From: a virus
Taxonomy: Duplodnaviria; Heunggongvirae; Uroviricota; Caudoviricetes
IMG/VR virus record: IMGVR_UViG_2636416136_000011
Strand: one strand, 5' to 3'
DNA: 41,816 nucleotides
In this document: piece by piece, positions 1 through 41,816 of the stretch
How positions within the stretch are numbered: position 1 is the first letter of the stretch
Layout of the letters: the number at the start of each line of letters is the position of its first letter
Translations under genes and position numbers: made by a program
Notes under the pieces: model-generated
What the model saw: only the letters and a program-made list of their open reading frames with translations
Told to the model about the DNA's origin: nothing
Database searches by the model: none

Positions 1-273
1 TACACATATTCACGCTCATTAATACAATCATTTAAAGGAAACAACAAACTCATTGAGGATTATGAAAAAATCCTTATTGGCATGGCAGACAATAACAAAG
101 ATAAAACCATGTATAAGAGATTACATGATGCAAAAATAAATGTAATGGTAGATTATGCTCAAGGGATAAAAAATATTGATGCAGAGCTAAGAGATGCAGT
201 CAATAAGGGATTCGACATTATCGACCAAGAAGTAAAGTCACTACAAATGAAATTAAACAAATTAGCTTCATAG
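1..273 (+). CDS. hypothetical protein, 5'-truncated by the window edge
   Basis: Frame 1 is open from nt 1 to the stop at 271-273; A+T-rich and lysine-rich; no motif recognised; lies outside the invertase end of the prophage. Confidence 0.35.
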   Translation, partial: YTYSRSLIQSFKGNNKLIEDYEKILIGMADNNKDKTMYKRLHDAKINVMVDYAQGIKNIDAELRDAVNKGFDIIDQEVKSLQMKLNKLAS

Positions 274-353
274 AATGCTCCACTCCCTGTTCAATATTTT
301 TACAAGCTTATCAGCCAGCCGTGGCACGTTCTTGCATACGACGTGCTACGGTT

Positions 354-908
354 TCATTTATCTCCGACCGGAAACCTCTTATACAAAGTCGATATGCCAA
401 CATCATAGATGATCGCCACCTTCTGGCGAGGAACTCCTGATGCAATTAATCGTCCGGCCTGTGCCCATTGTTCTGGTGTAAGTTTGGGACGTCGTCCACC
501 AATTCGTCCCTGTGCGCGAGCAGCTTCCAGGCCAGCTTTTGTTCGTTCAACAATCAGTTCTCGTTCCATTTCAGCCAGGGCACCCATCACATGAAAGAAA
601 AAACGCCCCATCGGTGTGCTGGTATCAATAGCATCCGTCAAGCTGCGAAAATTAACGCCACGTTCGCGCAACTCCTCAACCAGAATGACCAGATGCCGCA
701 TACTACGCCCCAGCCGATCCAGCTTCCAGACAACCAGAGTGTCACCTGCCGATAATGTCCTGAGCAGTTTTTTCAGTCCCGGCCTTTCGGACTTTGTACC
801 GCTTATTTTGTCTTCAAAAATCAGCTCGCATCCTGCACAGTTCAGCGCATTACGTTGTAGATCTGTGTTCTGGTCATTTGTTGACACACGTACATAGCCA
901 ATAAGCAT
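354..908 (-). CDS. Serine-recombinase DNA invertase (Gin/Pin/Hin/Cin family)
   Basis: N-terminus MLIGYVRVSTNDQ with catalytic Ser, VVWKLDRLGRS and GRIGGRRPKL motifs and a C-terminal HTH; start taken at the internal Met (908) rather than the upstream in-frame Met at 944. Confidence 0.9.
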   Translation of the reverse strand: MLIGYVRVSTNDQNTDLQRNALNCAGCELIFEDKISGTKSERPGLKKLLRTLSAGDTLVVWKLDRLGRSMRHLVILVEELRERGVNFRSLTDAIDTSTPMGRFFFHVMGALAEMERELIVERTKAGLEAARAQGRIGGRRPKLTPEQWAQAGRLIASGVPRQKVAIIYDVGISTLYKRFPVGDK

Positions 909-934
909 GGTAGATCTCCCTGACAAAAGCAGGA

Positions 935-1327
935 ATGATGCCATTTGCTCGTTATTTCTGCATTTTCATAAACGTTGGTTTGGGAGAGGCGGCAAAAAGG
1001 AATGTGGGGACAGGGACGAATCAGATACCTGATATGGGTAGTTTTATGCTTTCTGCTTCAGTTCCTGGATATCAAAAATTGCCATCCGGTTTAATTATTC
1101 AATGGGGGCCAATTGATGTTCCGCTGACGTCTCAGGACACAGTAACCTATTTTCCGATTGCATTTCCGAACAGATGTCTGCGGGTATTTGCGACTCAGGA
1201 TTACACTCCCGGCAGTGCAAATGTTGGCTATATAGCTTGTGCCGGTTATAACCAGGACCCGGTGAAATTTATTTCCAGAGCAGGCGTACCCGGTATCGGT
1301 GCTTCATTTTTCGCATTAGGGTGTTAA
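935..1327 (+). CDS. Silent alternative tail-fibre C-terminal (receptor-binding) segment, expressed only after inversion
   Basis: Plus-strand ORF reading outward from the crossover site, with no start context of its own; the encoded GLGE at the site matches GLGEG at the crossover in the expressed fibre. Confidence 0.55.
963..988. repeat. hix/gix-like invertase crossover site (invertase-proximal), TTTTCATAAACGTTGGTTTGGGAGAG
   Basis: Its reverse complement CTCTCCCAAACCAACGTTTATGAAAA matches the site at 2803..2828 in inverted orientation, including a 13-bp identical run; internal AAACC/GGTTT dyad as in hix sites. Confidence 0.7.
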
Positions 1328-1353
1328 TTTCTTTTAACTTTATGGAGTGAAAA

Positions 1354-1794
1354 ATGAATTACATATATTCCGCGACTACAAACTCTTTCTATCCCTTGGA
1401 GATGAAAGAGGATTACACGCAAGCTGACTCATGGCCAGATGATGCTGTTGAAGTTGATGAGCAAGTGTATATTGAGTTTTCCGGATTACCGCCGGAAGGA
1501 AAAATCCGTATCGCTGGAGAAAATGGTTTTCCTGCATGGTCTGAAATTCCACCACCAACGCATGAGGAACAGATTGCTGCAGCCGAACTGGAAAAGCAGC
1601 AATTGATTAATCAGGCCAACGATTATATGAACAGTAAACAATGGCCTGGTAAAGCGGCTATTGGTCGTCTGAAAGGTGAGGAACTGGCGCAATATAATTT
1701 GTGGCTGGATTACCTGGACGCACTGGAAATGGTCGATACTTCCAGTGCGCCAGATATTGAATGGCCTACGCCTCCGTCAGTTCAGGCCAGATGA
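1354..1794 (+). CDS. Tail fibre assembly protein (Tfa/U'-like) paired with the silent fibre tip
   Basis: About 146 aa, directly downstream of the alternative fibre tip and converging on the other Tfa gene (29-bp overlap), as in Mu U/U'. Confidence 0.65.
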   Translation: MNYIYSATTNSFYPLEMKEDYTQADSWPDDAVEVDEQVYIEFSGLPPEGKIRIAGENGFPAWSEIPPPTHEEQIAAAELEKQQLINQANDYMNSKQWPGKAAIGRLKGEELAQYNLWLDYLDALEMVDTSSAPDIEWPTPPSVQAR

Positions 1795-2359
1795 CATCCG
1801 GCGCGGTGCTGGTATCTGTTGCCGTCACCGCGTCAATGTAATCCAGCACAGCGTTAAGCCGGGTTGTTTCTGCCTGCGTCAGTTTCCGCCCGGCCTGTAA
1901 TTTCAGCTGAATCAGACTAATGGAAGCCATTGCTGCATCAATCAGCGACTGGCGCTGTGCTTCTGCCGCGCCTACTGCGGCGCTATGCTGTGCCTCGGTA
2001 TCCGTCACCCATTTCTCACCATCCCATTTATCGTATGGCGTTAACGGTGAAAGCGTGACATAACCGTCTTTGATGGCACCGATATAATCCACTGTAACAG
2101 CTGCACCATTTTCTGTTGAGTAAACAGTCTCATTGCGATGGTCTTCTTCATGGCTCCATCCCTTACCCGTAAATACTGCCACTTTTCCCGGAATGTTTTC
2201 GCCCGGGTCAATACCAGTGGAACAGGCGGGCATACTTACGCCAGTATTAATATATTCATCAGACCAGCCCGTATACTCAGTTGTTTCAGCATCATAATAA
2301 AAACAACGCATATCGCCCGGCACTGTAGCCAGCCCATTTTCATCAAAAACAGGTTTCAT
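1766..2359 (-). CDS. Tail fibre assembly protein (Tfa/U-like) paired with the expressed fibre
   Basis: 197 aa, immediately downstream of the tail fibre gene with start/stop overlap; position and size typical of a fibre chaperone. Confidence 0.65.
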   Translation of the reverse strand: MKPVFDENGLATVPGDMRCFYYDAETTEYTGWSDEYINTGVSMPACSTGIDPGENIPGKVAVFTGKGWSHEEDHRNETVYSTENGAAVTVDYIGAIKDGYVTLSPLTPYDKWDGEKWVTDTEAQHSAAVGAAEAQRQSLIDAAMASISLIQLKLQAGRKLTQAETTRLNAVLDYIDAVTATDTSTAPDVIWPELTEA

Positions 2360-3171
2360 TATTTAGCCCTCACCAGAAAGTTAAATGCAATATTTCGCGG
2401 TCTGACAGCAACAAAATTCACACCATCACCCACAGAGTTACTGGTGAAATTAAATCGTGAAAATCCTGGCTGATTTCCGGCGATGCCATCATGAAAGTCA
2501 ATTGCGTGTCCCGCACCTCCGCCTATATTCCCGGCAAACTGAGAAAAGTTTGTAGCTTCCTGCCAGCTTAATAATTCGCGACCACCATCTGCACCTCGCC
2601 CGTCATCCCAGATACGAATGAAATCACCGCGGGCTTCAGGTAATACCAGCGAAGGAAACACTTTCGCCAGCACAGGGTAATCAGTGGCAGAAAATTTCGC
2701 CCCGTTGAACTTCAAAAACACCATACCGGACCAGCTGTCGATGACAGAATTTGGCATTGCGGCGGACGGCCAGAAGAACGGAACGCCAATAGCTGGAGCA
2801 CCTTCTCCCAAACCAAGGTTTTCGAGAGCCGTTTTCACCGTGCCATCCGATTTGATATCGCCAAACGGATTCTTGCGGCTCAGGTATTCAACAGCAAACC
2901 CCGATCCCAGCAATTCAACAAAACCGGGCAGATCACCATTATCAAGCACATCCCGTTGCGTTTTGTCACTTACAAACTGGGCCAGAGCTGCAGCAATAAA
3001 GCTGGCCTGCCGAATAACCTTATTGACTTGCGCACTGGATGCTTTCCCTGCTGTAAATCCGGATAAAAGCGCAGGCAACGCTTCCCATTCCTCCTGCGAC
3101 ATAACATTGGCATTTTTACCCGTTGCGAATGCTTTAAAGTCATTTTTTGCCATCAGAGTAATACTCCCCAT
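2359..3171 (-). CDS. Tail fibre protein (constant N-terminus plus invertible C-terminal receptor-binding part)
   Basis: C-terminal collar-like motif [29 protein letters not shown]; a hix-like site lies inside the gene. Confidence 0.75.
2803..2828. repeat. hix/gix-like invertase crossover site (inside the tail fibre gene), TTCTCCCAAACCAAGGTTTTCGAGAG
   Basis: 20 of 26 positions match hixL as I recall it (TTCTTGAAAACCAAGGTTTTTGATAA); inverted copy at 963..988; central AA dinucleotide at 2815-2816. Confidence 0.7.
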
Positions 3172-3833
3172 GCCCCTACATCAAAACCACTGATGAATTC
3201 GTTATCCATATCAAAACCAAAAAATTTTGAACCTTCCGATGGGGTTTCCACCGAAGGTGTTTCAATGCCACCCGCCCACACCCCGGCGGCTTTTACTGTG
3301 AGATATCCCTGTTTAATTGCAGCAATTAACTCACGCGATACATCTGAAATATCAGTATCAGGAAAGACCCAGACCGATATCGTCATGTCCTGGTTATCGA
3401 CTATCTGCATTCGCAGCCCGGATCCTGCTGTTGCCGCGTCAAGAATTACCGGAAGCGAATCATTCCGTCCGTCCCAGTTATTAATCGCAATCTTCGCTTT
3501 AAGGATGACACGATAAGTTTCATCGCTGAGGTACATGTATCCGGAATCAGGATCGTATGGCCCCTGCCATACACCCTGATCATATCCAAGCCCGTCGGTA
3601 TCCCAGCTGAAATAGACACCTGAGATAGGCTGGCTGACAACACGGCTACGTCCGATCCACAATCCAAGAATGTCAAGTTGCACACCAACCGCGGAGTCAA
3701 TATCAAATGCAGTAATCAACCCTCTGGTGGCCGCCGCAACATCAATAAGCGGCCGGGTCATCAGATCAACATGCGCAAGAAATTTAGGTTTGGTGGCGTG
3801 GTAGTTCGTGATTAGTTCGGTGTATTTGCTCAT
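3153..3833 (-). CDS. Tail/baseplate protein (gpI/gp48-like position)
   Basis: 226 aa between the baseplate J-like gene and the tail fibre; overlapping coupled starts. Confidence 0.4.
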
Positions 3834-5029
3834 GACTCCACCGTTATAACGATATTTTCCGGGGTACAGGACGCAGATTCGTTGTATCTGATATCAATGT
3901 TTGATGACGACAAAGCCCCCGGGGATTTCCCAATCGTCAGTTCCTGAATATCGTAATAGCGTGCATTCCCGCCACTCACCACGCCAAGATTCGCCGGTGA
4001 GTAAATGCGACTTAAAAGGACCGAATCACCAATCATCAGACTATTGATATAGTCGGAAATAGCCTGCTGGATCTGCTGCCCTATCTGTGAGGTATAACCC
4101 GTAAAAACTTTTAATTTAATCCGGGCATAAACAGGCACATCACTGGAACGCGAGAATTTGATTACATGGGGATTGCCGTATTTATCCGGAACCGTAACGG
4201 ATGTTGTACCGTGAGTGGCTGTCCCCTGGCCTTTATTTCCTCTGATAGCCTGAGCAATATCCGTCACATCACCGCCATCCACAATTACAGCAACAGAGTG
4301 TGGCGGTAACCCGTTACCGTCCTCTGAACCAGTATCGTTTTCATAGAGTTTGTGGCGGGTTACACCGGTAACATTAGAAACAGCACCATCCAGTGCTTCA
4401 AATGGGGTTATTGATGGCAACGCAACACTTTGCGACTGACGGATACGTAACTCCGCATCAGTTTCTGCCGGAGTGCCTACAGTAGCTGCAGCAGGATTGG
4501 TTACCGAAACCCAGCCACGGGTTGGCGTATTAATTTCAGTGATAGTTCCAGCCAGCGCCGCCACTGCACCACTGACGGAACATGTTGCGGTCGCCATCAC
4601 TGTACCATCCACGCCGACCACCACTGAAGCAGGCAAACGCCATATCACATTATTACCATCTTTCACGCTGCCATTAATGATGGTTGTTCCGGCAGTTCCT
4701 GTAAGAAGCAAATCAACCGTAGAGTTCGTCGCGCCTTTACGTGAAATACCATTTATTTTCACGTTACTGGTCAGTGCAGCCCCATAGCCGGTTGCCGGTG
4801 AAAAACAGTTGTAGACAGTTATCGCAGTATTATTGGCATCATGAATCGCCAGCGCCATCAGAGCCACCATCTGGCCGTCTTTGCTGTCCGGTTCGAGGTA
4901 GGCATCACTGCCATAAATCTGCTGAAAATAGCTAATCAGGGTGCTGAGTATCGTCTGATAATCAGGCGCACTGATCCCCTCCGCGGTTACCTTTGCAGAT
5001 AAACCGAGAGAATCAAGGTTCAGAGCCAT
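3830..5029 (-). CDS. Baseplate J-like protein
   Basis: 399 aa; position after the gpW-like gene; threonine/glycine/valine-rich β-type sequence typical of baseplate wedge proteins. Confidence 0.55.
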   Translation of the reverse strand: MALNLDSLGLSAKVTAEGISAPDYQTILSTLISYFQQIYGSDAYLEPDSKDGQMVALMALAIHDANNTAITVYNCFSPATGYGAALTSNVKINGISRKGATNSTVDLLLTGTAGTTIINGSVKDGNNVIWRLPASVVVGVDGTVMATATCSVSGAVAALAGTITEINTPTRGWVSVTNPAAATVGTPAETDAELRIRQSQSVALPSITPFEALDGAVSNVTGVTRHKLYENDTGSEDGNGLPPHSVAVIVDGGDVTDIAQAIRGNKGQGTATHGTTSVTVPDKYGNPHVIKFSRSSDVPVYARIKLKVFTGYTSQIGQQIQQAISDYINSLMIGDSVLLSRIYSPANLGVVSGGNARYYDIQELTIGKSPGALSSSNIDIRYNESASCTPENIVITVES

Positions 5030-5382
5030 TACGCCTCCGATGTAACAGTCGTTATTCCATAAAGAGTGTCGATTTCAGCGGAAAACATGACACGTCGGGT
5101 CGTGGTATCCAGCGTCGTATTGAAAGAGAGGATTGATTTAACGCCCTGCGTTTCGAGGATGCGCTTACGGATCGCCAGGTTGTAGGTTTCCGGCTTCTGC
5201 TTACCGAGTACGGACTGGATCCACGGAGTCCCCTCGGTGGTGTCGAGAAACCATTGCCCATACCACAATTCGAATCGCGTTTTTACCGCCTGCGCCACGG
5301 CCTCCGGTGAGTTAATCAGCCAGGTGTCATCACCGCTGCCAAAGGTGTAATCGCCATCGGCGTCTTCACGTCTGTATCGCAT
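5029..5382 (-). CDS. Baseplate wedge protein (gpW/gp25-like)
   Basis: 117 aa, translationally coupled between the spike and J-like genes. Confidence 0.45.
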   Translation of the reverse strand: MRYRREDADGDYTFGSGDDTWLINSPEAVAQAVKTRFELWYGQWFLDTTEGTPWIQSVLGKQKPETYNLAIRKRILETQGVKSILSFNTTLDTTTRRVMFSAEIDTLYGITTVTSEA

Positions 5383-6134
5383 CAGTTTACCCCGTCGGTA
5401 CTGCTTTCACCGCGCTGAACACCACCATGAGTGTGCGTATCATCGATTGGCTTGCCGTTAGCCTTCACGCCCCCCAAAAACTCAACAGCACCAGTGATTT
5501 TTGAAGCCACACCAGAAACCACAGACCCCACCATGCCCCCCATCCAGGTTAACAGGCCATGAATGGTTACTTTCTCAGAAAAATCAGCCAGGGGGGCAAC
5601 CACATCAAGACCACCTGGAGCGACAATTTTAATTTTCCTGGTATCAGGATTAAGCTCAAAATAGGTGCTGCCGTCATCACTACGCAACTGTGTGGCACTG
5701 GTATTAATACCGCTAATCTTCCTTGCCTGCGACTGGGGACCGACAATACAAAACGCATCCGATAAATCATGCATTCTGTCATCGACCGACTCCTGTATCC
5801 CGCCACTCTGCCACCAGAAATCAATACAACGATCGGCAAAAATCACCAAACATTCATCACCGGCTTTAACTGGGAACGTTAGCGTACATCCTCCGCCGCG
5901 CGGGAATACCACTGGCACATCCACCAGCAATGGGTAATTTTTGGTAATGCGGTTGCCGTCATTATCCTTTTCAACCGAACGGATAGCAGGCTGCACAACT
6001 GCCGTCACCGCATCAGGATCGAATGACTGAATAATGCCAGGCAAGGCGACACGGATCTGGTTCTTTGTTGTTTCCCGTTCAGATTTGAATGTTTCGGCAA
6101 GGTCGCCGCTGCGGGTCTGGTCAGATACTGCCAT
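5382..6134 (-). CDS. Baseplate spike / assembly protein V-like
   Basis: 250 aa, first gene of the V-W-J-I block; glycine-rich C-terminal extension. Confidence 0.55.
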   Translation of the reverse strand: MAVSDQTRSGDLAETFKSERETTKNQIRVALPGIIQSFDPDAVTAVVQPAIRSVEKDNDGNRITKNYPLLVDVPVVFPRGGGCTLTFPVKAGDECLVIFADRCIDFWWQSGGIQESVDDRMHDLSDAFCIVGPQSQARKISGINTSATQLRSDDGSTYFELNPDTRKIKIVAPGGLDVVAPLADFSEKVTIHGLLTWMGGMVGSVVSGVASKITGAVEFLGGVKANGKPIDDTHTHGGVQRGESSTDGVN

Positions 6135-6152
6135 TTAGTAGGCTCCAGAAAG

Positions 6153-6175
6153 CAAAAAACCCGCCGAAGCGGGTT
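6153..6175 (-). terminator. Rho-independent terminator closing the two-gene moron
   Basis: Minus strand reads AAACCCGC-TTCG-GCGGGTTT followed by TTTTTGC, just 3' of the 6194 stop and before the baseplate spike start. Confidence 0.65.
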
Positions 6176-6193
6176 TGATAACGTTAATTTTAT

Positions 6194-6589
6194 TCATGAA
6201 ACTCTAGCAGACTTTAGCTGTTCCCAGCGCTCAAAATAGAGTTCAGCAGCCTCGATTGCATCCTGTCCCATCTCTTTCGAAACAGTCACATTCGTCAGAT
6301 CATAGTCAGCTTCATTTCTAGCATCCCGCCACTGGCGAAGTACGAAAGCTAGGGATTTCAGTGTATTTGTCGGGTATGGCTCTGATTTGCACTCTGAGGG
6401 CGTTGACATATAACCCACAGTATTTTTGTGATGCTCATGGGTAAAATGCGGTATGGCAGTAAGTGAGCTAATAGACTCATGTAACATACTGTAATACGCC
6501 CTTGAGATAGCGCTTCGAAATCCACTCTCAATATTTTCAGACAGACATAATCGAGCGGTATCGAGAATCTGATTGCTAGTTACCGACAT
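6194..6589 (-). CDS. HEPN-like domain protein (candidate toxin/defence effector), moron gene 2
   Basis: 131 aa; motifs RAYYSMLHE (R-x6-H) and RDARNEADYD (R-x-x-A-D-Y) resemble classical HEPN signatures; A+T-rich; 14-bp overlap with the upstream gene. Confidence 0.5.
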   Translation of the reverse strand: MSVTSNQILDTARLCLSENIESGFRSAISRAYYSMLHESISSLTAIPHFTHEHHKNTVGYMSTPSECKSEPYPTNTLKSLAFVLRQWRDARNEADYDLTNVTVSKEMGQDAIEAAELYFERWEQLKSARVS

Positions 6590-7349
6590 GGTAGCTCACC
6601 CCCGTATGCAACTGACGCGGAGAGGTAAATCTAGCTAACAGGGAACAATCATCCAGTTTAGATTCAGCGCAGACTCTATCAGCCAAGTCGAAGTTCATTT
6701 TGGCAATAGTTTTAGGCTCAAGATTTTTAATATCAACAACATAGCAACCGCTTCCACTAAGCTGAACGAAACCTGTCGTAGCCTTGTATTCACTTAGCAA
6801 GCCCCAGATTATGGATGCTAAGGTCTGGAACTGTTCCTTCGAGCACTGTGTGGCGCTATAGAAATTATCCATTTCTGCAAGGAGTTCTTCTTTGTGCTTC
6901 ATAGCATTACTCCTGCCTTCTGATTCAGAAAGAAGCTTAATGTGCTCTTCCATATAAAATTTTAACTGTTCACGCTCGCCGCAACGGTACGCCCAACTGT
7001 ATGCGTTGTGACTAAAGAGTTTTGTCCGATACTTCTTTGCCAGCGGGACATAGACATCCTTGAGTTCATTATAGCTAAATGTATTAATTAAAATGTGATG
7101 ATAGTGCATTGCCAACGTTACATCGTTTACTTCTAGGCTTATCCTGAGATAACGTAACGCGCTTTCAATCTTTCCGGTTATTGCATCCAGATAAGATAGT
7201 GCAATGTTGGTAGCAGGCGTTGGAGAGACAGAAAGTTCCTCTCGAATTTTCTTTTCAGTGAAGGGATCTAAACTTTCCCTATCCAATAGAAGCGCATTGA
7301 ATTGTTCAATATATTTTTGCGCTTTTTCTAATGGGATGCCTGCCGCCAT
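6576..7349 (-). CDS. Hypothetical protein, moron gene 1 (partner of the HEPN-like protein)
   Basis: 257 aa, no motif recognised; A+T-rich; separated from the upstream gene by a 95-bp gap. Confidence 0.5.
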   Translation of the reverse strand: MAAGIPLEKAQKYIEQFNALLLDRESLDPFTEKKIREELSVSPTPATNIALSYLDAITGKIESALRYLRISLEVNDVTLAMHYHHILINTFSYNELKDVYVPLAKKYRTKLFSHNAYSWAYRCGEREQLKFYMEEHIKLLSESEGRSNAMKHKEELLAEMDNFYSATQCSKEQFQTLASIIWGLLSEYKATTGFVQLSGSGCYVVDIKNLEPKTIAKMNFDLADRVCAESKLDDCSLLARFTSPRQLHTGVSYHVGN

Positions 7350-7444
7350 GGATTATTTCTCTTACTAAAGGGATTGTGATTGTGAACTTTGAACAATATC
7401 TCGTCAACCTTAAAGCGCTCATCTCGGAAGATTGACATCAAACT

Positions 7445-7777
7445 TTAGCGTAACGCCTTTTTACACGGGAAAGATCCAATGATTTTCGGCGCGTCCATGC
7501 TGTTCTGCAGCAGCTGGACGTTCAGGAAAGCTTTTCCGTTACGTTTCACAAACTCAAAGCCGTAATTGTTACCATCACGGGAAGGCATCAGGCCCATGTC
7601 CATTTTCATGTTTGAATAGTCACCATCTTTTCCCAGAAATTTTATCTTCTGTGATGTGACAGTTTCACCGTTAATAACAGTCATTCCGTCACCGGTCATC
7701 GTGTAGTTGCCGCACTGAATTGCAGCCATCGCCGGAGCAGTAACCATCATAACTAACGCCAAACATAACCGTTTCAT
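7445..7777 (-). CDS. Small secreted/periplasmic protein with N-terminal signal peptide (cargo gene)
   Basis: MKRLCLALVMMVTAPAMAA signal-like N-terminus with two Cys in the mature part; start overlaps the stop of the upstream baseplate gene (TAATG). Confidence 0.55.
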   Translation of the reverse strand: MKRLCLALVMMVTAPAMAAIQCGNYTMTGDGMTVINGETVTSQKIKFLGKDGDYSNMKMDMGLMPSRDGNNYGFEFVKRNGKAFLNVQLLQNSMDAPKIIGSFPCKKALR

Positions 7778-8841
7778 TAAAGCCCTCTTTCCCTCGCTGA
7801 TGAGGAAACAAGATCCGCCGCGCCACGCGCTTCACACATCATATCCATGTACCACGCCTGGCCCCTTGTGTCGCCAGTGTACATAATCCCGCGCACAATA
7901 TAAACGCCATCCGTTGCGATGCTGGCAGGCTGCGATGTGGTGCCGCTGAGCGTGATATTTCCGTCCGTGTTCTGGTCGGTGATCTGACCACCAGCCATCG
8001 CAATATCGTTGTTCGACAACGCGGTACGATAGACGGAAGCCTGATCCAGCTGAATGAGCCCGTTAACCCGGATGTTCGGATTAATAAGCGCGCGGACGTT
8101 TACGCCGTTACCGATAGTCTGCTGCGGCATTCCAATAAGCCCGGTAGCGCTGTTGAGCACAATCGCTTCGTGAACATATTCGTTATTCGCCACCATCTGG
8201 CGCTGACCGTCCACGAATTGCCATGTTGCGCCACATTGTCCGGCTACGTTATCCATTAGATGCCGCGTCATGCCAAAGAGTACCCGCCCCCGAGGGAATA
8301 CAGTAGCAGGCATTTCAGGCGTCAGGCCTTCGGTCGCGCCTTTGGCTTCGAAGTCTTTCATCAGCGCACGGTTCACATCAGCGACCGTGTAACCGGCAGC
8401 CAGCGTCTGTGAGGTTATACTGGTAGCAAAAGCCAGATCAGTATCTGCTGCCTGAATCAGGACGTAGGTATCAACCGGACTGTCTTTTCCTGTGACCGAG
8501 TAGCGAATTTCACCGCTGAAAATCAGTCCGTAGTTGCGGCCATCTCTCTGGCCCACGTCCGCCGCGTCAACTTCCCGCACGGTCCCTACGTCGCTTGCTG
8601 ACACCTCCGGCGCGATACCGTCGTAACCGGCAATCAGACGCACTTTCGAAAACTCCTGCCCGGTAATTCGGTTCACAGTATCTGCCGAGAGGTTATAAAT
8701 TTTGATAGTCCCTACCCGGGACGCGCTGCTGATGTTGAACCAGTCGATCGTAAAGGTGACTTTGAAATCACTTAGCTCAATTCCCTGACCGTTCCCGTCC
8801 ACAAGCTGCAGCTCGAAATGTCTCATCCAGTTCTGTGACAT
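7777..8841 (-). CDS. Baseplate hub / tail protein (gpD/gp44-like position)
   Basis: 354 aa, third gene after the tape measure gene. Confidence 0.45.
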   Translation of the reverse strand: MSQNWMRHFELQLVDGNGQGIELSDFKVTFTIDWFNISSASRVGTIKIYNLSADTVNRITGQEFSKVRLIAGYDGIAPEVSASDVGTVREVDAADVGQRDGRNYGLIFSGEIRYSVTGKDSPVDTYVLIQAADTDLAFATSITSQTLAAGYTVADVNRALMKDFEAKGATEGLTPEMPATVFPRGRVLFGMTRHLMDNVAGQCGATWQFVDGQRQMVANNEYVHEAIVLNSATGLIGMPQQTIGNGVNVRALINPNIRVNGLIQLDQASVYRTALSNNDIAMAGGQITDQNTDGNITLSGTTSQPASIATDGVYIVRGIMYTGDTRGQAWYMDMMCEARGAADLVSSSARERGL

Positions 8842-8843
8842 GC

Positions 8844-9146
8844 TTACTCCGTTGATACCAGTAAATGGCTGCGACCGCCCAGGTCAGTTTTTGTGGGGTA
8901 ATCCTGTGTGTTGTCATCACAGACCACCACCAGCTTAAAACCAAGCCCCATACAGGCGTACTGCGCCAGCAGCTCAGCACCAGTGACGAGAGGAATACCG
9001 GAGATTACCGGCTCCCCTCTGTCGTTCTGCAGGTCCATAATCCAGTACAGATCGCGCCATATGATGCTAATCCGCCAGGTGACACCACCCAGGACGATGC
9101 TGAACTGCTGGTTGTCCGCTGTCAGCGGAATTTCCTGAATTGTCAT
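8844..9146 (-). CDS. Tail protein
   Basis: 100 aa, coupled between tail genes downstream of the tape measure gene. Confidence 0.4.
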   Translation of the reverse strand: MTIQEIPLTADNQQFSIVLGGVTWRISIIWRDLYWIMDLQNDRGEPVISGIPLVTGAELLAQYACMGLGFKLVVVCDDNTQDYPTKTDLGGRSHLLVSTE

Positions 9147-9733
9147 TAGCCGCCCCCCAGTAATGACGCCACGTTACCCGTGATGCTTTTCAGCAGTGAA
9201 GTATCTGGAGGCTTTGTGGTTTTGTTGCCGCTGTTCTGTACCGCCGACGTGCTGGCCCCTTCCTTCATGTTGGTTTTATCCGCGACGGTAATCTGCTGTG
9301 TCCGGGAGATAATGACCTCCCTCAGGGTGAGGACAGCGGACAGGACGTTTTCGGTTGTCTTGTCCGTCGTCACTTCCAGCGCCCGGATCAACATGTTGCT
9401 GTACAGCCGTTTACCGGTTACCACATCGAAGGGGATACGGCTTTCCTGCAGACCCAGTAGCTCCTGATACGTCTGCTGAGGACTCAGGCCGAGCAGGCTG
9501 GTAGCCGTCAGGTTACTGGCAAAATCCAGCAATGCGCCGCCACCGGCGAAACCAACCTCCATCACCACTTCTGACGGTTTTTTATAGGCATGATCAGCGA
9601 CAGCGGCCCCGACCTCTACCGGATGCTCTGTTATTTCAAGCATATCTGTATGCTTCTCTGAAATAACAACACTGGGAACAATCATTCCTATTTTTCTGCT
9701 CTGCTGATGAAAAAGTGTAGAGAGAATATCCAC
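9146..9733 (-). CDS. Tail protein
   Basis: 195 aa, immediately downstream of the tape measure gene, coupled. Confidence 0.4.
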   Translation of the reverse strand: MDILSTLFHQQSRKIGMIVPSVVISEKHTDMLEITEHPVEVGAAVADHAYKKPSEVVMEVGFAGGGALLDFASNLTATSLLGLSPQQTYQELLGLQESRIPFDVVTGKRLYSNMLIRALEVTTDKTTENVLSAVLTLREVIISRTQQITVADKTNMKEGASTSAVQNSGNKTTKPPDTSLLKSITGNVASLLGGG

Positions 9734-11718
9734 TAACCCACCCTCACCTGATTACTTCGCATGACCTGAGCATTTGCAGACTGTTGCCGACGTGCAACCT
9801 CATTACCGACAGCGTGCGGATCTCCGCCACCGTAAATGTGGTAGGTATTTTGCTGGTTAACCTCTGTCACTTTGCCACTAATTCCCGCCACGGCAGCCTT
9901 ATTAATCAGCTCTCGAGAATAGATATTTCTTCCATTCTCATGCTGGATAATGCTGCTCATCAATGCTGACATGGTTTGCGGATCACTCATATTCAGGGCA
10001 GCCCGGGGATCCACTCCCAGTCGTTGCGATACAGCCCTGATATACGCTGTTGTGTTGTTATTATCAGACGCAGGTGCCCAGGTAGAGATAATTTTCTCCA
10101 CACTGTTTATTCCCCGTCCGGCGTACAGCATTAACTGACGAGCAAGAGCCCGTAATCCATCAAAGGCAGTTTCAAATCTGGCAAATCGCCCGCCCGGGCG
10201 TTCAAGAGAAGCCCCTGCCTGACCAGCAAAATTAAGGTTTCCCGGATTGTTATTCCGTTCTCCTCGTTTCGTAGCCTGTGCATATTGTTCCGGCTCAGCA
10301 CCTGGAATATCTGACTGAATATTTGCGCCTTTTACGGTATGAGGATTACGACCAAAATCGGTATCAATGCCAAGCCAGCGCAATGAATCTCCAATATTTT
10401 GTTTCGTGTAATCCCAGGATGACTTCGCACTGGCACCAATATTTTCGCGATCAGAGTACAAATACGCAGCATAAGCCATCCAGCCTTTTAACCACGGCGG
10501 GACCGGCAAACCTGATATTTTCCCGAAAGCCCCCAGAACCCTGGATACCCAGACACCCGCGATGAATGTACCAAGGATTTCCAGTGCATTTTGCCAGCCG
10601 CCAACACCATCTTTTAGTTCCAGAAGGTGATCACGAAGCCAGGTGATCGCATCCTTCGCTTTATCTATTGCCGGTTGCCATTTTTCCCAGTCGATAAGAC
10701 TGTTACCGCCTTCTTTCCATGTTTTGTAGTCTTCCCACAAGAGACCGAGAGCCACGATCAGACCGGTAATCAGCCCTATAGGTGACATCCAGAAAGTAGA
10801 GTTAAGTATCCGCATGGCGACAACCAGACCGCCGATAACCTCTATCAGGGTTTTCGTTTCGGCATCCAGTTTCCCCCACCACTCGATGATATCTCCGACA
10901 CCATCGACTATCCGAAATGCTACCCGCCCGACTATCTCACCCAGCCAGAGGATCCCCTTTATGACCTTTGTGATGGTGACTTCAATTTTGGGAAAATTTT
11001 CAATTATCTTTTTGCGCAGGTTATCAATCTGCCCCGCCAGTCCGTCCGCAAGATTCGATCCGATTTTGTCCCGCGCCATCCTGGCCATTTCACCGAGCGA
11101 TTTCAGCGAGGTCATAAACCGGTTTGACGATAAGGCAGCCTGATCGGCATTAAATCCGATCGCTTTCACCATTTCTGAATACTGAGCGCTGAACTGCCCC
11201 ACTCCGCGACGCATAGCCATCAGGGTATTTTCGTCAATGCCCAGCATCTGCGCATACTGGTTAGCCCGGTAATACGGCATGCTGCTGAGTTTCTGTCCAA
11301 CGCCCGTAAAGATAGCAGCCATGTCACGCATGTTACCGCTGGCATCACGGGTCTGTACGCCCAGGCGATTCAGAAAGCCTTCTGCTCCGGGATTGTTACG
11401 AATAAACCGGGAGAGGCTTTCCAGAGAAGATCGCGCAGCGTCCACACTGCCGCCAACCTGCGAAACCGCATAGCCAATAGACTGAATTCCCTGGACCGTC
11501 GCGCCGGTGCGCTGTGACGCCCAGTAAAGATTATCCAGGCCGGAGGCGATCTTAGCCGTGAAGGCCACCACGGACAGCGCAGCCCCTTCAACAGCCAGCC
11601 CCATTTTGATGACATTTGCAGTTGTACCGGCGAGGACAGAACCGAACTTTTTCGCTCCTGCATCATCCACACTGAAGCCAAGCGAGACGAGGAAATCTTT
11701 AATAGTTTCAGCGTTCAT
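9733..11718 (-). CDS. Tail tape measure protein
   Basis: About 660 aa with hydrophobic central segments; start set at MNAETIKDF (ATG 11718) with upstream GGAGAGAGG. Confidence 0.7.
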   Translation of the reverse strand: MNAETIKDFLVSLGFSVDDAGAKKFGSVLAGTTANVIKMGLAVEGAALSVVAFTAKIASGLDNLYWASQRTGATVQGIQSIGYAVSQVGGSVDAARSSLESLSRFIRNNPGAEGFLNRLGVQTRDASGNMRDMAAIFTGVGQKLSSMPYYRANQYAQMLGIDENTLMAMRRGVGQFSAQYSEMVKAIGFNADQAALSSNRFMTSLKSLGEMARMARDKIGSNLADGLAGQIDNLRKKIIENFPKIEVTITKVIKGILWLGEIVGRVAFRIVDGVGDIIEWWGKLDAETKTLIEVIGGLVVAMRILNSTFWMSPIGLITGLIVALGLLWEDYKTWKEGGNSLIDWEKWQPAIDKAKDAITWLRDHLLELKDGVGGWQNALEILGTFIAGVWVSRVLGAFGKISGLPVPPWLKGWMAYAAYLYSDRENIGASAKSSWDYTKQNIGDSLRWLGIDTDFGRNPHTVKGANIQSDIPGAEPEQYAQATKRGERNNNPGNLNFAGQAGASLERPGGRFARFETAFDGLRALARQLMLYAGRGINSVEKIISTWAPASDNNNTTAYIRAVSQRLGVDPRAALNMSDPQTMSALMSSIIQHENGRNIYSRELINKAAVAGISGKVTEVNQQNTYHIYGGGDPHAVGNEVARRQQSANAQVMRSNQVRVG

Positions 11719-11953
11719 TATCCTCTCTCCATTTCTCAATGCGTCGCTGGTTATCCGCTTTTACCGCCAGATGGTCATTCAAGAGAGCAATGTCATACAA
11801 ATCGACAGAGCCATCTTTAAGTGCTGTATAAGGAATTAACCCGGCGTCAACCGGATTGAGAAGGTAGGACAGCCCGTCCGGCAGGCTGTTAAACGTCAGC
11901 CCTGTTGCAGGCTCTGCGTCGTGCTGGTAAGGGGTGTAGGCAAAAAATTTCCC
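11708..11953 (-). other. -1 programmed frameshift extension of the tail assembly chaperone (G/GT-type), slippery heptamer G GGA AAT at 11947..11953
   Basis: The -1 frame is open with no Met from the slippery site across the whole 156-bp gap and stops at TGA 11708-11710, overlapping the tape measure start. Confidence 0.5.
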
Positions 11954-12348
11954 AGCGAATCGGCGACCACCCGCGCCACCAGCTGCAGCATGACCAGCAA
12001 GTCAATATCATCAAACATCAGTTCGCCCTGGGTAAATACCGGCACCCATCCGTCCATATGACGCCGCGATACCACCGCAAGACAGGGATGAATAATCGCA
12101 TCGGTGTCATCTTCGGTCAGGGAAGACAGTTCCTCAGCGATACGCGGGAGCATGGTTTCAAACACCGGTTTTAACTGTTCGAATTTCACGGTGTCGATTT
12201 TGCCGTCAGCAGGCAAACGGGAGCGAATACTCCCGAAATCTGACATCATTCCTGCCAACACCGGCAGAAGTTTGCGGGTCACTTTCAGTTGGTCAAAAAC
12301 GCTGAGTTTTGCCACGCGATATTTCACGCCTTTAATTTCGAATTCCAT
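11896..12348 (-). CDS. Tail assembly chaperone
   Basis: 150 aa between tail tube and tape measure genes; carries the frameshift site near its 3' end. Confidence 0.55.
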   Translation of the reverse strand: MEFEIKGVKYRVAKLSVFDQLKVTRKLLPVLAGMMSDFGSIRSRLPADGKIDTVKFEQLKPVFETMLPRIAEELSSLTEDDTDAIIHPCLAVVSRRHMDGWVPVFTQGELMFDDIDLLVMLQLVARVVADSLGNFLPTPLTSTTQSLQQG

Positions 12349-12351
12349 GCA

Positions 12352-12792
12352 TTAAAACTCCCCGAGAACCTGGTCAATCTTGCCGCAGTCAAACACCCAC
12401 GGCATCGTATTACCGGTTTTAGCGTTGGCGTTATCCGGTTGTTTCTGGAACGCAACACTGCGTGCCGTGATGATGTCGCCGCTGACCTTGTTGCGGATCA
12501 CGATAACGTTATTCCCCCATGTGGCAGAAGACTGGCTCTGTGCGTTATACGCCAGCGACAATTTTTTATTTGTCGGTGATGTCTTCAGAAGGTTAACGGT
12601 AATCGTCCCGCTTTTATCTGCATGGAGACTGTGCATCACTTCGCCATCAGCACCGATGGTCATGGTGTTTTTAGGACCACCCATCGCAACCACAATCCCC
12701 TCTTCAGAACTTGCCGAACCGTACCCGAGGTCAATCGAACCGGTCGGCCCGGTCAGCGTCGCAGTGACATCCATAAAAGAATAGGTAGACAT
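12352..12792 (-). CDS. Tail tube protein
   Basis: 146 aa immediately after the sheath gene. Confidence 0.55.
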   Translation of the reverse strand: MSTYSFMDVTATLTGPTGSIDLGYGSASSEEGIVVAMGGPKNTMTIGADGEVMHSLHADKSGTITVNLLKTSPTNKKLSLAYNAQSQSSATWGNNVIVIRNKVSGDIITARSVAFQKQPDNANAKTGNTMPWVFDCGKIDQVLGEF

Positions 12793-12802
12793 TCACTTCC
12801 CC

Positions 12803-13948
12803 TTAGCGAACAACGTTAATCTGTACGTCAGCGTAATGAACCGCGCCTGCAAGTTTTATTGCAGCCTGAATCACCGGAGCCTTACGGGCTTCACGTTCTG
12901 ATTGTGCCTGTTCATCCAGCGGCTGGGCGTATACGTAATAACCTTTGGGCAGTGTGTCACCTGATGACAACTGACCAAGGTCGCCCCCGTTCCATACGCC
13001 CGGAGCAATCAGTCCATTCTGAACGGCCTGATCCAGTGATTTTTCAACATTTGATAACAGTCGGGTAATACCGGCTTCAGTCTGGGGAACTTTCGTGGTA
13101 CTGGAATAAAGCAGGTTATAGAGGTTGGTCTGCACATAATTCTGTAACCAGTCCAGGCCGTGGCGTTCATCAAAGAAATCGCCGTTAGCCATCACTCCCT
13201 GCTGGAGGATAGCTGTATCATTCTGGTAGTACACGAACACATTGCAGTTTTTTGCATCAAGTGCCGATGCCTGGCTGACTGTCAGTGTTTCATACCCGAC
13301 ACCCGGCTCCTGCTTAAACTTGAGCGTAATCGCGGTATTACTGCCATTGAAATTAACCGTGAATGCCCGGCCAAATGCAGATAACGCAGCGTATTTATTA
13401 CCCGATGAATACTGAATAAAACTGCGTGAATATCCGGCGGTTTTCAGTTTTGATGCCAAATCATCGCTGGATGCAGTCTGCAGGCATTTCTCATCGCTTG
13501 TCGTAATCGCCAGAATACGGCTTACAGAAGAGGATTCGATCGCCGCAGCCACTTTCAGCCAGTCTGCATCCGGAATATCTTCATCGCCTGCAATCCCCAG
13601 CCCATACCATGAAGTATAATCGAGCATGGCATTCACAGCCTGCTCCAGCGTCTCAGGCGTGGCCTGTTCGCTGTCTCCCTTCGTTTTCACCCAACGACCA
13701 ACAAAAACCTCCTGAGGTTTCGGTGATTGTGAGAAAAACACCTGCGCAGCTTTATATTCTGGTGATTCCACGCCAAAATCTTTTCCAATATCTTCCGCGG
13801 CAGAATAACGACGAATGCGCTCACTTACCGGAATGATTGTGGACGGGCCGAGAATGAGTAATGCACCAAAATTTCGCCCTGATGCTGCACGCGGCGACAT
13901 GATCACATCAACATTAACAACGTTTGATACAGGCAAGCCCTGTGCCAT
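12803..13948 (-). CDS. Tail sheath protein
   Basis: 381 aa preceding the tube gene. Confidence 0.55.
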
Positions 13949-13951
13949 AGC

Positions 13952-14518
13952 TTAATCTCCGAAAAAGATGACTGGTGCTTCCACCAGCGATTTAATACCG
14001 TACTCGCGCACAACCTTCCGGCGCAGACGCACCGTCATATCGTAGCGGCGGACCCATTGCTGATTAATAAGTTCAGGGAAGGGAGTCAGACCTGTGTAAT
14101 CGCCAAGAGACAGCCCCAGCGCATTCAGTGCTGCGTTGTTCTGCGGTACAGATATACCGTCACGAAACCGGGACGCATACACCATCCCCGCCGGACCATA
14201 AAACGAAGCCATACACTCAATCGTTTCATGCCGCCAGAGCTGAGAGCCATCATCGGTCTGTCTGGTGAATGCCGGACTGTCATCACCTGACCATCCGATA
14301 ACCCCAAACGCACACCAGTTCGTTTCAGCCGGTAGCAGTGGCGGTTGCTCTTTCTGCCAGCGCGGACGAACCATCCCGGCAGACAGACCGGAAACGTTAC
14401 GCATCCACTGGCTTAACAGCCTGTCGAGCGCTTCGTCATAATCCGGATCGCCACTGGTTGGTATTAACCATCCGCGCTCTGTACTGGTGTTATTGCTCAA
14501 CCGGAGTTCCCCCATCAA
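13952..14518 (-). CDS. Head-tail joining / tail completion protein
   Basis: 188 aa, position between capsid and sheath genes. Confidence 0.35.
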   Translation of the reverse strand: MMGELRLSNNTSTERGWLIPTSGDPDYDEALDRLLSQWMRNVSGLSAGMVRPRWQKEQPPLLPAETNWCAFGVIGWSGDDSPAFTRQTDDGSQLWRHETIECMASFYGPAGMVYASRFRDGISVPQNNAALNALGLSLGDYTGLTPFPELINQQWVRRYDMTVRLRRKVVREYGIKSLVEAPVIFFGD

Positions 14519-14879
14519 ACGGCATCAACTCACAATGCGCCTGAACGAATCCGGCCCCATAAGCTGTATACGGGTCGACGAAGGTCACACGATAATCACG
14601 GCCCTGATACGTCACGATATCGGCATCACGGCCAGTCTGTCCCTGCGTCAGTCGCTCAGTCGTCACGATCAGAATTGCACCGCTGATTACCTGCCCGGCC
14701 TGCATACGGCGGTTTTCCAGAGAGCGATCAACAGTTACGACTCCGGCAAACTGCTTTTTAACTTCACTGTCGCTGCCGATCCCGTCCTCATCCACCGTTT
14801 GCTCTCGGCGTGTTACCCACAAATTGAAGTCGCAAAAATCGGGGTCAAAAAGCACATCTGTTACATCAAGAGTCGGCAT
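14490..14879 (-). CDS. Head-tail joining protein
   Basis: 129 aa, coupled neck-region gene. Confidence 0.35.
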   Translation of the reverse strand: MPTLDVTDVLFDPDFCDFNLWVTRREQTVDEDGIGSDSEVKKQFAGVVTVDRSLENRRMQAGQVISGAILIVTTERLTQGQTGRDADIVTYQGRDYRVTFVDPYTAYGAGFVQAHCELMPFDGGTPVEQ

Positions 14880-15420
14880 CTTTATCCCTCACAACATGGG
14901 TAATCGCTCTGCGATATTGCCCGGTGTCAATTAATGGTTTCGCCAGATCGGTTCCCGGAGATTCGCCAGCAGCACGCCGGGCAAGTTCCAGTGTTGCCCC
15001 CTTGCGCCCCCGACGAGCCCGGGCTTCAACAGTACTGTCAGCAAGCGGCGTAAAGCCGGTAATGGTCATGTAACGCCTGACGCCATTAACGGCCAGCGTT
15101 CCGGCACGGTTGAGTGCACTTTCTGCTCCCGCAGCATTACCATCAAGTGCAGCCTGCGCCGCGGTTTTAAGCTGCGGCACCGTCTGCTCTTCTGCCGATT
15201 TAACGCCGGGGACCAGGTGAGGTCGTGGCGGGATGTTCTGCTCTGGTGAGCCGTATTCGTTGAGGTAACCGATGCCCGCATTACCAAACGGAACATCATC
15301 CCGCTCGCTGTCTTCCGAAGGGATGCCGACCAGCACATCTTTTTTGGTTAACGACCTGAGCGCATCCAGAATGGCCTTAGCGTTATCCACCCTCGTTGTT
15401 ACACCGCTTTTGAAACTCAT
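14866..15420 (-). CDS. Head-tail joining protein
   Basis: 184 aa, coupled neck-region gene. Confidence 0.35.
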
Positions 15421-15824
15421 AGCTGGCGACCACCTGCACCGAACATCATGATCAACTGATAAAATTCAGCGCCATATCGGGTGTTATTCCAGAAACCTGC
15501 ATCAGGATTCAGCGTCGCGCTGGTGTCATAACTGACGCTTACCTTATCCACGGACTTTGAGGACTGAACACCATTGGTTGAACCGCCCGGACCACCAGCC
15601 AGCATCGCCCTGCTGTCTGCCGCCCAGAGCGTCATGTAGTGCGCAACGAACAACCCGGCAAAGTACGGAAACAACTTTTTGCCGGTGACGTTTTCGCTCA
15701 GTAGTTCATCTGCCAGATTCAGACGAAACTGGATTTGCGCTTCGGGATATTTGGCAGGGTCAGCAAACTGCGGGAAGTCGCGGCGAAAATCACTTACCGC
15801 TGGCAGACTTTGATTCTTTGGCAT
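15417..15824 (-). CDS. Head-tail connector / head completion protein
   Basis: 135 aa, coupled neck-region gene. Confidence 0.35.
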
Positions 15825-16011
15825 TTTTTACCTCGTTACGCGCGTCTGTGGCTTTGCCAACGGATACTTCCGCGTGCGCACGAGTGAACCAGTGCGTGGC
15901 AACGTCTTCCTCCACAGCATGACGGCCTTTAACAAACTCGCGCCGTGAACCGTCGGGAAGCGTGAGCACAAACGGGGTATGTACGTGTATTACTGCATTA
16001 TTTTTTGCCAT
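15790..16011 (-). CDS. Small phage structural-module protein
   Basis: 73 aa directly downstream of the major capsid gene. Confidence 0.3.
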
Positions 16012-16052
16012 CGGGTCATCCTTAATGGCCCCGCCAGGGGGCCATGTGGCTG

Positions 16053-16994
16053 TTAAATGCCATCAACGTACGAAATGGTTTCTTTGTACACTGGCTCAAC
16101 CGCACCCAGCTTGCCGTAGTAAGTGACGATCTGATACAGACCGCGATACTGCACCGGCACGCTCTGAAGCGGAACCAGCGGGTAGCGGACGTATTTTTTA
16201 TCGTTGGTGTACGCAACCATGCGATCCTTTTTCCCCACACCACGGCCTTTCAGCCATTTAACCGCGCGGATATTCAGCGGAACACCGTTCTGGTGATAGC
16301 TGATGGTGTTGGTCCGAAGGTACGTCAACAGGGACTGGTTACCCGCAGATGAAACGATGATGCTGGACAACAGAGCAAACTGCTCAGGCGGGATCAGCAA
16401 ATCACGCGGAACCACAGAGTAACCGGAAGCGGCCCACGCATCAGACAGCACCTGGTTAATGCTTGCGCGGATTTCGTCCGGTGTTGAGGTTGCCCACGTT
16501 TTGGCAGAGTTGTTGACAGGCACGCCGTCCAGGGTAACAAGGCCTTTCAGGTTTAATGCGGAATCGCCAACATATACCTGTTCATCGTTATCCATCTGCC
16601 ATTTCAGTTGCATACCGTCATACTTCTGCGTATCAATCGGGCGGCCGACCTGCTGAGCAGCCTGCAATTCTATGATCGTCCAGCCAAGTTCCATCCCCCA
16701 CAGGTTCAGCGGGTTACCGGATTTGCCGATATCCACGTTCACGCCAGCAATAGCGGTTGAGTCTTTGCCTACCCAGTTTTTGCCATTCGGATTTGCACCA
16801 GTACCCGCAGCGGCGAAGCTGGTATTCGTCCAGCTGGAAATGTCATCTGCGATAGAGACATCTTCACGCAACTGAATATCGCGGGTCCAGGTGTACCCCA
16901 CCAGCGGCAGGTTCAGCGTCTGGTCGAGTCGCTCCAGCTCCCCGATGAGAAAGGCACCAGAGCTGTCAACGGTTGCCTGATCAAAAGTAATCAT
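16053..16994 (-). CDS. Major capsid protein
   Basis: 313 aa, downstream of the protease/scaffold and decoration-like genes. Confidence 0.6.
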   Translation of the reverse strand: MITFDQATVDSSGAFLIGELERLDQTLNLPLVGYTWTRDIQLREDVSIADDISSWTNTSFAAAGTGANPNGKNWVGKDSTAIAGVNVDIGKSGNPLNLWGMELGWTIIELQAAQQVGRPIDTQKYDGMQLKWQMDNDEQVYVGDSALNLKGLVTLDGVPVNNSAKTWATSTPDEIRASINQVLSDAWAASGYSVVPRDLLIPPEQFALLSSIIVSSAGNQSLLTYLRTNTISYHQNGVPLNIRAVKWLKGRGVGKKDRMVAYTNDKKYVRYPLVPLQSVPVQYRGLYQIVTYYGKLGAVEPVYKETISYVDGI

Positions 16995-17005
16995 TCGTCT
17001 GTTCC

Positions 17006-17512
17006 TTAAATTTTCCAGGAAATTTCTGCATTGCCGTCAGCATCACCGGCACCTGTGAATTCAGCGTTGGTCAGCACCACATTTTTGCCACTGACTGACG
17101 TGGACATGAATCCACCCAGCGGCACTTTGATGGATTCATCAGTGGAGACGACAACGTATACCGGGTCGCCTTTTTTGATGGTGCTGGCATCAAAATCAGA
17201 ACCGAGATTAACGGTCACGTAGCCACGCTTCATGGCGTCGCCCGGGAAGTTCTTGCCACTCCCCACCTGGCGAACCATGTCCGGCTGCGAAGTGGTCGGA
17301 TAAGGGCGCACGTAGATCCCCTTCACCTTGTCTGCGGTATCACCATCTGCCAGCGGCACGAAAAAACCGTCATCATCGTATTTACCAGCCAGCCCATAGG
17401 CAGCGAAGGCGTTATCGGATTTAAGGACCACCGGTTCGACGGTTAAGTCCTGCGGGCGAGAGACAGCCCCGGCAATGCCAACAGGCATCCGGTACAGAAA
17501 TACATTATTCAT
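17006..17512 (-). CDS. Head structural protein (decoration/scaffold-like)
   Basis: 168 aa immediately upstream of the major capsid gene. Confidence 0.4.
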   Translation of the reverse strand: MNNVFLYRMPVGIAGAVSRPQDLTVEPVVLKSDNAFAAYGLAGKYDDDGFFVPLADGDTADKVKGIYVRPYPTTSQPDMVRQVGSGKNFPGDAMKRGYVTVNLGSDFDASTIKKGDPVYVVVSTDESIKVPLGGFMSTSVSGKNVVLTNAEFTGAGDADGNAEISWKI

Positions 17513-17515
17513 TTT

Positions 17516-18736
17516 TTACCCTTTACGGTTTGCCCAGAATTCAGCGTTTTGTTTGTTCAGGGAAGCGATACTGGTCATGCCCATGTTTAGGCGCTGTGCA
17601 TCGCCGGTGGTGGCGCGGGTGTTTCGCCCTTTGGCAATCTCAGACACGGCATTAAACGCCATGTCGACCGATTGTTTCGGCAATTTGCGGATATCCGCAT
17701 CACCGACGATCTGGCGAACCAGCGTTTTATCTGCGGAAGCCAGAACCTCGCGTTTGAACTCGGTCGGTTTCATCTTACGGCTCAGATCGATACCCGGAAC
17801 GATAACTTCGGCACGCCAGGCTGAGTCACCAGTAATCGTGGTTTCCTCTTCATCGTCCTCGCCGTCACCGGTCGGATTATCGTCAGGCTTATTATCGTTA
17901 TCGCCCGTGGCATTTCCTTCCAGCTTAGCCAGCAGGGCTTTCAGTAATGTTTTGAGGTCATCATCACTGTCGCCGGTTGGACCTCCCCCCATCTCTGGTG
18001 CTTTGTCCGGTAGTGGTTGCTGCGGGGACAGGTTGATGTTGAGATTAACGCCCTGCGGCAAATCCCCCTCATCTCCTGTAACCGATGCGGGAGCCGACTC
18101 CACCAGTTCGTTCATGGTGTCGGCATCTCCTGTCTTGATGGCTGCACGCATGCGGTTCCACCAGTTTTTCTTTTGATTTGCCATTGTGTCTCTGTCTCCA
18201 ATTGCACAACGATTTCCGGCTCTGCCTTTGGGGACAAGAGCCACATGGTTTCCGGTAATATCGACCTGCTCGGCTTTACCTGGCTCGGTCTGCTCGTACT
18301 CCGCGTCATAGCCGCACGACACTTCACGCAGGCCATCTTCGATAAGCTGAATGGCGCTTTCGTCTTTGACGATAAGGTCAGCCAGCATCAAATCAGACTG
18401 CTCACCCGTCCCGCGCCGGACATTCTGGAGGTGCCCGACAGCAAGCTCTTTCCAGTTCTCGGGATTTACCAGCCGCACATCCCCGTTTTCATCCTCGGGA
18501 TGCAACACCGTGATACTCATTCCTTCGAATGAGGCAAGCGTGGCGGGATGGAATACCTGCTCAGGAGATCGCGTGACGACTATTTCACCGAACTTATCGG
18601 GTTTCAGTTTTGGCAGGTCATCAGCACCATAGAGCTGCTTACCTGTTCGTCCTATCGGCACGTCTTTGCACAGCAACGAGCCGTCAGCCAGCTGATAGCG
18701 GGTTTCCCCCAGCCGGGTATTGAAAAAATATTTCAT
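17516..18736 (-). CDS. Prohead protease / scaffold-like protein
   Basis: 406 aa with an acidic low-complexity stretch (DGEDDEEETT) typical of scaffold regions; between minor head and capsid genes. Confidence 0.5.
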   Translation of the reverse strand: MKYFFNTRLGETRYQLADGSLLCKDVPIGRTGKQLYGADDLPKLKPDKFGEIVVTRSPEQVFHPATLASFEGMSITVLHPEDENGDVRLVNPENWKELAVGHLQNVRRGTGEQSDLMLADLIVKDESAIQLIEDGLREVSCGYDAEYEQTEPGKAEQVDITGNHVALVPKGRAGNRCAIGDRDTMANQKKNWWNRMRAAIKTGDADTMNELVESAPASVTGDEGDLPQGVNLNINLSPQQPLPDKAPEMGGGPTGDSDDDLKTLLKALLAKLEGNATGDNDNKPDDNPTGDGEDDEEETTITGDSAWRAEVIVPGIDLSRKMKPTEFKREVLASADKTLVRQIVGDADIRKLPKQSVDMAFNAVSEIAKGRNTRATTGDAQRLNMGMTSIASLNKQNAEFWANRKG

Positions 18737-18750
18737 GTGTTACCTGCGAT

Positions 18751-19524
18751 TCAGGCGGGATAAGAATGGGAGGAGGGAAAAACGATTTCTTTATAACAGC
18801 GACAATTCGGGAGCTCGCCAGCGTGACCGGTCATGCCATCAAGCGTTGGAGGTTTGCCCCATTCGACAAATTTACCTTCCATTTCCCGATGAGAATGCCT
18901 GACGTCACCATCTTCGGCTGTACGCCAGATATAACCATTCGAACCAATTGACAGCGCACGCGCCTGATCCAGCGCGCCGGTTGCACGTCCAAGTTCAGTA
19001 CGGGCAATCAGGTCAGCTCTGGACTTTGCTATATCACCCGATGCGGCTATTTCTTTAGCAAAATGTTCCGCTCTCCCACCGGTAACAACAGCTTCTATCG
19101 CCCGATTCTGGATGTCGTACACCCTGTCAGCCGCCTCGAGGGGGAGCGATTTGATGTACTTAACCTGTTCAGCAACGATGGATTTCATCACCTGCCCTGG
19201 AGGGGCACTGTTTACCAGATTGCGTAGCTCACGGCTGATGGTTTTGCTGTGTTTACGCCACTGCTCATCATTCTTGCGCACAATGTCGGCGGTAAAGTTT
19301 TCCGCGACCTTTGTCGCCCAGGGGGTTATGATTTCACTGTAGCGTTCCAGCGCCTCAATAATTTCCGTGATACTGTCATTTGAACCATCGTAGCGACCAT
19401 TTACGATGTCTCCGACCGCCCGCGCTATCCTGCGTAGGCTGGTTCGATAGCGGATTTCCGCCTGACGGTTCCTGCGGTTCGTCATCAGGTTCGCCGATGC
19501 CGGGCGGCGCTTCGTCTTCGGCAT
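18751..19524 (-). CDS. Head morphogenesis protein (Mu F / SPP1 gp7-like); true start uncertain
   Basis: C-terminal motif WRTAEDGDVRHSHREMEGKF...GELPNCRCY; the listed ORF overlaps the portal 3' end by about 148 nt. Confidence 0.6.
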   Translation of the reverse strand: MPKTKRRPASANLMTNRRNRQAEIRYRTSLRRIARAVGDIVNGRYDGSNDSITEIIEALERYSEIITPWATKVAENFTADIVRKNDEQWRKHSKTISRELRNLVNSAPPGQVMKSIVAEQVKYIKSLPLEAADRVYDIQNRAIEAVVTGGRAEHFAKEIAASGDIAKSRADLIARTELGRATGALDQARALSIGSNGYIWRTAEDGDVRHSHREMEGKFVEWGKPPTLDGMTGHAGELPNCRCYKEIVFPSSHSYPA

Positions 19525-20842
19525 TCTCGATGTCCTCGTCGGTAATGGATGCCCCGATGCCGGTTACGTCAGAATTTTCGCGCAAATCGGTCATAGCGGC
19601 TTTCAGTGTCATCAGACCATCACCCAGCGCTGTACTGATTGCGTTGGTGGTGTTTAACGCCACCGTTGAGCGATCGACATCAGACATTTGCCAGAGCGGG
19701 TTAAACTCAAACGTGAAATCGTCCGGCAGCGGCTTGCCAAGTTCCGAACGATGCATGATGTCCAGTATCCGCCGCACCGGAAGACGTAAACGTCTCTCCT
19801 GCAACGAGCTTACCCGATCGTAATAGTTGGCAAGGTCTGCATCGCCGGTAGAAAATCCTTTCGGGGACTGTCCGAACAACCGCACCAGTGGGATACCAAC
19901 AGCGCCACTAATCTGTTCTGCAAACTGTGAAAGGATGTCATCCAGACCACTGAAGCTGTACTGATGGGTTTCAAACTTATCCCGCGAGTCCATGAGCGTC
20001 ATGCCTTCATTACTCTGGAACTGTCGAATCAGGTCGATATTCTTCAGCAACGCTTCATACGCAGGACCACCAAGTGCGATAAGCTCGCGTAGCTTCTCCA
20101 CGCTGTAGGTACGCAAATGCGCTTTGTAGACCAGCTGCGCCGCGCCGACAGTAGCGCTGTCGAACGCGGTAAGACGATCCCAGATACGCTCTACAACCGA
20201 CATTCCCCATTCGTTCTCGGTCATCTTCTGCTGAAATGGCAGCGTGACGCCATCAAAGCGAATCAGTCGACTGTGATGAATGCGCCAGGCAGGAATTCCC
20301 GTTGCTGTGGTCACCACATCGTAAAACTCAGGTTTACCCAGGTCCGGCCCCATATCTTTAATGCGGCGGGTCAGTACCGGGTCAATCATCCAGCGGTCGA
20401 GCGGGAGAATCCCCTTAAACTTGCCCTTACCGATGGTTTCGGGTCGCAGCGGGGTCATTGGTGCCTGCCCCTCAATCATGATGAAACCCACCGCGCCGCC
20501 GTAGAGGCGCGACCATTTCAGCACGTCATTCAGCGCATCCCAGATTTGCAACTCATCCAGTTGTGATTCGAGAATGCCGCGATCTTTTGCATCAATTTCC
20601 GAAGTGATGCGAATGCCTTTGCGGGTCATATCATCCGGGATAGCATCGACCGCTTCGCCGATGATCCAGGACGAACGATAGGACCATTCCACCAGCATGC
20701 GGTTACGACTGGTGAAATTAGCCCGGTAGGTGGATGCTGAGTGCTGGTTAGGTGTCTGCATCCCTACGCGGGCAATAAAATTCTCATAACCATCAGCTGT
20801 GGCCTGCGCAGTTCGCCGCAGGGCTTGTTTGTTTCGTGCCAT
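19376..20842 (-). CDS. Portal protein
   Basis: 488 aa immediately downstream of the large terminase gene with coupled start. Confidence 0.65.
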   Translation of the reverse strand: MARNKQALRRTAQATADGYENFIARVGMQTPNQHSASTYRANFTSRNRMLVEWSYRSSWIIGEAVDAIPDDMTRKGIRITSEIDAKDRGILESQLDELQIWDALNDVLKWSRLYGGAVGFIMIEGQAPMTPLRPETIGKGKFKGILPLDRWMIDPVLTRRIKDMGPDLGKPEFYDVVTTATGIPAWRIHHSRLIRFDGVTLPFQQKMTENEWGMSVVERIWDRLTAFDSATVGAAQLVYKAHLRTYSVEKLRELIALGGPAYEALLKNIDLIRQFQSNEGMTLMDSRDKFETHQYSFSGLDDILSQFAEQISGAVGIPLVRLFGQSPKGFSTGDADLANYYDRVSSLQERRLRLPVRRILDIMHRSELGKPLPDDFTFEFNPLWQMSDVDRSTVALNTTNAISTALGDGLMTLKAAMTDLRENSDVTGIGASITDEDIENAEDEAPPGIGEPDDEPQEPSGGNPLSNQPTQDSAGGRRHRKWSLRWFK

Positions 20843-22464
20843 CAGGCCTGTCTCCCTAGCAGCTCCCAGATGTTCAGGGCTGAATTCATTGGGGCATAGT
20901 TGATCATCACCGAGTCGGCAAGGTTTGGCGATCGGGTTCCATCAGGCTGTTTATCAATAACTATTTTTCCCACACCATTAATGGAATAGGTCGGCTGCGA
21001 AAGCTCGATGATGAGTTTATCTTTGAGTGCCATGCTACTGCTGATTGAGATGATTTCGTCCGGGTTGTAAGCCATACCTTCAACCACGGCGCGCCAGGTA
21101 TTCTGAAAAAGTTTACGTAACCGCCACCAGCTCTGGGCTTTGGCGTTAGCGAAGAAGTCCTTGTTCAGACGTGCGGCTTGCCCGTTGTCCCCGCGAACAG
21201 CTTCATCATCCGGATCAAATACCGCGCCACTACCTCGAAACGGTGTGGCAAGTATTGACGGTCGACGCGCAGCGTTACGCAGTTCGTTGATAGCGCGTGC
21301 ATCGCCGCGAACGCCAGCGCCCAGCCCGTCCTCGTCAAAGCGAAACTCTTCGAGGTTGTCCTGTTCGCAAAAGCCGAAAACATTCTCGACGGACTGATAA
21401 ATGTCGCTGCCCACACCGGACCATTCCCGCACATTTTCCAGGAGGAAGCCATGACGGGTGGAAAAGGCATTTTTGTCCCTGCCTTCGTCGGCGACATCCA
21501 TCGCGCCAAGTCGTTTGCCTGTTGGCTGGATACCCAGTTTGATATGCGCATCAACGGCAGCCTGTACCCATTCGGATGGAATCAGGACGCCTTCCGCTGA
21601 TGCGCTGTAGTTCAGATCAAGTTCCTGTGCCACCACCACCGGATTATCGATTTTCTCGCATTCCCTGCGATACCACTCTTCATCCTTGCGAGGATCATCC
21701 CGCCAGTGGAATGTGAATACCGGTATCTTCCCGCCATGACGCTTCTGAGCGAACGGGTTAGCCATGCCGTTAACTGAACTCAGGTCGATACGGCAACGCG
21801 TCGTTTGTGACAACGCCGCATCAATCAGCAGAGGACGCTGAAGGAATGCAGCCTCATCAACCAGATAAAGCGTGGTACGGTCACCACGACCAATATTATC
21901 GCCAGCCTCGCCTTTGATAACGGCACCAGTTTCAGGAAACTCAACACGCATATATGGCGCGTGCTTCTTCTCGCTCCACGAACCGCGAAACTCTACAGGC
22001 AGTGTTTCCACGAACTTGCGCGCCTTCCAGAACAATGCTTTCGGGTCACCGGTGCTGTCGACGTATTCCTCTTTACGGGAGCCGAAACCGATAACCATTT
22101 CTTTGTTGAAGAGACAAAGCGAGCAGGCCAGTCCGATCGCGGTCCAACTGAGCCCCATTTCACGGGATTTTTCGGTAATACCATTCTCCCGATTGCCCCA
22201 GCGTTCCATAATCCAGTAGATCCACTCCTCCTGCTTAGGGAAGAGTAAAAACGGAATGGTCACCGGCAGGCCATAATCAATATTACGCGGGTCCGTTGTC
22301 ATGCCCCAGTCGATGATGAACTGAGCCGGATTGGTTCGGTAAAACTGTTTTAGTGCAGGCAATATTTCAGGATTCTGGCGAATGCGCTGTAGGCGTTCCA
22401 TCCGCCATTCAAAAACCATCTGGTAATCAGGATGTTTAAAATCGAAGGGGAATGGTAACGGCAT
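20842..22464 (-). CDS. Terminase large subunit
   Basis: 540 aa; Walker B-like LYLVDEAAF; follows the small subunit gene. Confidence 0.8.
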
Positions 22465-22466
22465 AC

Positions 22467-23039
22467 TTAGCCCATCATTTTTCTATACGCCTCTGCAGCC
22501 TGCTCCGGCGTTAAGTTGGTAATTTCTGTTCTGACTGGTCCTCCATCAGCGCCAGTCACTTCATTTTTGACGTTGTCTTTAAACGCCTGAACAGAAACAT
22601 GACGCCCAAGCAACTCAAGGTTTTTAACCTTATCAGGCCACTTAATCTTTTTAAGGATCCCGACCATTTCTCTGTCATCTCCTCGCCCCTCAAACATTTC
22701 AGCGAGGTTAAATCCACTCAGGTACCGACGCCACGATTCCGGCCACGCAGACAGAGGCTTAATACTTAAATCGTCCTCCAGGATGTCAGCCACATCGAGC
22801 CTGTCGATCTCAACCAGTCGCATCAGCACATAATTCGCATCAATGCCCAGTTGATCAATACGCTCCTGCTTTAGCTCGTTGATGCGGGCGCGTATCTCAG
22901 GTTTACCGTATAGTTCAGCCCCCGTAACATGTGCTCGCCTGGAGGCGTAGCCTGCGCGAATAGCTGCTTGTGTAGCATTCAGATCGACAAGAAACTCGCG
23001 ACAAAACACCTCGTGTTTTGCTTTCAGCTTCTTAGTCAT
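22467..23039 (-). CDS. Terminase small subunit
   Basis: 190 aa with N-terminal HTH-like region [20 protein letters not shown], upstream of the large subunit. Confidence 0.6.
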
Positions 23040-23100
23040 TTTATTTTCCAGTTATCAGGTCATTATCGAAGCCCCTCCTGGAAGAGCTTCTGTAATGCTA

Positions 23101-23625
23101 TTACCGGGACTGTTCTATTTGTCGGACACCAGCCAACTGGTTATTCGCCTTCTCGATGGCTGCCAACAGTGGGTTAATCCACAGAACAGCCTGGCAATAT
23201 GTCAACGTTCTGGGGGTAGTGGCACGATCACCGGCTGAGTCAATGTCCCCGGAATCGGCGTGCAATGCGCTGGCGCGTAAACGGTTCGCGTAGTTGAGCA
23301 ACCCGACAGCAATATCAACAGGAACAGGGAAATCACAGTTCTTTTCACGGAGCAGAACCTCACGGTATTTGATGACTGTCTTCTCGTGACCGATGTCGAC
23401 CAGAGAATTTAATCGGCTTGCGTTTTCTGCTATCTGGTTAAAACGATTGAAGTTTAATGCCTGATTAGCTATCACTTTCCCTTGATATTCAGCTTCACCT
23501 TCCGCTTTATCAGCCCGCAACTTTTCTGCCTGATACTTGCTGTGGTAATGGTTTGCAGACCAGACGAGCGCCCCAAAGGCAGAGAAGAAAAATGCCGCGA
23601 TGACAATCTTATAAGTCAGCTTCAT
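23101..23625 (-). CDS. Rz-like i-spanin
   Basis: 174 aa with N-terminal TM helix (IVIAAFFFSAFGALVW) then coiled-coil-like region; last gene of the lysis cassette. Confidence 0.5.
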   Translation of the reverse strand: MKLTYKIVIAAFFFSAFGALVWSANHYHSKYQAEKLRADKAEGEAEYQGKVIANQALNFNRFNQIAENASRLNSLVDIGHEKTVIKYREVLLREKNCDFPVPVDIAVGLLNYANRLRASALHADSGDIDSAGDRATTPRTLTYCQAVLWINPLLAAIEKANNQLAGVRQIEQSR

Positions 23626-24085
23626 TTACCACCCCACCAGCATCTTTAAACCTGGAAATCAGGTCACCGATTTTATGTTCATACTGACCGTAACCTGCAC
23701 CAGGTAACGACGCCCAGATATTGCTGCAACGGTCGATTGCCTGACGAATATCGCCACGGTCAATCATCGGTAAAGCGCCACGCTCTTTAATCTGCTGCAG
23801 CGCCACAGCGTCCTGACTTTCTGGCGAAAAATCTTTCAGGCCAAGCTGCTTACGGTAGGCATCCCACCAGCGTGAAAGAAGCTGATACCGGCCTGCGGCT
23901 GTTGATTTAAGCTTCGGGTTTAGCGTGACAAGTTTGCGAGGGTGATCGGAGTAATCAGTGAACAACTCACCTCCGACAATAACGTCATAACCGTGATTAC
24001 GTGTCGGTTGTCGCCCGTTATCCGTTCCTTCTGACCATGCCACCATATCCAGGAAAGCTTTACGTTGGGAATTTAGTGTCTGCAT
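23609..24085 (-). CDS. R: Endolysin, lambda R-type lytic transglycosylase
   Basis: Near-identical over most of its length to lambda R as I recall it (NSQRKAFLDM.AWSEGTDNGRQ.TRNHGYDVIVGGELFTDYSDHPRKLVTLNPKLKST). Confidence 0.9.
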   Translation of the reverse strand: MQTLNSQRKAFLDMVAWSEGTDNGRQPTRNHGYDVIVGGELFTDYSDHPRKLVTLNPKLKSTAAGRYQLLSRWWDAYRKQLGLKDFSPESQDAVALQQIKERGALPMIDRGDIRQAIDRCSNIWASLPGAGYGQYEHKIGDLISRFKDAGGVVNEADL

Positions 24086-24088
24086 GAA

Positions 24089-24430
24089 TTACTCCTTAGA
24101 GCCACCAAACTTGTTACCGATTACTCGCATTGCAGCCCCACGAATAGCATCGACACCGATCAGCCCAACACCACCACCAATGGCAACAGAAAGCGATTTA
24201 GGCCATCCAACATACTCAAGAGCGGATGCAAAGGTCAGCGTCAGAGCACCACAGAGCAAAATCTCAAGCGTTTTTCGTTTCCAGCCGCCGCCACCGCCAA
24301 AATAGGCAATGCGCAAACCAGCCATAACAATTGACATAACCACTGCGCCCAACGGCGTATCTCCACGCCACCAACTTTGTAAGAGTTCCAGTAAGTCAGG
24401 CCAGGAATGAGGAGCATTGTGCATTTTCAT
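24089..24430 (-). CDS. Holin with dual-start MKM motif (lambda S-like holin/antiholin arrangement)
   Basis: Start set at MKMHNAPHS with GGAGGTG seven nt upstream; hydrophobic TM segments; immediately upstream of the endolysin. Confidence 0.6.
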   Translation of the reverse strand: MKMHNAPHSWPDLLELLQSWWRGDTPLGAVVMSIVMAGLRIAYFGGGGGWKRKTLEILLCGALTLTFASALEYVGWPKSLSVAIGGGVGLIGVDAIRGAAMRVIGNKFGGSKE

Positions 24431-24530
24431 ACTTCCCACCTCCGCCATTACGGGGTGTTGTTGAAAGGCGGGCCCTGCGTATACGCCCGTAGGATTGGGT
24501 TATGAGCCGTCCTTCGGTGGGCCCTGAATA

Positions 24531-24555
24531 CAAAAAAAGTTCGCCATAGCGAACC
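24531..24555 (-). terminator. Rho-independent terminator in the late leader (tR'-like)
   Basis: Minus strand GGTTCGC-TATG-GCGAAC followed by TTTTTTTG, about 100 nt upstream of the holin start. Confidence 0.6.
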
Positions 24556-24783
24556 TTGTTAAATTTGTTAAAAAAGGAGGTTATTTAACATAATGTATGT
24601 TATAGGAACCACACGATCCCCGCTCGCAATAGATTTGCGATGAAAGGCCTATTTAATCAACTTAAGTGGTCCAGAATGACGAAATTCGAGTGAATAAAAG
24701 GTGCATAAAAAAGGGCAAAAACTGCATAGCGTTTTTTCGCAGCGAAAGCCCTGTTTTATTAACTTTTCCCCAGAATGGGGCAA

Positions 24784-24810
24784 TAAAAAAGGCCCCCTTG
24801 CGGAAGCCTC
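24784..24810 (-). terminator. Rho-independent terminator after the gene that follows Q
   Basis: Minus strand GGCTTCC-GCAA-GGGGGCC followed by TTTTTTATTG, about 65 nt 3' of the 24876 stop. Confidence 0.5.
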
Positions 24811-24875
24811 TTCGTGATGAACTGTTTTCAACGGATATCAGGCTAATCGGCTTTTTGGAATTCCACAACTATTTT

Positions 24876-25217
24876 TTATCTTACCTTGATGCCTGATGCC
24901 GTCAGATGTTTACGACAGTCCTGAATACCTTCGTTATAACCCGCATCGTAGAAGCTATCCGGCTTTGCCTTCAGCGCAGGAAGCGTAACGCTGGTAGCTC
25001 TTCGTTCGGCCAGAACACCTGCCTGAAAGAGTGTCCACATCAACTGAACTGCTGAATCACAGTAAGTAACATCTTCACTGTACAATTCTCGTTCAATCCT
25101 GATGCCAAGTTGAGCCTTCATTGATGCGCTAATATTACCTTTGACCTGCAACGACAGGTCTGGGTACCTCTGTTCCATGAAGCTTTCAAATCTGTTGCGA
25201 ACGCTGATCAGAGCCAT
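24876..25217 (-). CDS. Hypothetical protein between Q and the lysis cassette
   Basis: 113 aa, no motif recognised; 31 bp downstream of Q. Confidence 0.5.
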   Translation of the reverse strand: MALISVRNRFESFMEQRYPDLSLQVKGNISASMKAQLGIRIERELYSEDVTYCDSAVQLMWTLFQAGVLAERRATSVTLPALKAKPDSFYDAGYNEGIQDCRKHLTASGIKVR

Positions 25218-25248
25218 CTGGTTCCCTTACGTGATTGATTGCTGGATA

Positions 25249-25671
25249 TTATGCCGCCGAGCAGCTCCTACGCAAAGTCCTGATAGCCTGAGGCTTTGAC
25301 TGAACCGACTGATCCATTTCGAGCACCACATCCAGCATGGCTAAGCAACCGTCAATAAATCCCTCTGCCGCCTGAAGCCTCTTCAGAACGTGGGTGTGAG
25401 ATACGCCGAGCTTCTCACCCATCGCCCGCACGGGCATGGCCTGGACGTAATGCCACTCAAGGAGCGTGCACAGATACGGATCTTTTTTCTTCAGGCAGCT
25501 CATAGCGGAGTTGATGATAAGACCGTCATTGTCACTGCATTTCAGCCTTCCAGACTGCGTCGCGGGTAGCAGATTCTTAAACCCGGCTGCAACAGGAGGA
25601 AAGTAGACACTACCACCTTCACTCGCTGCCCAGCCACCCCAGCGCTCTAAAACCTGTTGAATATTACGCAT
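25249..25671 (-). CDS. Q-like late-gene antitermination protein
   Basis: 140 aa with HTH-like segment MGEKLGVSHTHVLKRL; directly upstream of the late leader and lysis genes. Confidence 0.55.
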   Translation of the reverse strand: MRNIQQVLERWGGWAASEGGSVYFPPVAAGFKNLLPATQSGRLKCSDNDGLIINSAMSCLKKKDPYLCTLLEWHYVQAMPVRAMGEKLGVSHTHVLKRLQAAEGFIDGCLAMLDVVLEMDQSVQSKPQAIRTLRRSCSAA

Positions 25672-25800
25672 AGCTCTGACCTCTACGTTTTGCTACGAAA
25701 AAATTTTCTGAGAACCACGTTTGTTTATCCGTGGGTGTGGATAACGCAGTTCCGATTCGCTTATTACACGCTGTTATGTGCAAAAAATTCCTTGTTCGGC

Positions 25801-25981
25801 CTGTACCAACCTGTACCCACCTGTACCAGCTCTTTTCAAACCTTTTCCCCAAGCGACTTATATATATATATGGGGTTCTTAGTAATTAGGTTGGTACAGA
25901 TGGTACAGTTGGTACTGGCCTTTAAATTCAATTAGTTAAAATGTACCAACCTCTATTTTGAGGTTGGTACAGGTTGGGACA
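25801..25981. repeat. Iteron-like array of CTGTACC/GGTACAG motifs (candidate replication origin or regulator-binding array)
   Basis: Three tandem 10-bp units at 25801..25830, (TA)6 at about 25859..25870, three inverted units at 25889..25918, a perfect 12-bp inverted repeat TGTACCAACCTC-TATTTT-GAGGTTGGTACA at 25942..25971, and a degenerate copy at 25972..25981. Confidence 0.6.
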
Positions 25982-28145
25982 CCGCCTCAAAAATTCGAGT
26001 CATTTTCCCCCCAATTCGCCTTTGGGCACGCTTATACCCGCAATTTTGCAAAACATTACTAATTCGCATTTCTTCGCGTTTTCCGATGCGGTCAGGATTT
26101 AGCCCAATCGCATCACGCAAAACATCACTTGCGCGTAAAAATTCGCAATTTCGCGGAAGTTCATTAGTCATCAGGTCTGGCGTGTCGAGCCATTTCTCTA
26201 CCGTTTCAAGCCAAGCATCCTTGATGGTGTACTGTTCATGGACACTCGCTGCCAGTTGTTCAGCCTCACGGAACTGGATACCCCCCAGACGCTGAAACAC
26301 CTCACGAGCCTCAGCCCAAAGTAAAAGGAGATCTCTTTTTATCGCTTTCACGTCGACTTTCGACACTTCCACGGGGAGCCAGCGACGGTTACCAGTCTTG
26401 TCCGCAAGGAATTCGTCCTCATTGGTGGTACCAACGAACACCAGGCGACGAGGAAACTGGGTGGCGAACTCCCGGTATTTCGGGATCCAGTTTTCGTGAG
26501 TACGCGTCACAAACGCTTTGATTGACTCCAGCTCTTTGGTATTAAGTCCGCGCAGTTCACCAATCTCTGCCACCAGCCGACCACGCATTTTTCGAGCGAG
26601 ATCATCGTCTTTTTCGGCAAAAGAGATTTCAGTAAAAAACGCAGGATCAGGGCTCAGTGCCTCCACTCCGGAAGACTTACCGCAGCCCTGCGGACCAACG
26701 AGGATCGGCACCATATCCGCTTTGATGCCTGGCTCCAGTACTCGCCCCGCCAACGCGGTCCACATGTACATAGACACCGCACGGGTATAAGGCGTGTCGG
26801 CGGTACCGAAGTGCGTATGGTAGAAACATTCGATGCGCGGCACGCCATCCCACTCCAGTCCGTTCAGCCAAGTGATCGCTGAATCGAATGGTTGTTCATC
26901 GGCTGCAAGTAACACCACATCGCGAATAAGTTCACGACCAACAGGTTTAAATCCCCGCTTTTCCATCGTGATGCGCAGGCGCGCATAATCCGCATCGGTG
27001 AATGCCCGCCATTGTCCGGATCCTGCAGGGGCAAACATGATTTCGTCGCGGAACTGGTCAAAGCGAATATCGATGTCCACAAAATCAGGGCGTACTACTG
27101 CTTTGGCTGCGTTGCTGATTGTTGCCTCGATACGCCCCCATTTATCACGCTCGAAAGCAGGCAGCGGTAAAGGTTCCGCCACTTCGGTGCTGGTCAGATC
27201 TTCGAAATCGTCGTTGCGGATCCCGATGGCATTAAGGAAATCTCCGTCATCACGATGCGCACAACTGGCATGCAGGCATTTAAAATGCCCCTGCTCAAAG
27301 CCCGCGGTTCCCGCAGGAAAATAAACTGTGCTTGTTGGATCGCCCCCGCTACTGTGGCCGTCTTCAAACGGACAGCGGATATATCGTTCACCATTTGCGC
27401 CATCCAGCAGCGTCCAGCCATTGGCATCAAGATATTCAGCTGTATCATCCGTCGCGCCGGGCGTGAATGCTGATCGGTCGCGCATCTTCGTGTTGCCCGC
27501 TTCGGTGGTTACCGACACAGGGAGTTGTTCAGCCAGGCGCTGCCACAGCGTTTCAAGCTGCTCACCAGTAATAGCCGGAGGTTCATCCGGCAAACCGCCG
27601 TCCCATTCAATACGCGCGCCGCTGCTGTGCGTACCGCAGGCAACGAACTGCTGCCCGTTCGCCAGCAACTCGATAATGCCCATATCCCCCGCCAGGCGAT
27701 GGATACGCTTACGGAAATCACCATCAACGGCCAGCAGATACAGACACTTATTACTGTTTGCTCGCCAGCGTCGCGGCGGCAACTCACCCAGAAGTTGCAC
27801 AAGCGTTTTGCGAATATCTGCCTGAATGTCTTCATCTTCGCTATCACAGTCCAGCGCCAGCCAGCCATGGCCTGTACGCACGCAGATGCCATAATCCGGT
27901 TCATTCGACCAGCGGGCAAAATCATGCTCAGTAACAACATGCCCGGTCCATTGAGCAATACCGGTGACCTGGCGGTCCCGGTTATAGCGACTCGGCGTCT
28001 TACCCAACGCTTTCAGTTTACTATCAGGGGATATGGTCGCACTGGGGTTACATACAACTGGGAGAAGATGATCAGTTCTCCCCAATACCAGGTCGAAATG
28101 AAACCACTCATCAGGCGTAGCTCCCCATGGTTTGCTATCGGACAT
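25953..28145 (-). CDS. Primase-helicase (prim-pol domain, zinc ribbon, P4-alpha/VirE-like P-loop NTPase)
   Basis: LALDCDSED and CGTHSSG prim-pol-like motifs, Cys/His cluster (CPFEDGH...CLHASCAH), Walker A VGPQGCGKSS and Walker B-like RLVFVGTTNE. Confidence 0.75.
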   Translation of the reverse strand: MSDSKPWGATPDEWFHFDLVLGRTDHLLPVVCNPSATISPDSKLKALGKTPSRYNRDRQVTGIAQWTGHVVTEHDFARWSNEPDYGICVRTGHGWLALDCDSEDEDIQADIRKTLVQLLGELPPRRWRANSNKCLYLLAVDGDFRKRIHRLAGDMGIIELLANGQQFVACGTHSSGARIEWDGGLPDEPPAITGEQLETLWQRLAEQLPVSVTTEAGNTKMRDRSAFTPGATDDTAEYLDANGWTLLDGANGERYIRCPFEDGHSSGGDPTSTVYFPAGTAGFEQGHFKCLHASCAHRDDGDFLNAIGIRNDDFEDLTSTEVAEPLPLPAFERDKWGRIEATISNAAKAVVRPDFVDIDIRFDQFRDEIMFAPAGSGQWRAFTDADYARLRITMEKRGFKPVGRELIRDVVLLAADEQPFDSAITWLNGLEWDGVPRIECFYHTHFGTADTPYTRAVSMYMWTALAGRVLEPGIKADMVPILVGPQGCGKSSGVEALSPDPAFFTEISFAEKDDDLARKMRGRLVAEIGELRGLNTKELESIKAFVTRTHENWIPKYREFATQFPRRLVFVGTTNEDEFLADKTGNRRWLPVEVSKVDVKAIKRDLLLLWAEAREVFQRLGGIQFREAEQLAASVHEQYTIKDAWLETVEKWLDTPDLMTNELPRNCEFLRASDVLRDAIGLNPDRIGKREEMRISNVLQNCGYKRAQRRIGGKMTRIFEAVSQPVPTSK

Positions 28146-28148
28146 GGG

Positions 28149-28361
28149 TTAAGCCTTTTTATCGTTTTGTGAGCCATACAACAGCCAATTAGGGTCGCAA
28201 TCCAATGCTATAGACATTTCAAGAAGATAACGTGGCCGAGCAATAACACCACTTTCAATTCTGTTTATTGCCTGCTGGCTCACTCCTGTGAGCTCAGCCA
28301 ACGTAACTTGCGTCATTTTGAGTTCTTTACGTCGTTCTTTTACTCGGGTCGCTAAGGTCAT
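28149..28361 (-). CDS. Cro-like HTH regulator
   Basis: HTH motif MTQVTLAELTGVSQQAINRIE; start set at ATG 28361 with GAGGTG upstream (the listed ORF begins at an upstream TTG); divergent from the repressor gene. Confidence 0.6.
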   Translation of the reverse strand: MTLATRVKERRKELKMTQVTLAELTGVSQQAINRIESGVIARPRYLLEMSIALDCDPNWLLYGSQNDKKA

Positions 28362-28388
28362 TGCTTTCACCTCATACAATTTTAGTGG

Positions 28389-28441
28389 TATTTAGCAACA
28401 ACAAACGAGGTTTGTCAAATACAACAAAAATTGTTTTTAAT
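28389..28441. promoter_or_regulatory. Genetic switch: back-to-back promoters with a 15-bp palindromic operator
   Basis: Minus strand TTGACA(28413..28418)-18 bp-TAAATA(28389..28394) toward cro; plus strand TTGTCA(28412..28417)-18 bp-TTTAAT(28436..28441) toward the repressor; palindrome ACAAACGAGGTTTGT at 28401..28415. Confidence 0.45.
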
Positions 28442-28481
28442 GTGGGGATACACATTAATACAACCCAGAAGGACTAATCCC

Positions 28482-29105
28482 ATGTCTCTCGCAGCCCGTT
28501 TTAAAGCACGTCGTTTGGAATTAGGAATGACTCAAGTGGAAGTAGCGAATTCTGCAGGGGTTAGCCAACAATCCATAGAATCCATCGAAAGTGGACGAAC
28601 CAGAAAGCCACGCAATCTTCTGGATCTGGCTAAGGCCTTGAAATGTAGCCCAGACTGGCTACTGAACGGTAAAAATATTATGCCTCTCGCGGAGATAAGT
28701 ACCAGACGCATACCTATATTAAGTTACGTTCAGGCAGGAGAGCTTACAGAAGCAAGAGACATAACAGATCTGACAGGGGAATTTGAATATATTTTGGCAG
28801 ACTCTGACATTCCAGAAACATGCTTCGCATTACGTATCGATGGCGACAGCATGCAACCAGAGTTTAAAGAAGGAGACATTGTTATCATCGATCCTGATCT
28901 ATGTCCTGCACCAGGGGAGTTTGTTGTCGCCAAAAACGACGGTCACGAAGCTACATTTAAAAAATACCGTCCATTAGGAATCGGCATCGACGACTTTGAA
29001 TTAATCCCCCTAAATCCTGATTACCCTATTTTTCGTAGTGCAGATATGAACTTACAGATCATAGGTGTAATGATCGAACACCGTATTTACCGCCGTAAAC
29101 GTTAG
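28482..29105 (+). CDS. CI-like repressor, HTH plus S24 LexA-type autopeptidase domain
   Basis: N-terminal HTH (MTQVEVANSAGVSQQSIESIE), Ala-Gly at VQAGE, catalytic Ser in GDSMQPEF and downstream Lys; start at MSLAARF with AGAAGGA upstream. Confidence 0.85.
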   Translation: MSLAARFKARRLELGMTQVEVANSAGVSQQSIESIESGRTRKPRNLLDLAKALKCSPDWLLNGKNIMPLAEISTRRIPILSYVQAGELTEARDITDLTGEFEYILADSDIPETCFALRIDGDSMQPEFKEGDIVIIDPDLCPAPGEFVVAKNDGHEATFKKYRPLGIGIDDFELIPLNPDYPIFRSADMNLQIIGVMIEHRIYRRKR

Positions 29106-29124
29106 TATTCCCACCGTAAATATC

Positions 29125-29144
29125 GGGAGGCGTAACAGCCTCCC
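29125..29144 (+). terminator. Stem-loop after the repressor gene (weak terminator candidate)
   Basis: GGGAGGC-GTAACA-GCCTCCC 20 bp after the stop; the trailing tract is only moderately T-rich. Confidence 0.35.
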
Positions 29145-29427
29145 TTACCCCATTTGTAAAGTCTTACAAATTAAATTCACTTAAATATCAATAAAGTAGT
29201 ATTCACACCCCACAAAATACCACATTTGTGGTTTACATAATACAACTCAAATTGTATCTTTAGCCACAAGTCGAACGGCGCGACTCTAAACCATGCGTCG
29301 GGACCGTGGCGGGACAGGATGTCGGCAATACGGGTCAGTAAGTTCCCTTTGGGGTGCGGCGAAGCACTGTCTACTGATACAAGTCGAAGCCGCCGAACCA
29401 CCAAAGTGAACTGAATGAGGAAACGGC

Positions 29428-29622
29428 GTGAAAACGTATAAACCGCTCAAAGGTGAATGCCCTGCTTGCCAAACACAGCTTCTGACACCAAAGCCAAAAC
29501 GATACCAAATCAACGAATGTTATGAGCACTGCCCTGGATGTGGTGCTTTCCTGCATACCATTGCAACGCACTGGCGTGTCCGCTTCAACCTTGTGGTACC
29601 ACGTACGCACAATACCAACTGA
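29428..29622 (+). CDS. Small zinc-ribbon protein
   Basis: 64 aa with CPAC...CPGC pairs; starts with GTG; followed by a terminator. Confidence 0.45.
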   Translation: MKTYKPLKGECPACQTQLLTPKPKRYQINECYEHCPGCGAFLHTIATHWRVRFNLVVPRTHNTN

Positions 29623-29652
29623 ATCATCCATGTAATTGCTGTGTGTAGTCTT

Positions 29653-29680
29653 TGCCCGCCTCACGTGACGGGCTTTTTTA
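29653..29680 (+). terminator. Rho-independent terminator
   Basis: GCCCGCCTCACGTGACGGGC hairpin followed by TTTTTTAT. Confidence 0.55.
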
Positions 29681-29738
29681 TGTCTGAAAGCGCACTCGCA
29701 ACAGCGTGCTCCCCGATATGAAAAAAGGAATACAACCG

Positions 29739-29888
29739 ATGAAACCTGAACACATCCATCGACTGACGGGGCGCGATGTTCTCCGTTATCGCCGTAAAAA
29801 CTTCGATTTGATGACCGGTCTGGCCGTTGCCACTGCGCTCGGTCTGATCATCACTTTCATTCTCCTTGTAGCGAGGACCACAGTATGA
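29739..29888 (+). CDS. Small membrane protein
   Basis: C-terminal TM helix LAVATALGLIITFILLV; AGGAA eight nt before ATG 29739; coupled to the next gene. Confidence 0.4.
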   Translation: MKPEHIHRLTGRDVLRYRRKNFDLMTGLAVATALGLIITFILLVARTTV

Positions 29889-30787
29889 GTTTAGAAACCA
29901 GTCTAGAACTTAATAATCAACTTCTGGCACAACATAATGCGCTGCTTGAACGTCTTATCCGCACAATGGCATCAGGCATTGTTATGCATCCTGACACGAT
30001 TTCACGAGTGCAGGAATGTCGGGATACAGCAACTGAAACTGAAAATATGTCAGCGGCAATGACACTGGATGATCTGGAGTTCAGCGACGTTATCGCACTG
30101 GCTGGTTTCTACCCGGTAGCCACCCCTATCACAGAAGACATGCTGCAACGTGCTGTTGCCTACCGTGATGCTGAAGGCGATAAACGAGTTGTTCAGATTG
30201 ATGCTCTCGACAGCGCATTGCAGGGCGTCAAACGAGCCAGGGCGCTGCTTAAACCTGCTCTCCTGGACCTGTCCCGTAACATCCTTAAGTTCTGGGACGA
30301 CCTGCCAACCATCGGCGAGCGACGTGCTTTTGCCGAGCAGCTACTTGATGCACCTGCAGATGGGCGTGATGAAGTTAAGCCGAAAAAGGCCAGTAACAAA
30401 GATGGAGAACGCACGGGGCCGTTTTACGTCAAAAATGTATCCGGCACAGCAGCCAGTGAACTCCATACCTTACGCAAGTTGAACGAGATGCTTAAAAAAG
30501 GCCATATCGAGATCAACCGTGTTGAGTACCTTCAGCTGCAGGAAGAATTTGCACGCAGAGACGCAGCAAATTCCAGCCAGAATAATGACGCCAAAGATGA
30601 CCATACAATTGATTTCGCGGCACTACGCAAACAAGCTGAAGGGTTGATCCTCCAGTTAGCAAAAGGGGGTTACCGGGCAGAAGCTATTGCAATTCTGGAA
30701 AAACAGGGAGCCAGGAAACTTGGTGAAGTAACGGATGAAAATCTCGCTGAAGTAATCACCCTGGCTGAAAAAGCACTGGAGGGTTAA
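29885..30787 (+). CDS. Hypothetical protein, first large gene of the replication operon
   Basis: 300 aa, no motif recognised; coupled to the downstream nuclease gene. Confidence 0.5.
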
Positions 30788-30789
30788 TC

Positions 30790-32091
30790 ATGCCAGACGT
30801 TCATGCACAACTTTCTCCATCATCAGCGCATCGATGGATGCGCTGCCCAGGAAGTCTGGCGCTGGAGGCCACACAACCGGATAAAGAAACAACTTTTGCA
30901 ATCGAGGGCACTGCAGCGCATGCACTTGCCGAAAAGGTGCTGCGCAACCGCCAGAGCCACCCGGAGCACTATGCAGGTTGCAACGTCGCGATGTTCCTTG
31001 GATCCTATCCTCTTGCTGAGCACCCGGATGATACTTCCGGCCCGCAGGTAGATGAGGAAATGGTCGAAGCCGTTGGTCGTTACGTCGACACTGTTTGGGC
31101 GCTGGCGCAGGGCAATGAGCTGCTGGTCGAGCAGCGTGTCGACTTCTCCCATATAACGGGTGTGGAAGAATCTTTCGGAACTGCCGACAGCATAATCATT
31201 GCTGGTAGCGAATTACAAATCCACGACCTGAAATATGGCAAAGGCGTCCGCATTGATGCAGAACAAAATGAGCAACTACAACTGTATGCTCTGGGTGCGC
31301 TCGAACAATTCAGCATGCTGTATGACTTTGAGACTGTAAGATTATTTATTCACCAGCCGCGGCTTAACCACGTTTCAGAGTGGGCTCTGACGGTGGAAGA
31401 GCTCCAGGCGTTCGGTGAACGGGCACAGGAGGCCGCAACCAGTGCGATCCTTGTTCTCAATATTGCTGAATGCGAAGGCATTGAGACACTACCGCTGGAA
31501 AACTTCATACCTGGAGAAAAACAGTGCCGCTTCTGTAAAGCAAAAGCTATTTGCACTGCCCAGAAAATGCAGCATTTACAAACAGCGGCCAGCGACTTTG
31601 AAGATCTGACAAAGCCTGTCAGCGAAATAATCACCAATGCCAGCGCACGTGTACCTCTGTTAACCATTGAGCAGCTTGCGGAGATCTATAGCCAGACCGA
31701 CTTTATTGAGTCCTGGCTAAAGGCAGTACGGGACCGGGTTCACAATGAACTCAATGCCGGACATCCGGTACCGGGGTTTAAACTGGTAACAGGAAAACAA
31801 GGTAACCGGGCCTGGAGTGATGAAGAGGCAGCTCGCGCACTTCTGAAGGACCAGTTCAGGTACAAAACTGAAGAAGTATTCGACTTTAAACTTATTAGTC
31901 CCACAAAAGCCGAAAAACTTATCAAAAAGGCCAGTCCGCGCCGTTGGTCAAAAGTCGAGGCACTGATAACACGAGCTGATGGTAAACCCACCGTCGTTCC
32001 CGAGTCAGACCCACGCCCCGCACTCAATATCAACCCTGTAAATGATTTCGACGACGTATCCGACGATACGCTAACCGCAGACCTCATCTGA
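30790..32091 (+). CDS. PD-(D/E)XK nuclease, Cas4/RecB-like (DUF2800-type) with Fe-S cysteine cluster
   Basis: N-terminal Cys (RWMRCPGS), IHDLKYGKG and EQLQLYALG motifs, C-terminal [10 protein letters not shown]. Confidence 0.7.
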
Positions 32092-32106
32092 TTTAAGGAA
32101 ATCCCC

Positions 32107-32655
32107 ATGAAACTGAAGCTGAACAATGTTCGTCTGGCCTTCCCGTCTCTGTTTGAAGCTAAAACTGTAAACGGCGAAGGCGATCCGCGTTTCTCCGCAG
32201 TATTTTTAATGTCTCCCAAACACCCACAACTGGAAGAAATCCGTAAAGCTATGAAGCAGGTAGCGAAGGAAAAATGGGGGGAGAAGTGGGAGTCCATTTA
32301 TAACCAGCTGGAGAAAAAACTCAATCTGTGCCTGCATGATGGTGATGAAAAAGCAGAGTATGAAGGCTTTCCCGGCAATTTCTTCCTGAACGCTGCTAAC
32401 AAAGCGCGCCCAGCTGTTCTTGATCGCGATCGTTCGCCACTAATTCAGGCTGATGGACGTCCCTATGCAGGGTGCTATGTAAACGCCGTTATCGATATCT
32501 GGGCACAGGACAATAATTTCGGTAAACGCATTAATGCCTCACTCGGCGGAGTCCAGTTCCTGCGAGACGGCGATGCATTCGCTGGCGGCGGAGTGGCAAG
32601 CGCTGACGATTTCGACGATATCAGCGAAGGTGCTGATGCTGAAGCACTAATTTAA
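32107..32655 (+). CDS. DUF2815-like protein (putative ssDNA-binding replication accessory)
   Basis: 182 aa, N-terminus MKLKLNNVRLAFPSLFEAK; sits between the DUF2800-like nuclease and the polymerase. Confidence 0.55.
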   Translation: MKLKLNNVRLAFPSLFEAKTVNGEGDPRFSAVFLMSPKHPQLEEIRKAMKQVAKEKWGEKWESIYNQLEKKLNLCLHDGDEKAEYEGFPGNFFLNAANKARPAVLDRDRSPLIQADGRPYAGCYVNAVIDIWAQDNNFGKRINASLGGVQFLRDGDAFAGGGVASADDFDDISEGADAEALI

Positions 32656-32665
32656 AAATATTCAT

Positions 32666-32686
32666 CCCCCAGCTGCGTGCTGGGGG
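32666..32686. other. Perfect 8-bp stem-loop CCCCCAGC-TGCGT-GCTGGGGG
   Basis: Seen directly in the intergenic DNA 11 bp after the DUF2815 stop; no clear U-tract. Confidence 0.35.
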
Positions 32687-32706
32687 ATCTCATGAGGGAA
32701 AGAATA

Positions 32707-33345
32707 ATGTCACAGCCCGTATTAACTAATTACCTTAAAACTCAAATCATCAATAACGCACTTGAGAAAGCGGGTATCCCCAAACGTAAATCAGCACTAC
32801 GAGCTGCTCGTGTTGAATGGGCCGAACGTGTTCGGCTTGCAGCTATCGGGGGCGTAGAGAAAGAAGCTGAAATATTAAAAAATATAAAAAAAATAGAAAC
32901 ACTGGTATCAAAATTCCCCGAAGCATTAAAAACCGCCAATAACATTATCAGGGAAGAGTGTTACATGTGTCTGAATCTGGCAGGTTCTCGGGTTACCGTC
33001 TATTTCAACGGTAACTACCGAGGATATGAATCAGGGTCACCAGACCATATTCACAAAATCGCGCCGGGGGAATTTACCCTTCTGGCAAATGACCCTCTAG
33101 TTACAGAGTTTTACGGGTTTGATACACTTTATGAGCAGATACAGAGCGATGAGTCAGACATTCGACAGAATGTCAGCGCTGCACTCAGTAAAGTGCGCAC
33201 AGTTAAGCGCCTGCTGGAAGAGTGGCCTGAAGCTAAAGAACTTCTGCCAGCCGATGCACCATCTGCTCCGCTTCCGCCAGCTATACGACGCGAAACTCTC
33301 AACGAAATGATCGGCCTCCCTTCTGACGAAGGGGTAGATGCTTAA
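32707..33345 (+). CDS. Hypothetical protein
   Basis: About 212 aa; start set at MSQPV with GAGGGAAAG upstream. Confidence 0.45.
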   Translation: MSQPVLTNYLKTQIINNALEKAGIPKRKSALRAARVEWAERVRLAAIGGVEKEAEILKNIKKIETLVSKFPEALKTANNIIREECYMCLNLAGSRVTVYFNGNYRGYESGSPDHIHKIAPGEFTLLANDPLVTEFYGFDTLYEQIQSDESDIRQNVSAALSKVRTVKRLLEEWPEAKELLPADAPSAPLPPAIRRETLNEMIGLPSDEGVDA

Positions 33346-33412
33346 TATTTCTTATAACAAAGGCTGGCTTAAGAAAATAGTTATCCAAACCAGCCTACCG
33401 CAATACTAAAAA

Positions 33413-33682
33413 TTAAAATTCATTGAATTTAAAAAGACATTTCCCTATTGGATTGCCATAGTCTCTACATACCGAAATGCTGTCCCATACAGGCTGAGCC
33501 AAACACCCAAGAAAGAACCCAATAAGCGCAAAAATTATAATTTTGGGAAGAACACGATCCTTAGGACCTTCTTCACGTTCGAGCCATGCGCCACCAGCCC
33601 GAACTATTCTCCCTAAAATATAAAGAATGGGGAAAGCAATAATACCTATCAATGAAAGTATTCCGATACCAAAGCTAAACAC
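33413..33682 (-). CDS. Small two-TM membrane protein, antisense to the replication operon (cargo candidate)
   Basis: 89 aa with two hydrophobic helices (IGILSLIGIIAFPILYIL and IIIFALIGFFLGCLA); A+T-rich local DNA. Confidence 0.5.
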   Translation of the reverse strand: MFSFGIGILSLIGIIAFPILYILGRIVRAGGAWLEREEGPKDRVLPKIIIFALIGFFLGCLAQPVWDSISVCRDYGNPIGKCLFKFNEF

Positions 33683-33738
33683 CGCCGTCTCCTTGTTTAT
33701 TTACACCTACATAACCATATATCACACAAGGTTATTTT

Positions 33739-35802
33739 ATGTCCAATATACTATGGGGTGACCTAGAAACCTATTGCGAAATCCCTATTACGAACGGTAC
33801 CCATGCGTATGCCGAAGGCGTTGAAGTGATGCTGTTCGCATGGGCTATCAACGACGAGCCCGTAAACGTGTGGGATATCACTGCCGGTGGTGGTATTCCA
33901 CACGGCTTATACGAAGCAATCGCAGCCCCTGAAACCCTGCTTTATTTTCATAACTCTCACTTCGACCGCACCGTCCTGCGTTATGCAATGCCGCGCCTGG
34001 CACCGCCAGTCGAACGTTGGCGCGACACAATGGTGCAGGCGCTGGCGCACGGTCTCCCGGGGTCTCTGGGGGAACTCTGCGAAGTACTAGGCGTCCCGCA
34101 AGACAAAGCGAAGGACAAAGAAGGTAAAGCGCTGATCCAGCTGTTCTGTAAGCCACGCCCGAAAAACAGCAAACTGCGCCGGGCCACCAGCAAAACCCAC
34201 CCGGAAGAATGGCGGCGCTTTGTTGCTTACGCCGGACTGGATATCGAGGCAATGCGCGAAGTCTATAAACGTCTGCCGAAGTGGAATTATCAGGGGACAG
34301 AACTGGCGCTCTGGCATCGTGATCAGCAGATCAACGACCGGGGCGTCTGCATGGACATTCAACTCGCGCGCGCTGCGATCGAAGCGGTAGACCAGGAGCA
34401 AAAGCGCCTGGCAAAGCGTACACAGGAAATGACTGATGGCGAAGTGCAGGCAGCAACACAACGGGACGCGTTGATTAAGCACATCGTTGAATCCTACGGT
34501 GTGGAGCTACCAGACATGCAACGCAGTACTCTGGAACGTCGTATAGCCGACCCCGATTTACCATCTGCCGTGAAAGAACTGCTGGCTATCCGCCTGCAGG
34601 CCAGTACTACCAGCACCAGTAAATACAAGGCACTGATGAAAGGCGTAAGCCACGACGGGCGCTTACGCGGTACGCTACAGTTCTGCGGGGCGTCACGTAC
34701 CGGTCGTTGGGCCGGACGGCTATTCCAGCCCCAGAACCTTCCCCGCCCTTCACTAAAACAGGAACAAATAGACGAAGGCATCGAAGCACTGAAAGCCGGA
34801 TGTGCAGACCTGCTGTTTGACAATATCATGGAACTAACCAGTTCAGCGTTACGTGGCTGCATTATCGCGCCAACAGGCAAAAAACTGGTGGTAAGTGACT
34901 TGTCGAACATTGAAGGCCGTATGCTGGCATGGCTGGCGGGAGAAGAATGGAAACTGAATGCATTCAGAGAGTACGACGCCGGAACGGGTCCGGACTTATA
35001 TAAACTGGCGTATGCAAAAGCTTTCGATATTGCACCAGATGATGTTGATAAACACATGCGTCAGATCGGTAAAGTCATGGAACTCGGTCTGGGTTATGGA
35101 GGTGGTGTATCGGCTTTCATCACTTTTGCTCTGGTTTACGGTCTCGATCTCGACGAGCTGGCGAACGCCGCACTGCCAAACATTCCCCGCGATGTTATCC
35201 GCGAGGCGAAAAGCTGGTACAACGAATCGGTTAAACGTAAGTCGACCTTTGGCCTGTCCGAGCGTGTATTCATCGCATGTGACTCGCTCAAGCGCCTGTG
35301 GCGCAGGGCGCACCCGGCGACCTGCGATTTCTGGTACGAACTGGAGCGCACCGTCCGCACTGCAATCGCCACACCGCAAAAAACATTGTATTGCGGTTAT
35401 CTTAAAATCCGCCGCGATGGCGCGTGGCTGCGCATACAGCTACCATCCGGACGCGCTGTATGCTACCCCTCTCCGGTTATCGAAAAAGGGAATATCACCT
35501 ATATGGGTGTTAACTCTTATTCGCGTAAATGGCAACGACTCAAAACCTACGGCGGAAAGCTGGTAGAGAACGTCACCCAGGCGGCCGCCCGCGACGTTCT
35601 GGCCGGAAACATGCCGCTTATCGAAGATGCCGGTTACAGCATTGTGCTGACGGTACACGACGAGGTGATCACCGAAGCACCTGACACAGAAGATTTCAAC
35701 GATAAAGCGCTTTCCGCGCTTCTCTCCACTAACCCCGAATGGGCGCCCGATATCCCACTGAACGCTGGCGGTTTTGAGGCGTACCACTACCGTAAGGATT
35801 AA
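33739..35802 (+). CDS. Family A DNA polymerase with N-terminal 3'-5' exonuclease domain
   Basis: Exo motif WGDLETY; polymerase motif [17 protein letters not shown], motif [17 protein letters not shown], motif C LTVHDEVI. Confidence 0.85.
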
Positions 35803-35807
35803 TCGCT

Positions 35808-36011
35808 ATGACTGTAATCAAAACGCATACCGGAACGGTTATTACCCGCACCGGTGAAAAGCAGGTGCAATTGCATCAAAACGCGACAACGTGGGTGGCT
35901 GGCCCAAAAGAGTATTACTACAAAGACACTGGCCGCCGCGGTGGTGCTGTCGGTGTCCGCACTCGTCTGGTGCTGAGCAGCATCCGCCCAATCGAAGCAA
36001 AGCAGGAGTAA
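35808..36011 (+). CDS. Hypothetical small protein
   Basis: 67 aa; AAGGA upstream of the ATG. Confidence 0.4.
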   Translation: MTVIKTHTGTVITRTGEKQVQLHQNATTWVAGPKEYYYKDTGRRGGAVGVRTRLVLSSIRPIEAKQE

Positions 36012-36016
36012 CCCCT

Positions 36017-36238
36017 ATGTCATTTAAATATCGGGACAGTCCGCTTTATTACCGGGCTGCGAGGGAGGCCTTGCGCCTTGAGCAGTCCGGCGAATATGAC
36101 CGGGCAGCGAAGGTCTGGGCCAAGGCTAACCGCCAGTCACGTAACGAACTGAATCAGGACTGGAGCGAACGCCGGTCTGATTTTTGTCTGATGCAGAACA
36201 TGCGCGAAAAGCGTAAGGCGGTGAGCGATGACTTGTGA
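36017..36238 (+). CDS. Hypothetical small protein
   Basis: 73 aa from ATG 36017 with GGAGTAA upstream (the listed ORF starts further upstream in the same frame). Confidence 0.4.
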   Translation: MSFKYRDSPLYYRAAREALRLEQSGEYDRAAKVWAKANRQSRNELNQDWSERRSDFCLMQNMREKRKAVSDDL

Positions 36239-36710
36239 GCAGACCATTCTTGACATGTGCTGCGGCTCTCGTATGTTTTGGTTCGACAAGGAGGACAAGC
36301 GCGCCGTGTTCAGTGATATCCGCGCCGAGCAGCATGAGCTTTGCGACGGTCGCCAGTTGGTTATAAGTCCGGACCTTATAGCTGATTTCCGCGCCCTTCC
36401 CTTTGCCGATAACACTTTCCCTGTCGTCGTTTTCGATCCGCCGCACCTCGAGCGCGTCGGCGATAACGCATGGATGAGGAAAAAGTACGGGCGGCTCAAC
36501 AAAGAAACATGGCGCGATGATCTTCGCGACGGCTTCGCCGAAGCATTCAGGGTATTGCGGCCCCACGGTGTACTCATATTCAAATGGAACGAAACGCAGA
36601 TCCCGGTAAGCAATATCTTGGCGCTGACCGACGAGAAGCCGGCCATATGGCAACGAACCGGAAAAGCCGACAAAACCCACTGGGTTATTTTCGTCAAAGG
36701 TGTGGAATGA
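36228..36710 (+). CDS. Small DNA methyltransferase (N6-adenine or N4-cytosine type, DPPH motif)
   Basis: Motif I-like ILDMCCGSRMFWF and motif IV VVFDPPH. Confidence 0.6.
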   Translation: MTCEQTILDMCCGSRMFWFDKEDKRAVFSDIRAEQHELCDGRQLVISPDLIADFRALPFADNTFPVVVFDPPHLERVGDNAWMRKKYGRLNKETWRDDLRDGFAEAFRVLRPHGVLIFKWNETQIPVSNILALTDEKPAIWQRTGKADKTHWVIFVKGVE

Positions 36711-37003
36711 TGGCCTACGAACGTGAAAGCCTTATCGAAAAGCACCTCGTCGCCGAAGTGAAAAAGGCTGGCGGGGTCGCCTTTAAGTTCGTGTCACCCG
36801 GTCGCCGCTCGGTACCGGATCGCATTGTCCTGCTACCCGGCGGTCGCATCGTCTTTGTCGAATGCAAAGCGCCAAGCAAACCACCACGGCCTGACCAGTT
36901 ACGCGAGCACGAACGGCTGCGCGCGTTGGGCTTTACCGTGGTGGTATTAGATAGCAAAAATCTGGAGGGGATATTGTGCGGGGAGCCTATTACAACGAAA
37001 TAG
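36707..37003 (+). CDS. VRR-NUC domain nuclease
   Basis: About 98 aa with PD-(D/E)XK-type core PDRIVLLPGGRIVFVECKAPS; start overlaps the methyltransferase stop. Confidence 0.6.
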   Translation: MMAYERESLIEKHLVAEVKKAGGVAFKFVSPGRRSVPDRIVLLPGGRIVFVECKAPSKPPRPDQLREHERLRALGFTVVVLDSKNLEGILCGEPITTK

Positions 37004-38004
37004 ACCCTAACGCAGCACAATGGCTGCGTAACCTTATTGCTGCAGGTCATATCGCCCCGGGTGAAGTTGATGAAAGGAGTATCGAAGATGTCGCACCAGA
37101 CGACTTGCGCGGATTCACACAGTGCCATTTCTTCGCCGGGATCGGCGTCTGGTCTTATGCTCTGCGTCTGGCCGGATGGCCGGATAACAAACCGGTCTGG
37201 ACAGGAAGTTGCCCGTGCCAGCCTTTCAGCTCGGCTGGTAAAGGCGCTGGGTTTGATGACGAGCGGCACCTATGGCCAGCACTATTCCACCTCATCAGCG
37301 AGCGACGCCCTAAGCTGGTATTTGGCGAACAGGTTGCGGGAGTCAATGCCTGGTTCGATCTTGTACAAACTGACGTGGAAGCAGTGGACTACGCCTTTGG
37401 GCTTGTCCCGTTTCCGGCTGCGGGCGTCGGTGCCCCGCATATCCGAGATAGAGCGTATTGGGTGGCCGACGCCAGCGGCGAGCGATCACAGCGGTGGCGA
37501 AAGCGCCTCAATAGCATTGAGGAAGATGTCTGGAGATCGTCGACCGTCCGGCAACACGCTACACAGCTCCCTGCGGAATTTTGCTCACCTAGCGGGGTGG
37601 TACACCCCAACCTGCAACACAAACCCACAGCCGGAGACAAAACGCGGTCTAGAAACCTTAGCGGGACTATCCAGATTAGCGGGATGGCCGACAGTGACGA
37701 CGATCGACAACAACCAAGTTCGTGCCGAGGGCGCAGCGGCCAATCATACCGAACGGGGAACGACCCTCGGCGGCGCTGCGAGAATCTGCGGCCCAATACG
37801 ATTAACGGCTGCTGGGATGGTGCTGACTGGCTCCTCTGCCGGGATGGTCGCTGGCGGCCAGTTGAATCCGGCACATGCCCGTTGGCTAATGGGATTACCT
37901 CCAGAGTGGGACGACTGCGCGCCTACGGCAACGCGATAGTCGCACCAGCTGCCGCAACATTCATCCGCTCGTTTATGGAATGCGCAGGATACGACCTTAT
38001 TTAA
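36976..38004 (+). CDS. DNA (cytosine-5) methyltransferase, Dcm-like
   Basis: Motif I FFAGIGVW, motif [15 protein letters not shown], motif VI FGEQV, motif [13 protein letters not shown] and C-terminal YGNAIV, all in one frame. Confidence 0.8.
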
Positions 38005-38321
38005 TGCCACTCACATCTGGCATGATACCGTCCAGAAGGTAATTGCTTATATACAACGGAGCCGCCCATGGCATAAGTATAAGCATGAAGTTTTGTCCAG
38101 AAGTCCCCATAAACTAGTATTGGGGCTAAAAATTTTGGATCGCTAACCATAGATGTAGCAGGAAGCTCGAAACCTTTAGAAAGAATGTTTACCAGTGAAG
38201 GGTAATTTTCAAAATCAGTGCTATTCCCGCCCACCTCTAAAGCATCCAGTTCAAAGTCGAGCACTCCACCATTTTTGTAATACTCCGGAACAGTTAACCC
38301 TGATGTTAACAAAGTAGCCAT
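38001..38321 (-). CDS. Hypothetical protein, antisense A+T-rich insert with strong RBS (cargo candidate)
   Basis: 106 aa; AGGAGG eight nt upstream of the ATG on the minus strand; no motif recognised. Confidence 0.5.
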   Translation of the reverse strand: MATLLTSGLTVPEYYKNGGVLDFELDALEVGGNSTDFENYPSLVNILSKGFELPATSMVSDPKFLAPILVYGDFWTKLHAYTYAMGGSVVYKQLPSGRYHARCEWH

Positions 38322-38355
38322 TAAACAATCCTCCTGAATTTTAAAGGGTTACATT

Positions 38356-39750
38356 ATGCCCAAAGTTTTCACGCCTCGCCCCTACCAAGATCTAATTATC
38401 AACCACGAAATCGACATTCACCGCTGCAACATCTGGGCAGGGATGGGGATGGGTAAAACCGTAGCGACACTCACCACGCTGGAAGATCTTTTCATGGCGG
38501 GCTCAGAGACACAGCCCGCGCTGGTCCTCGCGCCCCTACGCGTTGCAGCAAGCACATGGCCGGATGAAGCGCTGAAATGGGGGCATCTGCGCAATATCGA
38601 GGTGCAGCCGATTGTTGGTAACGCCAAAGCACGCTCTGCAGCGCTGGCGAACAGCAACGCGAGCGTGTTCACCATCAACTACGATAACCTTGTCTGGCTG
38701 GTTGAGGAATTGGGAGAACGATGGCCGTTCGGTACTGTCATTCCAGATGAAAGCACCCGGCTAAAATCCTTCCGGCTGCGAGGTGGTGGTAAGCGCGCGG
38801 CGGCGCTGGGCAAAGTGGCGCATAAGTATGTCCAGCGCTGGATAAATCTCACCGGTACGCCAGCACCGAACGGCCTGGTAGATTTGTGGGGACAATTGTG
38901 GTTTGTGGACCAGGGGCAACGTCTCGGGCGCACTTACGGCGCGTTTACCTCACGCTGGTTCAACTCGATACAGTTTCCGGGGCAGAGCTGGACCAAACTG
39001 GAGCCGTTTGCTCACTCACATGCTGAAATACAGCGAGCGTTAGCCGATGTGACCCTCTCGCTGGATGCGGCCGACTGGTTCGATATCAAAGACCCCATCC
39101 ATAACGTAATCCGCGTGGATATGCCGCCGAAGGCCCGTCAGCAGTATCGTGAAATGGAAAAGGAAATGTTCCTCGAGCTGAACGGCGAAGGCATCGAAGC
39201 ACCAAACGCCGCGGCAAAGACACTGAAGTGTCTGCAAATCGCCAGTGGCGCAGTATACACAGACGACACCGGAAGTTGGTCAGAACTGCATGACACCAAA
39301 CTACAAGCGCTGGACAGCATACTGACCGAAGCAGCTGGCGCACCTGTGCTGGTTGCTTATCACTGGAAACACGATCTTGAACGCTTGCTTAAAGCATTCC
39401 CTCGCGGTCGTCACCTCGACCAAGATCCACAGACACTGCGCGACTGGAATTCCGGAAAGATTCCTGTTCTCTTTGCACACCCAGCCAGCGCGGGCCACGG
39501 TCTGAACATGCAGGACGGCGGAAACATACTGGTATTTTTCTCACACTGGTGGGACCTGGAGCAGTATCAGCAAATTATTGAACGTATCGGCCCCACCAGG
39601 CAGATACAGGCCGGACACAATCGTCCGGTATTTATTCACCACATTATTGCGGCCGACACTATGGACGAAATGGTGATGGAGCGGCGCAACTCAAAACGAA
39701 CAGTGCAGGACATCCTGCTCGATGCCATGAAAAAGAGAGGTATAGCATGA
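38356..39750 (+). CDS. Superfamily-2 (SNF2/DEAD-like) helicase
   Basis: Walker A AGMGMGKTV, motif II VIPDEST, C-terminal helicase-like region (HPASAGHGLNMQ). Confidence 0.7.
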   Translation: MPKVFTPRPYQDLIINHEIDIHRCNIWAGMGMGKTVATLTTLEDLFMAGSETQPALVLAPLRVAASTWPDEALKWGHLRNIEVQPIVGNAKARSAALANSNASVFTINYDNLVWLVEELGERWPFGTVIPDESTRLKSFRLRGGGKRAAALGKVAHKYVQRWINLTGTPAPNGLVDLWGQLWFVDQGQRLGRTYGAFTSRWFNSIQFPGQSWTKLEPFAHSHAEIQRALADVTLSLDAADWFDIKDPIHNVIRVDMPPKARQQYREMEKEMFLELNGEGIEAPNAAAKTLKCLQIASGAVYTDDTGSWSELHDTKLQALDSILTEAAGAPVLVAYHWKHDLERLLKAFPRGRHLDQDPQTLRDWNSGKIPVLFAHPASAGHGLNMQDGGNILVFFSHWWDLEQYQQIIERIGPTRQIQAGHNRPVFIHHIIAADTMDEMVMERRNSKRTVQDILLDAMKKRGIA

Positions 39751-39947
39751 GCGAGAAACCCGACGATTTACTCACCCCAGATGAAGTATGCCAAAAGTTA
39801 GGTATTACACAGAAAACGCTATGTGAGTGGAATATTAAGCATCGTCATCGGGCTATCCTGGCACCAATTCGTTTCAGTGCAAAAGTAGTTCGTTATGAGC
39901 GCCGAAATGTCGACGCTTTTATTCAAAAGTGTCGCAGCCAGTATTAA
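39747..39947 (+). CDS. Excisionase / AlpA-like HTH protein
   Basis: 66 aa with HTH (LTPDEVCQKLGITQKTLCEW); overlaps the helicase stop and integrase stop; adjacent to the integrase. Confidence 0.55.
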   Translation: MSEKPDDLLTPDEVCQKLGITQKTLCEWNIKHRHRAILAPIRFSAKVVRYERRNVDAFIQKCRSQY

Positions 39948-41347
39948 CCTCGCCGCCGTAGCAATGCAACCTGCGCAAGTATGCTCCGCTCGTGAGCCTC
40001 GAAAGCTTCGCGCTTTAACGCAATCTCTTCCTGTAAAATCTCATCAGAAAAGTCGTAATGTTCTGCCATCGGGTCATCTGACTTGCTGGAGTGGTGAAGG
40101 CAAAGGAGGCTGATTTCCCTTCGGTCTGATCGGGAATAGCCTCTTTCCTTCATCAAGGCAATAACATTGCTCTTAAGGAATTTACGGCACATCGTATTAA
40201 ATGCACCGTCTTTCCCTTTAACAGTCCCATCATGTTTTATTCCTTTTACAGCCCCGTCCGGGCTGTATGTTTTCACCAGCTTATCCAGTGATCGTTTTGA
40301 AAATGGCTGCATTGGATCACGTGGCTGCAAAAATACATAATCCCTGTTGCACTCAGGAACTGAATCACGCCAGGCTTTCTGCTCGTCGATAATCCGCCGG
40401 ATCTCAGGCGTTATCGGCAGGCGGAAAGCCTTTTGTGTTTTCATAGCCCCTCGCATGCCGATAACCCCTTCCGGATAAACAATTTCACCAGCCTCCTCGT
40501 GAACGTAGTCCCAGCGCAGGTTATGGACATTAATCGGACGAACGCCAGTGATGATCATGAAGCGAACAGCATTCTTCTGGTGTACAGAGGTGCAGGCAGC
40601 AACATTGAGCCAGAGTCGGGCGATTGATTCAATATCGGTAAAAAGCCGTGTGGGGGTAGGTTTCTGTATGCGGGAGGAAACATAATCATCTGGCAGACTG
40701 GCGGCAACATTGCGGCCGTTGCAAAGAGTAGGTGCGCAGAACTTCCAGAACCGACGGAGCTCGGCAAACAACTCCAGGGCGTTATTGTTCGAGCGAGTGG
40801 CGATCCACTCGTCCAGCACTTCCACCAGCCGATTGTATGTTACGTCGCTGAACACCTCACGCTCGCCGAACGTTGCTTTAATCCGGTCGATACGCACCCC
40901 GTAGGTTGTGAAACTGTCCGGGCTCAGCTTCTGCCGGGCGACTTTGGCTTTGAGGTCATCCCGGTACATTTCCAGCGCTGCATGTACTGACTCTGCCCGC
41001 AAGCCACAGTCAGCCATACCTAGCGCTTTTTCGCGCGCCAGCTGGATAGCGAGCTCCGGCCACTCGCCGAGCTTTTTACCCTTGAGGCCCATCTTTTTTG
41101 GAAACTCGGCGTAAAATGTAACCTTACCGGCTTTGCTGAAATCGATACGGAGATAGTTCTCTTTTTCGTATTTGGAACGGCGAGCCACGCCGGAAGCAGC
41201 GAGGATGATTTTGGCAGCAGCAACACAGATTTTCATGTGTGCGCTGGTATAGGGGGGTTTACAGGCGTCCCATTTTTCAGATGCGGCTAAAACATCGTCA
41301 TTATTGGGGCTATCCGGATTATGTGTTACAGTGCGCGGCATTCTCAA
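39944..41347 (-). CDS. Tyrosine-type site-specific integrase
   Basis: TGVRP box-I Arg, downstream Lys and His/Arg cluster, C-terminal MAEHY tyrosine region; at the prophage end next to a host gene. Confidence 0.75.
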   Translation of the reverse strand: MRMPRTVTHNPDSPNNDDVLAASEKWDACKPPYTSAHMKICVAAAKIILAASGVARRSKYEKENYLRIDFSKAGKVTFYAEFPKKMGLKGKKLGEWPELAIQLAREKALGMADCGLRAESVHAALEMYRDDLKAKVARQKLSPDSFTTYGVRIDRIKATFGEREVFSDVTYNRLVEVLDEWIATRSNNNALELFAELRRFWKFCAPTLCNGRNVAASLPDDYVSSRIQKPTPTRLFTDIESIARLWLNVAACTSVHQKNAVRFMIITGVRPINVHNLRWDYVHEEAGEIVYPEGVIGMRGAMKTQKAFRLPITPEIRRIIDEQKAWRDSVPECNRDYVFLQPRDPMQPFSKRSLDKLVKTYSPDGAVKGIKHDGTVKGKDGAFNTMCRKFLKSNVIALMKERGYSRSDRREISLLCLHHSSKSDDPMAEHYDFSDEILQEEIALKREAFEAHERSILAQVALLRRRG

Positions 41348-41546
41348 TCCTTATCTGCGTAGGCGCAGAAAACAAGCTCACACATACAAGTCTTTTCTAC
41401 GGGACAAAATGCAATGTGTTGCGGTTTTGTGTTGCTGGACTGAGTTTATCAAGGTTAAATGCACTGGATCAACATACAGTAAGTTAATGACAGTAAAACA
41501 TACAAACTCGATACAACTTACTGATTTTAAAATGATTTAACGGTAA

Positions 41547-41816
<270 letters not shown>

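Follow-up and report, generated by a model that had tools for sequence, protein, structure and literature searches.

The window analysed here, by which we mean the whole 41,816-nt stretch of DNA, appears to be a temperate myovirus prophage of E. coli, complete and ~41 kb long, integrated between yfhH and yfhL, and an inversion cassette of the e14 type sits at its tail-fibre end. The window was 99.5% identical to the prophage of the RIVM strain, with a divergent immunity region, and on these grounds we set aside an identity of the window with that strain. Searches of all 41,816 nt for Rfam families and tRNA genes returned no matches, nor did Pfam and PADLOC searches of the neighbouring unannotated ORFs. 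The features of the cassette are as follows:

354..908, minus strand: pin, serine DNA invertase, 184 aa (Resolvase, E 9e-52; HTH_7, E 6e-12)
823..890: probable recombinational enhancer in the 5' end of pin, homologue of the P7 cin enhancer
935..1327, plus strand: alternative fibre tip ORF (Gp53-like_C, E 1e-18; a RefSeq CDS)
963..988: pin-proximal crossover site, pix-type, 26 bp, central TT at 975..976, 25/26 against e14
975..2816: invertible segment holding two tips and two tfa genes, 1,840 bp between site centres
1354..1794, plus strand: tfa paired with the gp53-like tip, 146 aa (Caudo_TAP, E 2e-38; 62% to K-12 TfaP)
1766..2359, minus strand: tfa paired with the present fibre tip, 197 aa (Caudo_TAP, E 1e-26; 64% to K-12 TfaE)
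2359..3153, minus strand: tail-fibre gene of the present orientation, 264 aa (PHROG tail-fibre families, E 4e-77 and 5e-66)
2803..2828: fibre-gene crossover site, pix-type, 26 bp, central AA at 2815..2816, 26/26 against e14

An initial sequence-only reading of this DNA had placed an invertase at 354..908, and this assignment was borne out by the Resolvase and HTH_7 domains and by 96% identity to PinE of the E. coli K-12 e14 element; the RefSeq name for the gene is likewise pinE. The protein has the architecture of the invertase family, an N-terminal catalytic domain with a serine nucleophile followed by a C-terminal helix-turn-helix. It is 78% identical to Mu Gin and aligned over its full length with the Gin structures 3UJ3 (PDB search, E 2e-93) and 4M6F, an alignment in which the Ser9 motif VRVSTNDQ was conserved. 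In Hin, contacts to Fis and the enhancer are made by K47, R48 and K51 together with Q151, R154 and L155 (PMC3798978). Alignment to 1HCR showed the latter three to be conserved as Q150, R153 and L154 of Pin, and the helix-B positions are occupied by the basic residues K46, K47 and R50 if a one-residue offset from Hin is applied. Transcription of the gene runs outward from the segment. A promoter and terminator scan of 250..3300 gave counts no higher than shuffles predict and placed no element close to pin or the leader ORF; within 908-990 no candidate sigma-70-like promoter of pin exceeded the threshold.

Positions 823..890 aligned column by column with the annotated cin enhancer of P7 (+19..+86 of cin). 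Two Fis-like 15-mers with cores of the G-N13-C type lie within this stretch, at 872..886 (TGTCAACAAATGACC) and 824..838 (GTGCAGGATGCGAGC); a distance of 48 bp separates their centres, and from the proximal one to the crossover at 975/976 it is ~96 bp; both cores are kept in pinE, gin and cin. This geometry agrees with that published for the hin enhancer, in which Fis sites stand at either end of ~65 bp, ~100 bp from hix (PMC3798978). The stretch 823..890 is probably a recombinational enhancer, and the two 15-mers are its candidate Fis sites. Synonymous-site conservation of pin against gin and cin was no more than slightly raised over the first 60 nt of pin, and so does not by itself demonstrate a DNA-level constraint over the enhancer region.

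The two inverted 26-bp sites that had been proposed at 963..988 (TTTTCATAAACG-TT-GGTTTGGGAGAG) and 2803..2828 (TTCTCCCAAACC-AA-GGTTTTCGAGAG) proved to be close matches to the experimentally defined pix sites of K-12 e14; the first agreed at 25 of 26 positions with the site beside pinE and the second at all 26 with the site inside stfP. They also matched gix and cix at 17-20 of 26 positions and share the consensus of these sites. The inner half-sites (970-987 against 2804-2821) form an inverted repeat that is identical at 17 of 18 positions, and when they are aligned each site has an AA core. When the 18-nt site pattern was sought across the 41.8 kb with at most three mismatches, it occurred in only these two places, against a chance expectation of 0.03 from shuffled sequences; none of 100 shuffles reached two occurrences. 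As the sequence-only reading had it, one site lies inside the expressed fibre gene at the junction of its constant and variable parts: 2803..2828 encodes, in frame, the junction ...ENLGLGE..., and the crossover point is resolved only to the shared 13 nt (TTGGTTTGGGAGA). The earlier estimate of roughly 1.85 kb for the segment was a fair one, the distance being 1,840 bp from centre to centre and 1,852 bp between the repeat ends.

The fibre gene of the present orientation closes the baseplate operon as its last gene, and consists of a constant part (2817..3153, ~112 aa) and a variable tip (2359..2814, 151 aa). Its start had been placed at 3171, which is simply the start of the longest ORF; the likely start is 3153, the one used by RefSeq, which is coupled to the upstream stop codon. 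The present tip is 51% identical to e14 StfE and 93% identical to the mEp213 side tail fibre; in a PDB sequence search the T4 gp37 tip came up at a marginal E 0.013, and in a lax Pfam search Collar scored 14.9 bits, under the cut-off of 24. The second tip, 116 aa long and gp53-like, is encoded by 977..1327, preceded by a 14-codon leader with its own ATG (935..976), and the GLGE codons after the leader belong to the tip. This tip is 49% identical to K-12 StfP and gave weak PDB hits to AP22 gp53 and the foot domains of R-pyocin fibres. The whole ORF 935..1327 is the counterpart of e14 StfE2. Its position as a plus-strand fibre tip was confirmed by the Gp53-like_C match, but the description of it as silent was an assumption, since StfE2 of e14 is reported to be made, active and functional (PMC12529663). 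Among the PDB and sequence matches of either tip, no close fibre of known receptor was found.

Each tip has its own tfa gene, as had been supposed, and both genes match Caudo_TAP; the minus-strand tfa shares nucleotide 2359 of its start with the fibre stop codon. The two genes converge with the 29-nt overlap previously noted, although the likening of this overlap to Mu did not stand: U and U' of Mu are 28 nt apart with no overlap, and the overlap is a trait of e14, where tfaP and tfaE overlap by the same 29 nt.

The resemblance to the e14 P segment extends, beyond the invertase and the sites, to the gene order (tip-tfa-tfa-tip-pin, with pin pointing away from the segment), to the junction peptide, and to the two kinds of tip, one of collar/StfE type and one of gp53/StfP type. 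The cassette is nonetheless an e14-type cassette in another phage and not e14 itself, because of its location at yfhH/yfhL, its different baseplate module, and tips whose identity to StfP and StfE is 49-51%. The e14 element is defective and lies at icd, whereas the window looks like a complete myovirus and has DUF2612 and baseplate-J genes; the N-terminal ~90 aa of its fibre are unrelated to StfP, its tips are other alleles, its Tfa proteins differ in their N-terminal halves (62-64% identity overall), and its orientation is the one that in K-12 is the 'inverted' state.

The cassette works like the Mu G segment but is not a G segment. Both use the same mechanism, keep a constant part (Sc in Mu) outside and two variable tips (Sv) with two convergent assembly genes inside, and have the invertase gene adjoining the segment, pointing away from it and carrying an enhancer, a probable one in the window, in its 5' end; however, the gix sites match the window sites at just 18 of 26 positions and have a GA core, the G segment is ~3 kb, and no meaningful resemblance links S/S' and U/U' to the window proteins. 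The C segment of P1/P7 resembles the cassette in its invertase (Cin, 81% identical), in its cix sites (17-20/26 depending on the strand, with an AA/TT core) and in the annotated P7 enhancer that aligns with 823..890. In contrast, cin points toward its segment with its 3' end abutting cixL, and the C segment is ~4 kb, with much longer fibres that have no detectable relation to those of the window. With Hin and the H segment of Salmonella the cassette shares the invertase family, 26-bp sites and the Fis-contact residues, and it has a probable counterpart of the Fis-bound enhancer that lies ~100 bp from the nearest site in that system (PMC3798978). Hin flips a promoter for flagellin genes, whereas the window segment has no promoter and switches a coding fusion.

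The segment was flipped in silico between the site centres and the result was sought in public E. coli genomes. The flipped form was recovered as one unbroken piece spanning both junctions, at 99.9-100% identity, in six genomes (Ecol_542, F11, RIVM_C036204, RIVM_C040753 and two BH100 substrains), and the form as it stands in the window was found in RIVM_C029670, RIVM_C040348, HG994850, HG994851 and BH100N; exact junctions were present in at least 11 independent complete assemblies. The sister isolates RIVM_C029670 and RIVM_C036204 were 100% identical over 39,013 and 987 nt with the segment alone inverted, and BH100 and BH100N, substrains of one strain, carried it in opposite orientations. The case against a switch that a single fixed orientation would make therefore does not arise, since near-identical prophages occur in both states, and the sister assemblies lead us to infer that switching takes place within one population. 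The fibre predicted for the flipped form, whose reading frame continues through the junction, is 229 aa, the length of the RefSeq CDS at that place in the flipped genomes; these genomes and this CDS bear out the earlier proposal that inversion swaps the tip together with its assembly chaperone. Raw counts gave 156 genomes with the junction of the window and 17 with the flipped junction, numbers that are not an orientation ratio because the partner tips vary among relatives and pin is truncated in some of them.

Together these data make us highly confident that the locus is a functioning DNA-inversion switch of the Pin/Gin type between two tail-fibre tips in an E. coli prophage. In the mechanism we propose, Pin dimers would bind the two 26-bp pix sites, and host Fis, bound to the enhancer in the 5' end of pin, would assemble with Pin into an invertasome; cleavage, presumably at the central AA/TT, and rotation would then turn round the 1,840 bp between the site centres. 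Transcription from the late baseplate operon would cover the constant 5' part of the fibre gene, and because this part lies outside the segment each orientation is expected to join the same N-terminal part of ~117 aa (...ENLGLGE) to one of two unrelated C-terminal tips. The present orientation would yield the 264-aa fibre with its StfE/lambda-Stf-like tip, and the flipped orientation the 229-aa fibre with a gp53/R-pyocin-foot-like tip, the matching tail-fibre assembly gene being placed directly downstream in each case. As the pairings of tip and assembly gene alternate, a lysogen population would release virions of two receptor specificities, a change of host range that we infer. The e14 P segment itself inverts experimentally (PMC4272514; PMC12529663).

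The cassette could conceivably belong to a network instead of being a switch complete in itself. In one sister lineage of this prophage pin is truncated, and yet some of its genomes, identical to one another over flanks of 1.5 kb and 2.3 kb, hold the segment in opposite orientations, which suggests that it is flipped in trans by invertases of other prophages. If such flipping in trans were joined to expression of ORF 935..1327, with its product blocking the adsorption of unrelated phages, orientation would set both a phase-variable defence state of the lysogen and the host range of the virion; that both parts hold is, in our judgement, unlikely. Another reading would have the cassette work for the host as well, or chiefly for it, the ORF being made in the lysogen in the present orientation and blocking adsorption of other phages, so that the switch would be a phase-variable defence and not just a host-range device. 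The ORF is indeed built like e14 StfE2, with a similar leader followed by a Gp53-like_C tip, it is open in both orientations and is a RefSeq CDS, and over-production of StfE2 is reported to lower T2 adsorption (PMC12529663). However, with a tip just 49% identical to that of StfP, the activity of StfE2 is not transferable by homology; the scan of 250..3300 gave no promoter-like site reading into the ORF, and its Shine-Dalgarno spacing is very short, with AGGA 0-3 nt from the ATGs. Both differences between its leader and that of K-12 are non-synonymous, which fits conservation of pin promoter or 5'UTR DNA over conservation of coding, although little weight can be placed on just two substitutions. 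The prophage, moreover, looks complete and not cryptic, so that the classical virion role suffices, and we consider a host-serving function quite improbable.

The pin of the sister lineage is truncated after ~89 aa, so cassette decay does occur among relatives of this prophage, and the orientation differences could in principle be old fixed states or assembly errors left by a switch that has lost inversion. In the window, however, pin is full length with its catalytic serine and the other examined residues intact, and both crossover sites are intact; prophages identical over 40 kb that differ by inversion alone, substrains of BH100 in opposite orientations, and exact junctions in that many independent complete assemblies make such a fossil very improbable. 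Efficient recombination by RecA needs a length far above 18 nt, and the near-perfect inverted repeat, the one feature that would favour general recombination in place of Pin, falls far short of this. The repeat moreover coincides with pix sites adjoining an intact dedicated invertase and its candidate enhancer, and in e14 the loss of pinE, or of both pinE and pinQ, reportedly leaves the segment fixed in one orientation (PMC12529663), which leaves a RecA-made inversion scarcely credible.

The phenomenon is already known, the enzyme and sites being nearly those of e14, and the locus carries little weight as a discovery; its value lies in annotation. Tail-fibre switching by Gin, Cin and Pin has been textbook matter since the 1980s. 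The 264-aa and 229-aa fibres are alternative products of one gene, and the CDSs annotated across assemblies as 'hypothetical protein', 'gp53-like' and 'incomplete phage tail protein' are orientation artefacts of one locus, so that differences between isolates at the fibre locus are not to be counted as phylogenetic signal. The locus is also a clean natural case of modular transfer, in which the cassette has passed from one phage backbone to another that is unrelated to it.

Listing and reading the open reading frames of window positions 1..5000 gave the following gene layout at the left end.

Genes of the invertible cassette and its neighbours
354..908, minus strand: pin invertase ORF, 184 aa if MLIGY... 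is the start, with Resolvase and HTH_7 domains
935..1327, plus strand: gp53-like tip ORF, with a Gp53-like_C match
1354..1794, plus strand: tail-fibre assembly (tfa) gene
1766..2359, minus strand: tfa gene
End at 2359, likelier start at 3153, minus strand: fibre gene, last in order after the baseplate genes
3153..3833, minus strand: DUF2612 gene, upstream of the fibre gene on the same strand
3830..5029, minus strand: baseplate J gene, with more genes past it

The ORF listing, domain matches and a repeat finder reproduced every coordinate of the sequence-only reading except the fibre start, which it had placed at the longest-ORF position, 3171; the ATG at 3153, which RefSeq uses and which shares bases with the stop codon upstream, is more likely.

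The repeat finder returned an inverted repeat, matching at 17 of 18 positions, at 970-987 and 2804-2821. The 26-mers around it were compared with sites taken from K-12 e14, Mu and P7 sequences.

Crossover sites
963..988, pin-proximal: TTTTCATAAACG-TT-GGTTTGGGAGAG; 25/26 with the e14 site beside pinE
2803..2828, fibre-internal: TTCTCCCAAACC-AA-GGTTTTCGAGAG; 26/26 with the e14 site inside stfP, 18/26 with Mu gix and 17-20/26, by strand, with P7 cix

The pattern TTCTC..AAACC-NN-GGTTT fits all the sites compared, and the 18-nt site pattern, allowing up to 3 mismatches, occurs at only 2 places in 41.8 kb, the two window sites listed here (0.03 expected from shuffles). When the inner halves are aligned, both window sites have the core AA, so that the chromosome reads TT and AA; the sites thereby have the inverted configuration, predicting inversion and not deletion. 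Because the inner half-sites are identical, genome data resolve the crossover position to within the shared TTGGTTTGGGAGA and no further; the central dinucleotide was assumed to be the crossover point, by analogy with the invertase family.

The flipped form was built as the product of crossover between the site centres, with 975..2816 inverted, and sought in 5,426 complete E. coli genomes, six of which (Ecol_542, F11, RIVM_C036204, RIVM_C040753, BH100 MG2017 and BH100 MG2014) contain it unbroken across 3,601 nt with 99.9-100% identity. Five genomes (RIVM_C029670, RIVM_C040348, HG994850, HG994851 and BH100N) contain the window orientation, again with 99.9-100% identity; taken together, the two lists place both orientations within the RIVM series, at one chromosomal coordinate, and among BH100 substrains. 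Between RIVM_C029670 and RIVM_C036204, flanks of 39,013 nt and 987 nt are 100% identical and a 1,852-nt interval alone is inverted. The predicted flipped fibre has 229 aa, of which the first 117-118 are those of the 264-aa form and the remainder the gp53-like tip; the RefSeq CDS at the fibre position in flipped genomes is of exactly this length. The sequence-only reading had proposed a Gin/Pin-type tail-fibre switch with two orientations, and had named a single orientation with unconserved sites as the outcome against it; both orientations exist in public genomes and the sites are conserved. The switch is real and was correctly interpreted: the cassette is a functional instance of the classical system. 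That system was already known and the gene already annotated pinE; experiments have shown that the homologous e14 segment inverts, and genome surveys have picked up its inversion too (PMC4272514; PMC12529663).

The window junction was counted in 156 genomes and this flipped junction in 17, raw counts that are unusable as a switching ratio, since a sister lineage with a truncated pin is found in both orientations. In that lineage (loci from NZ_CP195459.1 and NZ_AP022003.1, with 1195..1461 and 1523..3356 homologous to window 354..2821), pin is cut off after ~89 aa and lacks the DNA-binding domain. Strains 22AR0747 and WP3-W18-ESBL-08 nevertheless carry the segment in opposite orientations between 100% identical flanks of 1,542 and 2,299 nt, which suggests that it was flipped in trans by another Pin-family invertase; alternatively, the inversion may be old.

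The window invertase is 96% identical to K-12 e14 PinE and 78% to Mu Gin; Gin crystal structures align with it end to end, the catalytic Ser9 motif is intact, and a relative's invertase gene, at the very end of its prophage, is named pinE in RefSeq. The cassette is arranged as in e14: its genes come in the same order, pin points away from the segment and the tfa genes overlap by 29 nt. The likeness to the Mu G segment claimed from sequence extends to the convergent layout only, as Mu U and U' do not overlap but lie 28 nt apart. In the fibre gene, homology to e14 starts ~27 codons upstream of the crossover; the other ~90 aa, at the N-terminus, show no relation to e14, nor does the baseplate module, and each tip is a distinct allele (49-51% identity). 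By these comparisons the cassette is an e14-type module in another phage.

Positions +19..+86 of cin carry the enhancer annotation in the P7 record, and the equivalent pin columns are window 823..890. This interval holds two Fis-like 15-mers that are conserved in pinE, gin and cin, TGTCAACAAATGACC (872..886) and GTGCAGGATGCGAGC (824..838). They are centred 48 bp from each other, and ~96 bp separates the proximal one from the crossover at 975/976. The geometry matches that of the hin enhancer, a ~65-bp element with a Fis site at either end, ~100 bp from hixL (PMC3798978). Q150, R153 and L154 of pin pair with Hin Q151, R154 and L155 in an alignment of the Hin DNA-binding domain, and the basic residues K46, K47 and R50 occupy helix-B positions, assigned by a one-residue offset from Hin; the residues named as invertase-specific contacts in PMC3798978 are thus conserved. 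Fis would be predicted to bind at 823..890, over which the synonymous-site profile gave only a weak signal.

In e14, inversion of the P segment, which PinQ and PinR from other prophages are reported to flip as well, is reported to create StfE2, and over-produced StfE2 to block T2 adsorption (PMC12529663, 2025). ORF 935..1327, with its own ATG and a leader running into the GLGE of the tip, is built like StfE2, and the window orientation is the counterpart of the inverted, StfE2-making e14 state. The ORF might therefore act like StfE2 rather than being silent, a reading compatible with the switch but held to be minor because its tip is just 49% identical to StfP, a promoter scan found no promoter-like site reading into it, its ribosome-binding spacing is poor and its prophage, unlike e14, is not cryptic.

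Several complete E. coli chromosomes match the window region at 100% or near-100% identity; the annotation of one, NZ_CP134718, identifies the window as an entire prophage of ~41 kb between yfhH and yfhL. Besides an integrase and a LexA-family (S24) repressor-like protein, it encodes replication, Q antiterminator, lysis, terminase, head, contractile-tail, baseplate and fibre functions, then the terminal pinE. It looks complete, as the tape-measure/lytic-transglycosylase gene (9733..11739, minus strand) is a single intact 668-aa ORF; RefSeq gives this gene as two pseudogene fragments in 99.5%-identical RIVM prophages. The window is not the RIVM strain itself: its identity to that strain's prophage is 99.5%, and the immunity regions diverge. 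The immunity/early region at ~25,200..29,600 (Q antiterminator to repressor) is ~92% identical and rearranged relative to the RIVM prophage, amid sequence 99.5-99.97% identical elsewhere, which indicates that the immunity module was swapped.

Between the tail spike and baseplate genes lie overlapping ORFs at 6194..6589 (minus strand, 131 aa, absent from the annotation of the RefSeq relative) and 6576..7349 (minus strand, 257 aa); they matched PHROGs of unknown function alone, with no Pfam or PADLOC match, and may be a moron, an insert of extra cargo genes. Past pin, on the side facing chromosomal yfhH, the prophage ends in a 215-aa hypothetical gene (3327..3974 of extracted locus L001), whose 3' end is window 1..273 (plus strand); Pfam and PADLOC gave no family for this gene, which may also be cargo. 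Positions 1..718 of ON470579.1 ('Escherichia phage vB_EcoM-606R2') contain host yfhH, so this record is apparently a prophage prediction and not a packaged genome, and is unsuitable as evidence of virion formation by this phage family.

In the present orientation the fibre gene carries a 151-aa tip with 93-97% identity to the ends of side tail fibres in mEp213 and certain E. coli prophage records, ~41% to HK97 Stf and 51% to e14 StfE; its similarity to the Collar domain and to the tip of T4 gp37 is marginal. The other (116 aa), beyond its Gp53-like_C match, is weakly like AP22 gp53 and R-type pyocin fibre foot domains. Database matches of the tips assigned a receptor to neither; the two are unrelated, which would fit two receptor specificities. 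The gp53-like tip (977..1240) has 96% DNA identity to sequence at ~1.41 Mb in K-12 MG1655-type genomes, presumed from the coordinate alone to lie in the Rac prophage, and 98% protein identity to a 'YfdL' tail-fibre fragment in vB_EcoM-720R4. Judging by these matches, tip modules circulate among unrelated prophages.

Follow-up and report, generated by a model that had tools for sequence, protein, structure and literature searches.

A mobile HEPN/TPR-partner gene pair in a cargo hotspot at the hub-spike junction of an Escherichia coli prophage

The DNA analysed here (the window, 41,816 nucleotides) holds a complete SEN34-like prophage of E. coli, in which an insert separates the baseplate hub gene from the spike gene. 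The insert is a cassette of 1.2 kb, and its two open reading frames (ORFs), coding for a 257-aa protein (the partner) and a 131-aa HEPN protein, are both present in the sequence. The cassette, its signals and the relevant neighbours are as follows.

5382..6134, minus strand: membrane-puncturing spike gene (PF18352, E 4e-44, plus an Apex motif; RefSeq "membrane-puncturing spike protein")
6147..6176, minus strand: intrinsic terminator found by scan, with stem AAACCCGC / GCGGGTTT, loop TTCG and a T-run
6194..6589, minus strand: HEPN gene, 131 aa, AF0298/UPF0332-like HEPN-T branch, second gene of the cassette
6576..6589, minus strand: overlap of partner stop and HEPN start, 14 nt, ATGTCGGTAACTAG, read from the sequence
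6576..7349, minus strand: partner gene, 257 aa, first gene of the cassette
7379..7407, minus strand: candidate cassette promoter, from a sigma-70-like consensus scan
7445..7777, minus strand: signal-peptide protein, 110 aa (phrog_3443; RefSeq "STY1065/STY2022 family")
7777..8841, minus strand: baseplate hub gene (phrog_196 "baseplate hub", E 5e-89; weak Pfam match to E217_GP41)
25249..25671, minus strand: Q-family antiterminator of the same prophage (RefSeq annotation of a 99.99% identical record, mapped onto the window)

A first, sequence-only reading described two minus-strand genes that overlap by 14 nt and are richer in A+T than their neighbours. The ORF coordinates bear out the overlap, and the GC content of the cassette is 42.7%, versus 51.7% in the rest of the late region, which places it in the lowest 1.7% among equal-sized windows of the prophage. 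GC3 is 0.40-0.43 in the cassette genes versus 0.49-0.61 in the flanking genes. Both ORFs are under strong purifying selection, with a dN/dS of 0.05-0.10 for the 257-aa ORF and 0.02-0.05 for the 131-aa ORF. A purine-rich GGGGGTGAG is found within the last codons of the partner, just before the overlap, an arrangement that suggests translational coupling of the partner and the HEPN protein. An overlap of 11-26 nt, or direct abutment, was seen in almost all of the 120 loci at which the two genes are paired. The HEPN gene is absent from at least one current RefSeq annotation, and being unannotated there it would be overlooked by annotation-based screens.

The same reading had proposed a promoter in the 95-bp gap ahead of the cassette and a clean terminator behind it. 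In the gap (7350..7444), a -35 element TTGACG (7407..7402) is followed by a 17-nt spacer and a -10 element CACAAT (7384..7379), which ends 29 nt ahead of the ATG of the partner. This promoter is a candidate defined by its match to the consensus. The strict pattern recurred some 29 nt ahead of the start codon in 31 of 56 unique cassettes versus 0.4% of random windows, and both the architecture and the distance to the start codon are also kept in unrelated phage backbones (e.g. L012, L044 and L097). The variants L113-L117 have no intergenic gap at all before the cassette. The terminator is likewise upheld: the hairpin and T-run at 6147..6176 end about 13 nt before the GGAG ribosome-binding site of the spike gene, and an equivalent hairpin with a T-run follows 47 of the 56 unique cassettes (versus 1.5% of random windows). 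Antitermination by the Q-family protein is a plausible route by which late transcription might pass through this terminator into the spike and baseplate genes.

The conserved hub gene forms the left boundary of the slot and the conserved spike gene, whose family occurs on at least 595 viral contigs, forms the right one. A position between hub and spike, as first read, is correct in this wider sense, but the 110-aa signal-peptide gene (7445..7777) separates the hub from the cassette. This gene marks the variable slot's limit on the upstream side and varies too, with a product 55-100% identical across loci whose hub stays 94-98% identical. The statement that related tails have nothing at this position had to be abandoned, since relatives carry other cargo and the slot is a hypervariable cargo site. 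The cassette is missing from phages whose flanks are 98.6% identical, and it is absent or replaced in 49 of 80 close-relative loci whose spikes are 88-100% identical. The slot holds 15 or more alternative cargos, among them a YafO-family toxin encoded downstream of a larger gene (7/80 loci) and other small cargo. In addition, at least four divergent alleles of the HEPN/partner module replace each other there among near-identical phages; one divergent allele matched PADLOC HEPN_IX at an E-value of 0.009 only. No validated defence systems occurred among the other cargos of the slot. The hub-spike slot is a cargo hotspot of tail genes that was not noticed before.

The moron concept comes from Hendrix and co-workers. 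Each of the moron features looked for was found at the cassette, namely extra genes between otherwise adjacent genes, a promoter (here a candidate) with a terminator, and a deviant composition. Together with its absence beside 98.6% identical flanks, these features confirm the moron layout proposed from the letters, and the cassette is a mobile two-gene accessory unit (moron) of a SEN34-like E. coli prophage.

This unit travels as a whole across at least five phage contexts (hub/spike; tube/TMP; TMP/tail-L; lysozyme/HNH-TerL; and a Vibrio early region), and the promoter and terminator are retained with it. As in type II systems, the two genes are co-directional, overlapping (by 14 nt here) and consistently found together: of 123 HEPN ORFs, 120 directly follow a partner homologue. 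Two of the three unpaired ORFs lie at contig ends, and in the third (L127) a shorter, TPR-like ORF of 228 aa, below the profile threshold, overlaps the HEPN start. The pairing reaches Vibrio cholerae and a PF05168-positive outlier, and no locus among the 123 clearly keeps the HEPN gene without a partner. Across 55 unique pairs, identity falls to 28% for the HEPN protein and 14% for the partner. The divergences of the two genes are tightly correlated (r 0.955), with the partner evolving faster in 97% of comparisons. Within the partner, the TPR half is the most variable part (0.33) and the C-domain the most conserved (0.45). Among 5,426 complete E. coli genomes, 27 carry the cassette, and the contigs that hold it number at least 1,000; it is common in prophage-derived contigs and occurs in two of 50,697 isolated phage genomes. 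This phage-borne sub-family is mainly restricted to Enterobacterales, Aeromonas and Vibrio, and a search of species-representative genomes with the narrow partner alignment found five loci only. One isolated phage, YP3, carries a partner 100% identical to that of prophage L215, has lost the HEPN gene and the terminator, and forms plaques without the HEPN protein. Its 266-aa protein gave no significant match to the narrow partner alignment (hhalign, probability 3.5%), and it matches the broader 50-sequence partner profile over its full length (43.8 bits).

The 131-aa protein had been read as a HEPN protein with RAYYSMLH as its canonical Rx4-6H motif. The fold, a four-helix up-and-down bundle, was confirmed by family profiles and structure, but the motif assignment was not. 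The protein of the window has no Pfam match even at E<=1 and thus falls below threshold on Pfam HEPN; because direct Pfam, NCBIfam and PADLOC scans were uninformative, the assignment rests on the family profiles and the structure. PF05168 was matched by 10 of 21 family members (best E 2.4e-6), the family profile matches HEPN proteins in the PDB (E 2.6e-6), and remote homologues carry precomputed PF05168. RAYYSMLH lies in helix 2, and its R-x6-H is a motif that belongs to this HEPN branch. Rx4-6H has its counterpart in R91-NEAD-Y96, in which a tyrosine, invariant in 55 sequences, replaces the histidine, so that the canonical motif at the helix-3/4 junction is lacking. Over the 55 unique sequences, with HEPN identity down to 28%, the invariant residues are E21, R25, S29, R30, Y32, Y33, H37, P47, H54, Y60, L84, R91, A94, D95 and Y96. 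To our knowledge, RNase activity has not been demonstrated for the AF0298-like branch. AF0298-like HEPNs are without the Rx4-6H histidine and have an alternative conserved histidine in an insert between helices 2 and 3 (PMC3710099), which corresponds here to H53/H54. The invariant Arg/His/Asp/Tyr set agrees with the alternative active site proposed for AF0298-like HEPNs (PMC3710099). We assign the 131-aa protein, a minimal HEPN domain, to the AF0298-like "HEPN-T" toxin branch and predict for it a metal-independent RNase activity, although the absence of the canonical catalytic histidine counts against that prediction. A literature search for 9xbd, UPF0332 or the partner accession retrieved no paper.

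The partner was said to match nothing recognised. It does belong to no described family, with no family found in Pfam, PADLOC or NCBIfam, but its N-terminal half is a TPR array. By profile and fold, tandem helix-turn-helix repeats span residues ~7-139, followed by long helices (146-187), a small C-terminal alpha-beta-beta-alpha-beta domain (~171-242), and a tail (243-257) that is predicted with low confidence yet conserved. Rather than protein function, the conservation of this tail (T249-Y253) may stem from the HEPN gene, whose ribosome-binding site and start codon overlap it. No informative structural or sequence match was obtained for the C-terminal alpha/beta domain. HTH, RHH and AbrB families were not detected in 50 partner homologues, and the partner thus lacks the DNA-binding domain through which type II antitoxins autoregulate. 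A local GSG...D raised the possibility that the C-domain is a degenerate minimal nucleotidyltransferase (MNT), which was rejected: the Gly-Ser is unconserved, the close family shares just one invariant acidic residue, and a beta-hairpin is predicted in place of beta-alpha-beta. The earlier judgement that the partner is not an MNT, and the cassette not a standard HEPN/MNT pair, is sustained by the lack of a GS/DxD motif, an NTP_transf match and an NTase core, and no MNT antitoxin gene is adjacent to the cassette.

HEPN nucleases are recurring effectors of bacterial immunity. The structure of the genes, the fold and the family are established, as are the obligate pairing, the mobility, the hotspot that the cassette occupies and its regulatory signals. 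The anatomy and location of the cassette and one natural deletion (YP3) lead us to infer toxicity, neutralisation and a part in defence. In the mechanism we propose, the cassette would be transcribed from its own sigma-70-type promoter up to its own terminator, and the partner would be made first, probably translationally coupled to the HEPN protein. The partner would stand in for the MNT antitoxin usual with such HEPN toxins, binding the HEPN protein and keeping it inactive, presumably via the conserved C-terminal domain. The active site probably combines R91 with a histidine outside the motif (H54, or perhaps H37), which would make up for the absent Rx4-6H histidine. The fast-evolving TPR array would confer specificity, most likely by sensing a protein of the infecting phage or through its loss on infection. 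The freed nuclease would then arrest growth of the infected cell, an abortive infection or superinfection exclusion that would benefit the lysogen. We put the chances at about even that the cassette is a new non-MNT HEPN toxin/partner module, with prophage-borne defence as its probable, candidate function. A broader proposal is held more tentatively, with the balance somewhat against it: that a His-shifted HEPN-T and a TPR antitoxin/sensor replacing the MNT form a new prophage-borne abortive-infection family, that at least four alleles, the YafO cassette and a dozen unknown cargos mark the SEN34-like hub-spike junction as an unexplored defence hotspot, and that the YP3 partner is an anti-defence "orphan antitoxin", an argument drawn from this one phage.

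The strict co-occurrence, the correlated divergence and the fast-evolving TPR half would fit equally well if the HEPN protein were inert alone and the TPR partner switched it on after sensing a phage component, with no toxin-antitoxin behaviour. In other defence proteins, among them STAND/TPR proteins (PMC9122126), TPR arrays serve as sensors. HepS (PMC13043305) and Tha (PMC11087260) are HEPN nucleases activated by phage tail proteins, and the orphan partner of YP3 would be harmless in this model too. However, the HEPN proteins nearest to this one are toxins of toxin-antitoxin pairs (HepT), which act unless they are neutralised, a larger partner placed ahead of an overlapping small effector is the usual antitoxin-toxin order, and the YafO toxin cassette in the same slot has a like layout; activation by the partner is in our estimation unlikely, though it keeps a real chance. 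The toxin-antitoxin-like anatomy could also belong to a pair that stabilises the prophage or itself and excludes no other phages, and the movement of the cassette as a selfish unit through many phage backbones would suit such a pair. Yet, among near-identical phages, the content of the hypervariable slot changes between four or more divergent alleles of the module and no fewer than 15 alternative cargos, a turnover typical of conflict-driven diversification, not simple maintenance, and the variable TPR half suggests changing targets. Maintenance as the sole role thus appears quite unlikely.

A role in the lytic cycle of the phage itself or in counter-defence might, for example, involve an RNase or nucleotide-binding protein that is made in excess along with the late genes and degrades RNAs or signalling molecules of the host or a competitor, with the partner as a chaperone or targeting subunit. 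Being co-oriented with the late operon, the cassette would also receive Q-antiterminated late transcription, and the missing canonical histidine makes a non-catalytic binding role possible. We consider such a role improbable because the cassette is dispensable (98.6% identical flanks occur without it, and YP3 forms plaques without the HEPN protein), is nearly absent from isolated phages (2/50,697) while common in prophage-derived contigs, and has a conserved sigma-70 promoter of its own that points to expression in the lysogen. The location between hub and spike genes is the only argument for regarding the two proteins as conserved parts of the baseplate or of tail assembly in this phage group. 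The comparative data refute that reading almost completely, as the cassette is absent or replaced in 49 of the 80 close relatives with 88-100% identical spikes and occupies non-tail positions elsewhere (lysozyme/terminase and early regions), and the folds (a HEPN nuclease and a TPR protein), the deviant composition, and the own promoter and terminator also speak against it.

A HEPN/partner module probably serving prophage-borne defence, as we prefer to read the cassette, has no published description that we could find, is absent from PADLOC (neither protein matched PADLOC-DB v2.0.0 at E<=1), and is compact and experimentally tractable. Small HEPN-T proteins are known to us almost only as partners of MNT nucleotidyltransferases. 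The cassette would exemplify a natural exchange of the MNT for a repeat-protein partner, implying a different control of the nuclease, and would give access to the AF0298-type active site, which is poorly understood. Moreover, its slot lies in a very common enterobacterial prophage group that could be mined for further systems. Identity with DS-41/ANEX, a validated DefensePredictor system of a HEPN and a 252-aa protein, was rejected on account of unrelated sequence and opposite gene order. As to other DefensePredictor systems, motifs and WP accessions of the partner and the two flanking genes are absent from the portion of the supplementary tables that was available.

In the type VII toxin-antitoxin system HepT/MntA (Shewanella SO_3166/SO_3165; PMC13000451), the toxin has the motif R-x4-H and an MNT partner, whereas the HEPN protein here has R-x4-Y and a 257-aa partner with TPR and a novel domain. 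HepT/MntA AMPylates a tyrosine beside the motif; Y96 is invariant here but no transferase is present, and AMPylation is not expected as the means of neutralisation because the partner is without a GS/DxD motif, an NTP_transf match and a beta-alpha-beta NTase core. The 2013 HEPN census (Anantharaman et al., PMC3710099) described HEPN-T proteins as MNT-associated, cellular toxin-antitoxin components. AF0298-like/UPF0332 HEPN-T (PDB 2hsb) is of this kind, while the sub-family here is phage-borne and always accompanied by a TPR partner. RnlA/RnlB and LsoA/LsoB, countered by phage T4 Dmd (PMC8266594), likewise combine a HEPN toxin with a non-MNT antitoxin. However, RnlA and LsoA are three-domain proteins of ~350 aa with the antitoxin downstream (PMC8266594), the partner here is large, TPR-based and upstream, and neither cassette gene is related to them in sequence.

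HepS of Gifsy-1 (PMC13043305) and Tha/Ith of staphylococcal prophages (PMC11087260) are likewise HEPN nucleases carried as prophage accessory genes, and HepS and Tha, which phage tail proteins activate, protect the lysogen by abortive infection. HepS acts alone and has the canonical R-x4-H, whereas the cassette HEPN is paired and has R-x4-Y; Tha is larger, and its cognate phage-encoded inhibitor Ith is small and antisense-encoded. Neither HepS nor Tha has a TPR partner, and no sequence similarity of the cassette to HepS or Tha/Ith was detected. The hotspots of P2-like phages and P4 satellites (Rousset et al. 2022, PMC9122126) are likewise fixed sites at which unrelated small cargos interchange; here, the phages are SEN34-like/Brunovirus-type myoviruses, and the position is another one (baseplate hub/spike). 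The census also lists LA2681 HEPN, fused to or in an operon with TPR, and AbiU2, in an operon with a Sel1-repeat protein (PMC3710099). These belong to other HEPN families, keep the canonical Rx4-6H and are not described as phage morons; by architecture only, they share with the cassette the design of a HEPN nuclease joined to a helical-repeat protein.

The window holds a complete prophage of ~41 kb in an E. coli chromosome, bounded by pinE/tail-fibre genes on one side and by a tyrosine integrase adjoining yfhL on the other; positions 1..27450 are 99.99% identical to NZ_CP025703.1. Two overlapping minus-strand ORFs (herein the cassette, comprising a partner and a HEPN gene) were indeed found where the sequence-only reading had placed them, with an overlap of 14 nt (ATGTCGGTAACTAG). 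They lie between the baseplate hub and spike genes as proposed, except that a 110-aa signal-peptide gene intervenes on the hub side.

Features of the cassette and its surroundings
5382..6134, minus strand, membrane-puncturing spike gene (Pfam PF18352, E 4e-44), downstream of the cassette
6176..6147, minus strand, terminator (GC-rich hairpin and T-run), 3' of the HEPN stop codon
6194..6589, minus strand, HEPN ORF, 131 aa
6576..7349, minus strand, partner ORF, 257 aa
7407..7379, minus strand, candidate promoter (TTGACG, 17-nt spacer, CACAAT) in the 95-nt upstream gap
7445..7777, minus strand, signal-peptide gene, 110 aa (phrog_3443, 'STY1065/STY2022 family'), upstream of the cassette
7777..8841, minus strand, baseplate hub gene (phrog_196, E 5e-89), upstream of the cassette
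25249..25671, minus strand, Q-family antiterminator, encoded by the same prophage

The 110-aa gene also has a lowered GC content (45%), and its protein is 55-100% identical among phages whose hubs are 94-98% identical; rather than belonging to the baseplate, it may be another accessory gene, whose product could be periplasmic or serve in exclusion. The hub gene is interrupted, giving two ORFs (212 and 139 aa), in the deposited genomes of phages vB_EcoM-606R2 (3540..4604) and vB_EcoM-683R1, through either a frameshift or a sequencing error. Elsewhere in the prophage, the annotation of the identical RefSeq record places a pinE-type site-specific invertase beside opposed tail-fibre and tail-fibre-assembly genes (~354..2360), probably an invertible host-range segment. 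The early region (~29885..39750) is a replication/DNA-modification module encoding an Nmad5 'nucleotide modification' protein, DUF2800/DUF2815 proteins, a family A DNA polymerase, VRR-NUC, a SAM methyltransferase, a DNA cytosine methyltransferase and an SNF2 protein.

The cassette is more A+T-rich than its neighbors, as had been noted by eye: its GC content is 42.7% versus 51.7% in the remaining late region, which falls in the lowest 1.7% of prophage windows of equal size, and third codon positions exhibit the same contrast. Both ORFs are real genes, since dN/dS against relatives at 85-89% identity is low (0.05-0.10 for the partner and 0.02-0.05 for HEPN), and 55 unique pairs conserve both, down to 14% (partner) and 28% (HEPN) identity. 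The RefSeq annotation of NZ_CP025703.1 contains the partner (WP_000718774.1) and has no CDS at the HEPN ORF; other E. coli records listed have just two features in the queried interval, which would fit the partner and the 110-aa gene. Given its low dN/dS and confident HEPN fold, a real gene appears to be missing from that annotation.

When scanned directly, the 131-aa protein matched nothing in Pfam, NCBIfam or PADLOC, and in PHROGs it belongs to phrog_5176, which has no assigned function. However, a profile of 22 homologues matched PDB entries 9xbd ('HEPN domain-containing protein', E 2.6e-6) and 2hsb (UPF0332 protein AF0298, E 2e-3) in an alignment spanning SRAYY...H...R-N-x-x-D-Y, 10 of 21 diverse family members matched Pfam HEPN (PF05168) directly, and a broadened profile reached proteins bearing precomputed PF05168. 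These matches establish the HEPN fold, and the protein is by fold and family profile a superfamily member of the AF0298-like HEPN-T kind. The family named in the sequence-only reading is thus upheld, with a correction to the motifs: RAYYSMLH, taken for the Rx4-6H signature, sits in helix 2, and the equivalent site is R91-N-E-A-D-Y96, with a tyrosine in the place of the histidine. According to the 2013 HEPN census (PMC3710099), AF0298-like HEPN-T proteins have lost the motif histidine and retained the arginine, and an insert between helices 2 and 3 supplies a second conserved histidine, which corresponds here to H53/H54. Because E21, R25, R30, H37, H54, R91, D95 and Y96 are invariant family-wide, they appear to form a constrained polar cluster that is probably catalytic.

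The 257-aa partner (phrog_17809 in PHROGs, with no assigned function) matched no family in Pfam, NCBIfam or PADLOC. Its confident structure model (pLDDT 91.8) nonetheless predicts about four TPR-like helical hairpins (residues 7-139), where the sequence-only reading had recognized nothing, and after them two long helices, a small alpha-beta-beta-alpha-beta domain (171-242) and a tail modeled with low confidence. That it is not a minimal nucleotidyltransferase (MNT), as had been suspected, was borne out by the lack of any such match or of a conserved G-S or DxD motif, and by a topology that does not fit. A partner profile searched against 1.8 billion representative proteins yielded 123 clusters, nearly all of them 250-265 aa and matched from end to end, which argues that the partners are a family of their own and not merely proteins sharing TPRs. 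The conserved tail overlaps the HEPN ribosome-binding site and start codon, and for that reason its conservation may be at the nucleotide level.

Loci bearing either gene were collected from viral contigs, species-representative genomes and assemblies. For 120 of 123 HEPN ORFs, the gene immediately upstream, on the same strand, is a partner homologue that overlaps the HEPN ORF by 11-26 nt or abuts it. Contig ends truncate two of the three exceptions; the remaining one (locus L127) has a shorter TPR-like ORF of 228 aa, below the profile threshold, that overlaps the HEPN start. The pairing holds in a Vibrio cholerae prophage and beside a PF05168-positive outlier, and more-distant HEPNs have a 133-aa gene upstream, or none. 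Pairwise divergences of the two proteins are strongly correlated (r 0.955), with the partner diverging faster in 97% of comparisons; mean identity is 0.33 in the TPR half (the most variable part), 0.45 in the C-terminal domain (the partner's most conserved part) and 0.48 in HEPN. Thus, partner and HEPN form one unit.

This unit is mobile cargo carrying its own signals. It is absent from vB_EcoM-606R2 and its relatives, where a 170-aa gene stands between flanks that are 98.6% identical, and from SEN34, which has two other small genes there; the assertion that related tails normally have nothing at this position is therefore mistaken. It also occurs at other sites.

Alternative sites of the cassette
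between tube/YdaY genes and a tape-measure gene, unrelated backbone
between a lambda-type tape-measure gene and tail L/K genes, unrelated backbone
between a lysozyme gene and HNH/terminase genes, unrelated backbone
in a Vibrio early region, unrelated backbone

The promoter and terminator anticipated on either side of the cassette both found support. A strict promoter pattern (TTGAC-N, 16-19 nt, [T/C]A-N-[A/C][A/C]-T; searched ≤120 nt upstream) was present in 31 of 56 unique cassettes versus 0.4% of random windows, and a hairpin with a T-run follows 47 of 56 versus 1.5% of random windows, although the cassettes share descent and neither count is independent. The predicted promoter usually ends exactly 29 nt ahead of the start codon, and both signals persist even at protein identities below 50%. 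Since the terminator ends ~13 nt short of the spike ribosome-binding site, late transcription must pass through it, which the Q-family antiterminator would allow. In a divergent allele (L113-L117, e.g. L115 ~5220..6372; HEPN of 123 aa, partner of 258-266 aa), the 110-aa gene is directly followed by the partner, leaving no gap for a promoter between them; expression of this variant may depend entirely on the late operon or on a promoter within the upstream gene.

In SEN34-like prophages, the slot between hub and spike (6135..7776) is hypervariable in its cargo. The spike family is present on at least 595 contigs; among the 80 viral contigs surveyed (L135-L213; spikes 88-100% identical to that of the window), the slot holds at least 15 cargo classes. 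The cassette occupies it in 31 (about 39%), with partners in three divergent clusters of 257-266 aa (window type), 243 aa and 257-259 aa (broad-profile E 2e-95, 3e-29 and 2e-78, respectively); a fourth allele is of the type found in Yersinia phage YP3. In seven of the 80, a 192-aa gene precedes one for a 138-aa YafO-family toxin (PF13957, E 4e-17; L150 3962..4958), another toxin cassette with the same large-then-small layout and an unusual large partner, not a recognizable YafN antitoxin. Further cargos are uncharacterized proteins, a DUF2335 membrane protein, a secreted OB-fold protein and one with a weak PycTM-like match. A slot protein of 170-173 aa (vB_EcoM-606R2 2696..3208; L192 4420..4941), without a Pfam or PADLOC match, has the sequence RNNLFHGG, whose R-x4-H motif hints at another kind of HEPN-like nuclease. 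Because none of these cargos is a validated defense system, the location is only suggestive of a defense role.

A natural deletion bears on how the pair might work. In YP3 (PV092592; 2626..3549), the slot encodes a 266-aa distant, full-length partner homologue (43.8 bits). Prophage-derived contigs with partners 100%, 99% and 86% identical to it all have a family-typical HEPN behind (55-59 bits), the 100% case being L215 (3001..4253). DNA identity extends through the partner ...SKED codons and is restored at the spike ATG; the ~110 nt between are unrelated and stand in place of HEPN and terminator, and no HEPN was found elsewhere in YP3 at tblastn sensitivity. HEPN can therefore go while the partner stays, and the reverse was never clearly seen in the collected loci. 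This asymmetry, a single case, is what a toxin and its neutralizer would predict, and brings to mind phage T4 Dmd versus RnlA/LsoA. The YP3 partner is a candidate 'orphan antitoxin' or anti-defense gene, carried here by an isolated phage.

The gene anatomy, the fold, the obligate pairing, the mobility of the cassette, its place in a hotspot and its regulatory signals are all observed, and the comparative data exclude a structural baseplate role, its homologues not being conserved baseplate genes. The best-supported reading, to which we give about an even chance, is that the prophage expresses a toxin/partner module. The partner would be synthesized first and neutralize a toxic HEPN RNase; infection by another phage would release or activate the nuclease, the trigger being perhaps the binding of a phage protein to the variable TPR array, or loss of the partner, and the infected cell would then cease growth, giving the defense phenotype. 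The main rival, in which the partner is a positive sensor-activator instead of an antitoxin, is unlikely; a pure addiction module is less probable still, and least probable is that the cassette serves the phage's own lytic cycle or counter-defense.

The pair is absent from PADLOC v2, no paper naming it was found, and it is not DefensePredictor DS-41, with no match to the sequences in that paper's tables searched. We regard it as a HEPN toxin module whose partner belongs to a new class. Its strengths are the clean replacement of the MNT by a TPR protein, a predicted histidine-shifted active site, at least four alleles in a newly delimited hotspot, a phage with an orphan partner (YP3), and ease of testing. 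New HEPN-based prophage defenses are reported regularly, and for that reason the finding is interesting rather than revolutionary. The pair does not qualify as a HepT/MntA system, since a test for the MNT that defines such systems was negative. Among those systems that could be compared, no sequence relationship was detected to RnlAB/LsoAB, HepS or Tha/Ith. The likeness is one of design: to RnlAB/LsoAB in the non-enzymatic neutralizer proposed here, to HepS and Tha/Ith in the putative role as a prophage HEPN defense, and to LA2681 and AbiU2 (PMC3710099) in the coupling of HEPN to TPR or Sel1 proteins.

What the first reader, a model, noticed from the sequence alone, without database searches (positions are those of the whole stretch)
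7445..7777. Signal-peptide protein gene translationally coupled into the baseplate operon
A 110-aa protein with a clear secretion signal and two cysteines in the mature part is inserted between the hub-like gene and the HEPN moron, with its start overlapping the upstream stop (TAATG). A secreted or periplasmic protein in a tail operon is not structural, so it is probably a lysogenic-conversion or superinfection-exclusion factor. It may work together with the adjacent two-gene moron as one accessory island.
Basis: partly seen in the sequence, partly recalled or inferred. Interest (0 to 1): 0.5.

Follow-up and report, generated by a model that had tools for sequence, protein, structure and literature searches.

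The report
Exported small protein gene behind baseplate hub
A real, well-conserved prophage gene makes a small protein that is exported to the bacterial periplasm instead of joining the virus particle; it most likely interferes with phage entry, but its function is untested.

Summary
The ORF is real and exactly as described: 7445-7777 on the minus strand, 110 aa, with its ATG overlapping the hub gene's TAA (TAATG). It has a classic Sec signal peptide (MKR / hydrophobic core / APAMA|A) and two conserved cysteines in a 92-aa, 10-kDa mature protein. It belongs to an uncharacterised family (phrog_3443; PGAP name "STY1065/STY2022 family phage-derived protein"). The AlphaFold2 model is a small beta-barrel with no specific structural relative.

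It is not a baseplate part. The homologous, cryo-EM-solved Pam3 baseplate has no gene here, nor does Providencia phage PSTCR3. In a few near-identical prophages, unrelated exported proteins or a lipoprotein sit at the same coupled position.

It is also not a sporadic moron. It follows the hub in 76 of 80 close relatives and across Enterobacterales. It has no terminator of its own. It assorts independently of the neighbouring two-gene cassette, the tape measure, the spike and the fibre.

Six discrete N-terminal alleles occur on near-identical hubs, each under purifying selection.

Best reading: a periplasmic binding protein that blocks phage entry. This is inferred, not shown.

The parts
7445..7777 (-). 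Gene for the 110-aa exported protein (STY1065/STY2022 family, phrog_3443), allele class A
   Evidence: ORF; phrog_3443, E=2e-52; PGAP name on the 100%-matching gene; 410 homologues; pN/pS about 0.1
7724..7777 (-). Codons 1-18: predicted Sec (SPase I) signal peptide MKRLCLALVMMVTAPAMA, with cleavage after Ala18
   Evidence: Read from the sequence. Homologues keep the same n/h/c architecture with small residues at -3/-1, although the sequence is not conserved. There is no lipobox.
7448..7723 (-). Codons 19-110: the mature 92-aa protein. Predicted beta-barrel of about seven to eight strands. Cys4 and Cys87 sit on the first and last strands. The N-terminal half is variable and the C-terminal half nearly invariant.
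7775..7779 (-). TAATG: the hub stop codon and the start codon of this gene overlap by one base (translational coupling)
   Evidence: sequence. Other alleles start within 3-10 nt of the hub stop. Hafnia phage yong1 has a GTGA overlap.
7783..7787 (-). Shine-Dalgarno GAGGG, 5 nt upstream of the ATG, inside the hub coding sequence
7777..8841 (-). Baseplate hub gene (E217 gp41 / Pam3 gp19 type, phrog_196), the upstream gene to which the finding is coupled
7876..7904 (-). Candidate weak sigma-70 promoter embedded in the hub 3' end, TTTATA-17 nt-TACACT (8 of 12 matches), about 95 nt upstream of the ATG. Hypothetical.
   Evidence: It falls below the scan threshold. The same aligned position gives 8-9/12 matches in 15 of 21 relatives that have an accessory gene after the hub, and none in the two outgroups PSTCR3 and Magia. 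The third position of Thr322 is T in 18 of 19 sequences, and the span ranks 3rd lowest of 186 windows for third-position diversity. Synonymous diversity is the lowest in the hub gene. It could instead be a recombination anchor.
6157..7407 (-). Adjacent but separate unit: promoter-like site (7407..7379), 257-aa gene (6576-7349), 131-aa gene (6194-6589) and a strong terminator (6176..6157). This is the exchangeable cargo slot, not part of the finding's gene.
   Evidence: promoter and terminator; independent assortment; 18 cargo families

Best explanation
The gene encodes a Sec-exported, soluble, probably disulfide-bonded periplasmic beta-barrel protein of about 10 kDa. It is a long-standing resident accessory gene of the tail module of SEN34/Brunovirus-like temperate myophages of Enterobacterales.

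Its start overlaps the hub stop codon, so it is made whenever the late tail operon is translated. It may also be expressed at a low level from a weak promoter embedded in the hub 3' end.

It does not enter the virion. The most likely function is envelope-level interference with phage entry. In this model the barrel binds, in the periplasm, either a component of an incoming tail tip or a host envelope factor needed for genome delivery. The near-invariant C-terminal half would form the scaffold. The N-terminal half, which exists as at least six discrete alleles, would set specificity.

Shown: the gene is real, is under purifying selection, has signal-peptide architecture, is not needed for the homologous baseplate architecture, sits at a conserved position, is allelically diverse, and assorts independently of its neighbours. 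Inferred: the periplasmic location, the disulfide, binding as the mode of action, and exclusion as the phenotype.
For: Exported: n/h/c signal peptide with AxA, conserved in architecture but not in sequence across alleles at 35-100% identity. Two conserved Cys and a hydrophilic mature part.

Not structural: every Pam3 baseplate role has its own gene in the window (PMC9942802). In PSTCR3 and Pam3 the hub is followed directly by the spike.

The position selects for export, not for this fold. In near-identical prophages the same coupled position holds a 241-aa lipoprotein (L074, L094) or an unrelated ~150-aa signal-peptide protein (L080, L065, Hafnia yong1). In EKP1 and Burkholderia Magia the slot holds other small signal-peptide proteins.

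Functional and diversified: pN/pS is 0.06-0.11 within classes. Six allele classes are 42-66% identical in the N-terminal half and 77-100% in the C-terminal half, on hubs 96-100% identical.

Precedent for entry blockers encoded among tail genes: HK97 gp15 (PMC3594210), T5 Llp (PMC9586334), T4 Imm binding the tape measure (bioRxiv 10.64898/2026.03.06.709160).

Intact copies survive in degraded prophages with a truncated hub or none (L175/L215, L176/L198).
Against: No functional data exist and no family with a known function matched (Pfam, NCBIfam, PADLOC, PDB sequences, Foldseek PDB, BFVD).

The allele class shows no association with tape-measure type, spike type or tail-fibre type. A self-matched exclusion factor of the Llp or gp15 kind might be expected to show one.

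There is no clear independent promoter or terminator, so expression in lysogens is unproven. The embedded promoter is weak and partly dictated by a conserved amino-acid motif.

Near-universal retention in the clade is unusual for exclusion or conversion genes and could point to a role in the lytic cycle.

The signal peptide was judged by rules, not by SignalP.
Confidence: 0.4

Rival explanations
1. It is a host-fitness (lysogenic conversion) factor unrelated to phage entry. A periplasmic inhibitor or immunity barrel would protect the lysogen against an external enzyme or toxin, such as lysozyme, a peptidoglycan-degrading type VI effector or a bacteriocin, as PliC/MliC or Tsi/Tai proteins do.
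Confidence: 0.2
2. It is a lytic-cycle helper acting in the periplasm of the producing cell. It would be made late with the tail proteins and would mask a receptor or envelope component, so that progeny are not lost on debris or lysing cells. Alternatively it would modulate envelope breakdown.
For: Translational coupling to the hub inside a ~22-kb late operon with no terminator of its own. Near-universal retention in the clade. T5 Llp is proposed to protect progeny in this way (PMC9586334).
Against: It is not a lipoprotein and shows no co-variation with the highly variable fibres (41 fibre clusters in 48 loci). The lysis cassette (holin 24089-24448) is about 16 kb away. Phages of the same architecture lack any gene here.
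Confidence: 0.2
3. It is a virion or baseplate component, or a tail-assembly factor, and the hydrophobic N-terminus is not a cleaved signal.
For: It sits between hub and spike, is coupled to the hub, and is conserved in the clade.
Against: It has a canonical cleavable signal peptide whose sequence drifts freely while its architecture is kept. It has a conserved Cys pair. Unrelated exported proteins and a lipoprotein replace it at the same position. It has no counterpart in the solved Pam3 baseplate and is absent in PSTCR3. There are six divergent alleles on identical hubs and spikes.
Confidence: 0.03
4. It works together with the adjacent 257-aa and 131-aa genes as one three-gene accessory island.
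For: The genes are adjacent, all have lower GC than the structural genes, and the last three residues (ALR) travel with the pair.
Against: The pair is found with alleles A, B and C. Most loci have the exported protein without the pair, and some have no cargo at all. The pair has its own promoter-like site and terminator. The pair's proteins have no signal peptides.
Confidence: 0.03

Closest known systems
STY1065/STY2022 family phage-derived protein (NCBI PGAP name) = PHROG phrog_3443
   Same: The window protein matches phrog_3443 at E=2e-52 over its full length. The same gene in E. coli RIVM_C029670 (a 100% tblastn match) carries the PGAP family name.
   Different: Both are catalogue entries with no assigned function. 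I found no paper on the family.
HK97 gp15 (the moron-encoded superinfection exclusion protein in a tail operon)
   Same: A small accessory gene embedded among tail genes. An envelope-located product proposed to stop the incoming tail from delivering DNA (PMC3594210).
   Different: gp15 is an inner-membrane protein on an independent promoter/terminator unit, and its exclusion depends on the tail region of the excluded phage. This gene encodes a soluble exported barrel, is translationally coupled, has no terminator, and shows no co-variation with the tape measure. There is no sequence or fold relation.
T5 Llp and T1/phi80 Cor (receptor-blocking lipoproteins encoded next to tail-tip genes)
   Same: A small exported protein encoded beside tail-tip genes and kept throughout a phage lineage (PMC9586334).
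   Different: Llp and Cor are lipoproteins that act on FhuA. This protein has no lipobox and its alleles do not track the receptor-binding fibre.
P1 Sim and T4 Imm (exclusion acting after adsorption)
   Same: They act on the periplasmic or membrane step of genome delivery. T4 Imm is reported to bind the tape measure protein (bioRxiv 10.64898/2026.03.06.709160). P1 Sim is a signal-peptide-processed protein (from my own knowledge, not checked here).
   Different: Sizes and folds are unrelated. Imm is membrane-embedded. Both are early or prophage-expressed genes, not genes coupled to a structural gene.
PliC/MliC periplasmic lysozyme inhibitors

Membership tests
Sec-dependent (SPase I) exported protein | N-terminal n-region with positive charge, a hydrophobic h-region of 7-15 residues, and a c-region with small residues at -3 and -1 | tested here: met
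   K2 R3 / LCLALVMMV / TAPAMA|A. All allele classes and distant members show the same architecture. This was judged by rules; SignalP was not available.
Bacterial lipoprotein (as Cor, Llp, Bor) | Lipobox [LVI][ASTVI][GAS]C at the end of the signal peptide | tested here: not met
   The conserved Cys is preceded by A-I-Q or similar. The lipobox regex hits only 3 of 184 family sequences, two of them lipoprotein fusions.
Moron (as defined in PMC3594210) | [quoted passage not shown] | tested here: met
   45.3% GC against 54.4% (hub) and 50.5% (spike)
Moron (as defined in PMC3594210) | Own promoter and own terminator, i.e. an independent transcription unit | tested here: not met
   There is no terminator between this gene and the next, and no promoter at the scan threshold. 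Only a weak 8/12 embedded candidate exists. The adjacent 257/131-aa pair does have both.
Moron (as defined in PMC3594210) | Obvious addition: present in some and absent from closely related phages | tested here: not met
   Present in 76 of 80 loci with a hub at least 96% identical and in nearly all enterobacterial relatives. Absent only from distant outgroups.
Baseplate / virion structural protein | A counterpart in solved baseplates of the same architecture | tested here: not met
   In Pam3 the hub gp19 is followed directly by the spike gp20, and its baseplate is complete with six components (PMC9942802).
Baseplate / virion structural protein | Detected in purified virions | not testable with these tools
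   The SEN34 paper contains no proteomics terms.
PliC/MliC lysozyme inhibitors (Pfam PF09864) | Match to the family profile and its signature motifs | tested here: not met
Superinfection exclusion protein | Expression reduces infection by a defined phage after or at adsorption | not testable with these tools
   Needs plating, adsorption and injection assays.
Superinfection exclusion protein matched to its own tail (Llp / gp15 type) | Co-variation of the exclusion allele with the receptor-binding protein or tape measure | tested here: not met
   Alleles A, C, D, E and F all occur with the same tape-measure type. The same allele occurs with many fibre clusters, and fibre clusters f0, f2 and f3 are shared between alleles.
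phrog_3443 / STY1065-STY2022 family | Full-length profile match | tested here: met
   E=2.3e-52, residues 3-107 against profile positions 6-112 of 115. PGAP name. NCBIfam release 20 itself returned no model.

The most novel reading that the evidence does not exclude
The position immediately behind the hub gene is a dedicated 'exported-protein slot'. Its usual occupant would be a polymorphic periplasmic exclusion determinant, and its six or more N-terminal alleles would define exclusion groups among otherwise near-identical prophages. This would resemble immunity specificities, but act in the periplasm on incoming contractile tails. The determinant would be expressed both with the late operon and from a promoter hidden inside the hub coding sequence.
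Probability: 0.2. Interest if true: 0.65.

Novelty: new variant of a known kind. Interest (0 to 1): 0.4.

Why it matters
This tail module is common. The hub gene is found in 408 of 5426 complete E. coli genomes and in many Klebsiella, Salmonella, Yersinia and Photorhabdus prophages.

If the protein blocks phage entry, it would be a soluble periplasmic exclusion factor with a new fold. It would also come with a natural allele series for mapping specificity. That is relevant to prophage-mediated resistance in phage therapy against E. coli and Klebsiella.

The layout is also a clean, portable example of how accessory genes are exchanged inside a structural operon. A conserved hub is followed by an exported-protein slot with alleles and non-homologous replacements. 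Next comes a cargo slot holding 18 families, mostly cytoplasmic two-gene units, and then the spike.

If the protein turns out to be an ordinary conversion factor or to have no phenotype, the finding is routine.

Tried and rejected
Family and structure searches that gave nothing useful:
- Pfam, NCBIfam and PADLOC gave no hit for the protein.
- A profile search of PDB sequences gave 0 hits at E<=10.
- Foldseek against PDB and against BFVD gave nothing below E=0.2.
- The afdb50 library was not available.

Literature:
- Searches for STY1065/STY2022 returned only astronomy papers.
- The SEN34 paper has no virion proteomics.
- A search on moron, baseplate and signal peptide found nothing on this family.

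Co-variation tests, all negative:
- The allele class showed no association with the tape-measure N-terminal or C-terminal part, Dit, plug, spike, sheath initiator, wedge J or cargo.
- It showed no association with fibre clusters.

Other leads:
- Pfam and PHROG searches of the non-homologous proteins occupying the same slot, and of cargo genes, returned only 'unknown function'.
- Two lipoprotein fusions carrying this domain had no Pfam domain.
- I considered a PliC/MliC-type inhibitor and rejected membership.
- I considered domestication in remnants, but only a few of 42 loci lack an intact hub, so this is weak.
- The embedded-promoter idea is kept only as a hypothesis. The motif is partly forced by the conserved VYIV...YTGDTRG peptide, and the low diversity could equally mark a recombination anchor.

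Full report
**1. The observation**

The ORF is on the minus strand at 7445..7777 and encodes 110 aa. Its ATG (7777-7775) overlaps by one base the TAA (7779-7777) of the 354-aa gene at 7777..8841, giving TAATG. A GAGGG ribosome-binding site lies 5 nt upstream.

The N-terminus, MKRLCLALVMMVTAPAMA|AIQC, has the three regions of a Sec signal peptide, with Ala at -3 and -1. There is no lipobox and no twin-arginine motif. This was judged by rules, because no predictor was available. The mature part is 92 aa, 10.15 kDa, pI 9.2 and hydrophilic, with two cysteines close to its two ends. The description is therefore correct. The one unverified element is the 'HEPN' label of the neighbour, for which Pfam, NCBIfam and PADLOC gave nothing.

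**2. Surroundings**

The minus strand carries a complete minimal-myophage tail module:
- tape measure, 9733-11739
- Dit-like tube initiator, 9146-9733
- Pam3-gp18-type plug, 8844-9146
- hub of the E217 gp41 / phrog_196 type, 7777-8841
- this gene
- a 257-aa gene (6576-7349) and a 131-aa gene (6194-6589)
- spike, 5382-6134
- sheath initiator, 5029-5382
- baseplate J, 3830-5029
- second wedge protein, 3153-3833
- fibre, 2359-3171
- fibre chaperone, 1766-2359

The element is an E. coli prophage. The 3.6-kb region is 100% identical in strains BH100, Ecol_542 and F11. It is related to Salmonella phage SEN34 (Brunovirus), Klebsiella phages Mulock and RCIP0034, and Yersinia phage YP3.

**3. A real, constrained gene in a narrow family**

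The protein matches phrog_3443 (unknown function, E=2e-52). PGAP names the same gene 'STY1065/STY2022 family phage-derived protein'. A 5.8-billion-protein search gave 410 relatives; those that carry names are from Enterobacterales and are called 'hypothetical' or 'secreted'. An exhaustive profile search of 1.84 billion cluster representatives gave only 65 clusters.

All members, down to about 25-35% identity, keep four things: a signal peptide, a Cys a few residues after the predicted cleavage site, an INGxxxxSQK-like motif, and a Cys near the C-terminus. Within allele classes pN/pS is 0.06-0.11.

**4. Structure**

AlphaFold2 on a 45-sequence alignment gives an all-beta model with pLDDT 83.5 and pTM 0.72. 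DSSP marks seven long strands plus short bridges, which is consistent with a small up-and-down barrel. The two cysteines lie on the first and last strands. That they form a disulfide closing the barrel is my inference; I could not inspect the coordinates.

**5. It is not a baseplate component**

Pam3 has a homologous hub and plug, and its baseplate has been solved by cryo-EM. Its gene order runs tube initiator, plug, hub, spike, sheath initiator, two wedge proteins, fibre. Nothing lies between hub and spike, and the baseplate is complete with six components (PMC9942802). Every one of those roles has its own gene in the window. Providencia phage PSTCR3 (hub 38% identical) also goes directly from hub to spike. 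A cleavable signal peptide and a conserved Cys pair do not fit assembly in the cytoplasm.

**6. It is not a sporadic insertion either**

In all eight phage records inspected, the homologue is the first gene after the hub. Among 80 IMG/VR loci whose hub is at least 96% identical, 76 have it within a few bases of the hub stop.

In 42 species-representative genomes, it again follows the hub almost everywhere. These span Citrobacter, Raoultella, Pantoea, Yersinia, Photorhabdus, Serratia, Rahnella, Rouxiella and others. In several Pantoea, Serratia and Rahnella loci it is followed directly by the spike, with no cargo. A few degraded prophages keep an intact copy beside a truncated hub or no hub.

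Measured against the published definition of a moron (PMC3594210), it meets only one criterion. That definition requires different GC, an own promoter and terminator, and an obvious addition relative to close relatives. Only the GC differs (45% against 54%).

**7. The position selects for export**

The four exceptions among the 80 loci carry something else at the same coupled position:
- L074 and L094 carry a 241-aa lipoprotein (MSRLAITTIVFSLFLTSC...).
- L080 and L065 carry an unrelated ~150-aa protein with a signal peptide (MKKQVIVAITMLISTTSFA|EPGK...).

Hafnia phage yong1 (hub 77% identical) has the latter protein. Its annotated start is too far downstream: a GTG overlapping the hub stop restores a signal peptide. 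More distant relatives have other small signal-peptide proteins in the slot, namely EKP1 and, on the opposite strand, Burkholderia Magia. None of these has a known function. I take this non-homologous replacement by exported proteins as the strongest hint that the job is done in the envelope.

**8. Alleles and independent assortment**

On hubs 96-100% identical, the protein falls into six discrete classes, with these counts: A (the window) 25, B 10, C 26, D 5, E 8, F 2. Between classes, the N-terminal half of the mature protein is 42-66% identical and the C-terminal half 77-100%. In E. coli genomes the hub is at least 90% identical in 268 genomes, but this gene in only 77. Homology breaks near hub nt 1031 and resumes inside the gene.

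Allele class shows no association with any neighbour tested:
- tape-measure type: the window's type occurs with alleles A, C, D, E and F
- spike type
- cargo
- tail fibre: 41 clusters in 48 loci, some shared between alleles

The identical 257/131-aa pair occurs with alleles A, B and C. The two or three residues after the conserved ...FPCKK track the cargo (ALR with this pair), so the cargo recombination joint lies in the 3' end of this gene. The cargo slot holds 18 families in 76 loci, mostly without signal peptides. It is dominated by a 131-aa-like protein paired with variable partners. In the window the pair has a promoter-like site (7407..7379) and a strong terminator (6176..6157). The 'one accessory island' idea is therefore not supported.

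**9. Expression**

The gene sits in the middle of a late operon that runs from the holin (24089-24448) to the fibre genes, and it is translationally coupled to the hub. The standard scan finds no promoter for it.

I noticed that synonymous diversity in the hub is lowest about 60-160 nt upstream of the ATG. That stretch contains TTTATA-17-TACACT (8/12; window 7904..7876). The same aligned position scores 8-9/12 in 15 of 21 relatives that have an accessory gene after the hub, including hubs about 50% identical (ATTACA-17-TATACT). It scores nothing in the two outgroups tested, PSTCR3 and Magia. The base that would be the invariant T of the -10 element is a Thr third position, and it is T in 18 of 19 diverged sequences. 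The span ranks 3rd lowest of 186 windows for third-position diversity.

This is suggestive only. The motif is partly dictated by the conserved peptide VYIV...YTGDTRG, and a recombination anchor would look similar.

**10. Mechanism**

I commit to this reading: a soluble periplasmic binding protein that interferes with phage genome delivery, that is, superinfection exclusion in the broad sense. It would be made with the late proteins and possibly at low level in lysogens. I put this at about 0.4.

Arguments for:
- the protein is exported
- the position selects for export
- the gene is linked to the entry machinery
- it shows allelic diversification over a conserved scaffold
- there are precedents among tail-operon genes: HK97 gp15, T5 Llp and T4 Imm

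Arguments against:
- there is no co-variation with any tail component
- expression in lysogens is unproven
- the gene is retained unusually widely

Rivals:
- a host-protective periplasmic inhibitor, 0.2
- a lytic-cycle envelope helper, 0.2
- a structural role, 0.03
- one unit with the neighbouring pair, 0.03

**11. Novelty and score**

The family is catalogued but uncharacterised. The gene is an ordinary member of it and is 100% identical in several sequenced E. coli strains. New here are four things: the demonstration that it is a resident, exported, non-virion gene of this tail module; the allele structure; the replacement by unrelated exported proteins; and its separation from the cargo slot.

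Under the best reading it is a new variant of a known kind, namely exported phage accessory or exclusion proteins. Interest is 0.4: a testable lead in a common prophage, but not a surprise to a specialist.

Noticed in passing
window 6157-7407 (-); loci L017-L096: The stretch between this gene and the spike is an exchangeable cargo slot. It holds 18 protein families in 76 loci and ranges from about 60 nt to 1.4 kb. A 131-aa-like small protein (conserved ...RNEADYD...) occurs in 36 loci, paired with at least two unrelated upstream partners. In the window the pair has a promoter-like site and a strong terminator, so it looks like a classic moron, possibly a two-gene defence or toxin-antitoxin unit. 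The HEPN assignment is unverified.
   Followed up: partly
L074/L094 5068-5793; L080 5068-5529; L065 4987-5532; L009 (Hafnia phage yong1) about 4569-5032: Unrelated exported proteins occupy the same hub-coupled position: a 241-aa lipoprotein and a ~150-aa signal-peptide family. The annotated start of yong1 gp67 appears too far downstream. A GTG overlapping the hub stop restores a signal peptide.
   Followed up: partly
window 354-2359: This looks like an invertible tail-fibre switch. It has a serine invertase (354-944, -; Resolvase + HTH_7), an alternative fibre C-terminal fragment (935-1327, +; Gp53-like_C) and a second fibre-assembly chaperone (1354-1794, +), which converges on the active chaperone (1766-2359, -).
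   Followed up: partly
window 7852-7941 (hub codons ~301-330): This stretch has the lowest synonymous diversity in the hub gene among 64 close variants, just upstream of the allele-variable segment. It is either an embedded promoter for the downstream accessory genes or a homogenised recombination anchor.
   Followed up: partly
loci L098-L174, fibre gene after the second wedge gene: Tail fibres are extremely mosaic: 41 clusters (85% identity) among 48 loci whose hubs are at least 96% identical. They share a constant N-terminus ([17 protein letters not shown]...) and have swapped C-terminal domains.
   Followed up: partly
window 9733-11739 and loci L017-L096: The C-terminal half of the tape measure falls into very different types (29-100% identity) on otherwise near-identical tail modules. 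PGAP annotates this region as a lytic transglycosylase / SLT domain in relatives.
   Followed up: no
P0135, P0157: In two clusters the family's domain is the C-terminal part of lipoproteins of about 270-290 aa. Their N-terminal ~190 aa have no Pfam match.
   Followed up: partly
L180 (Chryseobacterium sp. 18061 assembly); L010 (Elizabethkingia phage EKP1): Records labelled as Flavobacteriia carry this enterobacterial-type tail module (hub 92% and 48% identical). This suggests contamination or a wrong host label, at least for the Chryseobacterium assembly.
   Followed up: no
L001 (Escherichia phage vB_EcoM-683R1, ON470593.1): The record splits the hub and the spike into two CDS each, although tblastn aligns the hub end to end at 99%. 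Sequence errors or nonsense codons are likely in this partial genome.
   Followed up: no

Follow-up and report, generated by a model that had tools for sequence, protein, structure and literature searches.

The closest described counterparts of the locus analysed here are the late control regions of phage lambda, phage 82 and the Stx phages. In lambda, Q-modified polymerase reads through the terminator, and the lambda Q protein belongs to family PF03589. Phage 82, which is likened to our locus by its description in the literature, has a Q that is presumably a member of family PF06530, and a PR' with a pause at +25. The phage 82 protein (82Q) is thought to bind its Q-binding element (QBE) as a dimer (PMC4914094), and a -10-like element occupies +9 to +14 (PMC5001585). 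For the Stx1 phage, an RNase E site between GU and AUU at +173 and an RNA length of 258 nt have been reported, and the Stx PR'-tR' RNA (StxS) acts as an sRNA, binding Hfq and activating rpoS (PMC7547250).

The window, by which we mean the whole 41,816-nt stretch of viral DNA that was analysed, carries a Q gene, a 113-aa open reading frame (orf113) and a lysis cassette in succession on the minus strand. Judged from the sequence and its relatives, the interval between Q and the holin is likely to be the module through which a mosaic E. coli prophage of lambdoid type controls its late genes, with orf113 as a passenger of the Q operon. The genes concerned are as follows:

25249..25671, minus strand: Q gene, 140 aa, matching PF06530 (Phage_antitermQ), the family of Stx-phage Q
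24876..25217, minus strand: orf113, 113 aa, ATG start, with an AAGGGA Shine-Dalgarno sequence 5 nt upstream
24089..24430, minus strand: holin, lambda-S-type class I, first late gene (PF05106, E = 1e-27; phrog_126)
23609-24085, minus strand: endolysin (phrog_90)
23101-23625, minus strand: Rz-like spanin (phrog_214)

A sequence-only reading of this stretch had proposed a Q-like gene at 25249..25671, a 113-aa ORF between it and the holin, and lambda-like control by Q. The ORF was found as described, and the Q assignment was borne out by an hmmscan match to PF06530 over positions 1-118 of 118 (E = 5e-42, 143 bits against a cut-off of 26), with a second match to phrog_79, 'anti-termination protein Q-like'. 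The same Pfam-A scan gave no PF03589 match for Q. The protein was 42-47% identical to the Qs of Stx1 and Stx2 phages, a 434B mutant phage record, APSE-2 and mEp390, and matched the solved Q21 structure weakly (E = 0.13). Comparative evidence supports the lambda parallel for the layout, pR'-qut-tR' served by an adjacent Q, but not for the Q family, which is PF06530 rather than that of lambda. As in lambda, the predicted promoter lies just past Q, the putative QBE overlaps the promoter, a terminator follows closely, and a dual-start S holin comes first. The predicted leader of the window, however, runs for about 48 nt before its first terminator, compared with 194 nt in lambda (6S RNA), and the window differs further in having several terminators and a pause element that is only a candidate.

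In the Stx phages Sakai Sp5/Sp15 and the Stx1-converting phage NC_004913, Q (144 aa) is likewise a PF06530 protein, with 42-44% identity to that of the window. Their late region has the arrangement predicted for the window, of a palindrome over the -35, a TAnnnT -10, an early U-tract hairpin and a distal terminator before the late genes. In the Stx1 phage, a U7 hairpin at about +30 to +55 precedes the mapped tR' at +258, mirroring the two terminators of the window. As a further shared trait, relatives have cargo placed after the terminators and before the lysis genes. Differences were also apparent: the palindrome is TTTACGATCGTAAA in Stx phages and TGGAATTCCA in the window, the initial transcribed sequences are unlike, and the distal terminator lies at about +300 in the window as against +258. 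The window also has the extra orf113 between Q and the promoter, and is without toxin or tRNA genes. The control elements discussed below are:

24852..24869, minus strand: conserved 18-mer GTTGTGGAATTCCAAAAA, holding the predicted -35 and the palindrome
24868-24863, minus strand: predicted -35, TTGTGG, within the 18-mer and directly 3' of the orf113 stop
24865-24856, minus strand: palindrome TGGAATTCCA, overlapping the -35 and the spacer; putative Q-binding element
24845-24840, minus strand: predicted -10, TAGCCT, 17 nt past TTGTGG at the family-aligned position
24821..24836, minus strand: predicted start (about 24836-24832) and initial transcribed region, by homology with Stx PR'
24826-24821, minus strand: AACAGT, -10-like, candidate sigma70-dependent pause element
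24813-24785, minus strand: terminator 1, predicted first tR', GAAGAGGCUUCC-GCAA-GGGGGCCUUUUU, with a 7-bp G+C-rich core and U6
24759-24705, minus strand: third hairpin, GGGC...GCCC then U6, which may act as an intermediate terminator of the late leader
24579..24618, minus strand: conserved block GATC..GTGGTkCC.ATAAC.T.CATTATGTTAAAT, holding TATAAC (24604-24599) and CATTAT (24595-24590)
24557-24532, minus strand: terminator 2, AAGGUUCGC-UAUG-GCGAACUUU then more U, with a 9-bp stem and U7
24431..24531, minus strand: holin 5' leader, with a GGGCCC...GGGCCC structure and a stem-loop adjoining the Shine-Dalgarno sequence
24511-24492, minus strand: short conserved element GACGGCTCATAACCCAATCC, recurring 3' of terminators in loci L060 and L088
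24443-24439, minus strand: holin Shine-Dalgarno sequence GGAGG, 8 nt ahead of the ATG at 24430

The sequence-only reading had been unable to place a late promoter, and a promoter scanner likewise made no call at 24868-24840; it was comparison with about 200 related loci that put the predicted pR' there. Its fit to consensus is weak, with three of six positions matching in each hexamer. The -10 follows a family pattern, TAnnnT, represented elsewhere by TAATCT, TAGTCT, TAACCT, TATCAT and others. The core TTGTGGAATTCCAAAA was identical in L069, L072, L073, L074, L124, L213 and L151-L154, loci that had been retrieved via protein homology alone. The exact 18-mer occurred in 49 IMG/VR contigs, 42 of them with Q just upstream and one truncated with the same leader; the other six (L075, L076, L091, L094, L111 and L123) were unrelated, fell into two coding contexts, and look like chance matches. 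Within the Q clade the 18-mer was unchanged down to 61-71% Q identity, with or without orf113, and so follows the Q clade rather than orf113. In mEp390, the unit of 18-mer, -10 and terminator sits away from the Q end and just upstream of the lysis genes, which indicates that it is more than the tail of the Q operon. The pR' stretch was without an annotated feature in 11 of the 12 E. coli matches listed (94 genomes carry the module).

At this position other Q clades have palindromes of their own, namely GCGGTCCGC, TTCGTWACGAA, TGCGTTACGCA and the Stx-type palindrome given above. Another palindrome, TTCGTTACGAA, likewise belongs to a different Q clade with its own cognate Q. After the family palindromes the order is an A/T run, the TAnnnT -10, a conserved TG(T/A)TAAGAGTGGTYAC and a terminator. 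Of 62 nearest neighbours, 61 showed agreement of Q clade with palindrome class; after shuffling, the mean was 16 and the maximum 29. Since different palindromes occupy one position in different Q clades, TGGAATTCCA is probably the Q-binding element, and its palindromic form fits the dimer binding proposed for 82Q (PMC4914094). Physical linkage alone would also produce agreement between Q clade and palindrome. Binding of TGGAATTCCA by the orf113 product was considered and rejected: at least 18 loci without orf113 still show the palindrome following the Q clade, and the protein model is without a DNA-binding fold.

The start was set about 7 nt past the -10, after the mapped start of Stx PR'. Both the RNase E site and the 258-nt length place the +1 of Stx1 PR' at L005:1957, 7 nt past TATCAT, and the corresponding block of that phage falls exactly on the mapped start. 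On this numbering, the candidate pause element of the window falls at about +8 to +13, matching the +9 to +14 of the phage 82 element. AACAGT retains the A and T that match -11A and -7T, and lies 14-19 nt past the -10, close to the 13-18 nt of TACATT in the Stx1 phage. The initial transcribed region of the window's clade, however, departs from the family consensus TGTTAAGAGTGGTYAC and gave no clean alignment, so a pause role for AACAGT is not established and its designation as a pause element is a guess. Homology and conservation are the basis on which we predict the promoter, the start, the pause element and the QBE alike.

Two minus-strand terminators had been claimed at 24784..24810 and 24531..24555, and both were seen, at 24813-24785 and 24557-24532. 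Terminator 1 folded with a minimum free energy of -17.2 kcal/mol (RNAfold, z = -2.4). A pattern scanner missed it, in our reading because extension of the stem consumes the U-tract. Terminator 2 was found by the scanner; its minimum free energy was -10.4 kcal/mol (z = -3.7), and none of 200 shuffles was as good. Across 3 kb, four terminator-like sites were counted against 3.2 expected from shuffled sequence, so that by this count alone the terminators do not reach significance, and the evidence for them is comparative. A strict terminator 49-73 nt past the conserved -10 was present in 30 of 40 related loci, compared with 13 of 174 control windows. The stem of terminator 1 ends 49 nt past the -10, within the family range of 49-73 nt, and the first-terminator hairpin varies in sequence between clades while keeping its position.

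The third hairpin, at 24759-24705, folded at -22.5 kcal/mol (z = -2.6), and its 53-nt core was 87% identical to an intergenic stretch of Yersinia phage YP3 directly 3' of a gene. These data mark terminator 1 as the predicted, family-typical first tR', with terminator 2 and the extra hairpin as predicted additional barriers. The leader between terminators 1 and 2 was conserved only among close relatives. A mosaic breakpoint follows AACAAATT (24562), with terminator 2 just beyond it; in L069, cargo genes replace the sequence past AACAAATT.

It is conceivable that the short RNAs predicted from pR', of about 48 nt to terminator 1 and about 300 nt to terminator 2, also act in trans as lysogen sRNAs in the manner of StxS. 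The Q family and the architecture of promoter, early hairpin and distal terminator are those of the Stx phages that make this sRNA (PMC7547250), and an RNA stopping at terminator 2 would close with an A/U-rich stretch, a hairpin and a U7 tail. A distant blastn search with 24431-24800, however, found no Stx phage and so detected no similarity to the Stx leader or StxS, and the leader matched no Rfam family. Together with the confinement of the inter-terminator leader to close relatives, this makes a trans-acting role improbable in our estimate.

A second candidate for the late promoter lies further downstream, in and around the block at 24579..24618. Here the promoter would be TTGCGA/TATAAC (24629-24599) or CATTAT (24595-24590), giving a short RNA that stops at terminator 2. 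TGtTAAATA would serve as the pause element, of extended -10-like form, and the part of terminator 1 would simply be to close an early operon of primase, Q and orf113. TATAAC and CATTAT are nearer the -10 consensus than TAGCCT, CATTAT-GTTAA resembles the TAATCT-GTTAA of the family, the terminator 2 stem closes 54 nt past CATTAT, within the family range, and the CATTATGTTAAAT block is kept in three contexts. However, TTGCGA and TATAAC are separated by an overlong spacer of 19 nt, show no link to Q clade, and are both destroyed in L069, an 85-91% relative; this pair was accordingly rejected as pR'. Upstream of CATTAT, neither a palindrome nor a -35 is conserved. The CATTATGTTAAAT block is also missing from L072-L074, L077 and other clade members that retain the 18-mer. 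The unit of 18-mer, -10 and terminator occurs in mEp390 away from the Q end, directly before the lysis genes. Both L069 and Yersinia phage vB_YpM_39 keep the CATTATGTTAAAT block ahead of cargo genes, higB2 being the next gene in the latter, a placement that fits a cargo promoter and not a qut site. A late promoter at this position therefore seems to us quite improbable, and the block may instead be a promoter for cargo genes. We retain 24868-24840 as the predicted pR'.

Past terminator 2, the expected holin ribosome-binding site was confirmed as GGAGG at 24443-24439, before the ATG at 24430. The PGAP start is the same ATG, which opens a dual start, M-K-M (ATG-AAA-ATG from 24430), and the Shine-Dalgarno sequence is immediately preceded, and overlapped, by a predicted stem-loop. 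The leader as a whole (24531-24431) folded at -38.3 kcal/mol, with a z-score of only -1.55. It matched no Rfam family; matches in E-value mode were sub-threshold and of the terminator-hairpin kind. A tRNA or tRNA remnant was dismissed for this stretch, as ARAGORN reported none in the window and alignment to the tRNA-Met of L077, L205 and L207 was poor.

The sequence-only reading had treated orf113 together with the late leader, and the position of the predicted pR' corrects this. As the predicted pR' lies directly 3' of the orf113 stop, the gene belongs to the Q operon, upstream of pR' and outside the late leader. The 31 nt between the Q stop and the orf113 start hold the Shine-Dalgarno sequence and no promoter-like site. 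The suggestion of moron-type cargo in the interval between Q and S stands in part: orf113 is a patchy accessory gene, present at full length in 62 of 94 E. coli genomes that carry the pR' module and lost or disrupted in roughly one third, but a promoter of its own was not found in the 31-nt gap. It is best read, on its genomic context, as a gene that closes the Q operon and is co-transcribed with Q, and not as a classic moron.

The dN/dS of orf113 was 0.05-0.09, indicating strong purifying selection. A 286-bp deletion removes the gene from four sequenced phage genomes in which the downstream region is otherwise almost identical; the viability of these vB_Eco phages is assumed from their deposit as complete genomes under virion-type names. 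The gene is absent, too, from many members of the window's Q clade. By these sequence criteria, orf113 is a real, translated and selectively maintained, yet dispensable, passenger.

Homology and structure searches, which had been suggested for the 113-aa protein, returned uncharacterised relatives only and assigned no function. In RefSeq it is WP_001174015.1, named 'hypothetical' or 'phiTE_015 family protein', the latter being the PGAP name for an identical protein. It matched phrog_343 over residues 5-112. Precomputed matches to PF26207 (Phage_phiTE_015) exist for homologues 82-98% identical to it, and those of more distant members are weak. Our own scans of Pfam-A (hmmscan) and NCBIfam gave no match, perhaps because the Pfam-A copy was without the PF26207 model. 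A profile search yielded 45 homologues, all named 'hypothetical'; a sequence search of the PDB found no match, and a structure search of BFVD found only uncharacterised phage proteins, with no informative fold match. A literature search for phiTE_015 returned no papers. The label 'head closure' from phrog_15831 was set aside, as it covers the C-terminal half only and would be implausible for a gene located here.

The place of orf113 beside Q could nevertheless reflect function, the protein being a partner of the late switch that modulates Q loading, termination or Rho, or lysis timing. In each of the 13 contexts examined, a homologue had Q on one side and the lysis genes on the other, and the accompanying Qs come from four Pfam families: PF06530 in the window, L069, L072-L074, L124 and L213; PF03589 in L125 and L126, and by size and annotation in Vibrio phage Pm34; PF06576 in L127 and L212; and PF06323 in L211. 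The homologue sits just before pR' in the window, L124 and L213, and, in L126 and L127, just after promoter- and terminator-like sequences that occupy the gap behind Q, so that about the same expression time would be expected on either side of pR'. The purifying selection noted above is also in keeping with such a role. However, the gene is deleted in four phage genomes, is lost or broken in roughly one in three E. coli prophages that share this Q and pR', and is absent from many same-clade Q loci. The protein has no DNA- or RNA-binding or other informative fold match, and the junction of Q and lysis genes is a general cargo hot spot, holding methyltransferases, a lipase-like hydrolase, HicAB and tRNAs. 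A functional partnership is thus unlikely in our judgement. We give similarly little credence to a more ambitious version, in which the phiTE_015 family would be a dedicated factor of the late-switch junction, kept beside four Q families on either side of pR' and tuning, for example, termination or antitermination, or lysis timing, with a second and independent reading of the palindromes as a Q specificity code. Our best guess is that orf113 acts as an accessory factor at the early-to-late transition, on the host, a defence system or lysis timing; in our view, it is not a component of the antitermination machinery.

With orf113 taken as a passenger of the Q operon, the module would work as follows. 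Early transcription past the primase gene would express Q and orf113. Without Q, polymerase starting at about 24833 would, by analogy with lambda, phage 82 and the Stx phages, stop at terminator 1 and release a leader RNA of about 48 nt, and any polymerase that escaped would meet the hairpin at 24759-24705 and then terminator 2. Such successive terminators would be expected to keep the holin, endolysin and spanin silent in the lysogen. After induction, Q would bind TGGAATTCCA, probably in the dimeric form proposed for 82Q, and load onto polymerase paused early in the leader, with AACAGT as the candidate pause element. The Q-loaded polymerase would then resist all the terminators and read the late operon, dual-start holin first.

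The system is an ordinary prophage late-gene on-switch, made up of Q, a predicted promoter and two to three terminators, and phage specialists would find nothing surprising in its late-control module. For annotation, the analysis fixes the predicted positions of an unannotated late promoter and its terminators, and assigns orf113 to the Q operon. The sole mildly novel point is the positional conservation of orf113 homologues beside Qs of four Pfam families; the phiTE_015 family is widespread and stays beside unrelated Q genes. For PF06530 Qs more generally, the comparison suggests a grammar of the late promoter, in which a palindrome peculiar to the clade marks the -35 and is followed by a -10 of the form TAnnnT, by a conserved block in the initial transcribed region and, some 60 nt further along, by a terminator. 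This grammar could help to test how Q chooses its site, and could locate PR' in other prophages, including the Stx phages, where PR' controls toxin release.

Chromosomes of E. coli, such as those of strains F11 and BH100, match the window at 100% identity, and the window is a prophage. All the features described in the sequence-only reading (Q, a 113-aa ORF, two terminators and a holin ribosome-binding site) were found.

Features of the window, in gene order
First in order, minus strand: LexA-family repressor, then an HTH protein, as read from the F11 locus
25953-28145, minus strand: VapE-type primase, preceding Q
25249-25671, minus strand: antiterminator gene Q, matching PF06530 over its full length (E = 5e-42)
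24876-25217, minus strand: 113-aa ORF (orf113), starting 31 nt past the Q stop, with the Shine-Dalgarno sequence AAGGGA 5 nt ahead of its ATG
Between orf113 and holin, minus strand: 445-nt non-coding stretch
24868-24840, minus strand: predicted late promoter pR', with -35 TTGTGG, a 17-nt spacer and a -10 of the form TAnnnT, as read from the GTTGTGGAATTCCAAAAA motif and what follows it
24845-24840, minus strand: TAGCCT, the window copy of the -10
24813-24785, minus strand: terminator 1, 12-pair stem with a 7-bp G+C-rich core, GCAA loop and U6 (-17.2 kcal/mol, z = -2.4)
24759-24705, minus strand: third hairpin with a U6 run, from fold prediction
24557-24532, minus strand: terminator 2, 9-bp stem and U7 (-10.4 kcal/mol, z = -3.7)
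24089-24430, minus strand: holin, with an M-K-M start at 24430 and GGAGG 8 nt upstream, as in lambda S
After holin, minus strand: endolysin, Rz-like spanin, then terminase

The gap between primase and Q holds an array of short repeats (25800-25975, minus strand), in which an AT-rich run, tatatatatata, is flanked by units of the TGTACCAAC type (a single one, then three in direct repeat) and by three inverted units of the GGTACAGG type. By its sequence, the array resembles an iteron-type origin of replication that would serve the neighbouring VapE primase. Two of these units in inverted orientation account for the site scored as terminator-like at 25971-25942.

The number of terminator-like patterns alone showed no excess over the shuffled expectation, so the weight of evidence rests on comparison with relatives. 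Homologues of orf113 at 45-85% identity were collected and their genomic loci inspected. Directly past the stop codon of each, in Escherichia, Rahnella, Yersinia ruckeri and one metagenome contig, the 18-mer GTTGTGGAATTCCAAAAA was identical. A scan of IMG/VR gave 49 exact copies: 42 were downstream of a Q gene 61-100% identical to that of the window, one was in a locus truncated upstream that retained the same leader, and six represented two unrelated coding sequences, approximately the chance level. At least 18 of the loci with Q lacked orf113, with Q ending about 25-45 nt ahead of the motif, and in a separate retrieval by Q protein similarity all matches at 66% identity or above had the 18-mer downstream. 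These results argue that the motif belongs to the Q clade and not to orf113. It contains the palindrome TGGAATTCCA. For the late promoter, where the sequence-only reading had no confident -35/-10 pair, comparative evidence now supports an assigned position. Promoter copies from E. coli and IMG/VR that are otherwise identical show a C/T polymorphism at 24834 (minus strand, GATATC[C/T]GTTG), a position that coincides with or adjoins the predicted start.

The comparison was extended to phage loci and to 62 Q loci of other genera that are more distantly related. Other palindromes occupied the same position (GCGGTCCGC, TTCGT(A/T)ACGAA, TGCGTTACGCA and GCGTACGC; TTTACGATCGTAAA in the Stx1-converting phage), and after each there was a run of A/T, then a TAnnnT hexamer, the conserved block TG(T/A)TAAGAGTGGTYAC..CAC..GCTTA and a hairpin built as AACCTCGC-loop-GCGGGGTTTT. 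In 61 of 62 nearest neighbours, palindrome class and Q clade agreed; shuffled labels gave 16 on average and 29 at most. Of 40 loci, 30 had a strict terminator ending 49-73 nt (median 60) past the -10, versus 13 of 174 control windows; the distance in the window is 49. Hairpin sequences varied between clades while hairpin position was kept.

In Shiga-toxin phages, dRNA-seq and Term-seq place PR' 258 nt upstream of the late terminator tR', and RNase E cleaves at GU|AUU at +173 (PMC7547250). For the Stx1-converting phage (L005), both figures give a +1 at L005:1957, the A of ..GATAAG-A-GTGG.., 7 nt past TATCAT and exactly at the conserved block. This identifies the block as the real late promoter for one or more members of the family. 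The Q protein of phage 82 is thought to bind its Q-binding element as a dimer (PMC4914094), a description that would fit a palindromic element. The initial transcribed region of the window, GATATCCGTTGAAAACAGTTCATCACGA, deviates from the family block. The sole candidate there for a sigma70-dependent pause element, by analogy, would be AACAGT (24826-24821), which retains the A and T matching -11A and -7T and is about as far from the -10 as TACATT is in the Stx1 phage.

In the Stx1 phage, too, a hairpin with U7 (L005:1984-2006) occurs early in the mapped transcript, at about +30 to +55 and well ahead of tR' at +258, paralleling the two-terminator layout of the window. Published work on StxS, the PR'-tR' RNA, describes only the 258-nt species (PMC7547250); either this hairpin is a poor terminator or short products were missed.

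Within the family, many PF06530 members (L004, L008, L011, L012, L014-L016, L018, L023, L039 and L046) do not have the conserved late-promoter block adjoining Q but 0.6-2.3 kb further downstream, indicating genes inserted between Q and pR', such as the reverse-strand gp47 of phage mEp390. Judging from these sequences, it seems common in the family for cargo to separate Q from its promoter. In 143-aa Q variants (L080, L093, L097, L105, L109 and L116) the Q frame extends to 1 nt or less from the -10 region, so that the 3' end of Q overlaps both the palindrome and the -35 of the promoter that it targets.

Further along the leader, the pair TTGCGA/TATAAC (24604-24599 for the latter) was rejected as pR', having a 19-nt spacer and both hexamers missing from the close relative L069 (Escherichia sp. 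E1130). A block GATC..GTGGTkCC.ATAAC.T.CATTATGTTAAAT is kept in three phage contexts: window 24618-24579; L069:3590-3640, just upstream of MptE-like and methyltransferase genes; and L129:1501-1555 (Yersinia phage vB_YpM_39), just upstream of higB2. Judged by these contexts, it may be a cargo promoter. In the window, terminator 2 follows almost immediately, and the arrangement resembles an empty cargo cassette. Homology with L069 stops after AACAAATT (window 24562), just ahead of terminator 2, which places terminator 2 and the last 100 nt in the holin-side module. The last ~100 nt gave no Rfam match, no tRNA by ARAGORN and no significant fold. Prophages that are otherwise unrelated share, in their late leaders, a 20-nt element, GACGG(G)CTCATAACCCAATCC (window 24492-24511, L060:3040-3060, L088:8610-8630), a short distance past intrinsic terminators. 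It resembles the anticodon arm of tRNA-Met, but ARAGORN gave no tRNA and alignment to real tRNA-Met genes was poor. Intact tRNA-Met (CAT) genes lie directly downstream of the first late terminator in three relatives, at L077:5194-5271, L205:1008-1084 and L207:1986-2065, resembling the tRNA genes downstream of tR' in Stx phages.

The 113-aa ORF proposed earlier is, on sequence evidence, a real gene: dN/dS was 0.07 against L069 and 0.05-0.09 among Rahnella/Yersinia-type homologues, and the motifs VQLMW and PDxxYDAGYNEGI are conserved. Its losses suggest that it is dispensable. In phage vB_EcoM-689R2 a 286-bp out-of-frame deletion (window 24928-25213) leaves a 9-codon stub, with the region downstream nearly identical to the window, and three sister phages show the same two-piece match. 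The pR' module was present in 94 complete E. coli genomes, of which 62 had full-length orf113 and four only a remnant. A 58-aa N-terminal product is on record (P0045, on 85 contigs). Frameshifted or truncated copies occur in some E. coli prophages (L089, L121), where tblastn matched residues 40-114 only. Broken copies probably explain the PHROGs split into phrog_37465 (N-terminal) and phrog_15831 (C-terminal, 'head closure').

In each of 13 contexts inspected, a family member was flanked by an antiterminator gene on one side and the lysis genes on the other, and the antiterminators came from four Pfam families (PF06530, lambda-type PF03589, PF06576/DUF1133 and PF06323). This position may reflect a function at the early-to-late transition. 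It may just as well come from the well-known cargo hot spot at the Q-lysis junction, the explanation favoured because orf113 is so often lost. The gene precedes pR' in the window, L124 and L213; in L126 and L127 the 130-nt gap after Q is filled with promoter-like sequence and a terminator, so that the family member lies downstream of both.

The likeness to the lambda pR'-qut-tR' arrangement drawn earlier holds for the layout, with the promoter placed by comparison and a Q of the Stx-phage type; Q binding, pausing and readthrough in the window are each steps that we infer. The interval is a late control region of an ordinary lambdoid sort, the Stx-phage Q type, carrying what appears to be an accessory gene, orf113, characterised as far as sequence allows.

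Follow-up and report, generated by a model that had tools for sequence, protein, structure and literature searches.

A putative replication origin of the SaPI/PICI type beside the primase-helicase gene of a temperate Escherichia coli phage

On the basis of the present analysis, positions 25800-25982 of the window (that is, the whole stretch of 41,816 nucleotides examined here) probably represent the replication origin of a temperate E. coli phage, with the adjacent primase-helicase acting as its own initiator. We assign this reading, which draws on analogy with SaPI and PICI replicons, a probability of about 80%. The sequence-level features of the SaPI/PICI origin type are all present in the window, and the helicase is a homolog of the one used there. 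Moreover, iteron class among relatives tracks one strand of the predicted C-terminal wing of the primase-helicase and neither the protein backbone nor the downstream flank, which points to an initiator-origin pair of this type. A preliminary description, made from the letters of this DNA, had suggested that the array is an iteron origin to which the primase binds through its C-terminal domain; the layout shared by approximately 100 relatives and the one-to-one co-variation with the wing both support this suggestion.

The iteron array within the prophage

The window covers an E. coli prophage adjoining yfhL and extends from the tail genes to the integrase and the host flank. Of 5426 complete E. 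coli genomes, 140-153 carried the prophage region, whose genes include those for terminase, portal, capsid, sheath, tube, baseplate, holin, endolysin, spanin, CI/Cro, Q, PolA and integrase. It is therefore not a PICI element, that is, a small helper-dependent satellite without virion and lysis genes. On the minus strand, a gene for a Cro-like HTH protein (28149-28379) is followed by that of the 730-aa primase-helicase, a 281-bp gap with the array and the antiterminator gene Q, beyond which lie holin, endolysin, spanin and small terminase genes. The CI-type repressor gene (28431-29105) is transcribed divergently. The plus-strand arm (∼29885-39270) encodes DUF2800, DUF2815, Nmad5, a PolA-type DNA polymerase, VRR-NUC and a DEAD/DEAH helicase, and so forms a second replication and DNA-metabolism module divergent from the primase-helicase; the integrase gene is also on the plus strand. 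The Nmad5-family nucleotide-modification gene hints at modified DNA.

The coordinates of the array and of its neighbors are shown in Table 1. All elements of the dense CTGTACC array that had been pointed out previously could be located in the window sequence, and comparison with shuffled sequences confirmed its density. CTGTACC occurred 12 times in the window, a number not attained in any of 100 shuffles (2.57 ± 1.55), and half of these copies (6/12) fell within the 180-bp stretch. When up to one mismatch was allowed, TGTACCAAC had 16 copies in the window, nine of them within 25802-25981, where approximately 0.033 copies per 180 bp would be expected from the shuffled background (Poisson P ∼1e-19). 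No second iteron cluster could be observed in the 41.8-kb window, the remaining seven TGTACCAAC-like matches being singletons scattered at the chance rate.

Table 1. Features of the proposed origin and of the adjacent genes (window coordinates)
Feature	Position	Strand	Remarks
Array segment	25800-25982		Proposed origin, between primase-helicase and Q genes
Antiterminator Q	25249..25671	-	Pfam Phage_antitermQ, E 5e-42; outside the origin
Distal iteron set	25802..25830	+	Three copies, inverted relative to the proximal set; the sets face each other across the core
Conserved core	25831..25889	.	Holds (TA)6, the proposed unwinding element
Proximal iteron set	25890-25898, 25899-25907, 25908-25916	-	Three head-to-tail copies at 9-bp spacing, toward the core
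A+T-rich spacer	25917..25941	.	From palindromic pair to proximal set; TTTTAACTAATTGAATTTAAAGG on the primase-sense strand
Palindromic iteron pair	25942..25971	.	Perfect 12-bp arms 25942-25953 / 25960-25971, 6-nt loop
Degenerate iteron TGTCCCAAC	25973..25981	-	One mismatch; inside the last primase codons
Primase-helicase	25953..28145	-	730 aa; proposed origin-binding initiator
Predicted winged helix codons	25983..26132	-	Residues 672-721
Second wing strand codons	25989..26003	-	Residues 715-719 (MTRIF); segment co-varying with iteron class

The distal set consists of three CCTGTACCNN units that start at 25800, 25810 and 25820, with a spacing of 10 bp. The core, whose region has a GC content of 0.33-0.40, reads ..TTACTAAGAACCCCA(TA)6AGTCGCTTGGGGAAAAGGTTTGAAAAG on the primase-sense strand, with the (TA)6/(AT)6 tract at 25859-25871. 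This tract is flanked by CCCCA…TGGGG arms, and on the primase-sense strand the core also holds TTACTA-N17-TATAAG, a weak sigma-70-like arrangement that the promoter scanner rejected. On the other side of the proximal set, the A+T-rich spacer is kept in many but not all iteron classes (alignment A3). The palindromic pair comprises the iterons 25942-25950 (plus strand) and 25963-25971 (minus strand) and spans the TAG stop codon (25953-25955) of the primase-helicase gene. The first iterons overlap the last codons and the stop codon of this gene, and the far end of the array lies 153 bp past the stop.

Several other signals were searched for in and around the array. A sigma-70 promoter scan of 25200-26300 returned no site; given the lack of a sigma-70-like promoter in the gap, expression of Q probably depends on transcription that passes through the array. 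An Rfam scan of the whole window gave no family at threshold, so no known RNA explains the region. The GC skew switched near 29-30 kb, at the cI/cro divergence and not at the array, but this switch follows gene orientation and is uninformative on the origin. The only perfect DnaA box consensus in the window, TTATCCACA at 25736-25744 on the minus strand, lies inside an inverted repeat (TTATCC-N8-GGATAA, 25716-25745) 56 bp past the distal iterons and upstream of Q; near-matches to the box were not enriched (12 versus 8.85 expected). We considered this box as a conserved part of the origin and rejected it, as it was present only in the flank class carrying this type of Q and was missing from the other flank classes.

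The primase-helicase, its relatives and their iteron classes

The 730-aa protein combines a primase-polymerase-like region at the N terminus with a VapE-type SF3 helicase (VapE-like helicase domain, Pfam E 2.3e-60) and a predicted C-terminal winged helix. PHROG DNA primase/helicase families also matched, with the primase matches covering residues 5-318; these domains, together with that of the antiterminator, agree with the earlier naming of the two neighboring genes as primase-helicase and Q. Prim-Pol (PF09250) was found in close homologs, and D99, D101 and H173 are invariant, as expected of a primase of the archaeo-eukaryotic type. The sole relative with a solved structure is the SaPI5 PriRep helicase (PDB 7pds), which matched residues 393-657 (E 8e-34). 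Since the full-length AF2 model (pLDDT 64) was too poor for domain-level claims, a model of the C-terminal fragment (residues 596-730) was used, whose pLDDT was 81-90 over the C-terminal two-thirds. In this model, three helices followed by a beta-hairpin give a winged-helix topology, with predicted helices at 672-680 and 689-701 and a wing formed by strands 704-711 and 714-721. Helix 689-701, which precedes the wing, hardly varies within the family. The last 11 codons (25956-25988) yield a tail, …EAVSQPVPTSK, that is translated from iteron copies, and in iteron classes with an in-frame stop (GTAACC giving TAA) the protein is 8-16 residues shorter. Because the tail is encoded by the iterons, its length and sequence are a by-product of the iteron class.

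To characterize the array in other phages, we collected 80 IMG/VR loci and 24 loci from species-representative genomes, with 37-100% protein identity to the 730-aa protein, and added from GenBank APSE-1, APSE-8, Yersinia phage YeP4, Acidovorax phage ACF1 and Caulobacter phage Jess A. A search of related prophages had been proposed in the preliminary description; it revealed that the array follows the homologous gene in approximately 100 relatives, with iterons of at least 14 classes. These relatives include E. coli prophages, APSE and phages of Yersinia, Xenorhabdus, Gilliamella, Burkholderiales, Acidovorax and Caulobacter, and the layout persisted at a protein identity of 37%. Among loci with downstream sequence, the exceptions were a few distant or degraded ones (for example, L094, L095 and L102). 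Read in the primase sense, the shared layout begins with one or two iterons in or just past the last codons and an inverted copy that completes the palindrome, and continues with a spacer, three head-to-tail iterons at exact 9-bp spacing, a (TA)n core and two or three inverted iterons. Both the 9-bp triple and the distal set were present in all iteron classes, and a palindrome stem of at least 9 bp was found in 53 of 71 relatives.

The core is the constant part of this layout. Across loci it reads ACTAAGAACCCCA(TA)5-6AGTCGnTTnGGGGAAAGGTTAGAAAA (alignment A3), and an exact 18-nt piece of it was found in 38 IMG/VR contigs, 37 of which have a primase C-terminus 124-127 nt upstream on the same strand. 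The remaining candidate for another initiator family (L129, 5980-6060) has a ParB-like gene downstream and no iterons, and was rejected as most likely a chance match. The core motif GGAAAGGTT is retained in a Burkholderiales relative with 51% protein identity (L089). Beyond the array, the commonest flank class (37 loci; for example, L068, L049, L047, L065 and L080) carries a conserved non-coding element of ∼110 nt, absent from the window, which lies ∼170-330 nt past the primase stop and reads …TTGCGGGTAGCGATATGCAA…CTCGCGCGTGCGCGCGTTTTG with a CGCGCGTGCGCGCG palindrome. In this flank class, a gene starting MPVVATFKTDWF takes the place of the window's Q. A GC-alternating palindrome like that of the flank element was observed within the core of a distant Symbiopectobacterium locus (L100).

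The iterons themselves fall into at least 14 classes, whereas all 6-10 copies within one locus belong to the same class. The classes include TGTACCAAC, TGGAACCAC, TGTAACCAC, TGTTACCAC, TGTATCCAC, TGTCCCAAC and TGTCCCCAC as well as TAGACAACC, TAGACCACC, CGTAACAAC, TGAAGCCAC, TTTCTACAC and TGTCACCAC. Each unit consists of a variable 5' pentamer and a near-constant C-(A/C)-A-C, and the iterons of a locus change together while the core stays constant (both from alignment A3). In 71 non-identical loci, the five residues after a conserved Gly-Lys each corresponded to one iteron class: 20 second-strand motifs mapped to at least 14 classes with no real cross-combination, the two departures from this mapping both being artefacts of the repeat caller. 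For example, MTRIF, VTRIF and MVRIF occurred with TGTACCAAC, KCKVW and KSKVW with TGGAACCAC, VQRVW with TGTAACCAC, LMKVW with TGTTACCAC, QQRVF with TAGACAACC and QIRVW with TAGACCACC. It should be noted that the last 8-11 residues (…SQPVPTSK), being encoded by iterons, co-vary trivially; the five residues lie upstream of the first iteron.

Other parts of the locus followed the iterons much less closely. KRVQRRVD, the eight-residue wing strand that precedes Gly-Lys, was paired with six classes and the commonest downstream flank with nine, and the window's own class was found with several downstream flanks and genes. As a predictor of shared iteron class, the five residues reached an AUC of 0.90, compared with 0.72 for the preceding wing strand, 0.64 for the 195-aa backbone and 0.68 for the downstream flank. 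The change could be followed at the DNA level between the window and a close relative (L029), which were 99.0% identical over the 597 nt before codon 715; past codon 714, identity dropped to 38% over the following seven codons and was 56-65% for the iteron blocks, 76% for the core and 87% for the more distant flank. In addition, the same motif-iteron pairs were found on backbones only 73-79% identical; in Xenorhabdus, for example, xTRIF accompanied TGTACCAAC, and in Photorhabdus KCKVW accompanied GGAACCAC. Linkage contributes to this pattern, as the co-varying codons are only ∼10-25 bp from the first iteron. However, plain linkage is insufficient, because the equally near downstream flank reassorts freely and shows no co-variation. 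Judged from these comparisons, the iterons act together with the wing strand as a single functional unit. The co-variation yielded no simple recognition rule: one that paired Trp with CCAC and Phe/Tyr with CAAC fitted the IMG/VR classes and was broken by APSE-8, in which VCRVW occurs with TGTACCAAC.

In the APSE phages, the array follows the VapE gene, with TGTACCAACC in APSE-8 and CGTAACAACC in APSE-1 (L149, 2861-3082). A hypothetical ORF of APSE-1 named 'P4' is annotated across the array and may be spurious. The APSE-8 record (L106; 5568-5668 and 2623-3074) marks a putative origin in the cI-cro gap that was derived from the originX skew program, and this mark probably reflects a sign change of skew that follows gene orientation.

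Comparison with known origins and alternative explanations

The closest known system is that of SaPI and PICI elements (SaPI5 PriRep5, SaPIbov1 and EcCICFT073). SaPI Rep, which is sometimes fused to a primase, is a self-loading SF3 helicase whose C-terminal winged helix binds iterons; these are short, number 6-12, lie immediately 3' of rep and form two opposed sets around an AT-rich center, and neither binding nor melting of the origin by Rep requires ATP (PMC9371898). The layout is shared by E. coli PICIs, and a plasmid can be replicated from a pri-rep-ori fragment of EcCICFT073 (PMC6092414). The window resembles these elements in the position of the putative origin right after the initiator gene, in its nine iteron copies with three facing three across an AT-rich middle, and in a VapE-type SF3 helicase homologous to SaPI Rep. 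In SaPI/PICI elements, each initiator is matched in specificity to its origin, and the co-variation described above suggests the same for the window's family. On the other hand, the host of the array is a complete temperate phage of ∼40 kb with structural, lysis and DNA polymerase genes and not a satellite, and its iterons are 9-mers compared with the 5-6-mers of SaPIs. Further differences are the extra palindromic iteron pair over the stop codon, the 59-bp (TA)6 core that is common to specificity classes, and the location of the putative origin between the early operon and Q. The origin type itself is already known, and the window probably holds a further case of it.

Two other phage systems share part of this arrangement. 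The lambda origin consists of iterons of ∼19 bp inside the O gene, which are read by the N-terminal domain of O; this protein is no helicase and recruits the host DnaB through P. As in the window, the lambda iterons belong to the early rightward operon and adjoin an A+T-rich unwinding region, the specificity modules are swapped among related phages, and the origin is transcribed through. In contrast, the iterons of the window are located at and past the 3' end of the gene, their proposed reader is C-terminal, and the initiator is itself helicase and primase. The origin of Streptococcus thermophilus phages of the Sfi21 type is a non-coding repeat region just 3' of a putative primase gene. It resembles the array in its origin-like non-coding repeats directly after a VapE/P4-like primase-helicase gene of a temperate siphophage and differs in the Gram-positive host.

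Among alternative explanations, the one that survives best, although we consider it improbable, is that the array mainly serves transcriptional control between the early operon and Q, with the palindrome as a terminator or attenuator and either a repeat-bound protein that gates read-through or a promoter in the core. Since the gap has no sigma-70-like promoter for Q, expression of Q must cross the array, and the promoter-like hexamers of the core offer a possible start. The palindrome fits an intrinsic terminator on the coding (minus) strand, with its 12-bp stem, 6-nt loop and the tail TTTTAACTAA; however, the terminator scan found one site where 1.0 was expected in shuffles, and just 8 of 17 iteron classes had a T-rich tail after the palindrome, the most abundant class not being among them. 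More importantly, iteron class is coupled to the wing of the primase and uncoupled from the downstream flank and gene, and the layout matches a proven origin type. Termination by the palindrome would be a local extra at most, and gating could exist alongside origin function.

Somewhat less probable still is that the array is an accessory site like crr of phage P4, bound by the initiator and needed in cis, with initiation at a separate origin elsewhere. The parallel with P4 had been drawn in the preliminary description, and it holds for position: in P4 (NC_001609), 46 bp separate the 3' end of the alpha gene (4636-6969, minus strand) from crr (4291-4590), and short repeats in both orientations thus lie just downstream of a primase-helicase that binds the origin through a C-terminal DNA-binding domain, although the array of the window overlaps the stop codon. 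It does not extend to homology, as alpha has no sequence similarity to the 730-aa protein (BLASTP E 0.71) and combines Zn-ribbon, Toprim, D5_N and Pox_D5 domains, compared with the Prim-Pol-like and VapE domains here, a weak DUF5906 match being all they share. The repeats differ as well: P4 uses the octamer TGTTCACC in two separated elements, the true ori being 4.5 kb from crr, whereas the window has a single cluster of another repeat. Judged from the sequences, P4 is a positional analog only. A second origin might also be suggested by the APSE-8 annotation in the cI-cro gap, but this came from a skew program only. Against an accessory role, the window lacks any other iteron cluster, the presumed initiator is unrelated to alpha, and a conserved AT-rich core lies within the array itself, flanked by opposed sets as in the self-sufficient origins of SaPI/PICI elements.

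Finally, it is very unlikely that the repeats are operators for CI, Cro, Q or another protein, or functionless products of chance or slippage: operator arrays typically contain short repeats, both inverted and direct, and Q is adjacent, but the cI-cro gap (28380-28430) has no copy of the motif and iteron class is uncoupled from the Q-side flank, while chance is countered by the cluster probability given above and neutral repeats are excluded by the concerted change of all 8-10 copies across at least 14 classes around a fixed core. The earlier suggestion of a binding array for a late-gene regulator was thus not borne out, since a single flank can accompany as many as nine iteron classes, and the class of the window is associated with several flanks and genes.

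Proposed mechanism and implications

If the array is the origin, its mode of action may be modeled on the Rep-ori systems of SaPI/PICI elements, from which binding, melting, self-loading and the division of labor between helix and wing are all transferred. The C-terminal winged helix of the 730-aa protein would bind the 9-bp iterons, and the protein assembled on the two facing triplets would melt the intervening (TA)6 core. Self-loading of the SF3 helicase would follow, after which the N-terminal primase-polymerase domain would prime and the phage's own PolA-type polymerase would extend. Within each iteron, the second wing strand (715-719, MTRIF) would read the variable 5' half and the invariant recognition helix the near-constant 3' half (C-A/C-A-C).

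A bolder proposal, which we put forward tentatively and regard as rather doubtful, is that residues 715-719 directly and sufficiently set specificity. The wing codons and iterons would then be a portable cassette (∼15 nt plus the iterons), with at least 14 orthogonal pairs spread by recombination, and the origin type described as peculiar to PICIs would be an ordinary phage origin and the source of that of the satellites. A further speculative possibility is that origin-bound initiator controls read-through into Q, which would couple late transcription to replication.

No prior description of an origin in APSE or VapE phages was found in the literature searched, most subscription papers being outside its scope. 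What appears to be undescribed so far is the presence of this origin type in complete temperate phages, its presence in APSE and in isolated phages of Yersinia, Acidovorax and Caulobacter, and also the one-to-one relationship between iteron classes and a five-residue wing strand. Our analysis places the putative origin of a widespread enterobacterial prophage family. The feature is shared by the APSE phages of aphid symbionts, which are ecologically important and for which the origin mark in the APSE-8 record had been based on skew alone. On this reading, complete temperate phages of alpha-, beta- and gammaproteobacteria would rely on an origin type with two opposed iteron sets around an AT-rich core, and the at least 14 matched wing/iteron classes on a near-identical backbone provide a data set for DNA reading by winged helices and for orthogonal replicons.

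Follow-up and report, generated by a model that had tools for sequence, protein, structure and literature searches.

ORF89, an antisense open reading frame in a 41,816-nt stretch of viral DNA (the window, meaning the whole stretch that we analyzed), is a genuine, self-contained accessory gene, or moron, of a temperate E. coli prophage. Its family is without a model in any of the curated libraries that we searched (Pfam, NCBIfam, PHROG, and PADLOC), RefSeq lists its product as a "hypothetical protein" (WP_000490741.1), and literature searches returned no published study of it. The best-supported interpretation of our analyses is that ORF89 is a moron expressed in the lysogen and that its product would be a two-pass inner-membrane protein acting by protein-protein contact. 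Replacing the annotation "hypothetical protein" with "conserved two-pass membrane moron protein" is well supported, which is to be distinguished from the demonstration of a new mechanism.

ORF89 occupies a 393-nt gap that opens after the stop codon of an Nmad5-family gene (33345) and closes before a family-A DNA polymerase gene, whose ATG is at 33739. The sequence-only reading had assigned positions 33346 to 33738 to the gene; these limits describe the gap in its entirety, whereas the coding sequence itself is shorter (Table 1). The presence of an 89-aa antisense ORF with two hydrophobic helices was, however, borne out by the ORF list, by Kyte-Doolittle hydropathy, and by the homologues. The gene begins with GTG, 6 nt downstream of a Shine-Dalgarno sequence read from the DNA, and ends with a TAA codon (33413 to 33415). 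It is convergent with the Nmad5 gene and divergent from the DNA polymerase gene, with a 56-nt spacer separating it from the latter. Since homologues carry an ATG at the aligned position, the GTG start of ORF89 is supported. The GC content between 33400 and 33799 is 0.385, versus 0.45 to 0.59 on both flanks, which confirms the A+T-rich gap that had been noted ahead of the polymerase gene and gives the locus the atypical base composition of a moron.

Table 1. Features of the ORF89 locus and its surroundings in the window
Feature	Position	Strand	Basis or remark
ORF89 coding sequence (89 aa)	33413..33682	-	ORF list, RefSeq, homologues
Predicted first transmembrane helix, codons 3-24	33611..33676	-	Hydropathy; AlphaFold2 helix at residues 8-34
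K/R-rich loop, codons 25-47, predicted cytoplasmic	33542..33610	-	Hydropathy, alignment; R-[RK]-x2-A-W-x2-R-x3-P-[KR]-[ED]-R-V
Predicted second transmembrane helix, codons 48-66	33485..33541	-	Near-invariant G55xxxG59; conserved Q63 and W66
Predicted periplasmic tail, codons 67-89	33416..33484	-	Invariant C72 (33467-33469) and C82 (33437-33439), Cx9C
Shine-Dalgarno AAGGAG	33689..33694	-	Sequence reading
Candidate -10 hexamer TAAAAT	33734..33739	-	5/6 match; weak
Stem-loop, likely ORF89 terminator	33361..33396	-	Hairpin inspection
Variable cargo slot, SSB stop to polymerase ATG	32656..33738	.	Pairwise BLAST against sister prophages
Enc34-type ssDNA-binding protein (SSB; DUF2815) gene, left slot border; context only	32107..32655	+	Domain search, RefSeq, BLAST borders
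Nmad5-family gene, RefSeq start; shares the slot with ORF89, convergent	32707..33345	+	Domain search, RefSeq
Family-A DNA polymerase gene; context only	33739..35802	+	ORF list, domain search, RefSeq

The length of ORF89 carries little weight on its own, since many spurious antisense ORFs of more than 100 aa oppose neighboring genes. We judged ORF89 to be a real gene because the gap is otherwise empty, because RefSeq annotates it, and because 118 clusters of full-length homologues share invariant residues with it.

Chromosomal prophages of E. coli F11, BH100, and other strains match the region with 100% identity. The F11 prophage carries a tyrosine integrase beside yfhL, myovirus-type structural genes, a LexA/CI-type repressor, antiterminator Q, a VapE primase, a lambda-family holin, and an endolysin; a further lysis gene is present in the prophage, and these lysis genes all lie elsewhere than beside ORF89. 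Its replication block comprises genes for a DUF2800 nuclease, the Enc34-type SSB, Nmad5, ORF89, DNA polymerase, methyltransferases, and SNF2. A related prophage was found in 159 of 5,426 complete E. coli genomes. Comparison of these prophages, one of the checks suggested by the sequence-only reading, gave ORF89 the marks of an accessory and dispensable gene: 32 of the 159 carry it, each in one copy with 99.5% identity or higher, and the content of its slot is swapped among the others.

Pairwise BLAST located the borders of this slot with precision. Homology to sister prophages ends exactly at the SSB stop codon (32655) and restarts at the polymerase ATG, and the content in between differs among sister prophages that are otherwise 97 to 99% identical. 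At least five arrangements occur: Nmad5 with ORF89, as in the window; Nmad5 with an antisense gene for a soluble 229-aa protein, as in the L003-type sister; an antisense 199-aa gene; an antisense 209-aa gene (phrog_10579), which is found in sister prophages and in isolated phages; and a forward BRO-N gene. Against the L003-type sister, the break falls at 33321/33712, which defines the ORF89 cassette proper as 33322 to 33711. Most of the related prophages that lack ORF89 hold different antisense genes in the slot, usually AT-rich ones; the 199-aa and 209-aa slot genes have GC contents of 0.29 to 0.32, and their products contain several hydrophobic helices each. No convincing match was obtained when the alternative cassettes were compared with PADLOC models. 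Presence or absence with sharp borders among closely related prophages is a hallmark of morons. In the isolated phages vB_EcoM-606R2, 689R2, and 611R5, the slot holds the 209-aa variant and ORF89 is absent, which implies that ORF89 is dispensable for phage growth.

The gene had been described as inserted before the polymerase gene. This description holds in the sense that the slot is a site of cassette exchange, but diverged ORF89 homologues hold the same slot in more distant prophages. Relative to the E. coli prophage at sbcB, the polymerase retains 89% amino acid identity and ORF89 only 55% (global alignment); relative to a Serratia remnant, the corresponding values are 75% and 46%. Against the syntenic E. 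coli homologue, the dN of ORF89 was 0.45, versus 0.069 for the polymerase (~6.5-fold), and its dN/dS was about 0.19, with dS being saturated. ORF89 looks like a long-term, fast-evolving resident of the slot that has been displaced by other cassettes in most E. coli relatives.

Morons are autonomous promoter-ORF-terminator units that lie between the genes of a conserved phage operon, and we inspected the locus for such signals. Downstream of ORF89 lies a stem-loop, AGGCTGG(TTT)...(AAG)CCAGCCT, after which the minus strand reads TTTGTTAT; the plus strand shows no T-run. This hairpin is likely the terminator of ORF89, which would give the gene the terminator of its own that characterizes morons. 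It is weaker than the canonical hairpin terminators found 3' of the homologues in L007 and L026, and a strict signal scan did not place it among the listed terminators. The upstream candidate is a weak -10 hexamer (5/6 matches) that lies 51 nt 5' of the ORF89 GTG and overlaps the polymerase ATG; the accompanying -35 matches at only 3/6 positions, and a stricter promoter scan found none for ORF89. For the polymerase, a scan found no plus-strand promoter inside the cassette, and none was convincing by eye. Given that no plus-strand promoter was evident there, transcripts of the polymerase gene probably begin upstream and run through ORF89 on the opposite strand. Such read-through suggests that ORF89 could be expressed during lysogeny, with the early operon repressed, and would be opposed during lytic growth.

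The ORF89 product has two hydrophobic segments at about residues 3 to 24 and 48 to 66 (Kyte-Doolittle, 19-residue windows, with means up to 2.4). The loop between them contains six Lys/Arg residues, and the tail of about 25 residues contains two cysteines. The topology analysis that the sequence-only reading had proposed thus yielded two hydrophobic segments joined by a basic loop, for which an N-out/tail-out arrangement is predicted: the N terminus and tail would be periplasmic and the loop cytoplasmic. This prediction, together with that of a C72-C82 disulfide in the tail, is based on the K/R-rich loop, on the K/R densities of the three regions, and on the two tail cysteines found in every sequence. 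An AlphaFold2 model built with the family alignment as input had a mean pLDDT of 90.9 and consisted of helices at residues 8 to 34, 44 to 74, and 79 to 88; given these limits, C72 and C82 would flank a helix-turn-helix on either side. Foldseek searches with the model against the PDB and BFVD gave no match at E < 1.

A word-indexed protein search had returned only copies at least 98% identical to ORF89, as if it were an orphan restricted to E. coli. Exhaustive HMMER searches overturned this picture, identifying 118 cluster representatives at E < 1e-3 and 36 at E < 1e-10, nearly all of which are 85 to 95 aa long and align end to end. In an alignment of 91 family sequences, both C72 and C82 are invariant and the two glycines, G55 and G59, almost so; exactly two tail cysteines are present in 91 of 91 sequences. 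The conserved residues form a loop motif (R28-[RK]-x2-A32-W33-x2-R36-x3-P40-[KR]-[ED]-R43-V44) and a motif spanning helix 2 and the tail (G55-F-x2-G59-S-x2-Q63-P-x-W66-D67 ... C72-x3-G76-x-P78-x3-C82). Every conserved position is present in the window protein, which places ORF89 within the family. Across the family, the loop has a K/R density of 0.224, compared with 0.099 for the tail and 0.029 for the N terminus, consistent with a positive-inside bias. The invariant Cx9C pair, the GxxxG motif, and the conserved loop offer precise mutational handles on ORF89.

Family members were identified in Serratia, Pantoea, Polaromonas, Undibacterium, Roseateles, Castellaniella, and Herbaspirillum, and the family extends from the Enterobacterales to the Burkholderiales and Campylobacterota. 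Seven IMG/VR viral contigs carry members. A hand-made pattern of the family motif recovered six true members among species-representative genomes and 10 loci on viral contigs, eight of them on contigs already confirmed and two that were confirmed separately. Using tblastn, we found one match on plasmids, in Sulfuricurvum, and no relatives in 50,697 phage records. Protein searches found no core E. coli homologue, and the complete RefSeq E. coli genomes contained no homologue of the type found in the sbcB-site prophage. Scans of ORF89 and the 91 family members against Pfam, NCBIfam, PHROG, and PADLOC gave no matches; for ORF89 itself, there was no Pfam family at E < 0.1 and there were 0 families in PADLOC-DB 2.0 at the same threshold. 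A profile search of the PDB was also without a match.

At least six distinct prophages carry an ORF89 homologue as an antisense gene standing on its own, and those described below all oppose the lytic genes that flank them. The homologue in the E. coli prophage at sbcB (P0121; 59% identical to ORF89 by BLASTP) lies antisense between the SSB and polymerase genes, and that in a Serratia nevei prophage remnant (P0006; 49%, or 46% in the family alignment) occupies the same slot in the same orientation. The slot between the lysis cassette and terminase houses an antisense homologue in a Pantoea lambdoid prophage (P0010; 48%) and in a lambdoid prophage that also carries Kiwa (P0130; in the same 90%-identity cluster as P0008, which is 48% identical to ORF89). 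On an IMG/VR viral contig, the L062 member is antisense and adjoins a holin-lysozyme cassette, with the terminase not located, while the homologue in an Undibacterium prophage (P0024; 44%) adjoins the CI-type repressor region. Some strains with the Serratia remnant have a split polymerase or SSB gene or lack it, yet the small ORF is intact and identical on 13 of 13 contigs. Thus, among the closest relatives (46 to 59% identity) whose contigs could be placed, the enterobacterial branch of the family is phage-borne.

Other members reside in different surroundings. Among mobile contexts besides the Sulfuricurvum plasmid, one is found in an integrase island beside AbiTii, AAA_15, and DUF4238 genes, one in a Roseateles integrase islet, and the Castellaniella member in a RelE/HTH and GNAT cluster. 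The edges of vgrG/Tle1 type VI secretion system (T6SS) clusters harbor two distant members that share 62% identity; another follows a gene for an RTX protein; another is located 29 nt downstream of an ABC exporter gene with an HlyD-like partner nearby; and two are downstream of pyridine-nucleotide-disulfide oxidoreductases. Since distant members occur in nonmobile contexts, the family as a whole is not dedicated phage cargo.

These features led us to propose a model for the action of ORF89. Because it is transcribed against a replication operon that is repressed in the lysogen, ORF89 should be made in that state, and it would be silenced once read-through transcription of the polymerase gene crosses it during lytic growth. 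Its product would form a two-pass inner-membrane hairpin with the N terminus and C-terminal tail outside and the basic loop in the cytoplasm, and the C72-C82 disulfide would fasten its short periplasmic helix to the second helix, which is extended. The conserved loop, the GxxxG helix, and the periplasmic tail may bind either a conserved inner-membrane component or the ejection/tape-measure apparatus of an incoming phage. Such binding would block the entry of a superinfecting genome, as do T4 Imm, P22 SieA, and, reportedly, HK97 gp15. We advance blocking of genome entry as the leading specific function, but tentatively, as one that is possible rather than probable. Lack of similarity to any known exclusion or defense protein, the weak promoter evidence, and the nonmobile contexts and wide taxonomic range of the family were counted against an exclusion role. 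If ORF89 does exclude phages or toxins, the SSB-polymerase gap would be a cargo hotspot of this E. coli prophage lineage, with at least five alternative cassettes.

The known exclusion proteins resemble ORF89 to different degrees. HK97 gp15 is said to be an exclusion moron, and we liken it to ORF89 by description: ORF89 is a stand-alone gene for a small membrane protein with atypical composition, it is present or absent among close relatives, and it has what is likely its own terminator. T4 Imm, at 83 aa, is likewise a small two-helix inner-membrane protein, and its gene adjoins the T4 DNA polymerase gene as ORF89 lies close to a phage polymerase gene; Imm blocks entry of superinfecting DNA (PMC11436027). 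The two differ in that Imm lacks a cysteine pair whereas ORF89 has the Cx9C pair, and in that imm is a lytic phage gene, co-directional with its neighbors and active early in infection, whereas ORF89 is an antisense prophage gene. Homology between them was considered and rejected (hhalign probability of 2%; no match to Pfam Imm_superinfect at E < 0.1). P22 SieA, an inner-membrane protein expressed from the prophage, blocks DNA injection without the help of other phage products (PMC10883804), and in being prophage-encoded and located in the inner membrane, it resembles what is predicted for ORF89. SieA proteins are 162 to 164 aa long, with three predicted helices and a cytoplasmic FxRYPxEAxxFNK motif, and SieA types are highly diverged, being <30% identical (PMC10883804). 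By description, ORF89 is set apart from them, with its 89 aa, two helices, and lack of FxRYPxEAxxFNK; the two share no family in PHROG or Pfam.

Four other accounts of ORF89 have to be weighed against exclusion. The protein could be a small membrane protein of a host type that is not aimed at phages, serving lysogenic conversion or housekeeping by tuning a conserved inner-membrane complex, envelope redox, or a stress response and captured by phages for some other benefit to the lysogen. We regard this as a serious but doubtful alternative. It fits with the Thiotrichales copy, which has a Pyr_redox_2 gene of the same orientation 9 nt upstream, with the Undibacterium terreum copy downstream of an NDH-2-like gene, and with other copies near glutathione S-transferase (GST) genes or within a polysaccharide cluster. 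It would also suit the conserved residues on both membrane faces and the wide taxonomic range, which are compatible with a conserved host partner, as well as the intactness of the ORF in the decayed Serratia prophage and the lack of matches to defense models. The placeable closest relatives, however, are all prophage cargo of the Enterobacterales in accessory slots, no core E. coli homologue was found, and a dN that exceeds the polymerase's by the factor given above is more typical of conflict genes. The family contexts also bear on an orphan immunity protein that acts against the membrane-acting toxins of competitors, such as T6SS effectors or bacteriocins and microcins exported by type I secretion. 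Class II microcin immunity proteins are likewise small multipass inner-membrane proteins, and both the pair of members at the vgrG/Tle1-like effector clusters and the member downstream of the ABC exporter are consistent with such a role. Nevertheless, the Tle1 clusters have another gene that overlaps the effector in the usual immunity position, the family member is either convergent with the cluster or 800 bp upstream, and the prophage copies are not accompanied by a toxin gene; we therefore consider the immunity account improbable.

The sequence-only reading had offered "type I toxin-like" factors as one option for ORF89, and a broader version of this idea is that the protein is toxic to the membrane, i.e., a type I toxin, an abortive-infection effector, or a holin/antiholin-like pore former that depolarizes the cell when derepressed. 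ORF89 shares with type I toxins such as Hok, ShoB, and Ldr a small, hydrophobic product and possible control by an antisense RNA; from its layout, antisense to a strongly transcribed operon, a full-length antisense RNA could be produced, and homologues adjoin the lysis cassette in three lambdoid prophages. Type I toxins typically have a single helix and fewer than 60 aa, whereas ORF89 has 89 aa, two helices, a conserved periplasmic Cx9C pair predicted to form a disulfide, and a wide family of full-length relatives. No RNA family matched at E < 1 in an Rfam search of 33100 to 33900, and we regard a type I toxin as unlikely. A holin assignment was also set aside, since no holin or toxin family in Pfam or PHROG was matched and the prophage has its lambda-type holin, endolysin, and further lysis gene elsewhere. 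The homologues beside lysis cassettes are on the opposite strand, and the gene persists intact in the dead Serratia prophage with no obvious antitoxin. A toxic function is accordingly unlikely, to about the same degree as immunity. A role in the lytic cycle that is linked to the replication module, such as anchoring the replisome to the membrane, would explain why the SSB-polymerase position is kept in the window, sbcB-site, and Serratia prophages while polymerase identity falls to 89% and 75%. This account is the least credible and, in our view, highly improbable: ORF89 is antisense to the replication genes, it is absent from about 127 of the 159 related prophages as well as from the three viable isolated phages, and its homologues occur in unrelated modules and outside phages altogether.

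Returning to a protective role, the range of the family from Enterobacterales to Burkholderiales and Campylobacterota favors a generic host target over a phage-specific one. More speculatively, and with less confidence than we give to either exclusion or a host-type role, the family may represent a new and widespread class of single-gene protective factors of the proteobacterial inner membrane, each a two-helix hairpin whose periplasmic helix is stapled by a Cx9C disulfide. Temperate phages of several unrelated types would have captured such genes repeatedly to shield their lysogens, and the products would block phage genome entry or neutralize membrane-acting toxins; the partner that they bind would be a conserved machine of the inner membrane and not one specific to phages. 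If ORF89 does exclude phages or toxins, it would add a new and easily testable single-gene family of ~90 aa to the prophage-encoded protective membrane proteins.

Within E. coli, variation in ORF89 is slight. In four further E. coli copies, the cassette differs from that of the window at 1 or 2 of 393 positions, and the flanks differ by 1.0 to 1.7%. The sole coding change among them is the nonsynonymous substitution V71A (33471); with only this one nonsynonymous site, polymorphism is too low for a selection test to be informative. The BH100 MG2014 assembly carries a 1-nt deletion, but since later assemblies of that strain are intact, the deletion is probably an assembly error.

The gap between the SSB and polymerase genes (window positions 32656-33738), which in the window holds an Nmad5-family gene and the antisense membrane protein gene ORF89, is a hotspot of cassette exchange, and the sister E. 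coli prophages L003 to L006 carry other genes there. The slot proteins of 199 and 209 aa combine several hydrophobic helices with very high AT content. When the alternative cassettes (229 aa, 199 aa, 209 aa and BRO-N) were searched with PADLOC, none of them gave a convincing match.

Genes and features in and around the cargo sites
Feature	Location	Strand	Remarks
Nmad5-family gene	window 32707-33345	+	neighbour of ORF89
Strong hairpin, 10 bp, GC-rich	window 32664-32688	-	minus strand continues with ATATTTTT
229-aa protein, soluble	L003:1543-2232	-	antisense; alternative to ORF89 in SSB-polymerase gap
199-aa protein	L004:883-1482	-	antisense; alternative to ORF89 in SSB-polymerase gap
209-aa protein, phrog_10579	L005:909-1538	-	antisense; alternative to ORF89 in SSB-polymerase gap
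BRO-N gene	L006:1013-1915	+	forward; alternative to ORF89 in SSB-polymerase gap
92-aa ORF89 homologue	L021-L023 (Serratia nevei), 8001-8279		
Kiwa pair (KwaA/KwaB)	L025:12353-13763	+	lambdoid prophage with homologue P0130
TIR-like domain gene	L002:5913-6674	+	phage vB_EcoM-606R2; directly after polymerase gene
CAP12-PCTIR_TIR gene	L022:5052-5813	-	decayed Serratia prophage; region corresponding to L002 site
Pyr_redox_2 context	L045:5748-7399	-	Thiotrichales MAG; distant ORF89-family member
Pyr_redox_2 context	L048:1296-3222	+	Undibacterium terreum; distant ORF89-family member
Second antisense ORF, 106 aa, soluble, GC 0.42	window 38001-38321	-	RefSeq: hypothetical
109-aa ORF	L007:4725-5054		sbcB-site prophage; antisense position matches that of the 106-aa ORF; similar size

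The Nmad5 gene is present in only part of the window's prophage lineage, and according to a 2025 conference report (PMC12908700), mutations that let phages escape the Tmn defence system of E. coli map to its family. The hairpin at the left edge of the slot lies inside the 51-nt spacer that separates the SSB stop codon from the RefSeq Nmad5 start. It could stop antisense transcripts that leave the cargo slot before they reach the SSB gene, or it could instead act on the plus-strand operon.

Since the lambdoid prophage that encodes the ORF89 homologue P0130 also carries a Kiwa pair, flanked by the Q antiterminator gene on one side and a methylase gene on the other, prophages with an ORF89-type small ORF also host recognized defence cargo. 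The TIR-type genes of phage vB_EcoM-606R2 and the Serratia prophage look as if they occupy another cargo site, immediately after the polymerase gene.

The Serratia nevei prophage is visibly decaying, with its polymerase gene split or cut to a 47-aa fragment and its SSB gene split or missing; its ORF89 homologue is identical in all 13 contigs read. This constancy hints that the host selects for the homologue, but with only 279 nt the gene offers few sites for mutations to hit.

Two distant family members, those of the Thiotrichales MAG and of Undibacterium terreum, lie directly downstream of, and co-directional with, genes for Pyr_redox_2 flavoproteins, which differ from each other. This adjacency could be due to chance, or it might point to a redox connection of the family's conserved cysteine pair. 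One metagenomic variant (P0003, on a 4.3-kb ENA contig) has lost an otherwise invariant cysteine through C82F, and one BH100 assembly (MG2014; H50 NZ_CP024650.2) has a 1-nt deletion within ORF89 that is missing from later BH100 assemblies; both deviations may be sequencing errors.

Elsewhere in the window, the 106-aa antisense ORF is flanked by DNA cytosine methyltransferase and SNF2 genes.

What the first reader, a model, noticed from the sequence alone, without database searches (positions are those of the whole stretch)
38001..38355. Antisense A+T-rich gene with strong Shine-Dalgarno wedged between Dcm and the helicase
The 106-aa ORF is on the opposite strand to the whole replication operon, sits in a locally A+T-rich patch and has a consensus AGGAGG eight nt before its ATG. 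That is a typical acquired-cargo signature. I recognise no motif, so it could be an anti-restriction factor, a toxin or another small defence gene.
Basis: partly seen in the sequence, partly recalled or inferred. Interest (0 to 1): 0.5.

Follow-up and report, generated by a model that had tools for sequence, protein, structure and literature searches.

The report
Small orphan gene in prophage defence hotspot
A real, conserved 106-amino-acid gene of unknown function sits in a swap-in/swap-out slot of an E. coli prophage where sister prophages carry known anti-phage defence genes, which makes it a reasonable but untested candidate for a new small phage-exclusion protein.

Summary
There is a 106-aa ORF at 38001-38321 (-), with AGGAGG 8 nt before its ATG, GC 0.42 against 0.55-0.58 in the flanks, antisense between Dcm and an SNF2 helicase. 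The element is an E. coli prophage integrated next to yfhL.

The ORF is a real gene.
- Full-length homologues at 64-97% identity occur across Enterobacterales, with pN far below pS.
- A wider family of about 105-115-aa proteins spans Proteobacteria.
- The AlphaFold model is confident (pLDDT 94.7).

Its roughly 380-bp cassette sits in a hypervariable slot. In 12 sampled yfhL prophages the slot holds, mostly antisense:
- BstA (3 prophages);
- PDC-S42;
- several unknown genes;
- or this gene.

Alleles only 35-43% identical occupy the same slot between flanks that are 80-96% identical. Elsewhere the family is a single-gene integron cassette in Vibrio vulnificus, and lies in a Dyella defence island and a mobilizable element. 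It has no constant partner.

Best reading (about 0.4): a stand-alone, lysogen-expressed phage-exclusion protein that acts by binding rather than catalysis. Main rival: an anti-defence inhibitor. Function is inferred from location only.

The parts
38001..38321 (-). 106-aa protein-coding gene (RefSeq WP_000212683.1, 'hypothetical protein'). Member of phrog_28127 and of a wider unnamed family of about 105-115-aa single-domain proteins.
   Evidence: ORF. phrog_28127 E 1.7e-59 over its full length. Homologues and alignment. Purifying selection. AF2 pLDDT 94.7.
38330..38335 (-). Shine-Dalgarno AGGAGG, 8 nt upstream of the ATG. Retained as AGGAGT in Klebsiella and AAGAGG in Pectobacterium.
   Evidence: Sequence. 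Junction alignment and printed upstream regions.
38322..38355 (.). 34-bp divergent intergenic region between the ORF's ATG and the helicase's ATG. It belongs to the cassette and is conserved in the Klebsiella and Pectobacterium versions; the distant alleles keep a 32-nt spacing.
   Evidence: and gene coordinates.
38000..38380 (.). Exchangeable cassette. The left border is at the overlapping stop codons of Dcm and the ORF. The right border is about 25 nt inside the helicase gene, where homology among all prophage variants resumes (CCTCGCCCCTACCAAG).
   Evidence: Left border against the O103:H2 BstA variant. Right border from the six-way junction alignment. Start points of helicase-only matches in 138 other E. 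coli genomes, query positions 962-1002.
38353..38358 (-). CATAAT, a -10-like hexamer on the ORF's strand that overlaps the helicase start codon. It is present in all five family-bearing loci compared. This is a lead only; no matching -35 was found.
   Evidence: Read. The strict promoter scan found nothing.
36976..38004 (+). C5 cytosine DNA methyltransferase (Dcm-type), the left neighbour. Its stop codon overlaps the ORF's stop by 4 nt. It is itself optional in this prophage family.
   Evidence: Absent.
36710..37003 (+). VRR-NUC nuclease gene. This is the conserved left flank of the slot in prophages that lack Dcm.
38356..39750 (+). SNF2-family helicase gene, the conserved right flank of the slot.
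39944..41347 (-). Tyrosine integrase. The prophage ends next to yfhL (41556 onward).

Best explanation
The ORF is a genuine, stand-alone accessory gene of a temperate phage whose replication module runs PolA / VRR-NUC / SNF2 helicase, integrated at yfhL. It fills a recombination hotspot immediately upstream of the helicase gene, where different lineages of the same phage carry alternative, mostly antisense cargo.

I propose that it is expressed from the prophage, separately from the lytic replication operon, and protects the lysogen against other phages (superinfection exclusion or defence). Because the family has no conserved catalytic-type residues, I propose that it works stoichiometrically: a small acidic alpha/beta protein, possibly a dimer, that binds a phage or host protein.

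Shown: the gene is real; it is under purifying selection; it evolves fast; it needs no fixed partner; it sits in a slot that also houses BstA and PDC-S42; and its homologues sit in integron cassettes and defence islands.

Inferred: expression during lysogeny, the anti-phage role, and the binding mechanism.
For: Reality and autonomy of the gene
- 11 collinear 106-aa homologues exist.
- pN 0.18-0.22 against pS 0.67-0.79.
- 56 family representatives, nearly all 102-122 aa.
- The AF2 model reaches pLDDT 94.7 and pTM 0.85.
- The Vibrio vulnificus homologue is a one-gene cassette bracketed by attC-like repeats of about 130 nt, in an array holding 8-11 copies of the repeat.
- Neighbours of family members outside prophages are not homologous to one another.

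Hotspot
- The cassette borders are at about 38000 and about 38380.
- Of 5426 complete E. coli genomes, 158 carry the helicase but only 20 carry this cassette.
- The slot in the 12 sampled yfhL prophages contained:
  - this gene (1 prophage);
  - BstA in 3 (PADLOC E 2.5e-110 and 1.4e-115 in two; the third carries the same protein as one of these and RefSeq annotates it 'BstA C-terminal domain');
  - PDC-S42 plus two small genes (E 4.7e-40);
  - four unknown cargo sets, of 195, 265 (in two prophages), 214 and 166+71 aa, all antisense;
  - regulators in 1;
  - forward-strand genes in 1.
- BstA is an experimentally shown prophage defence that is highly expressed in lysogeny (PMC8585504).

Arms-race-like evolution
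- The helicase is 93.5, 91.6 and 79.6% identical to the Klebsiella, Pectobacterium and Providencia versions, against 70.8, 67.9 and 42.9% for the ORF.
- dN is about 0.20 for the ORF against 0.036 for the helicase.
- In a second E. coli prophage the helicase is 95.5% and VRR-NUC 93.3% identical, but the slot gene is only 34.9% identical.

Defence-island company elsewhere
- In Dyella the homologue lies between a Lamassu-like operon (LmuB_C, CTD7, MC3) and PDC-S06 (E 3e-161).
- In metagenomic loci it lies beside HEPN/NTase and DUF4365 genes.
- Integron cassettes of unknown function have been shown to encode compact phage defences (bioRxiv 10.1101/2024.07.02.601719).

Binding rather than catalysis
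- The invariant or near-invariant positions are G18 G19 E38 G50 F51 W75 G87 Y91 A101, mostly glycines and aromatics.
- The family is uniformly acidic (pI 4.3-6.7, median 5.1).
- One member is a tandem duplication of the domain.
Against: There is no experimental or expression evidence. No sigma-70 consensus promoter was found upstream, and only 34 bp separate the ORF from the helicase ATG. No PADLOC model matches. Guilt by location is weak evidence: hotspots also hold anti-defence genes and other morons, and 5 of the 12 sampled slot occupants are themselves of unknown function. A 106-aa protein with no enzymatic or membrane domain is atypical for known single-gene defences and more typical of inhibitors. 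The long residence of the family in this one slot could instead reflect a phage-specific role. No family member was found in 50,697 deposited phage genomes, using three different queries.
Confidence: 0.4

Rival explanations
1. Anti-defence (counter-defence) inhibitor: a small acidic protein that binds and blocks a host immune protein, helping the phage or other mobile element to establish itself.
For: Its size, acidity, lack of catalytic residues, rapid sequence evolution and stand-alone nature fit known anti-defence proteins. One homologue sits right after an integrase and between relaxase genes in a mobilizable element. Two lie on Burkholderia megaplasmids.
Against: It is antisense to the early replication operon, where anti-defence genes would normally be co-transcribed. 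It shares its slot and orientation with BstA and PDC-S42, which are defence genes. Chromosomal homologues lie in a sedentary integron array and inside a bacterial defence island, where an anti-defence gene would harm its carrier. There is no sequence or fold match to any solved anti-defence protein.
Confidence: 0.2
2. Other lysogenic-conversion moron with a host-directed role unrelated to phages (stress, regulation or fitness).
For: It is AT-rich, has a strong ribosome-binding site, and is antisense cargo in a prophage. Function is unknown in every database. Integron arrays carry many kinds of adaptive genes.
Against: The co-occupants of the slot that can be identified are defence genes. Repeated association with defence loci in unrelated bacteria. 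Fast, allele-replacing evolution is less expected for a housekeeping-like host function.
Confidence: 0.15
3. Phage-intrinsic factor tied to this replication module, for example a regulator or inhibitor of the adjacent SNF2 helicase, or a factor in the lysis-lysogeny decision.
For: Slot fidelity is striking. Alleles down to 35% identity keep the same position, the same orientation, overlapping stop codons with the left neighbour and a 32-34-nt divergent spacing to the helicase start. The cassette carries the helicase's own ribosome-binding site and first codons.
Against: Most sister prophages, and the deposited phage vB_EcoM-606R2 (a separate phage record in GenBank), lack the gene altogether and carry unrelated cargo there, so it is dispensable for the phage. 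Homologues also occur where no such helicase is nearby, namely in an integron, a Dyella island and Buttiauxella. Slot fidelity is also explained by homologous recombination in the conserved flanks.
Confidence: 0.12
4. Toxin, or an orphan component of a toxin-antitoxin pair.
For: It is small, mobile and sometimes lies near toxin-antitoxin genes.
Against: There is no partner gene within the 380-bp cassette. It is a single-gene integron cassette. Its neighbours elsewhere are not conserved. No toxin or antitoxin family matches.
Confidence: 0.03
5. Chance ORF in an AT-rich spacer.
For: No promoter consensus was found.
Against: Conservation of length and sequence across genera, pN far below pS, a 56-cluster family and a confident fold prediction.
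Confidence: 0.01

Closest known systems
BstA (prophage-encoded abortive-infection defence; Owen et al. 2021, PMC8585504)
   Same: It occupies the very same slot, in the same antisense orientation, in sister yfhL prophages. Like this gene it is a single-gene prophage cargo.
   Different: No sequence relationship (PADLOC BstA model: no hit). BstA is about 300 aa with an HTH-like N-terminal domain, whereas this protein is a single 106-aa domain. BstA's defence phenotype and lysogenic expression are experimentally shown; nothing is shown here.
Defence hotspots of temperate phages and satellites (P2/P4-type hotspots). Recalled from my own knowledge of Rousset et al. 2022, not checked here.
   Same: Conserved flanking genes, mutually exclusive alternative cargo, known defence genes among the alternatives, and borders tight against the flanking genes.
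   Different: This is a different phage family (DUF2800 / Enc34-type ssDNA-binding protein / PolA / VRR-NUC / SNF2 module) and a different slot. I found no paper describing this hotspot.
Bacteriophage-resistance integron cassettes (BRiCs; Kieffer et al., bioRxiv 10.1101/2024.07.02.601719)
   Same: The Vibrio vulnificus homologue is a one-gene cassette of unknown function in an integron array. That class has been shown to include compact defence genes.
   Different: No evidence that this family is among the tested BRiCs. The array here is chromosomal and looks like a Vibrio superintegron, not a mobile integron.
phrog_28127 (PHROGs v4, unknown function)
   Same: Full-length match, E 1.7e-59, residues 1-106 of 106. 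This is the only library family that contains it.
   Different: The PHROG carries no annotation, and the wider family found here is not covered by Pfam, NCBIfam or PADLOC.
   Same: Small, cytoplasmic and acidic (pI 5.15; N-terminal half pI 4.05).

Membership tests
phrog_28127 | Significant full-length match to the family profile | tested here: met
   E 1.7e-59, 199.5 bits, residues 1-106 on profile positions 1-106.
Prophage defence-hotspot cargo | Mutually exclusive alternative genes between conserved flanking genes in related prophages | tested here: met
   Twelve yfhL prophages sampled, with at least 7 unrelated cargo sets. Borders at about 38000 and about 38380.
Prophage defence-hotspot cargo | Known defence systems among the alternative occupants | tested here: met
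   BstA in 3 prophages: PADLOC E 2.5e-110 and 1.4e-115 in two, and the third carries the same protein as one of these and is annotated by RefSeq. PDC-S42 at E 4.7e-40.
Prophage defence-hotspot cargo | The gene itself confers protection against phage infection | not testable with these tools
   Needs plaque assays. No literature on this protein or its accessions.
Prophage defence-hotspot cargo | Expression in the lysogenic state from its own promoter | tested here: inconclusive
   Strong Shine-Dalgarno sequence but no sigma-70 consensus site. A CATAAT hexamer is conserved at the helicase start. No transcriptome data available.
BstA | Match to the BstA profile; about 300 aa, two-domain architecture | tested here: not met
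   PADLOC returned 0 families at E up to 10. The protein is a single 106-aa domain.
Any PADLOC v2 defence or candidate family | Profile match | tested here: not met
   0 families.
Anti-restriction DNA mimics (ArdA, Ocr, KlcA/ArdB) | Sequence or fold similarity; extreme negative surface charge | tested here: not met
Type II toxin-antitoxin module | Adjacent co-oriented partner gene conserved across loci | tested here: not met
   The cassette holds one gene. The Vibrio copy is a single-gene integron cassette. Neighbours are not homologous across loci.
Integron gene cassette (applies to the Vibrio vulnificus homologue only) | A single ORF bounded by attC recombination sites within an array of same-strand cassettes | tested here: met
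   L037 gene 1862-2191 lies between repeats at 1665-1797 and 2183-2315. There are 8-11 repeat copies in 8 kb, with TAACAAA...GCGTTAGGC-type ends. No integrase was seen on these short contigs.

The most novel reading that the evidence does not exclude
The gene founds a new family of single-protein, non-enzymatic anti-phage exclusion factors. The family has a fold with no solved relative. It has been carried for a long time in one prophage hotspot, where it diversifies allele by allele, and it also spreads as an integron cassette and as defence-island cargo across Proteobacteria.
Probability: 0.3. Interest if true: 0.6.

Novelty: new member of a known kind. Interest (0 to 1): 0.42.

Why it matters
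If the protein does block phages, it would be one of the smallest stand-alone defence proteins known, with an unrecognised fold and probably a binding-based mechanism. That makes it cheap to test and informative about what it senses or blocks. Independently of its function, the slot between VRR-NUC and the SNF2 helicase in this prophage family is a compact, well-delimited hotspot. About half of its sampled occupants are uncharacterised, so it is a ready-made source of candidate defence genes in E. coli and related enterobacteria.

Tried and rejected
- Pfam, NCBIfam and PADLOC on the protein returned nothing. The only Pfam line was DUF5848 at E 0.22, which is noise. Pfam on all 46 family members gave only scattered single weak hits.
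- PDB sequence searches with two profiles found nothing below E 0.06.
- tblastn of three family members against 50,697 deposited phage genomes found no match.
- The promoter and terminator scan found no site. Rfam on 37500-38900 gave nothing meaningful.
- A search for domain fusions among the longer family members gave only short tails, one tandem duplication and one zinc-ribbon-like tail.
- A search for a conserved partner gene in non-prophage contexts found none.
- Literature searches by accession, PHROG id and hotspot keywords, and the supplements of the DefensePredictor paper, gave nothing.
- I rejected the idea that divergent alleles must mean recent horizontal import. Synonymous divergence of the helicase between E. 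coli and Klebsiella is also high (pS 0.59 against 0.79 for the ORF), which fits long co-residence plus faster protein evolution. The 35% allele between 95%-identical flanks does need cassette exchange.

Full report
**1. What is in the sequence**

- It runs 38001..38321 on the minus strand, starts with ATG and encodes 106 aa.
- AGGAGG lies at 38335-38330, with an 8-nt spacer before the ATG.
- GC is 0.41 across 38000-38400, against 0.55-0.62 on either side. The ORF has GC3 0.35, against about 0.58-0.61 in its neighbours.
- The left neighbour is a C5 cytosine methyltransferase. Its stop codon overlaps the ORF's stop by 4 nt. The right neighbour is an SNF2-family helicase whose ATG lies 34 bp from the ORF's ATG, divergently.

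The window is an E. coli prophage. Its integrase (39944-41347, -) abuts the chromosomal gene yfhL. The same 1.6 kb is 100% identical in strains BH100N, F11 and others, where RefSeq calls the ORF hypothetical protein WP_000212683.1.

**2. It is a real gene**

- Eleven full-length, collinear 106-aa homologues at 64-97% identity occur in Salmonella, Klebsiella, Pectobacterium, Enterobacter and Buttiauxella.
- Non-synonymous differences are far rarer than synonymous ones (pN 0.18-0.22 against pS 0.67-0.79).
- A profile search that read 1.84 billion representative proteins found 56 relatives (24 below E 1e-10), nearly all 102-122 aa. They come from Providencia/Proteus, Vibrio, Xenorhabdus, Burkholderia/Paraburkholderia, Dyella and metagenomes, and every one is annotated 'hypothetical'.
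- With this deeper alignment AlphaFold2 gives a confident single-domain alpha/beta model (pLDDT 94.7, pTM 0.85).
- The only library family that matches is phrog_28127, of unknown function (E 1.7e-59).
- Pfam, NCBIfam, PADLOC and PDB sequence searches are empty, both for the protein and for the family.
- The conserved positions are G18 G19 E38 G50 F51 W75 G87 Y91 A101. These are structural residues and do not form a catalytic constellation.
- The family is uniformly acidic, with median pI 5.1. One member is a tandem duplication of the domain, which hints at a dimer.

**3. The slot is a cargo hotspot that holds known defence genes**

*Borders.* Aligning the junctions shows that homology among all variants of this prophage resumes about 25 nt inside the helicase gene. 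On the left it stops at the Dcm stop codon. The exchangeable unit is therefore about 38000-38380: the ORF, its 34-bp leader, and the helicase's own start region.

*Prevalence.* Of 5426 complete E. coli genomes, 158 carry this helicase but only 20 carry this cassette.

*Occupants.* I sampled 12 prophages at yfhL. The slot held:

| Occupant | Prophages | Orientation |
|---|---|---|
| The 106-aa gene | 1 | antisense |
| BstA (PADLOC E 2.5e-110 and 1.4e-115 in two; the third carries the same protein as one of these and RefSeq annotates it) | 3 | antisense |
| PDC-S42 (E 4.7e-40) plus two small genes | 1 | antisense |
| Unknown genes of 195, 265, 265, 214 and 166+71 aa | 5 | antisense |
| Arc/Arc/Rha regulators | 1 | mixed |
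| Two genes in phage vB_EcoM-606R2 | 1 | forward |

BstA is an experimentally established prophage defence that is highly expressed in lysogeny (PMC8585504). A neighbouring position after the DNA polymerase gene holds a PDC-S35 TIR protein in several relatives.

**4. The family is an old, fast-evolving resident of this slot**

Family members sit in the same place and orientation in related prophages at other attachment sites. Each overlaps the stop codon of its left neighbour and lies 32-34 nt from the helicase ATG.

| Prophage | Slot gene identity to the window | Helicase identity |
|---|---|---|
| Klebsiella | 70.8% | 93.5% |
| Pectobacterium | 67.9% | 91.6% |
| Providencia/Proteus | 42.9% | 79.6% |
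| E. coli, prophage beside proBA | 34.9% (109 aa) | 95.5% (VRR-NUC 93.3%) |

- Between E. coli and Klebsiella, synonymous divergence is high in both genes (pS 0.79 for the ORF, 0.59 for the helicase). Amino-acid divergence is about five times higher in the ORF (dN 0.20 against 0.036).
- The gene is therefore not a recent import. It is constrained but fast-changing, and its alleles are exchanged between near-identical backbones. This pattern is typical of genes involved in conflict.
- Dcm is not a fixed partner. Most relatives lack it, and the ORF then abuts the VRR-NUC gene.

**5. Outside prophages the gene travels alone and keeps defence-related company**

- In Vibrio vulnificus the 109-aa homologue is a single-gene cassette bounded by attC-like repeats of about 130 nt, in an array of same-strand cassettes.
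- In Dyella it lies in an integrase-bounded island, between a Lamassu-like operon and a PDC-S06 candidate system (E 3e-161).
- In a gammaproteobacterial metagenome-assembled genome it follows an integrase inside a mobilizable element with relaxases.
- Other copies lie beside HEPN/NTase toxin-antitoxin genes, or beside DUF4365 and a giant PIN protein, or in a Buttiauxella island before an HNH_2 nuclease gene.
- Still others follow an HTH gene in Burkholderia, and two lie on Burkholderia megaplasmids.
- The adjacent genes are not homologous to each other, so there is no conserved partner.

**6. Interpretation**

Firmly established: the gene is real; it is a stand-alone unit; it belongs to an undescribed family with no recognisable fold relative; and it occupies a hypervariable prophage slot that otherwise carries BstA and a PADLOC candidate system.

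Inferred: its function. I favour a lysogen-expressed phage-exclusion or defence role carried out by binding rather than catalysis (about 0.4), for these reasons.
- The slot's identifiable occupants are defences in the same antisense orientation.
- Chromosomal homologues sit in integron arrays and defence islands, where a counter-defence gene would be harmful to its carrier.
- The conserved residues look structural.

The main rival is an anti-defence inhibitor (about 0.2), which fits the size, charge and rapid evolution equally well. A phage-intrinsic role linked to the helicase (about 0.12) is suggested by the slot fidelity. It is weakened by the many sister phages that lack the gene and by homologues found far from any such helicase. 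A host-directed moron function (about 0.15) cannot be excluded. Toxin and chance-ORF readings are effectively ruled out.

Weak points: no promoter consensus, no expression data, no phenotype, and no family member in deposited phage genomes.

**7. Novelty and score**

The kind of thing is well known: accessory cargo in a prophage hotspot. This protein family and this particular hotspot appear undescribed. No hits came from searches by accession, PHROG id or keywords, nor from the supplements of a recent E. coli defence-prediction paper. I rate it a new member of a known kind, of moderate interest. It is a clean, cheap candidate for experimental testing, and the slot itself is a useful source of further candidates.

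Noticed in passing
window 33413-33682 (-): A second antisense small gene (89 aa, RefSeq hypothetical WP_000490741.1) sits between the Nmad5-family gene and the DNA polymerase gene. Sister prophages carry unrelated antisense genes of 209 and 229 aa at the same place, so this looks like a second cargo slot. No PADLOC hit.
   Followed up: partly
L029:1436-2197, L043:1119-1880, L044:1382-2143, L001:1508-2269, L039:8094-8855: Directly after the DNA polymerase gene, several sister prophages (and phage vB_EcoM-606R2) carry a 253-aa TIR protein, on the same strand as the polymerase gene. The L029 copy was scored (PADLOC PDC-S35, E 6.8e-109; Pfam CAP12-PCTIR_TIR); the others rest on record annotation or precomputed Pfam. 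The window has a 67-aa ORF (35808-36011), an ANR-family regulator and a class I SAM methyltransferase there instead.
   Followed up: partly
L031:3854-4441, L045:2947-3447, L032:3599-4396, L043:2609-3406, L044:2685-3329 (all minus strand): The unknown occupants of the same slot (195, 166, 265, 265 and 214 aa) are distantly related to one another by BLASTP (E about 1e-7; 166 against 195 aa is 98% identical). They have no Pfam or PADLOC match, so they form a second uncharacterised family in the hotspot.
   Followed up: partly
L032:2210-3238 (-): In strain 24AR0357 an antisense 342-aa HATPase_c (GHKL ATPase) protein sits between the polymerase and VRR-NUC genes. It has a weak PADLOC hit to DrmA (E 5e-8).
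   Followed up: no
window 36228-38004 (+) and about 32707-33345 (+): The window's replication operon carries three possible DNA or nucleotide-modification genes: an Nmad5-family protein, a class I SAM methyltransferase (36228-36710) and Dcm (36976-38004). Only some sister prophages have them, so together they may form an optional self-protection (anti-restriction by modification) set.
   Followed up: no
window 38356-38380 and alignment A3: The first 8 or so codons and the ribosome-binding site of the SNF2 helicase differ with each cassette type. Helicase-only matches in other genomes begin at query positions 962-1002. Each cargo therefore brings its own helicase start, implying recombination breakpoints just inside the gene.
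   Followed up: partly
L037:1-8191 (Vibrio vulnificus contig): An array of 8-11 attC-like repeats of about 130 nt separates small same-strand genes (acetyltransferases, ankyrin, DUF4087 and others). This is typical of a Vibrio superintegron, and the family homologue is one cassette (1862-2191).
   Followed up: yes
P0059 (208 aa, metagenomic): One family member is a head-to-tail duplication of the domain (a degenerate first copy, and a second copy at residues 113-199). This suggests the single-domain proteins act as dimers.
   Followed up: no
L012:1-1373 (Pectobacterium odoriferum): A DarT/Macro (DarTG-type) pair and a second integrase lie next to the prophage integrase, so a defence island shares the attachment region.
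   Followed up: no
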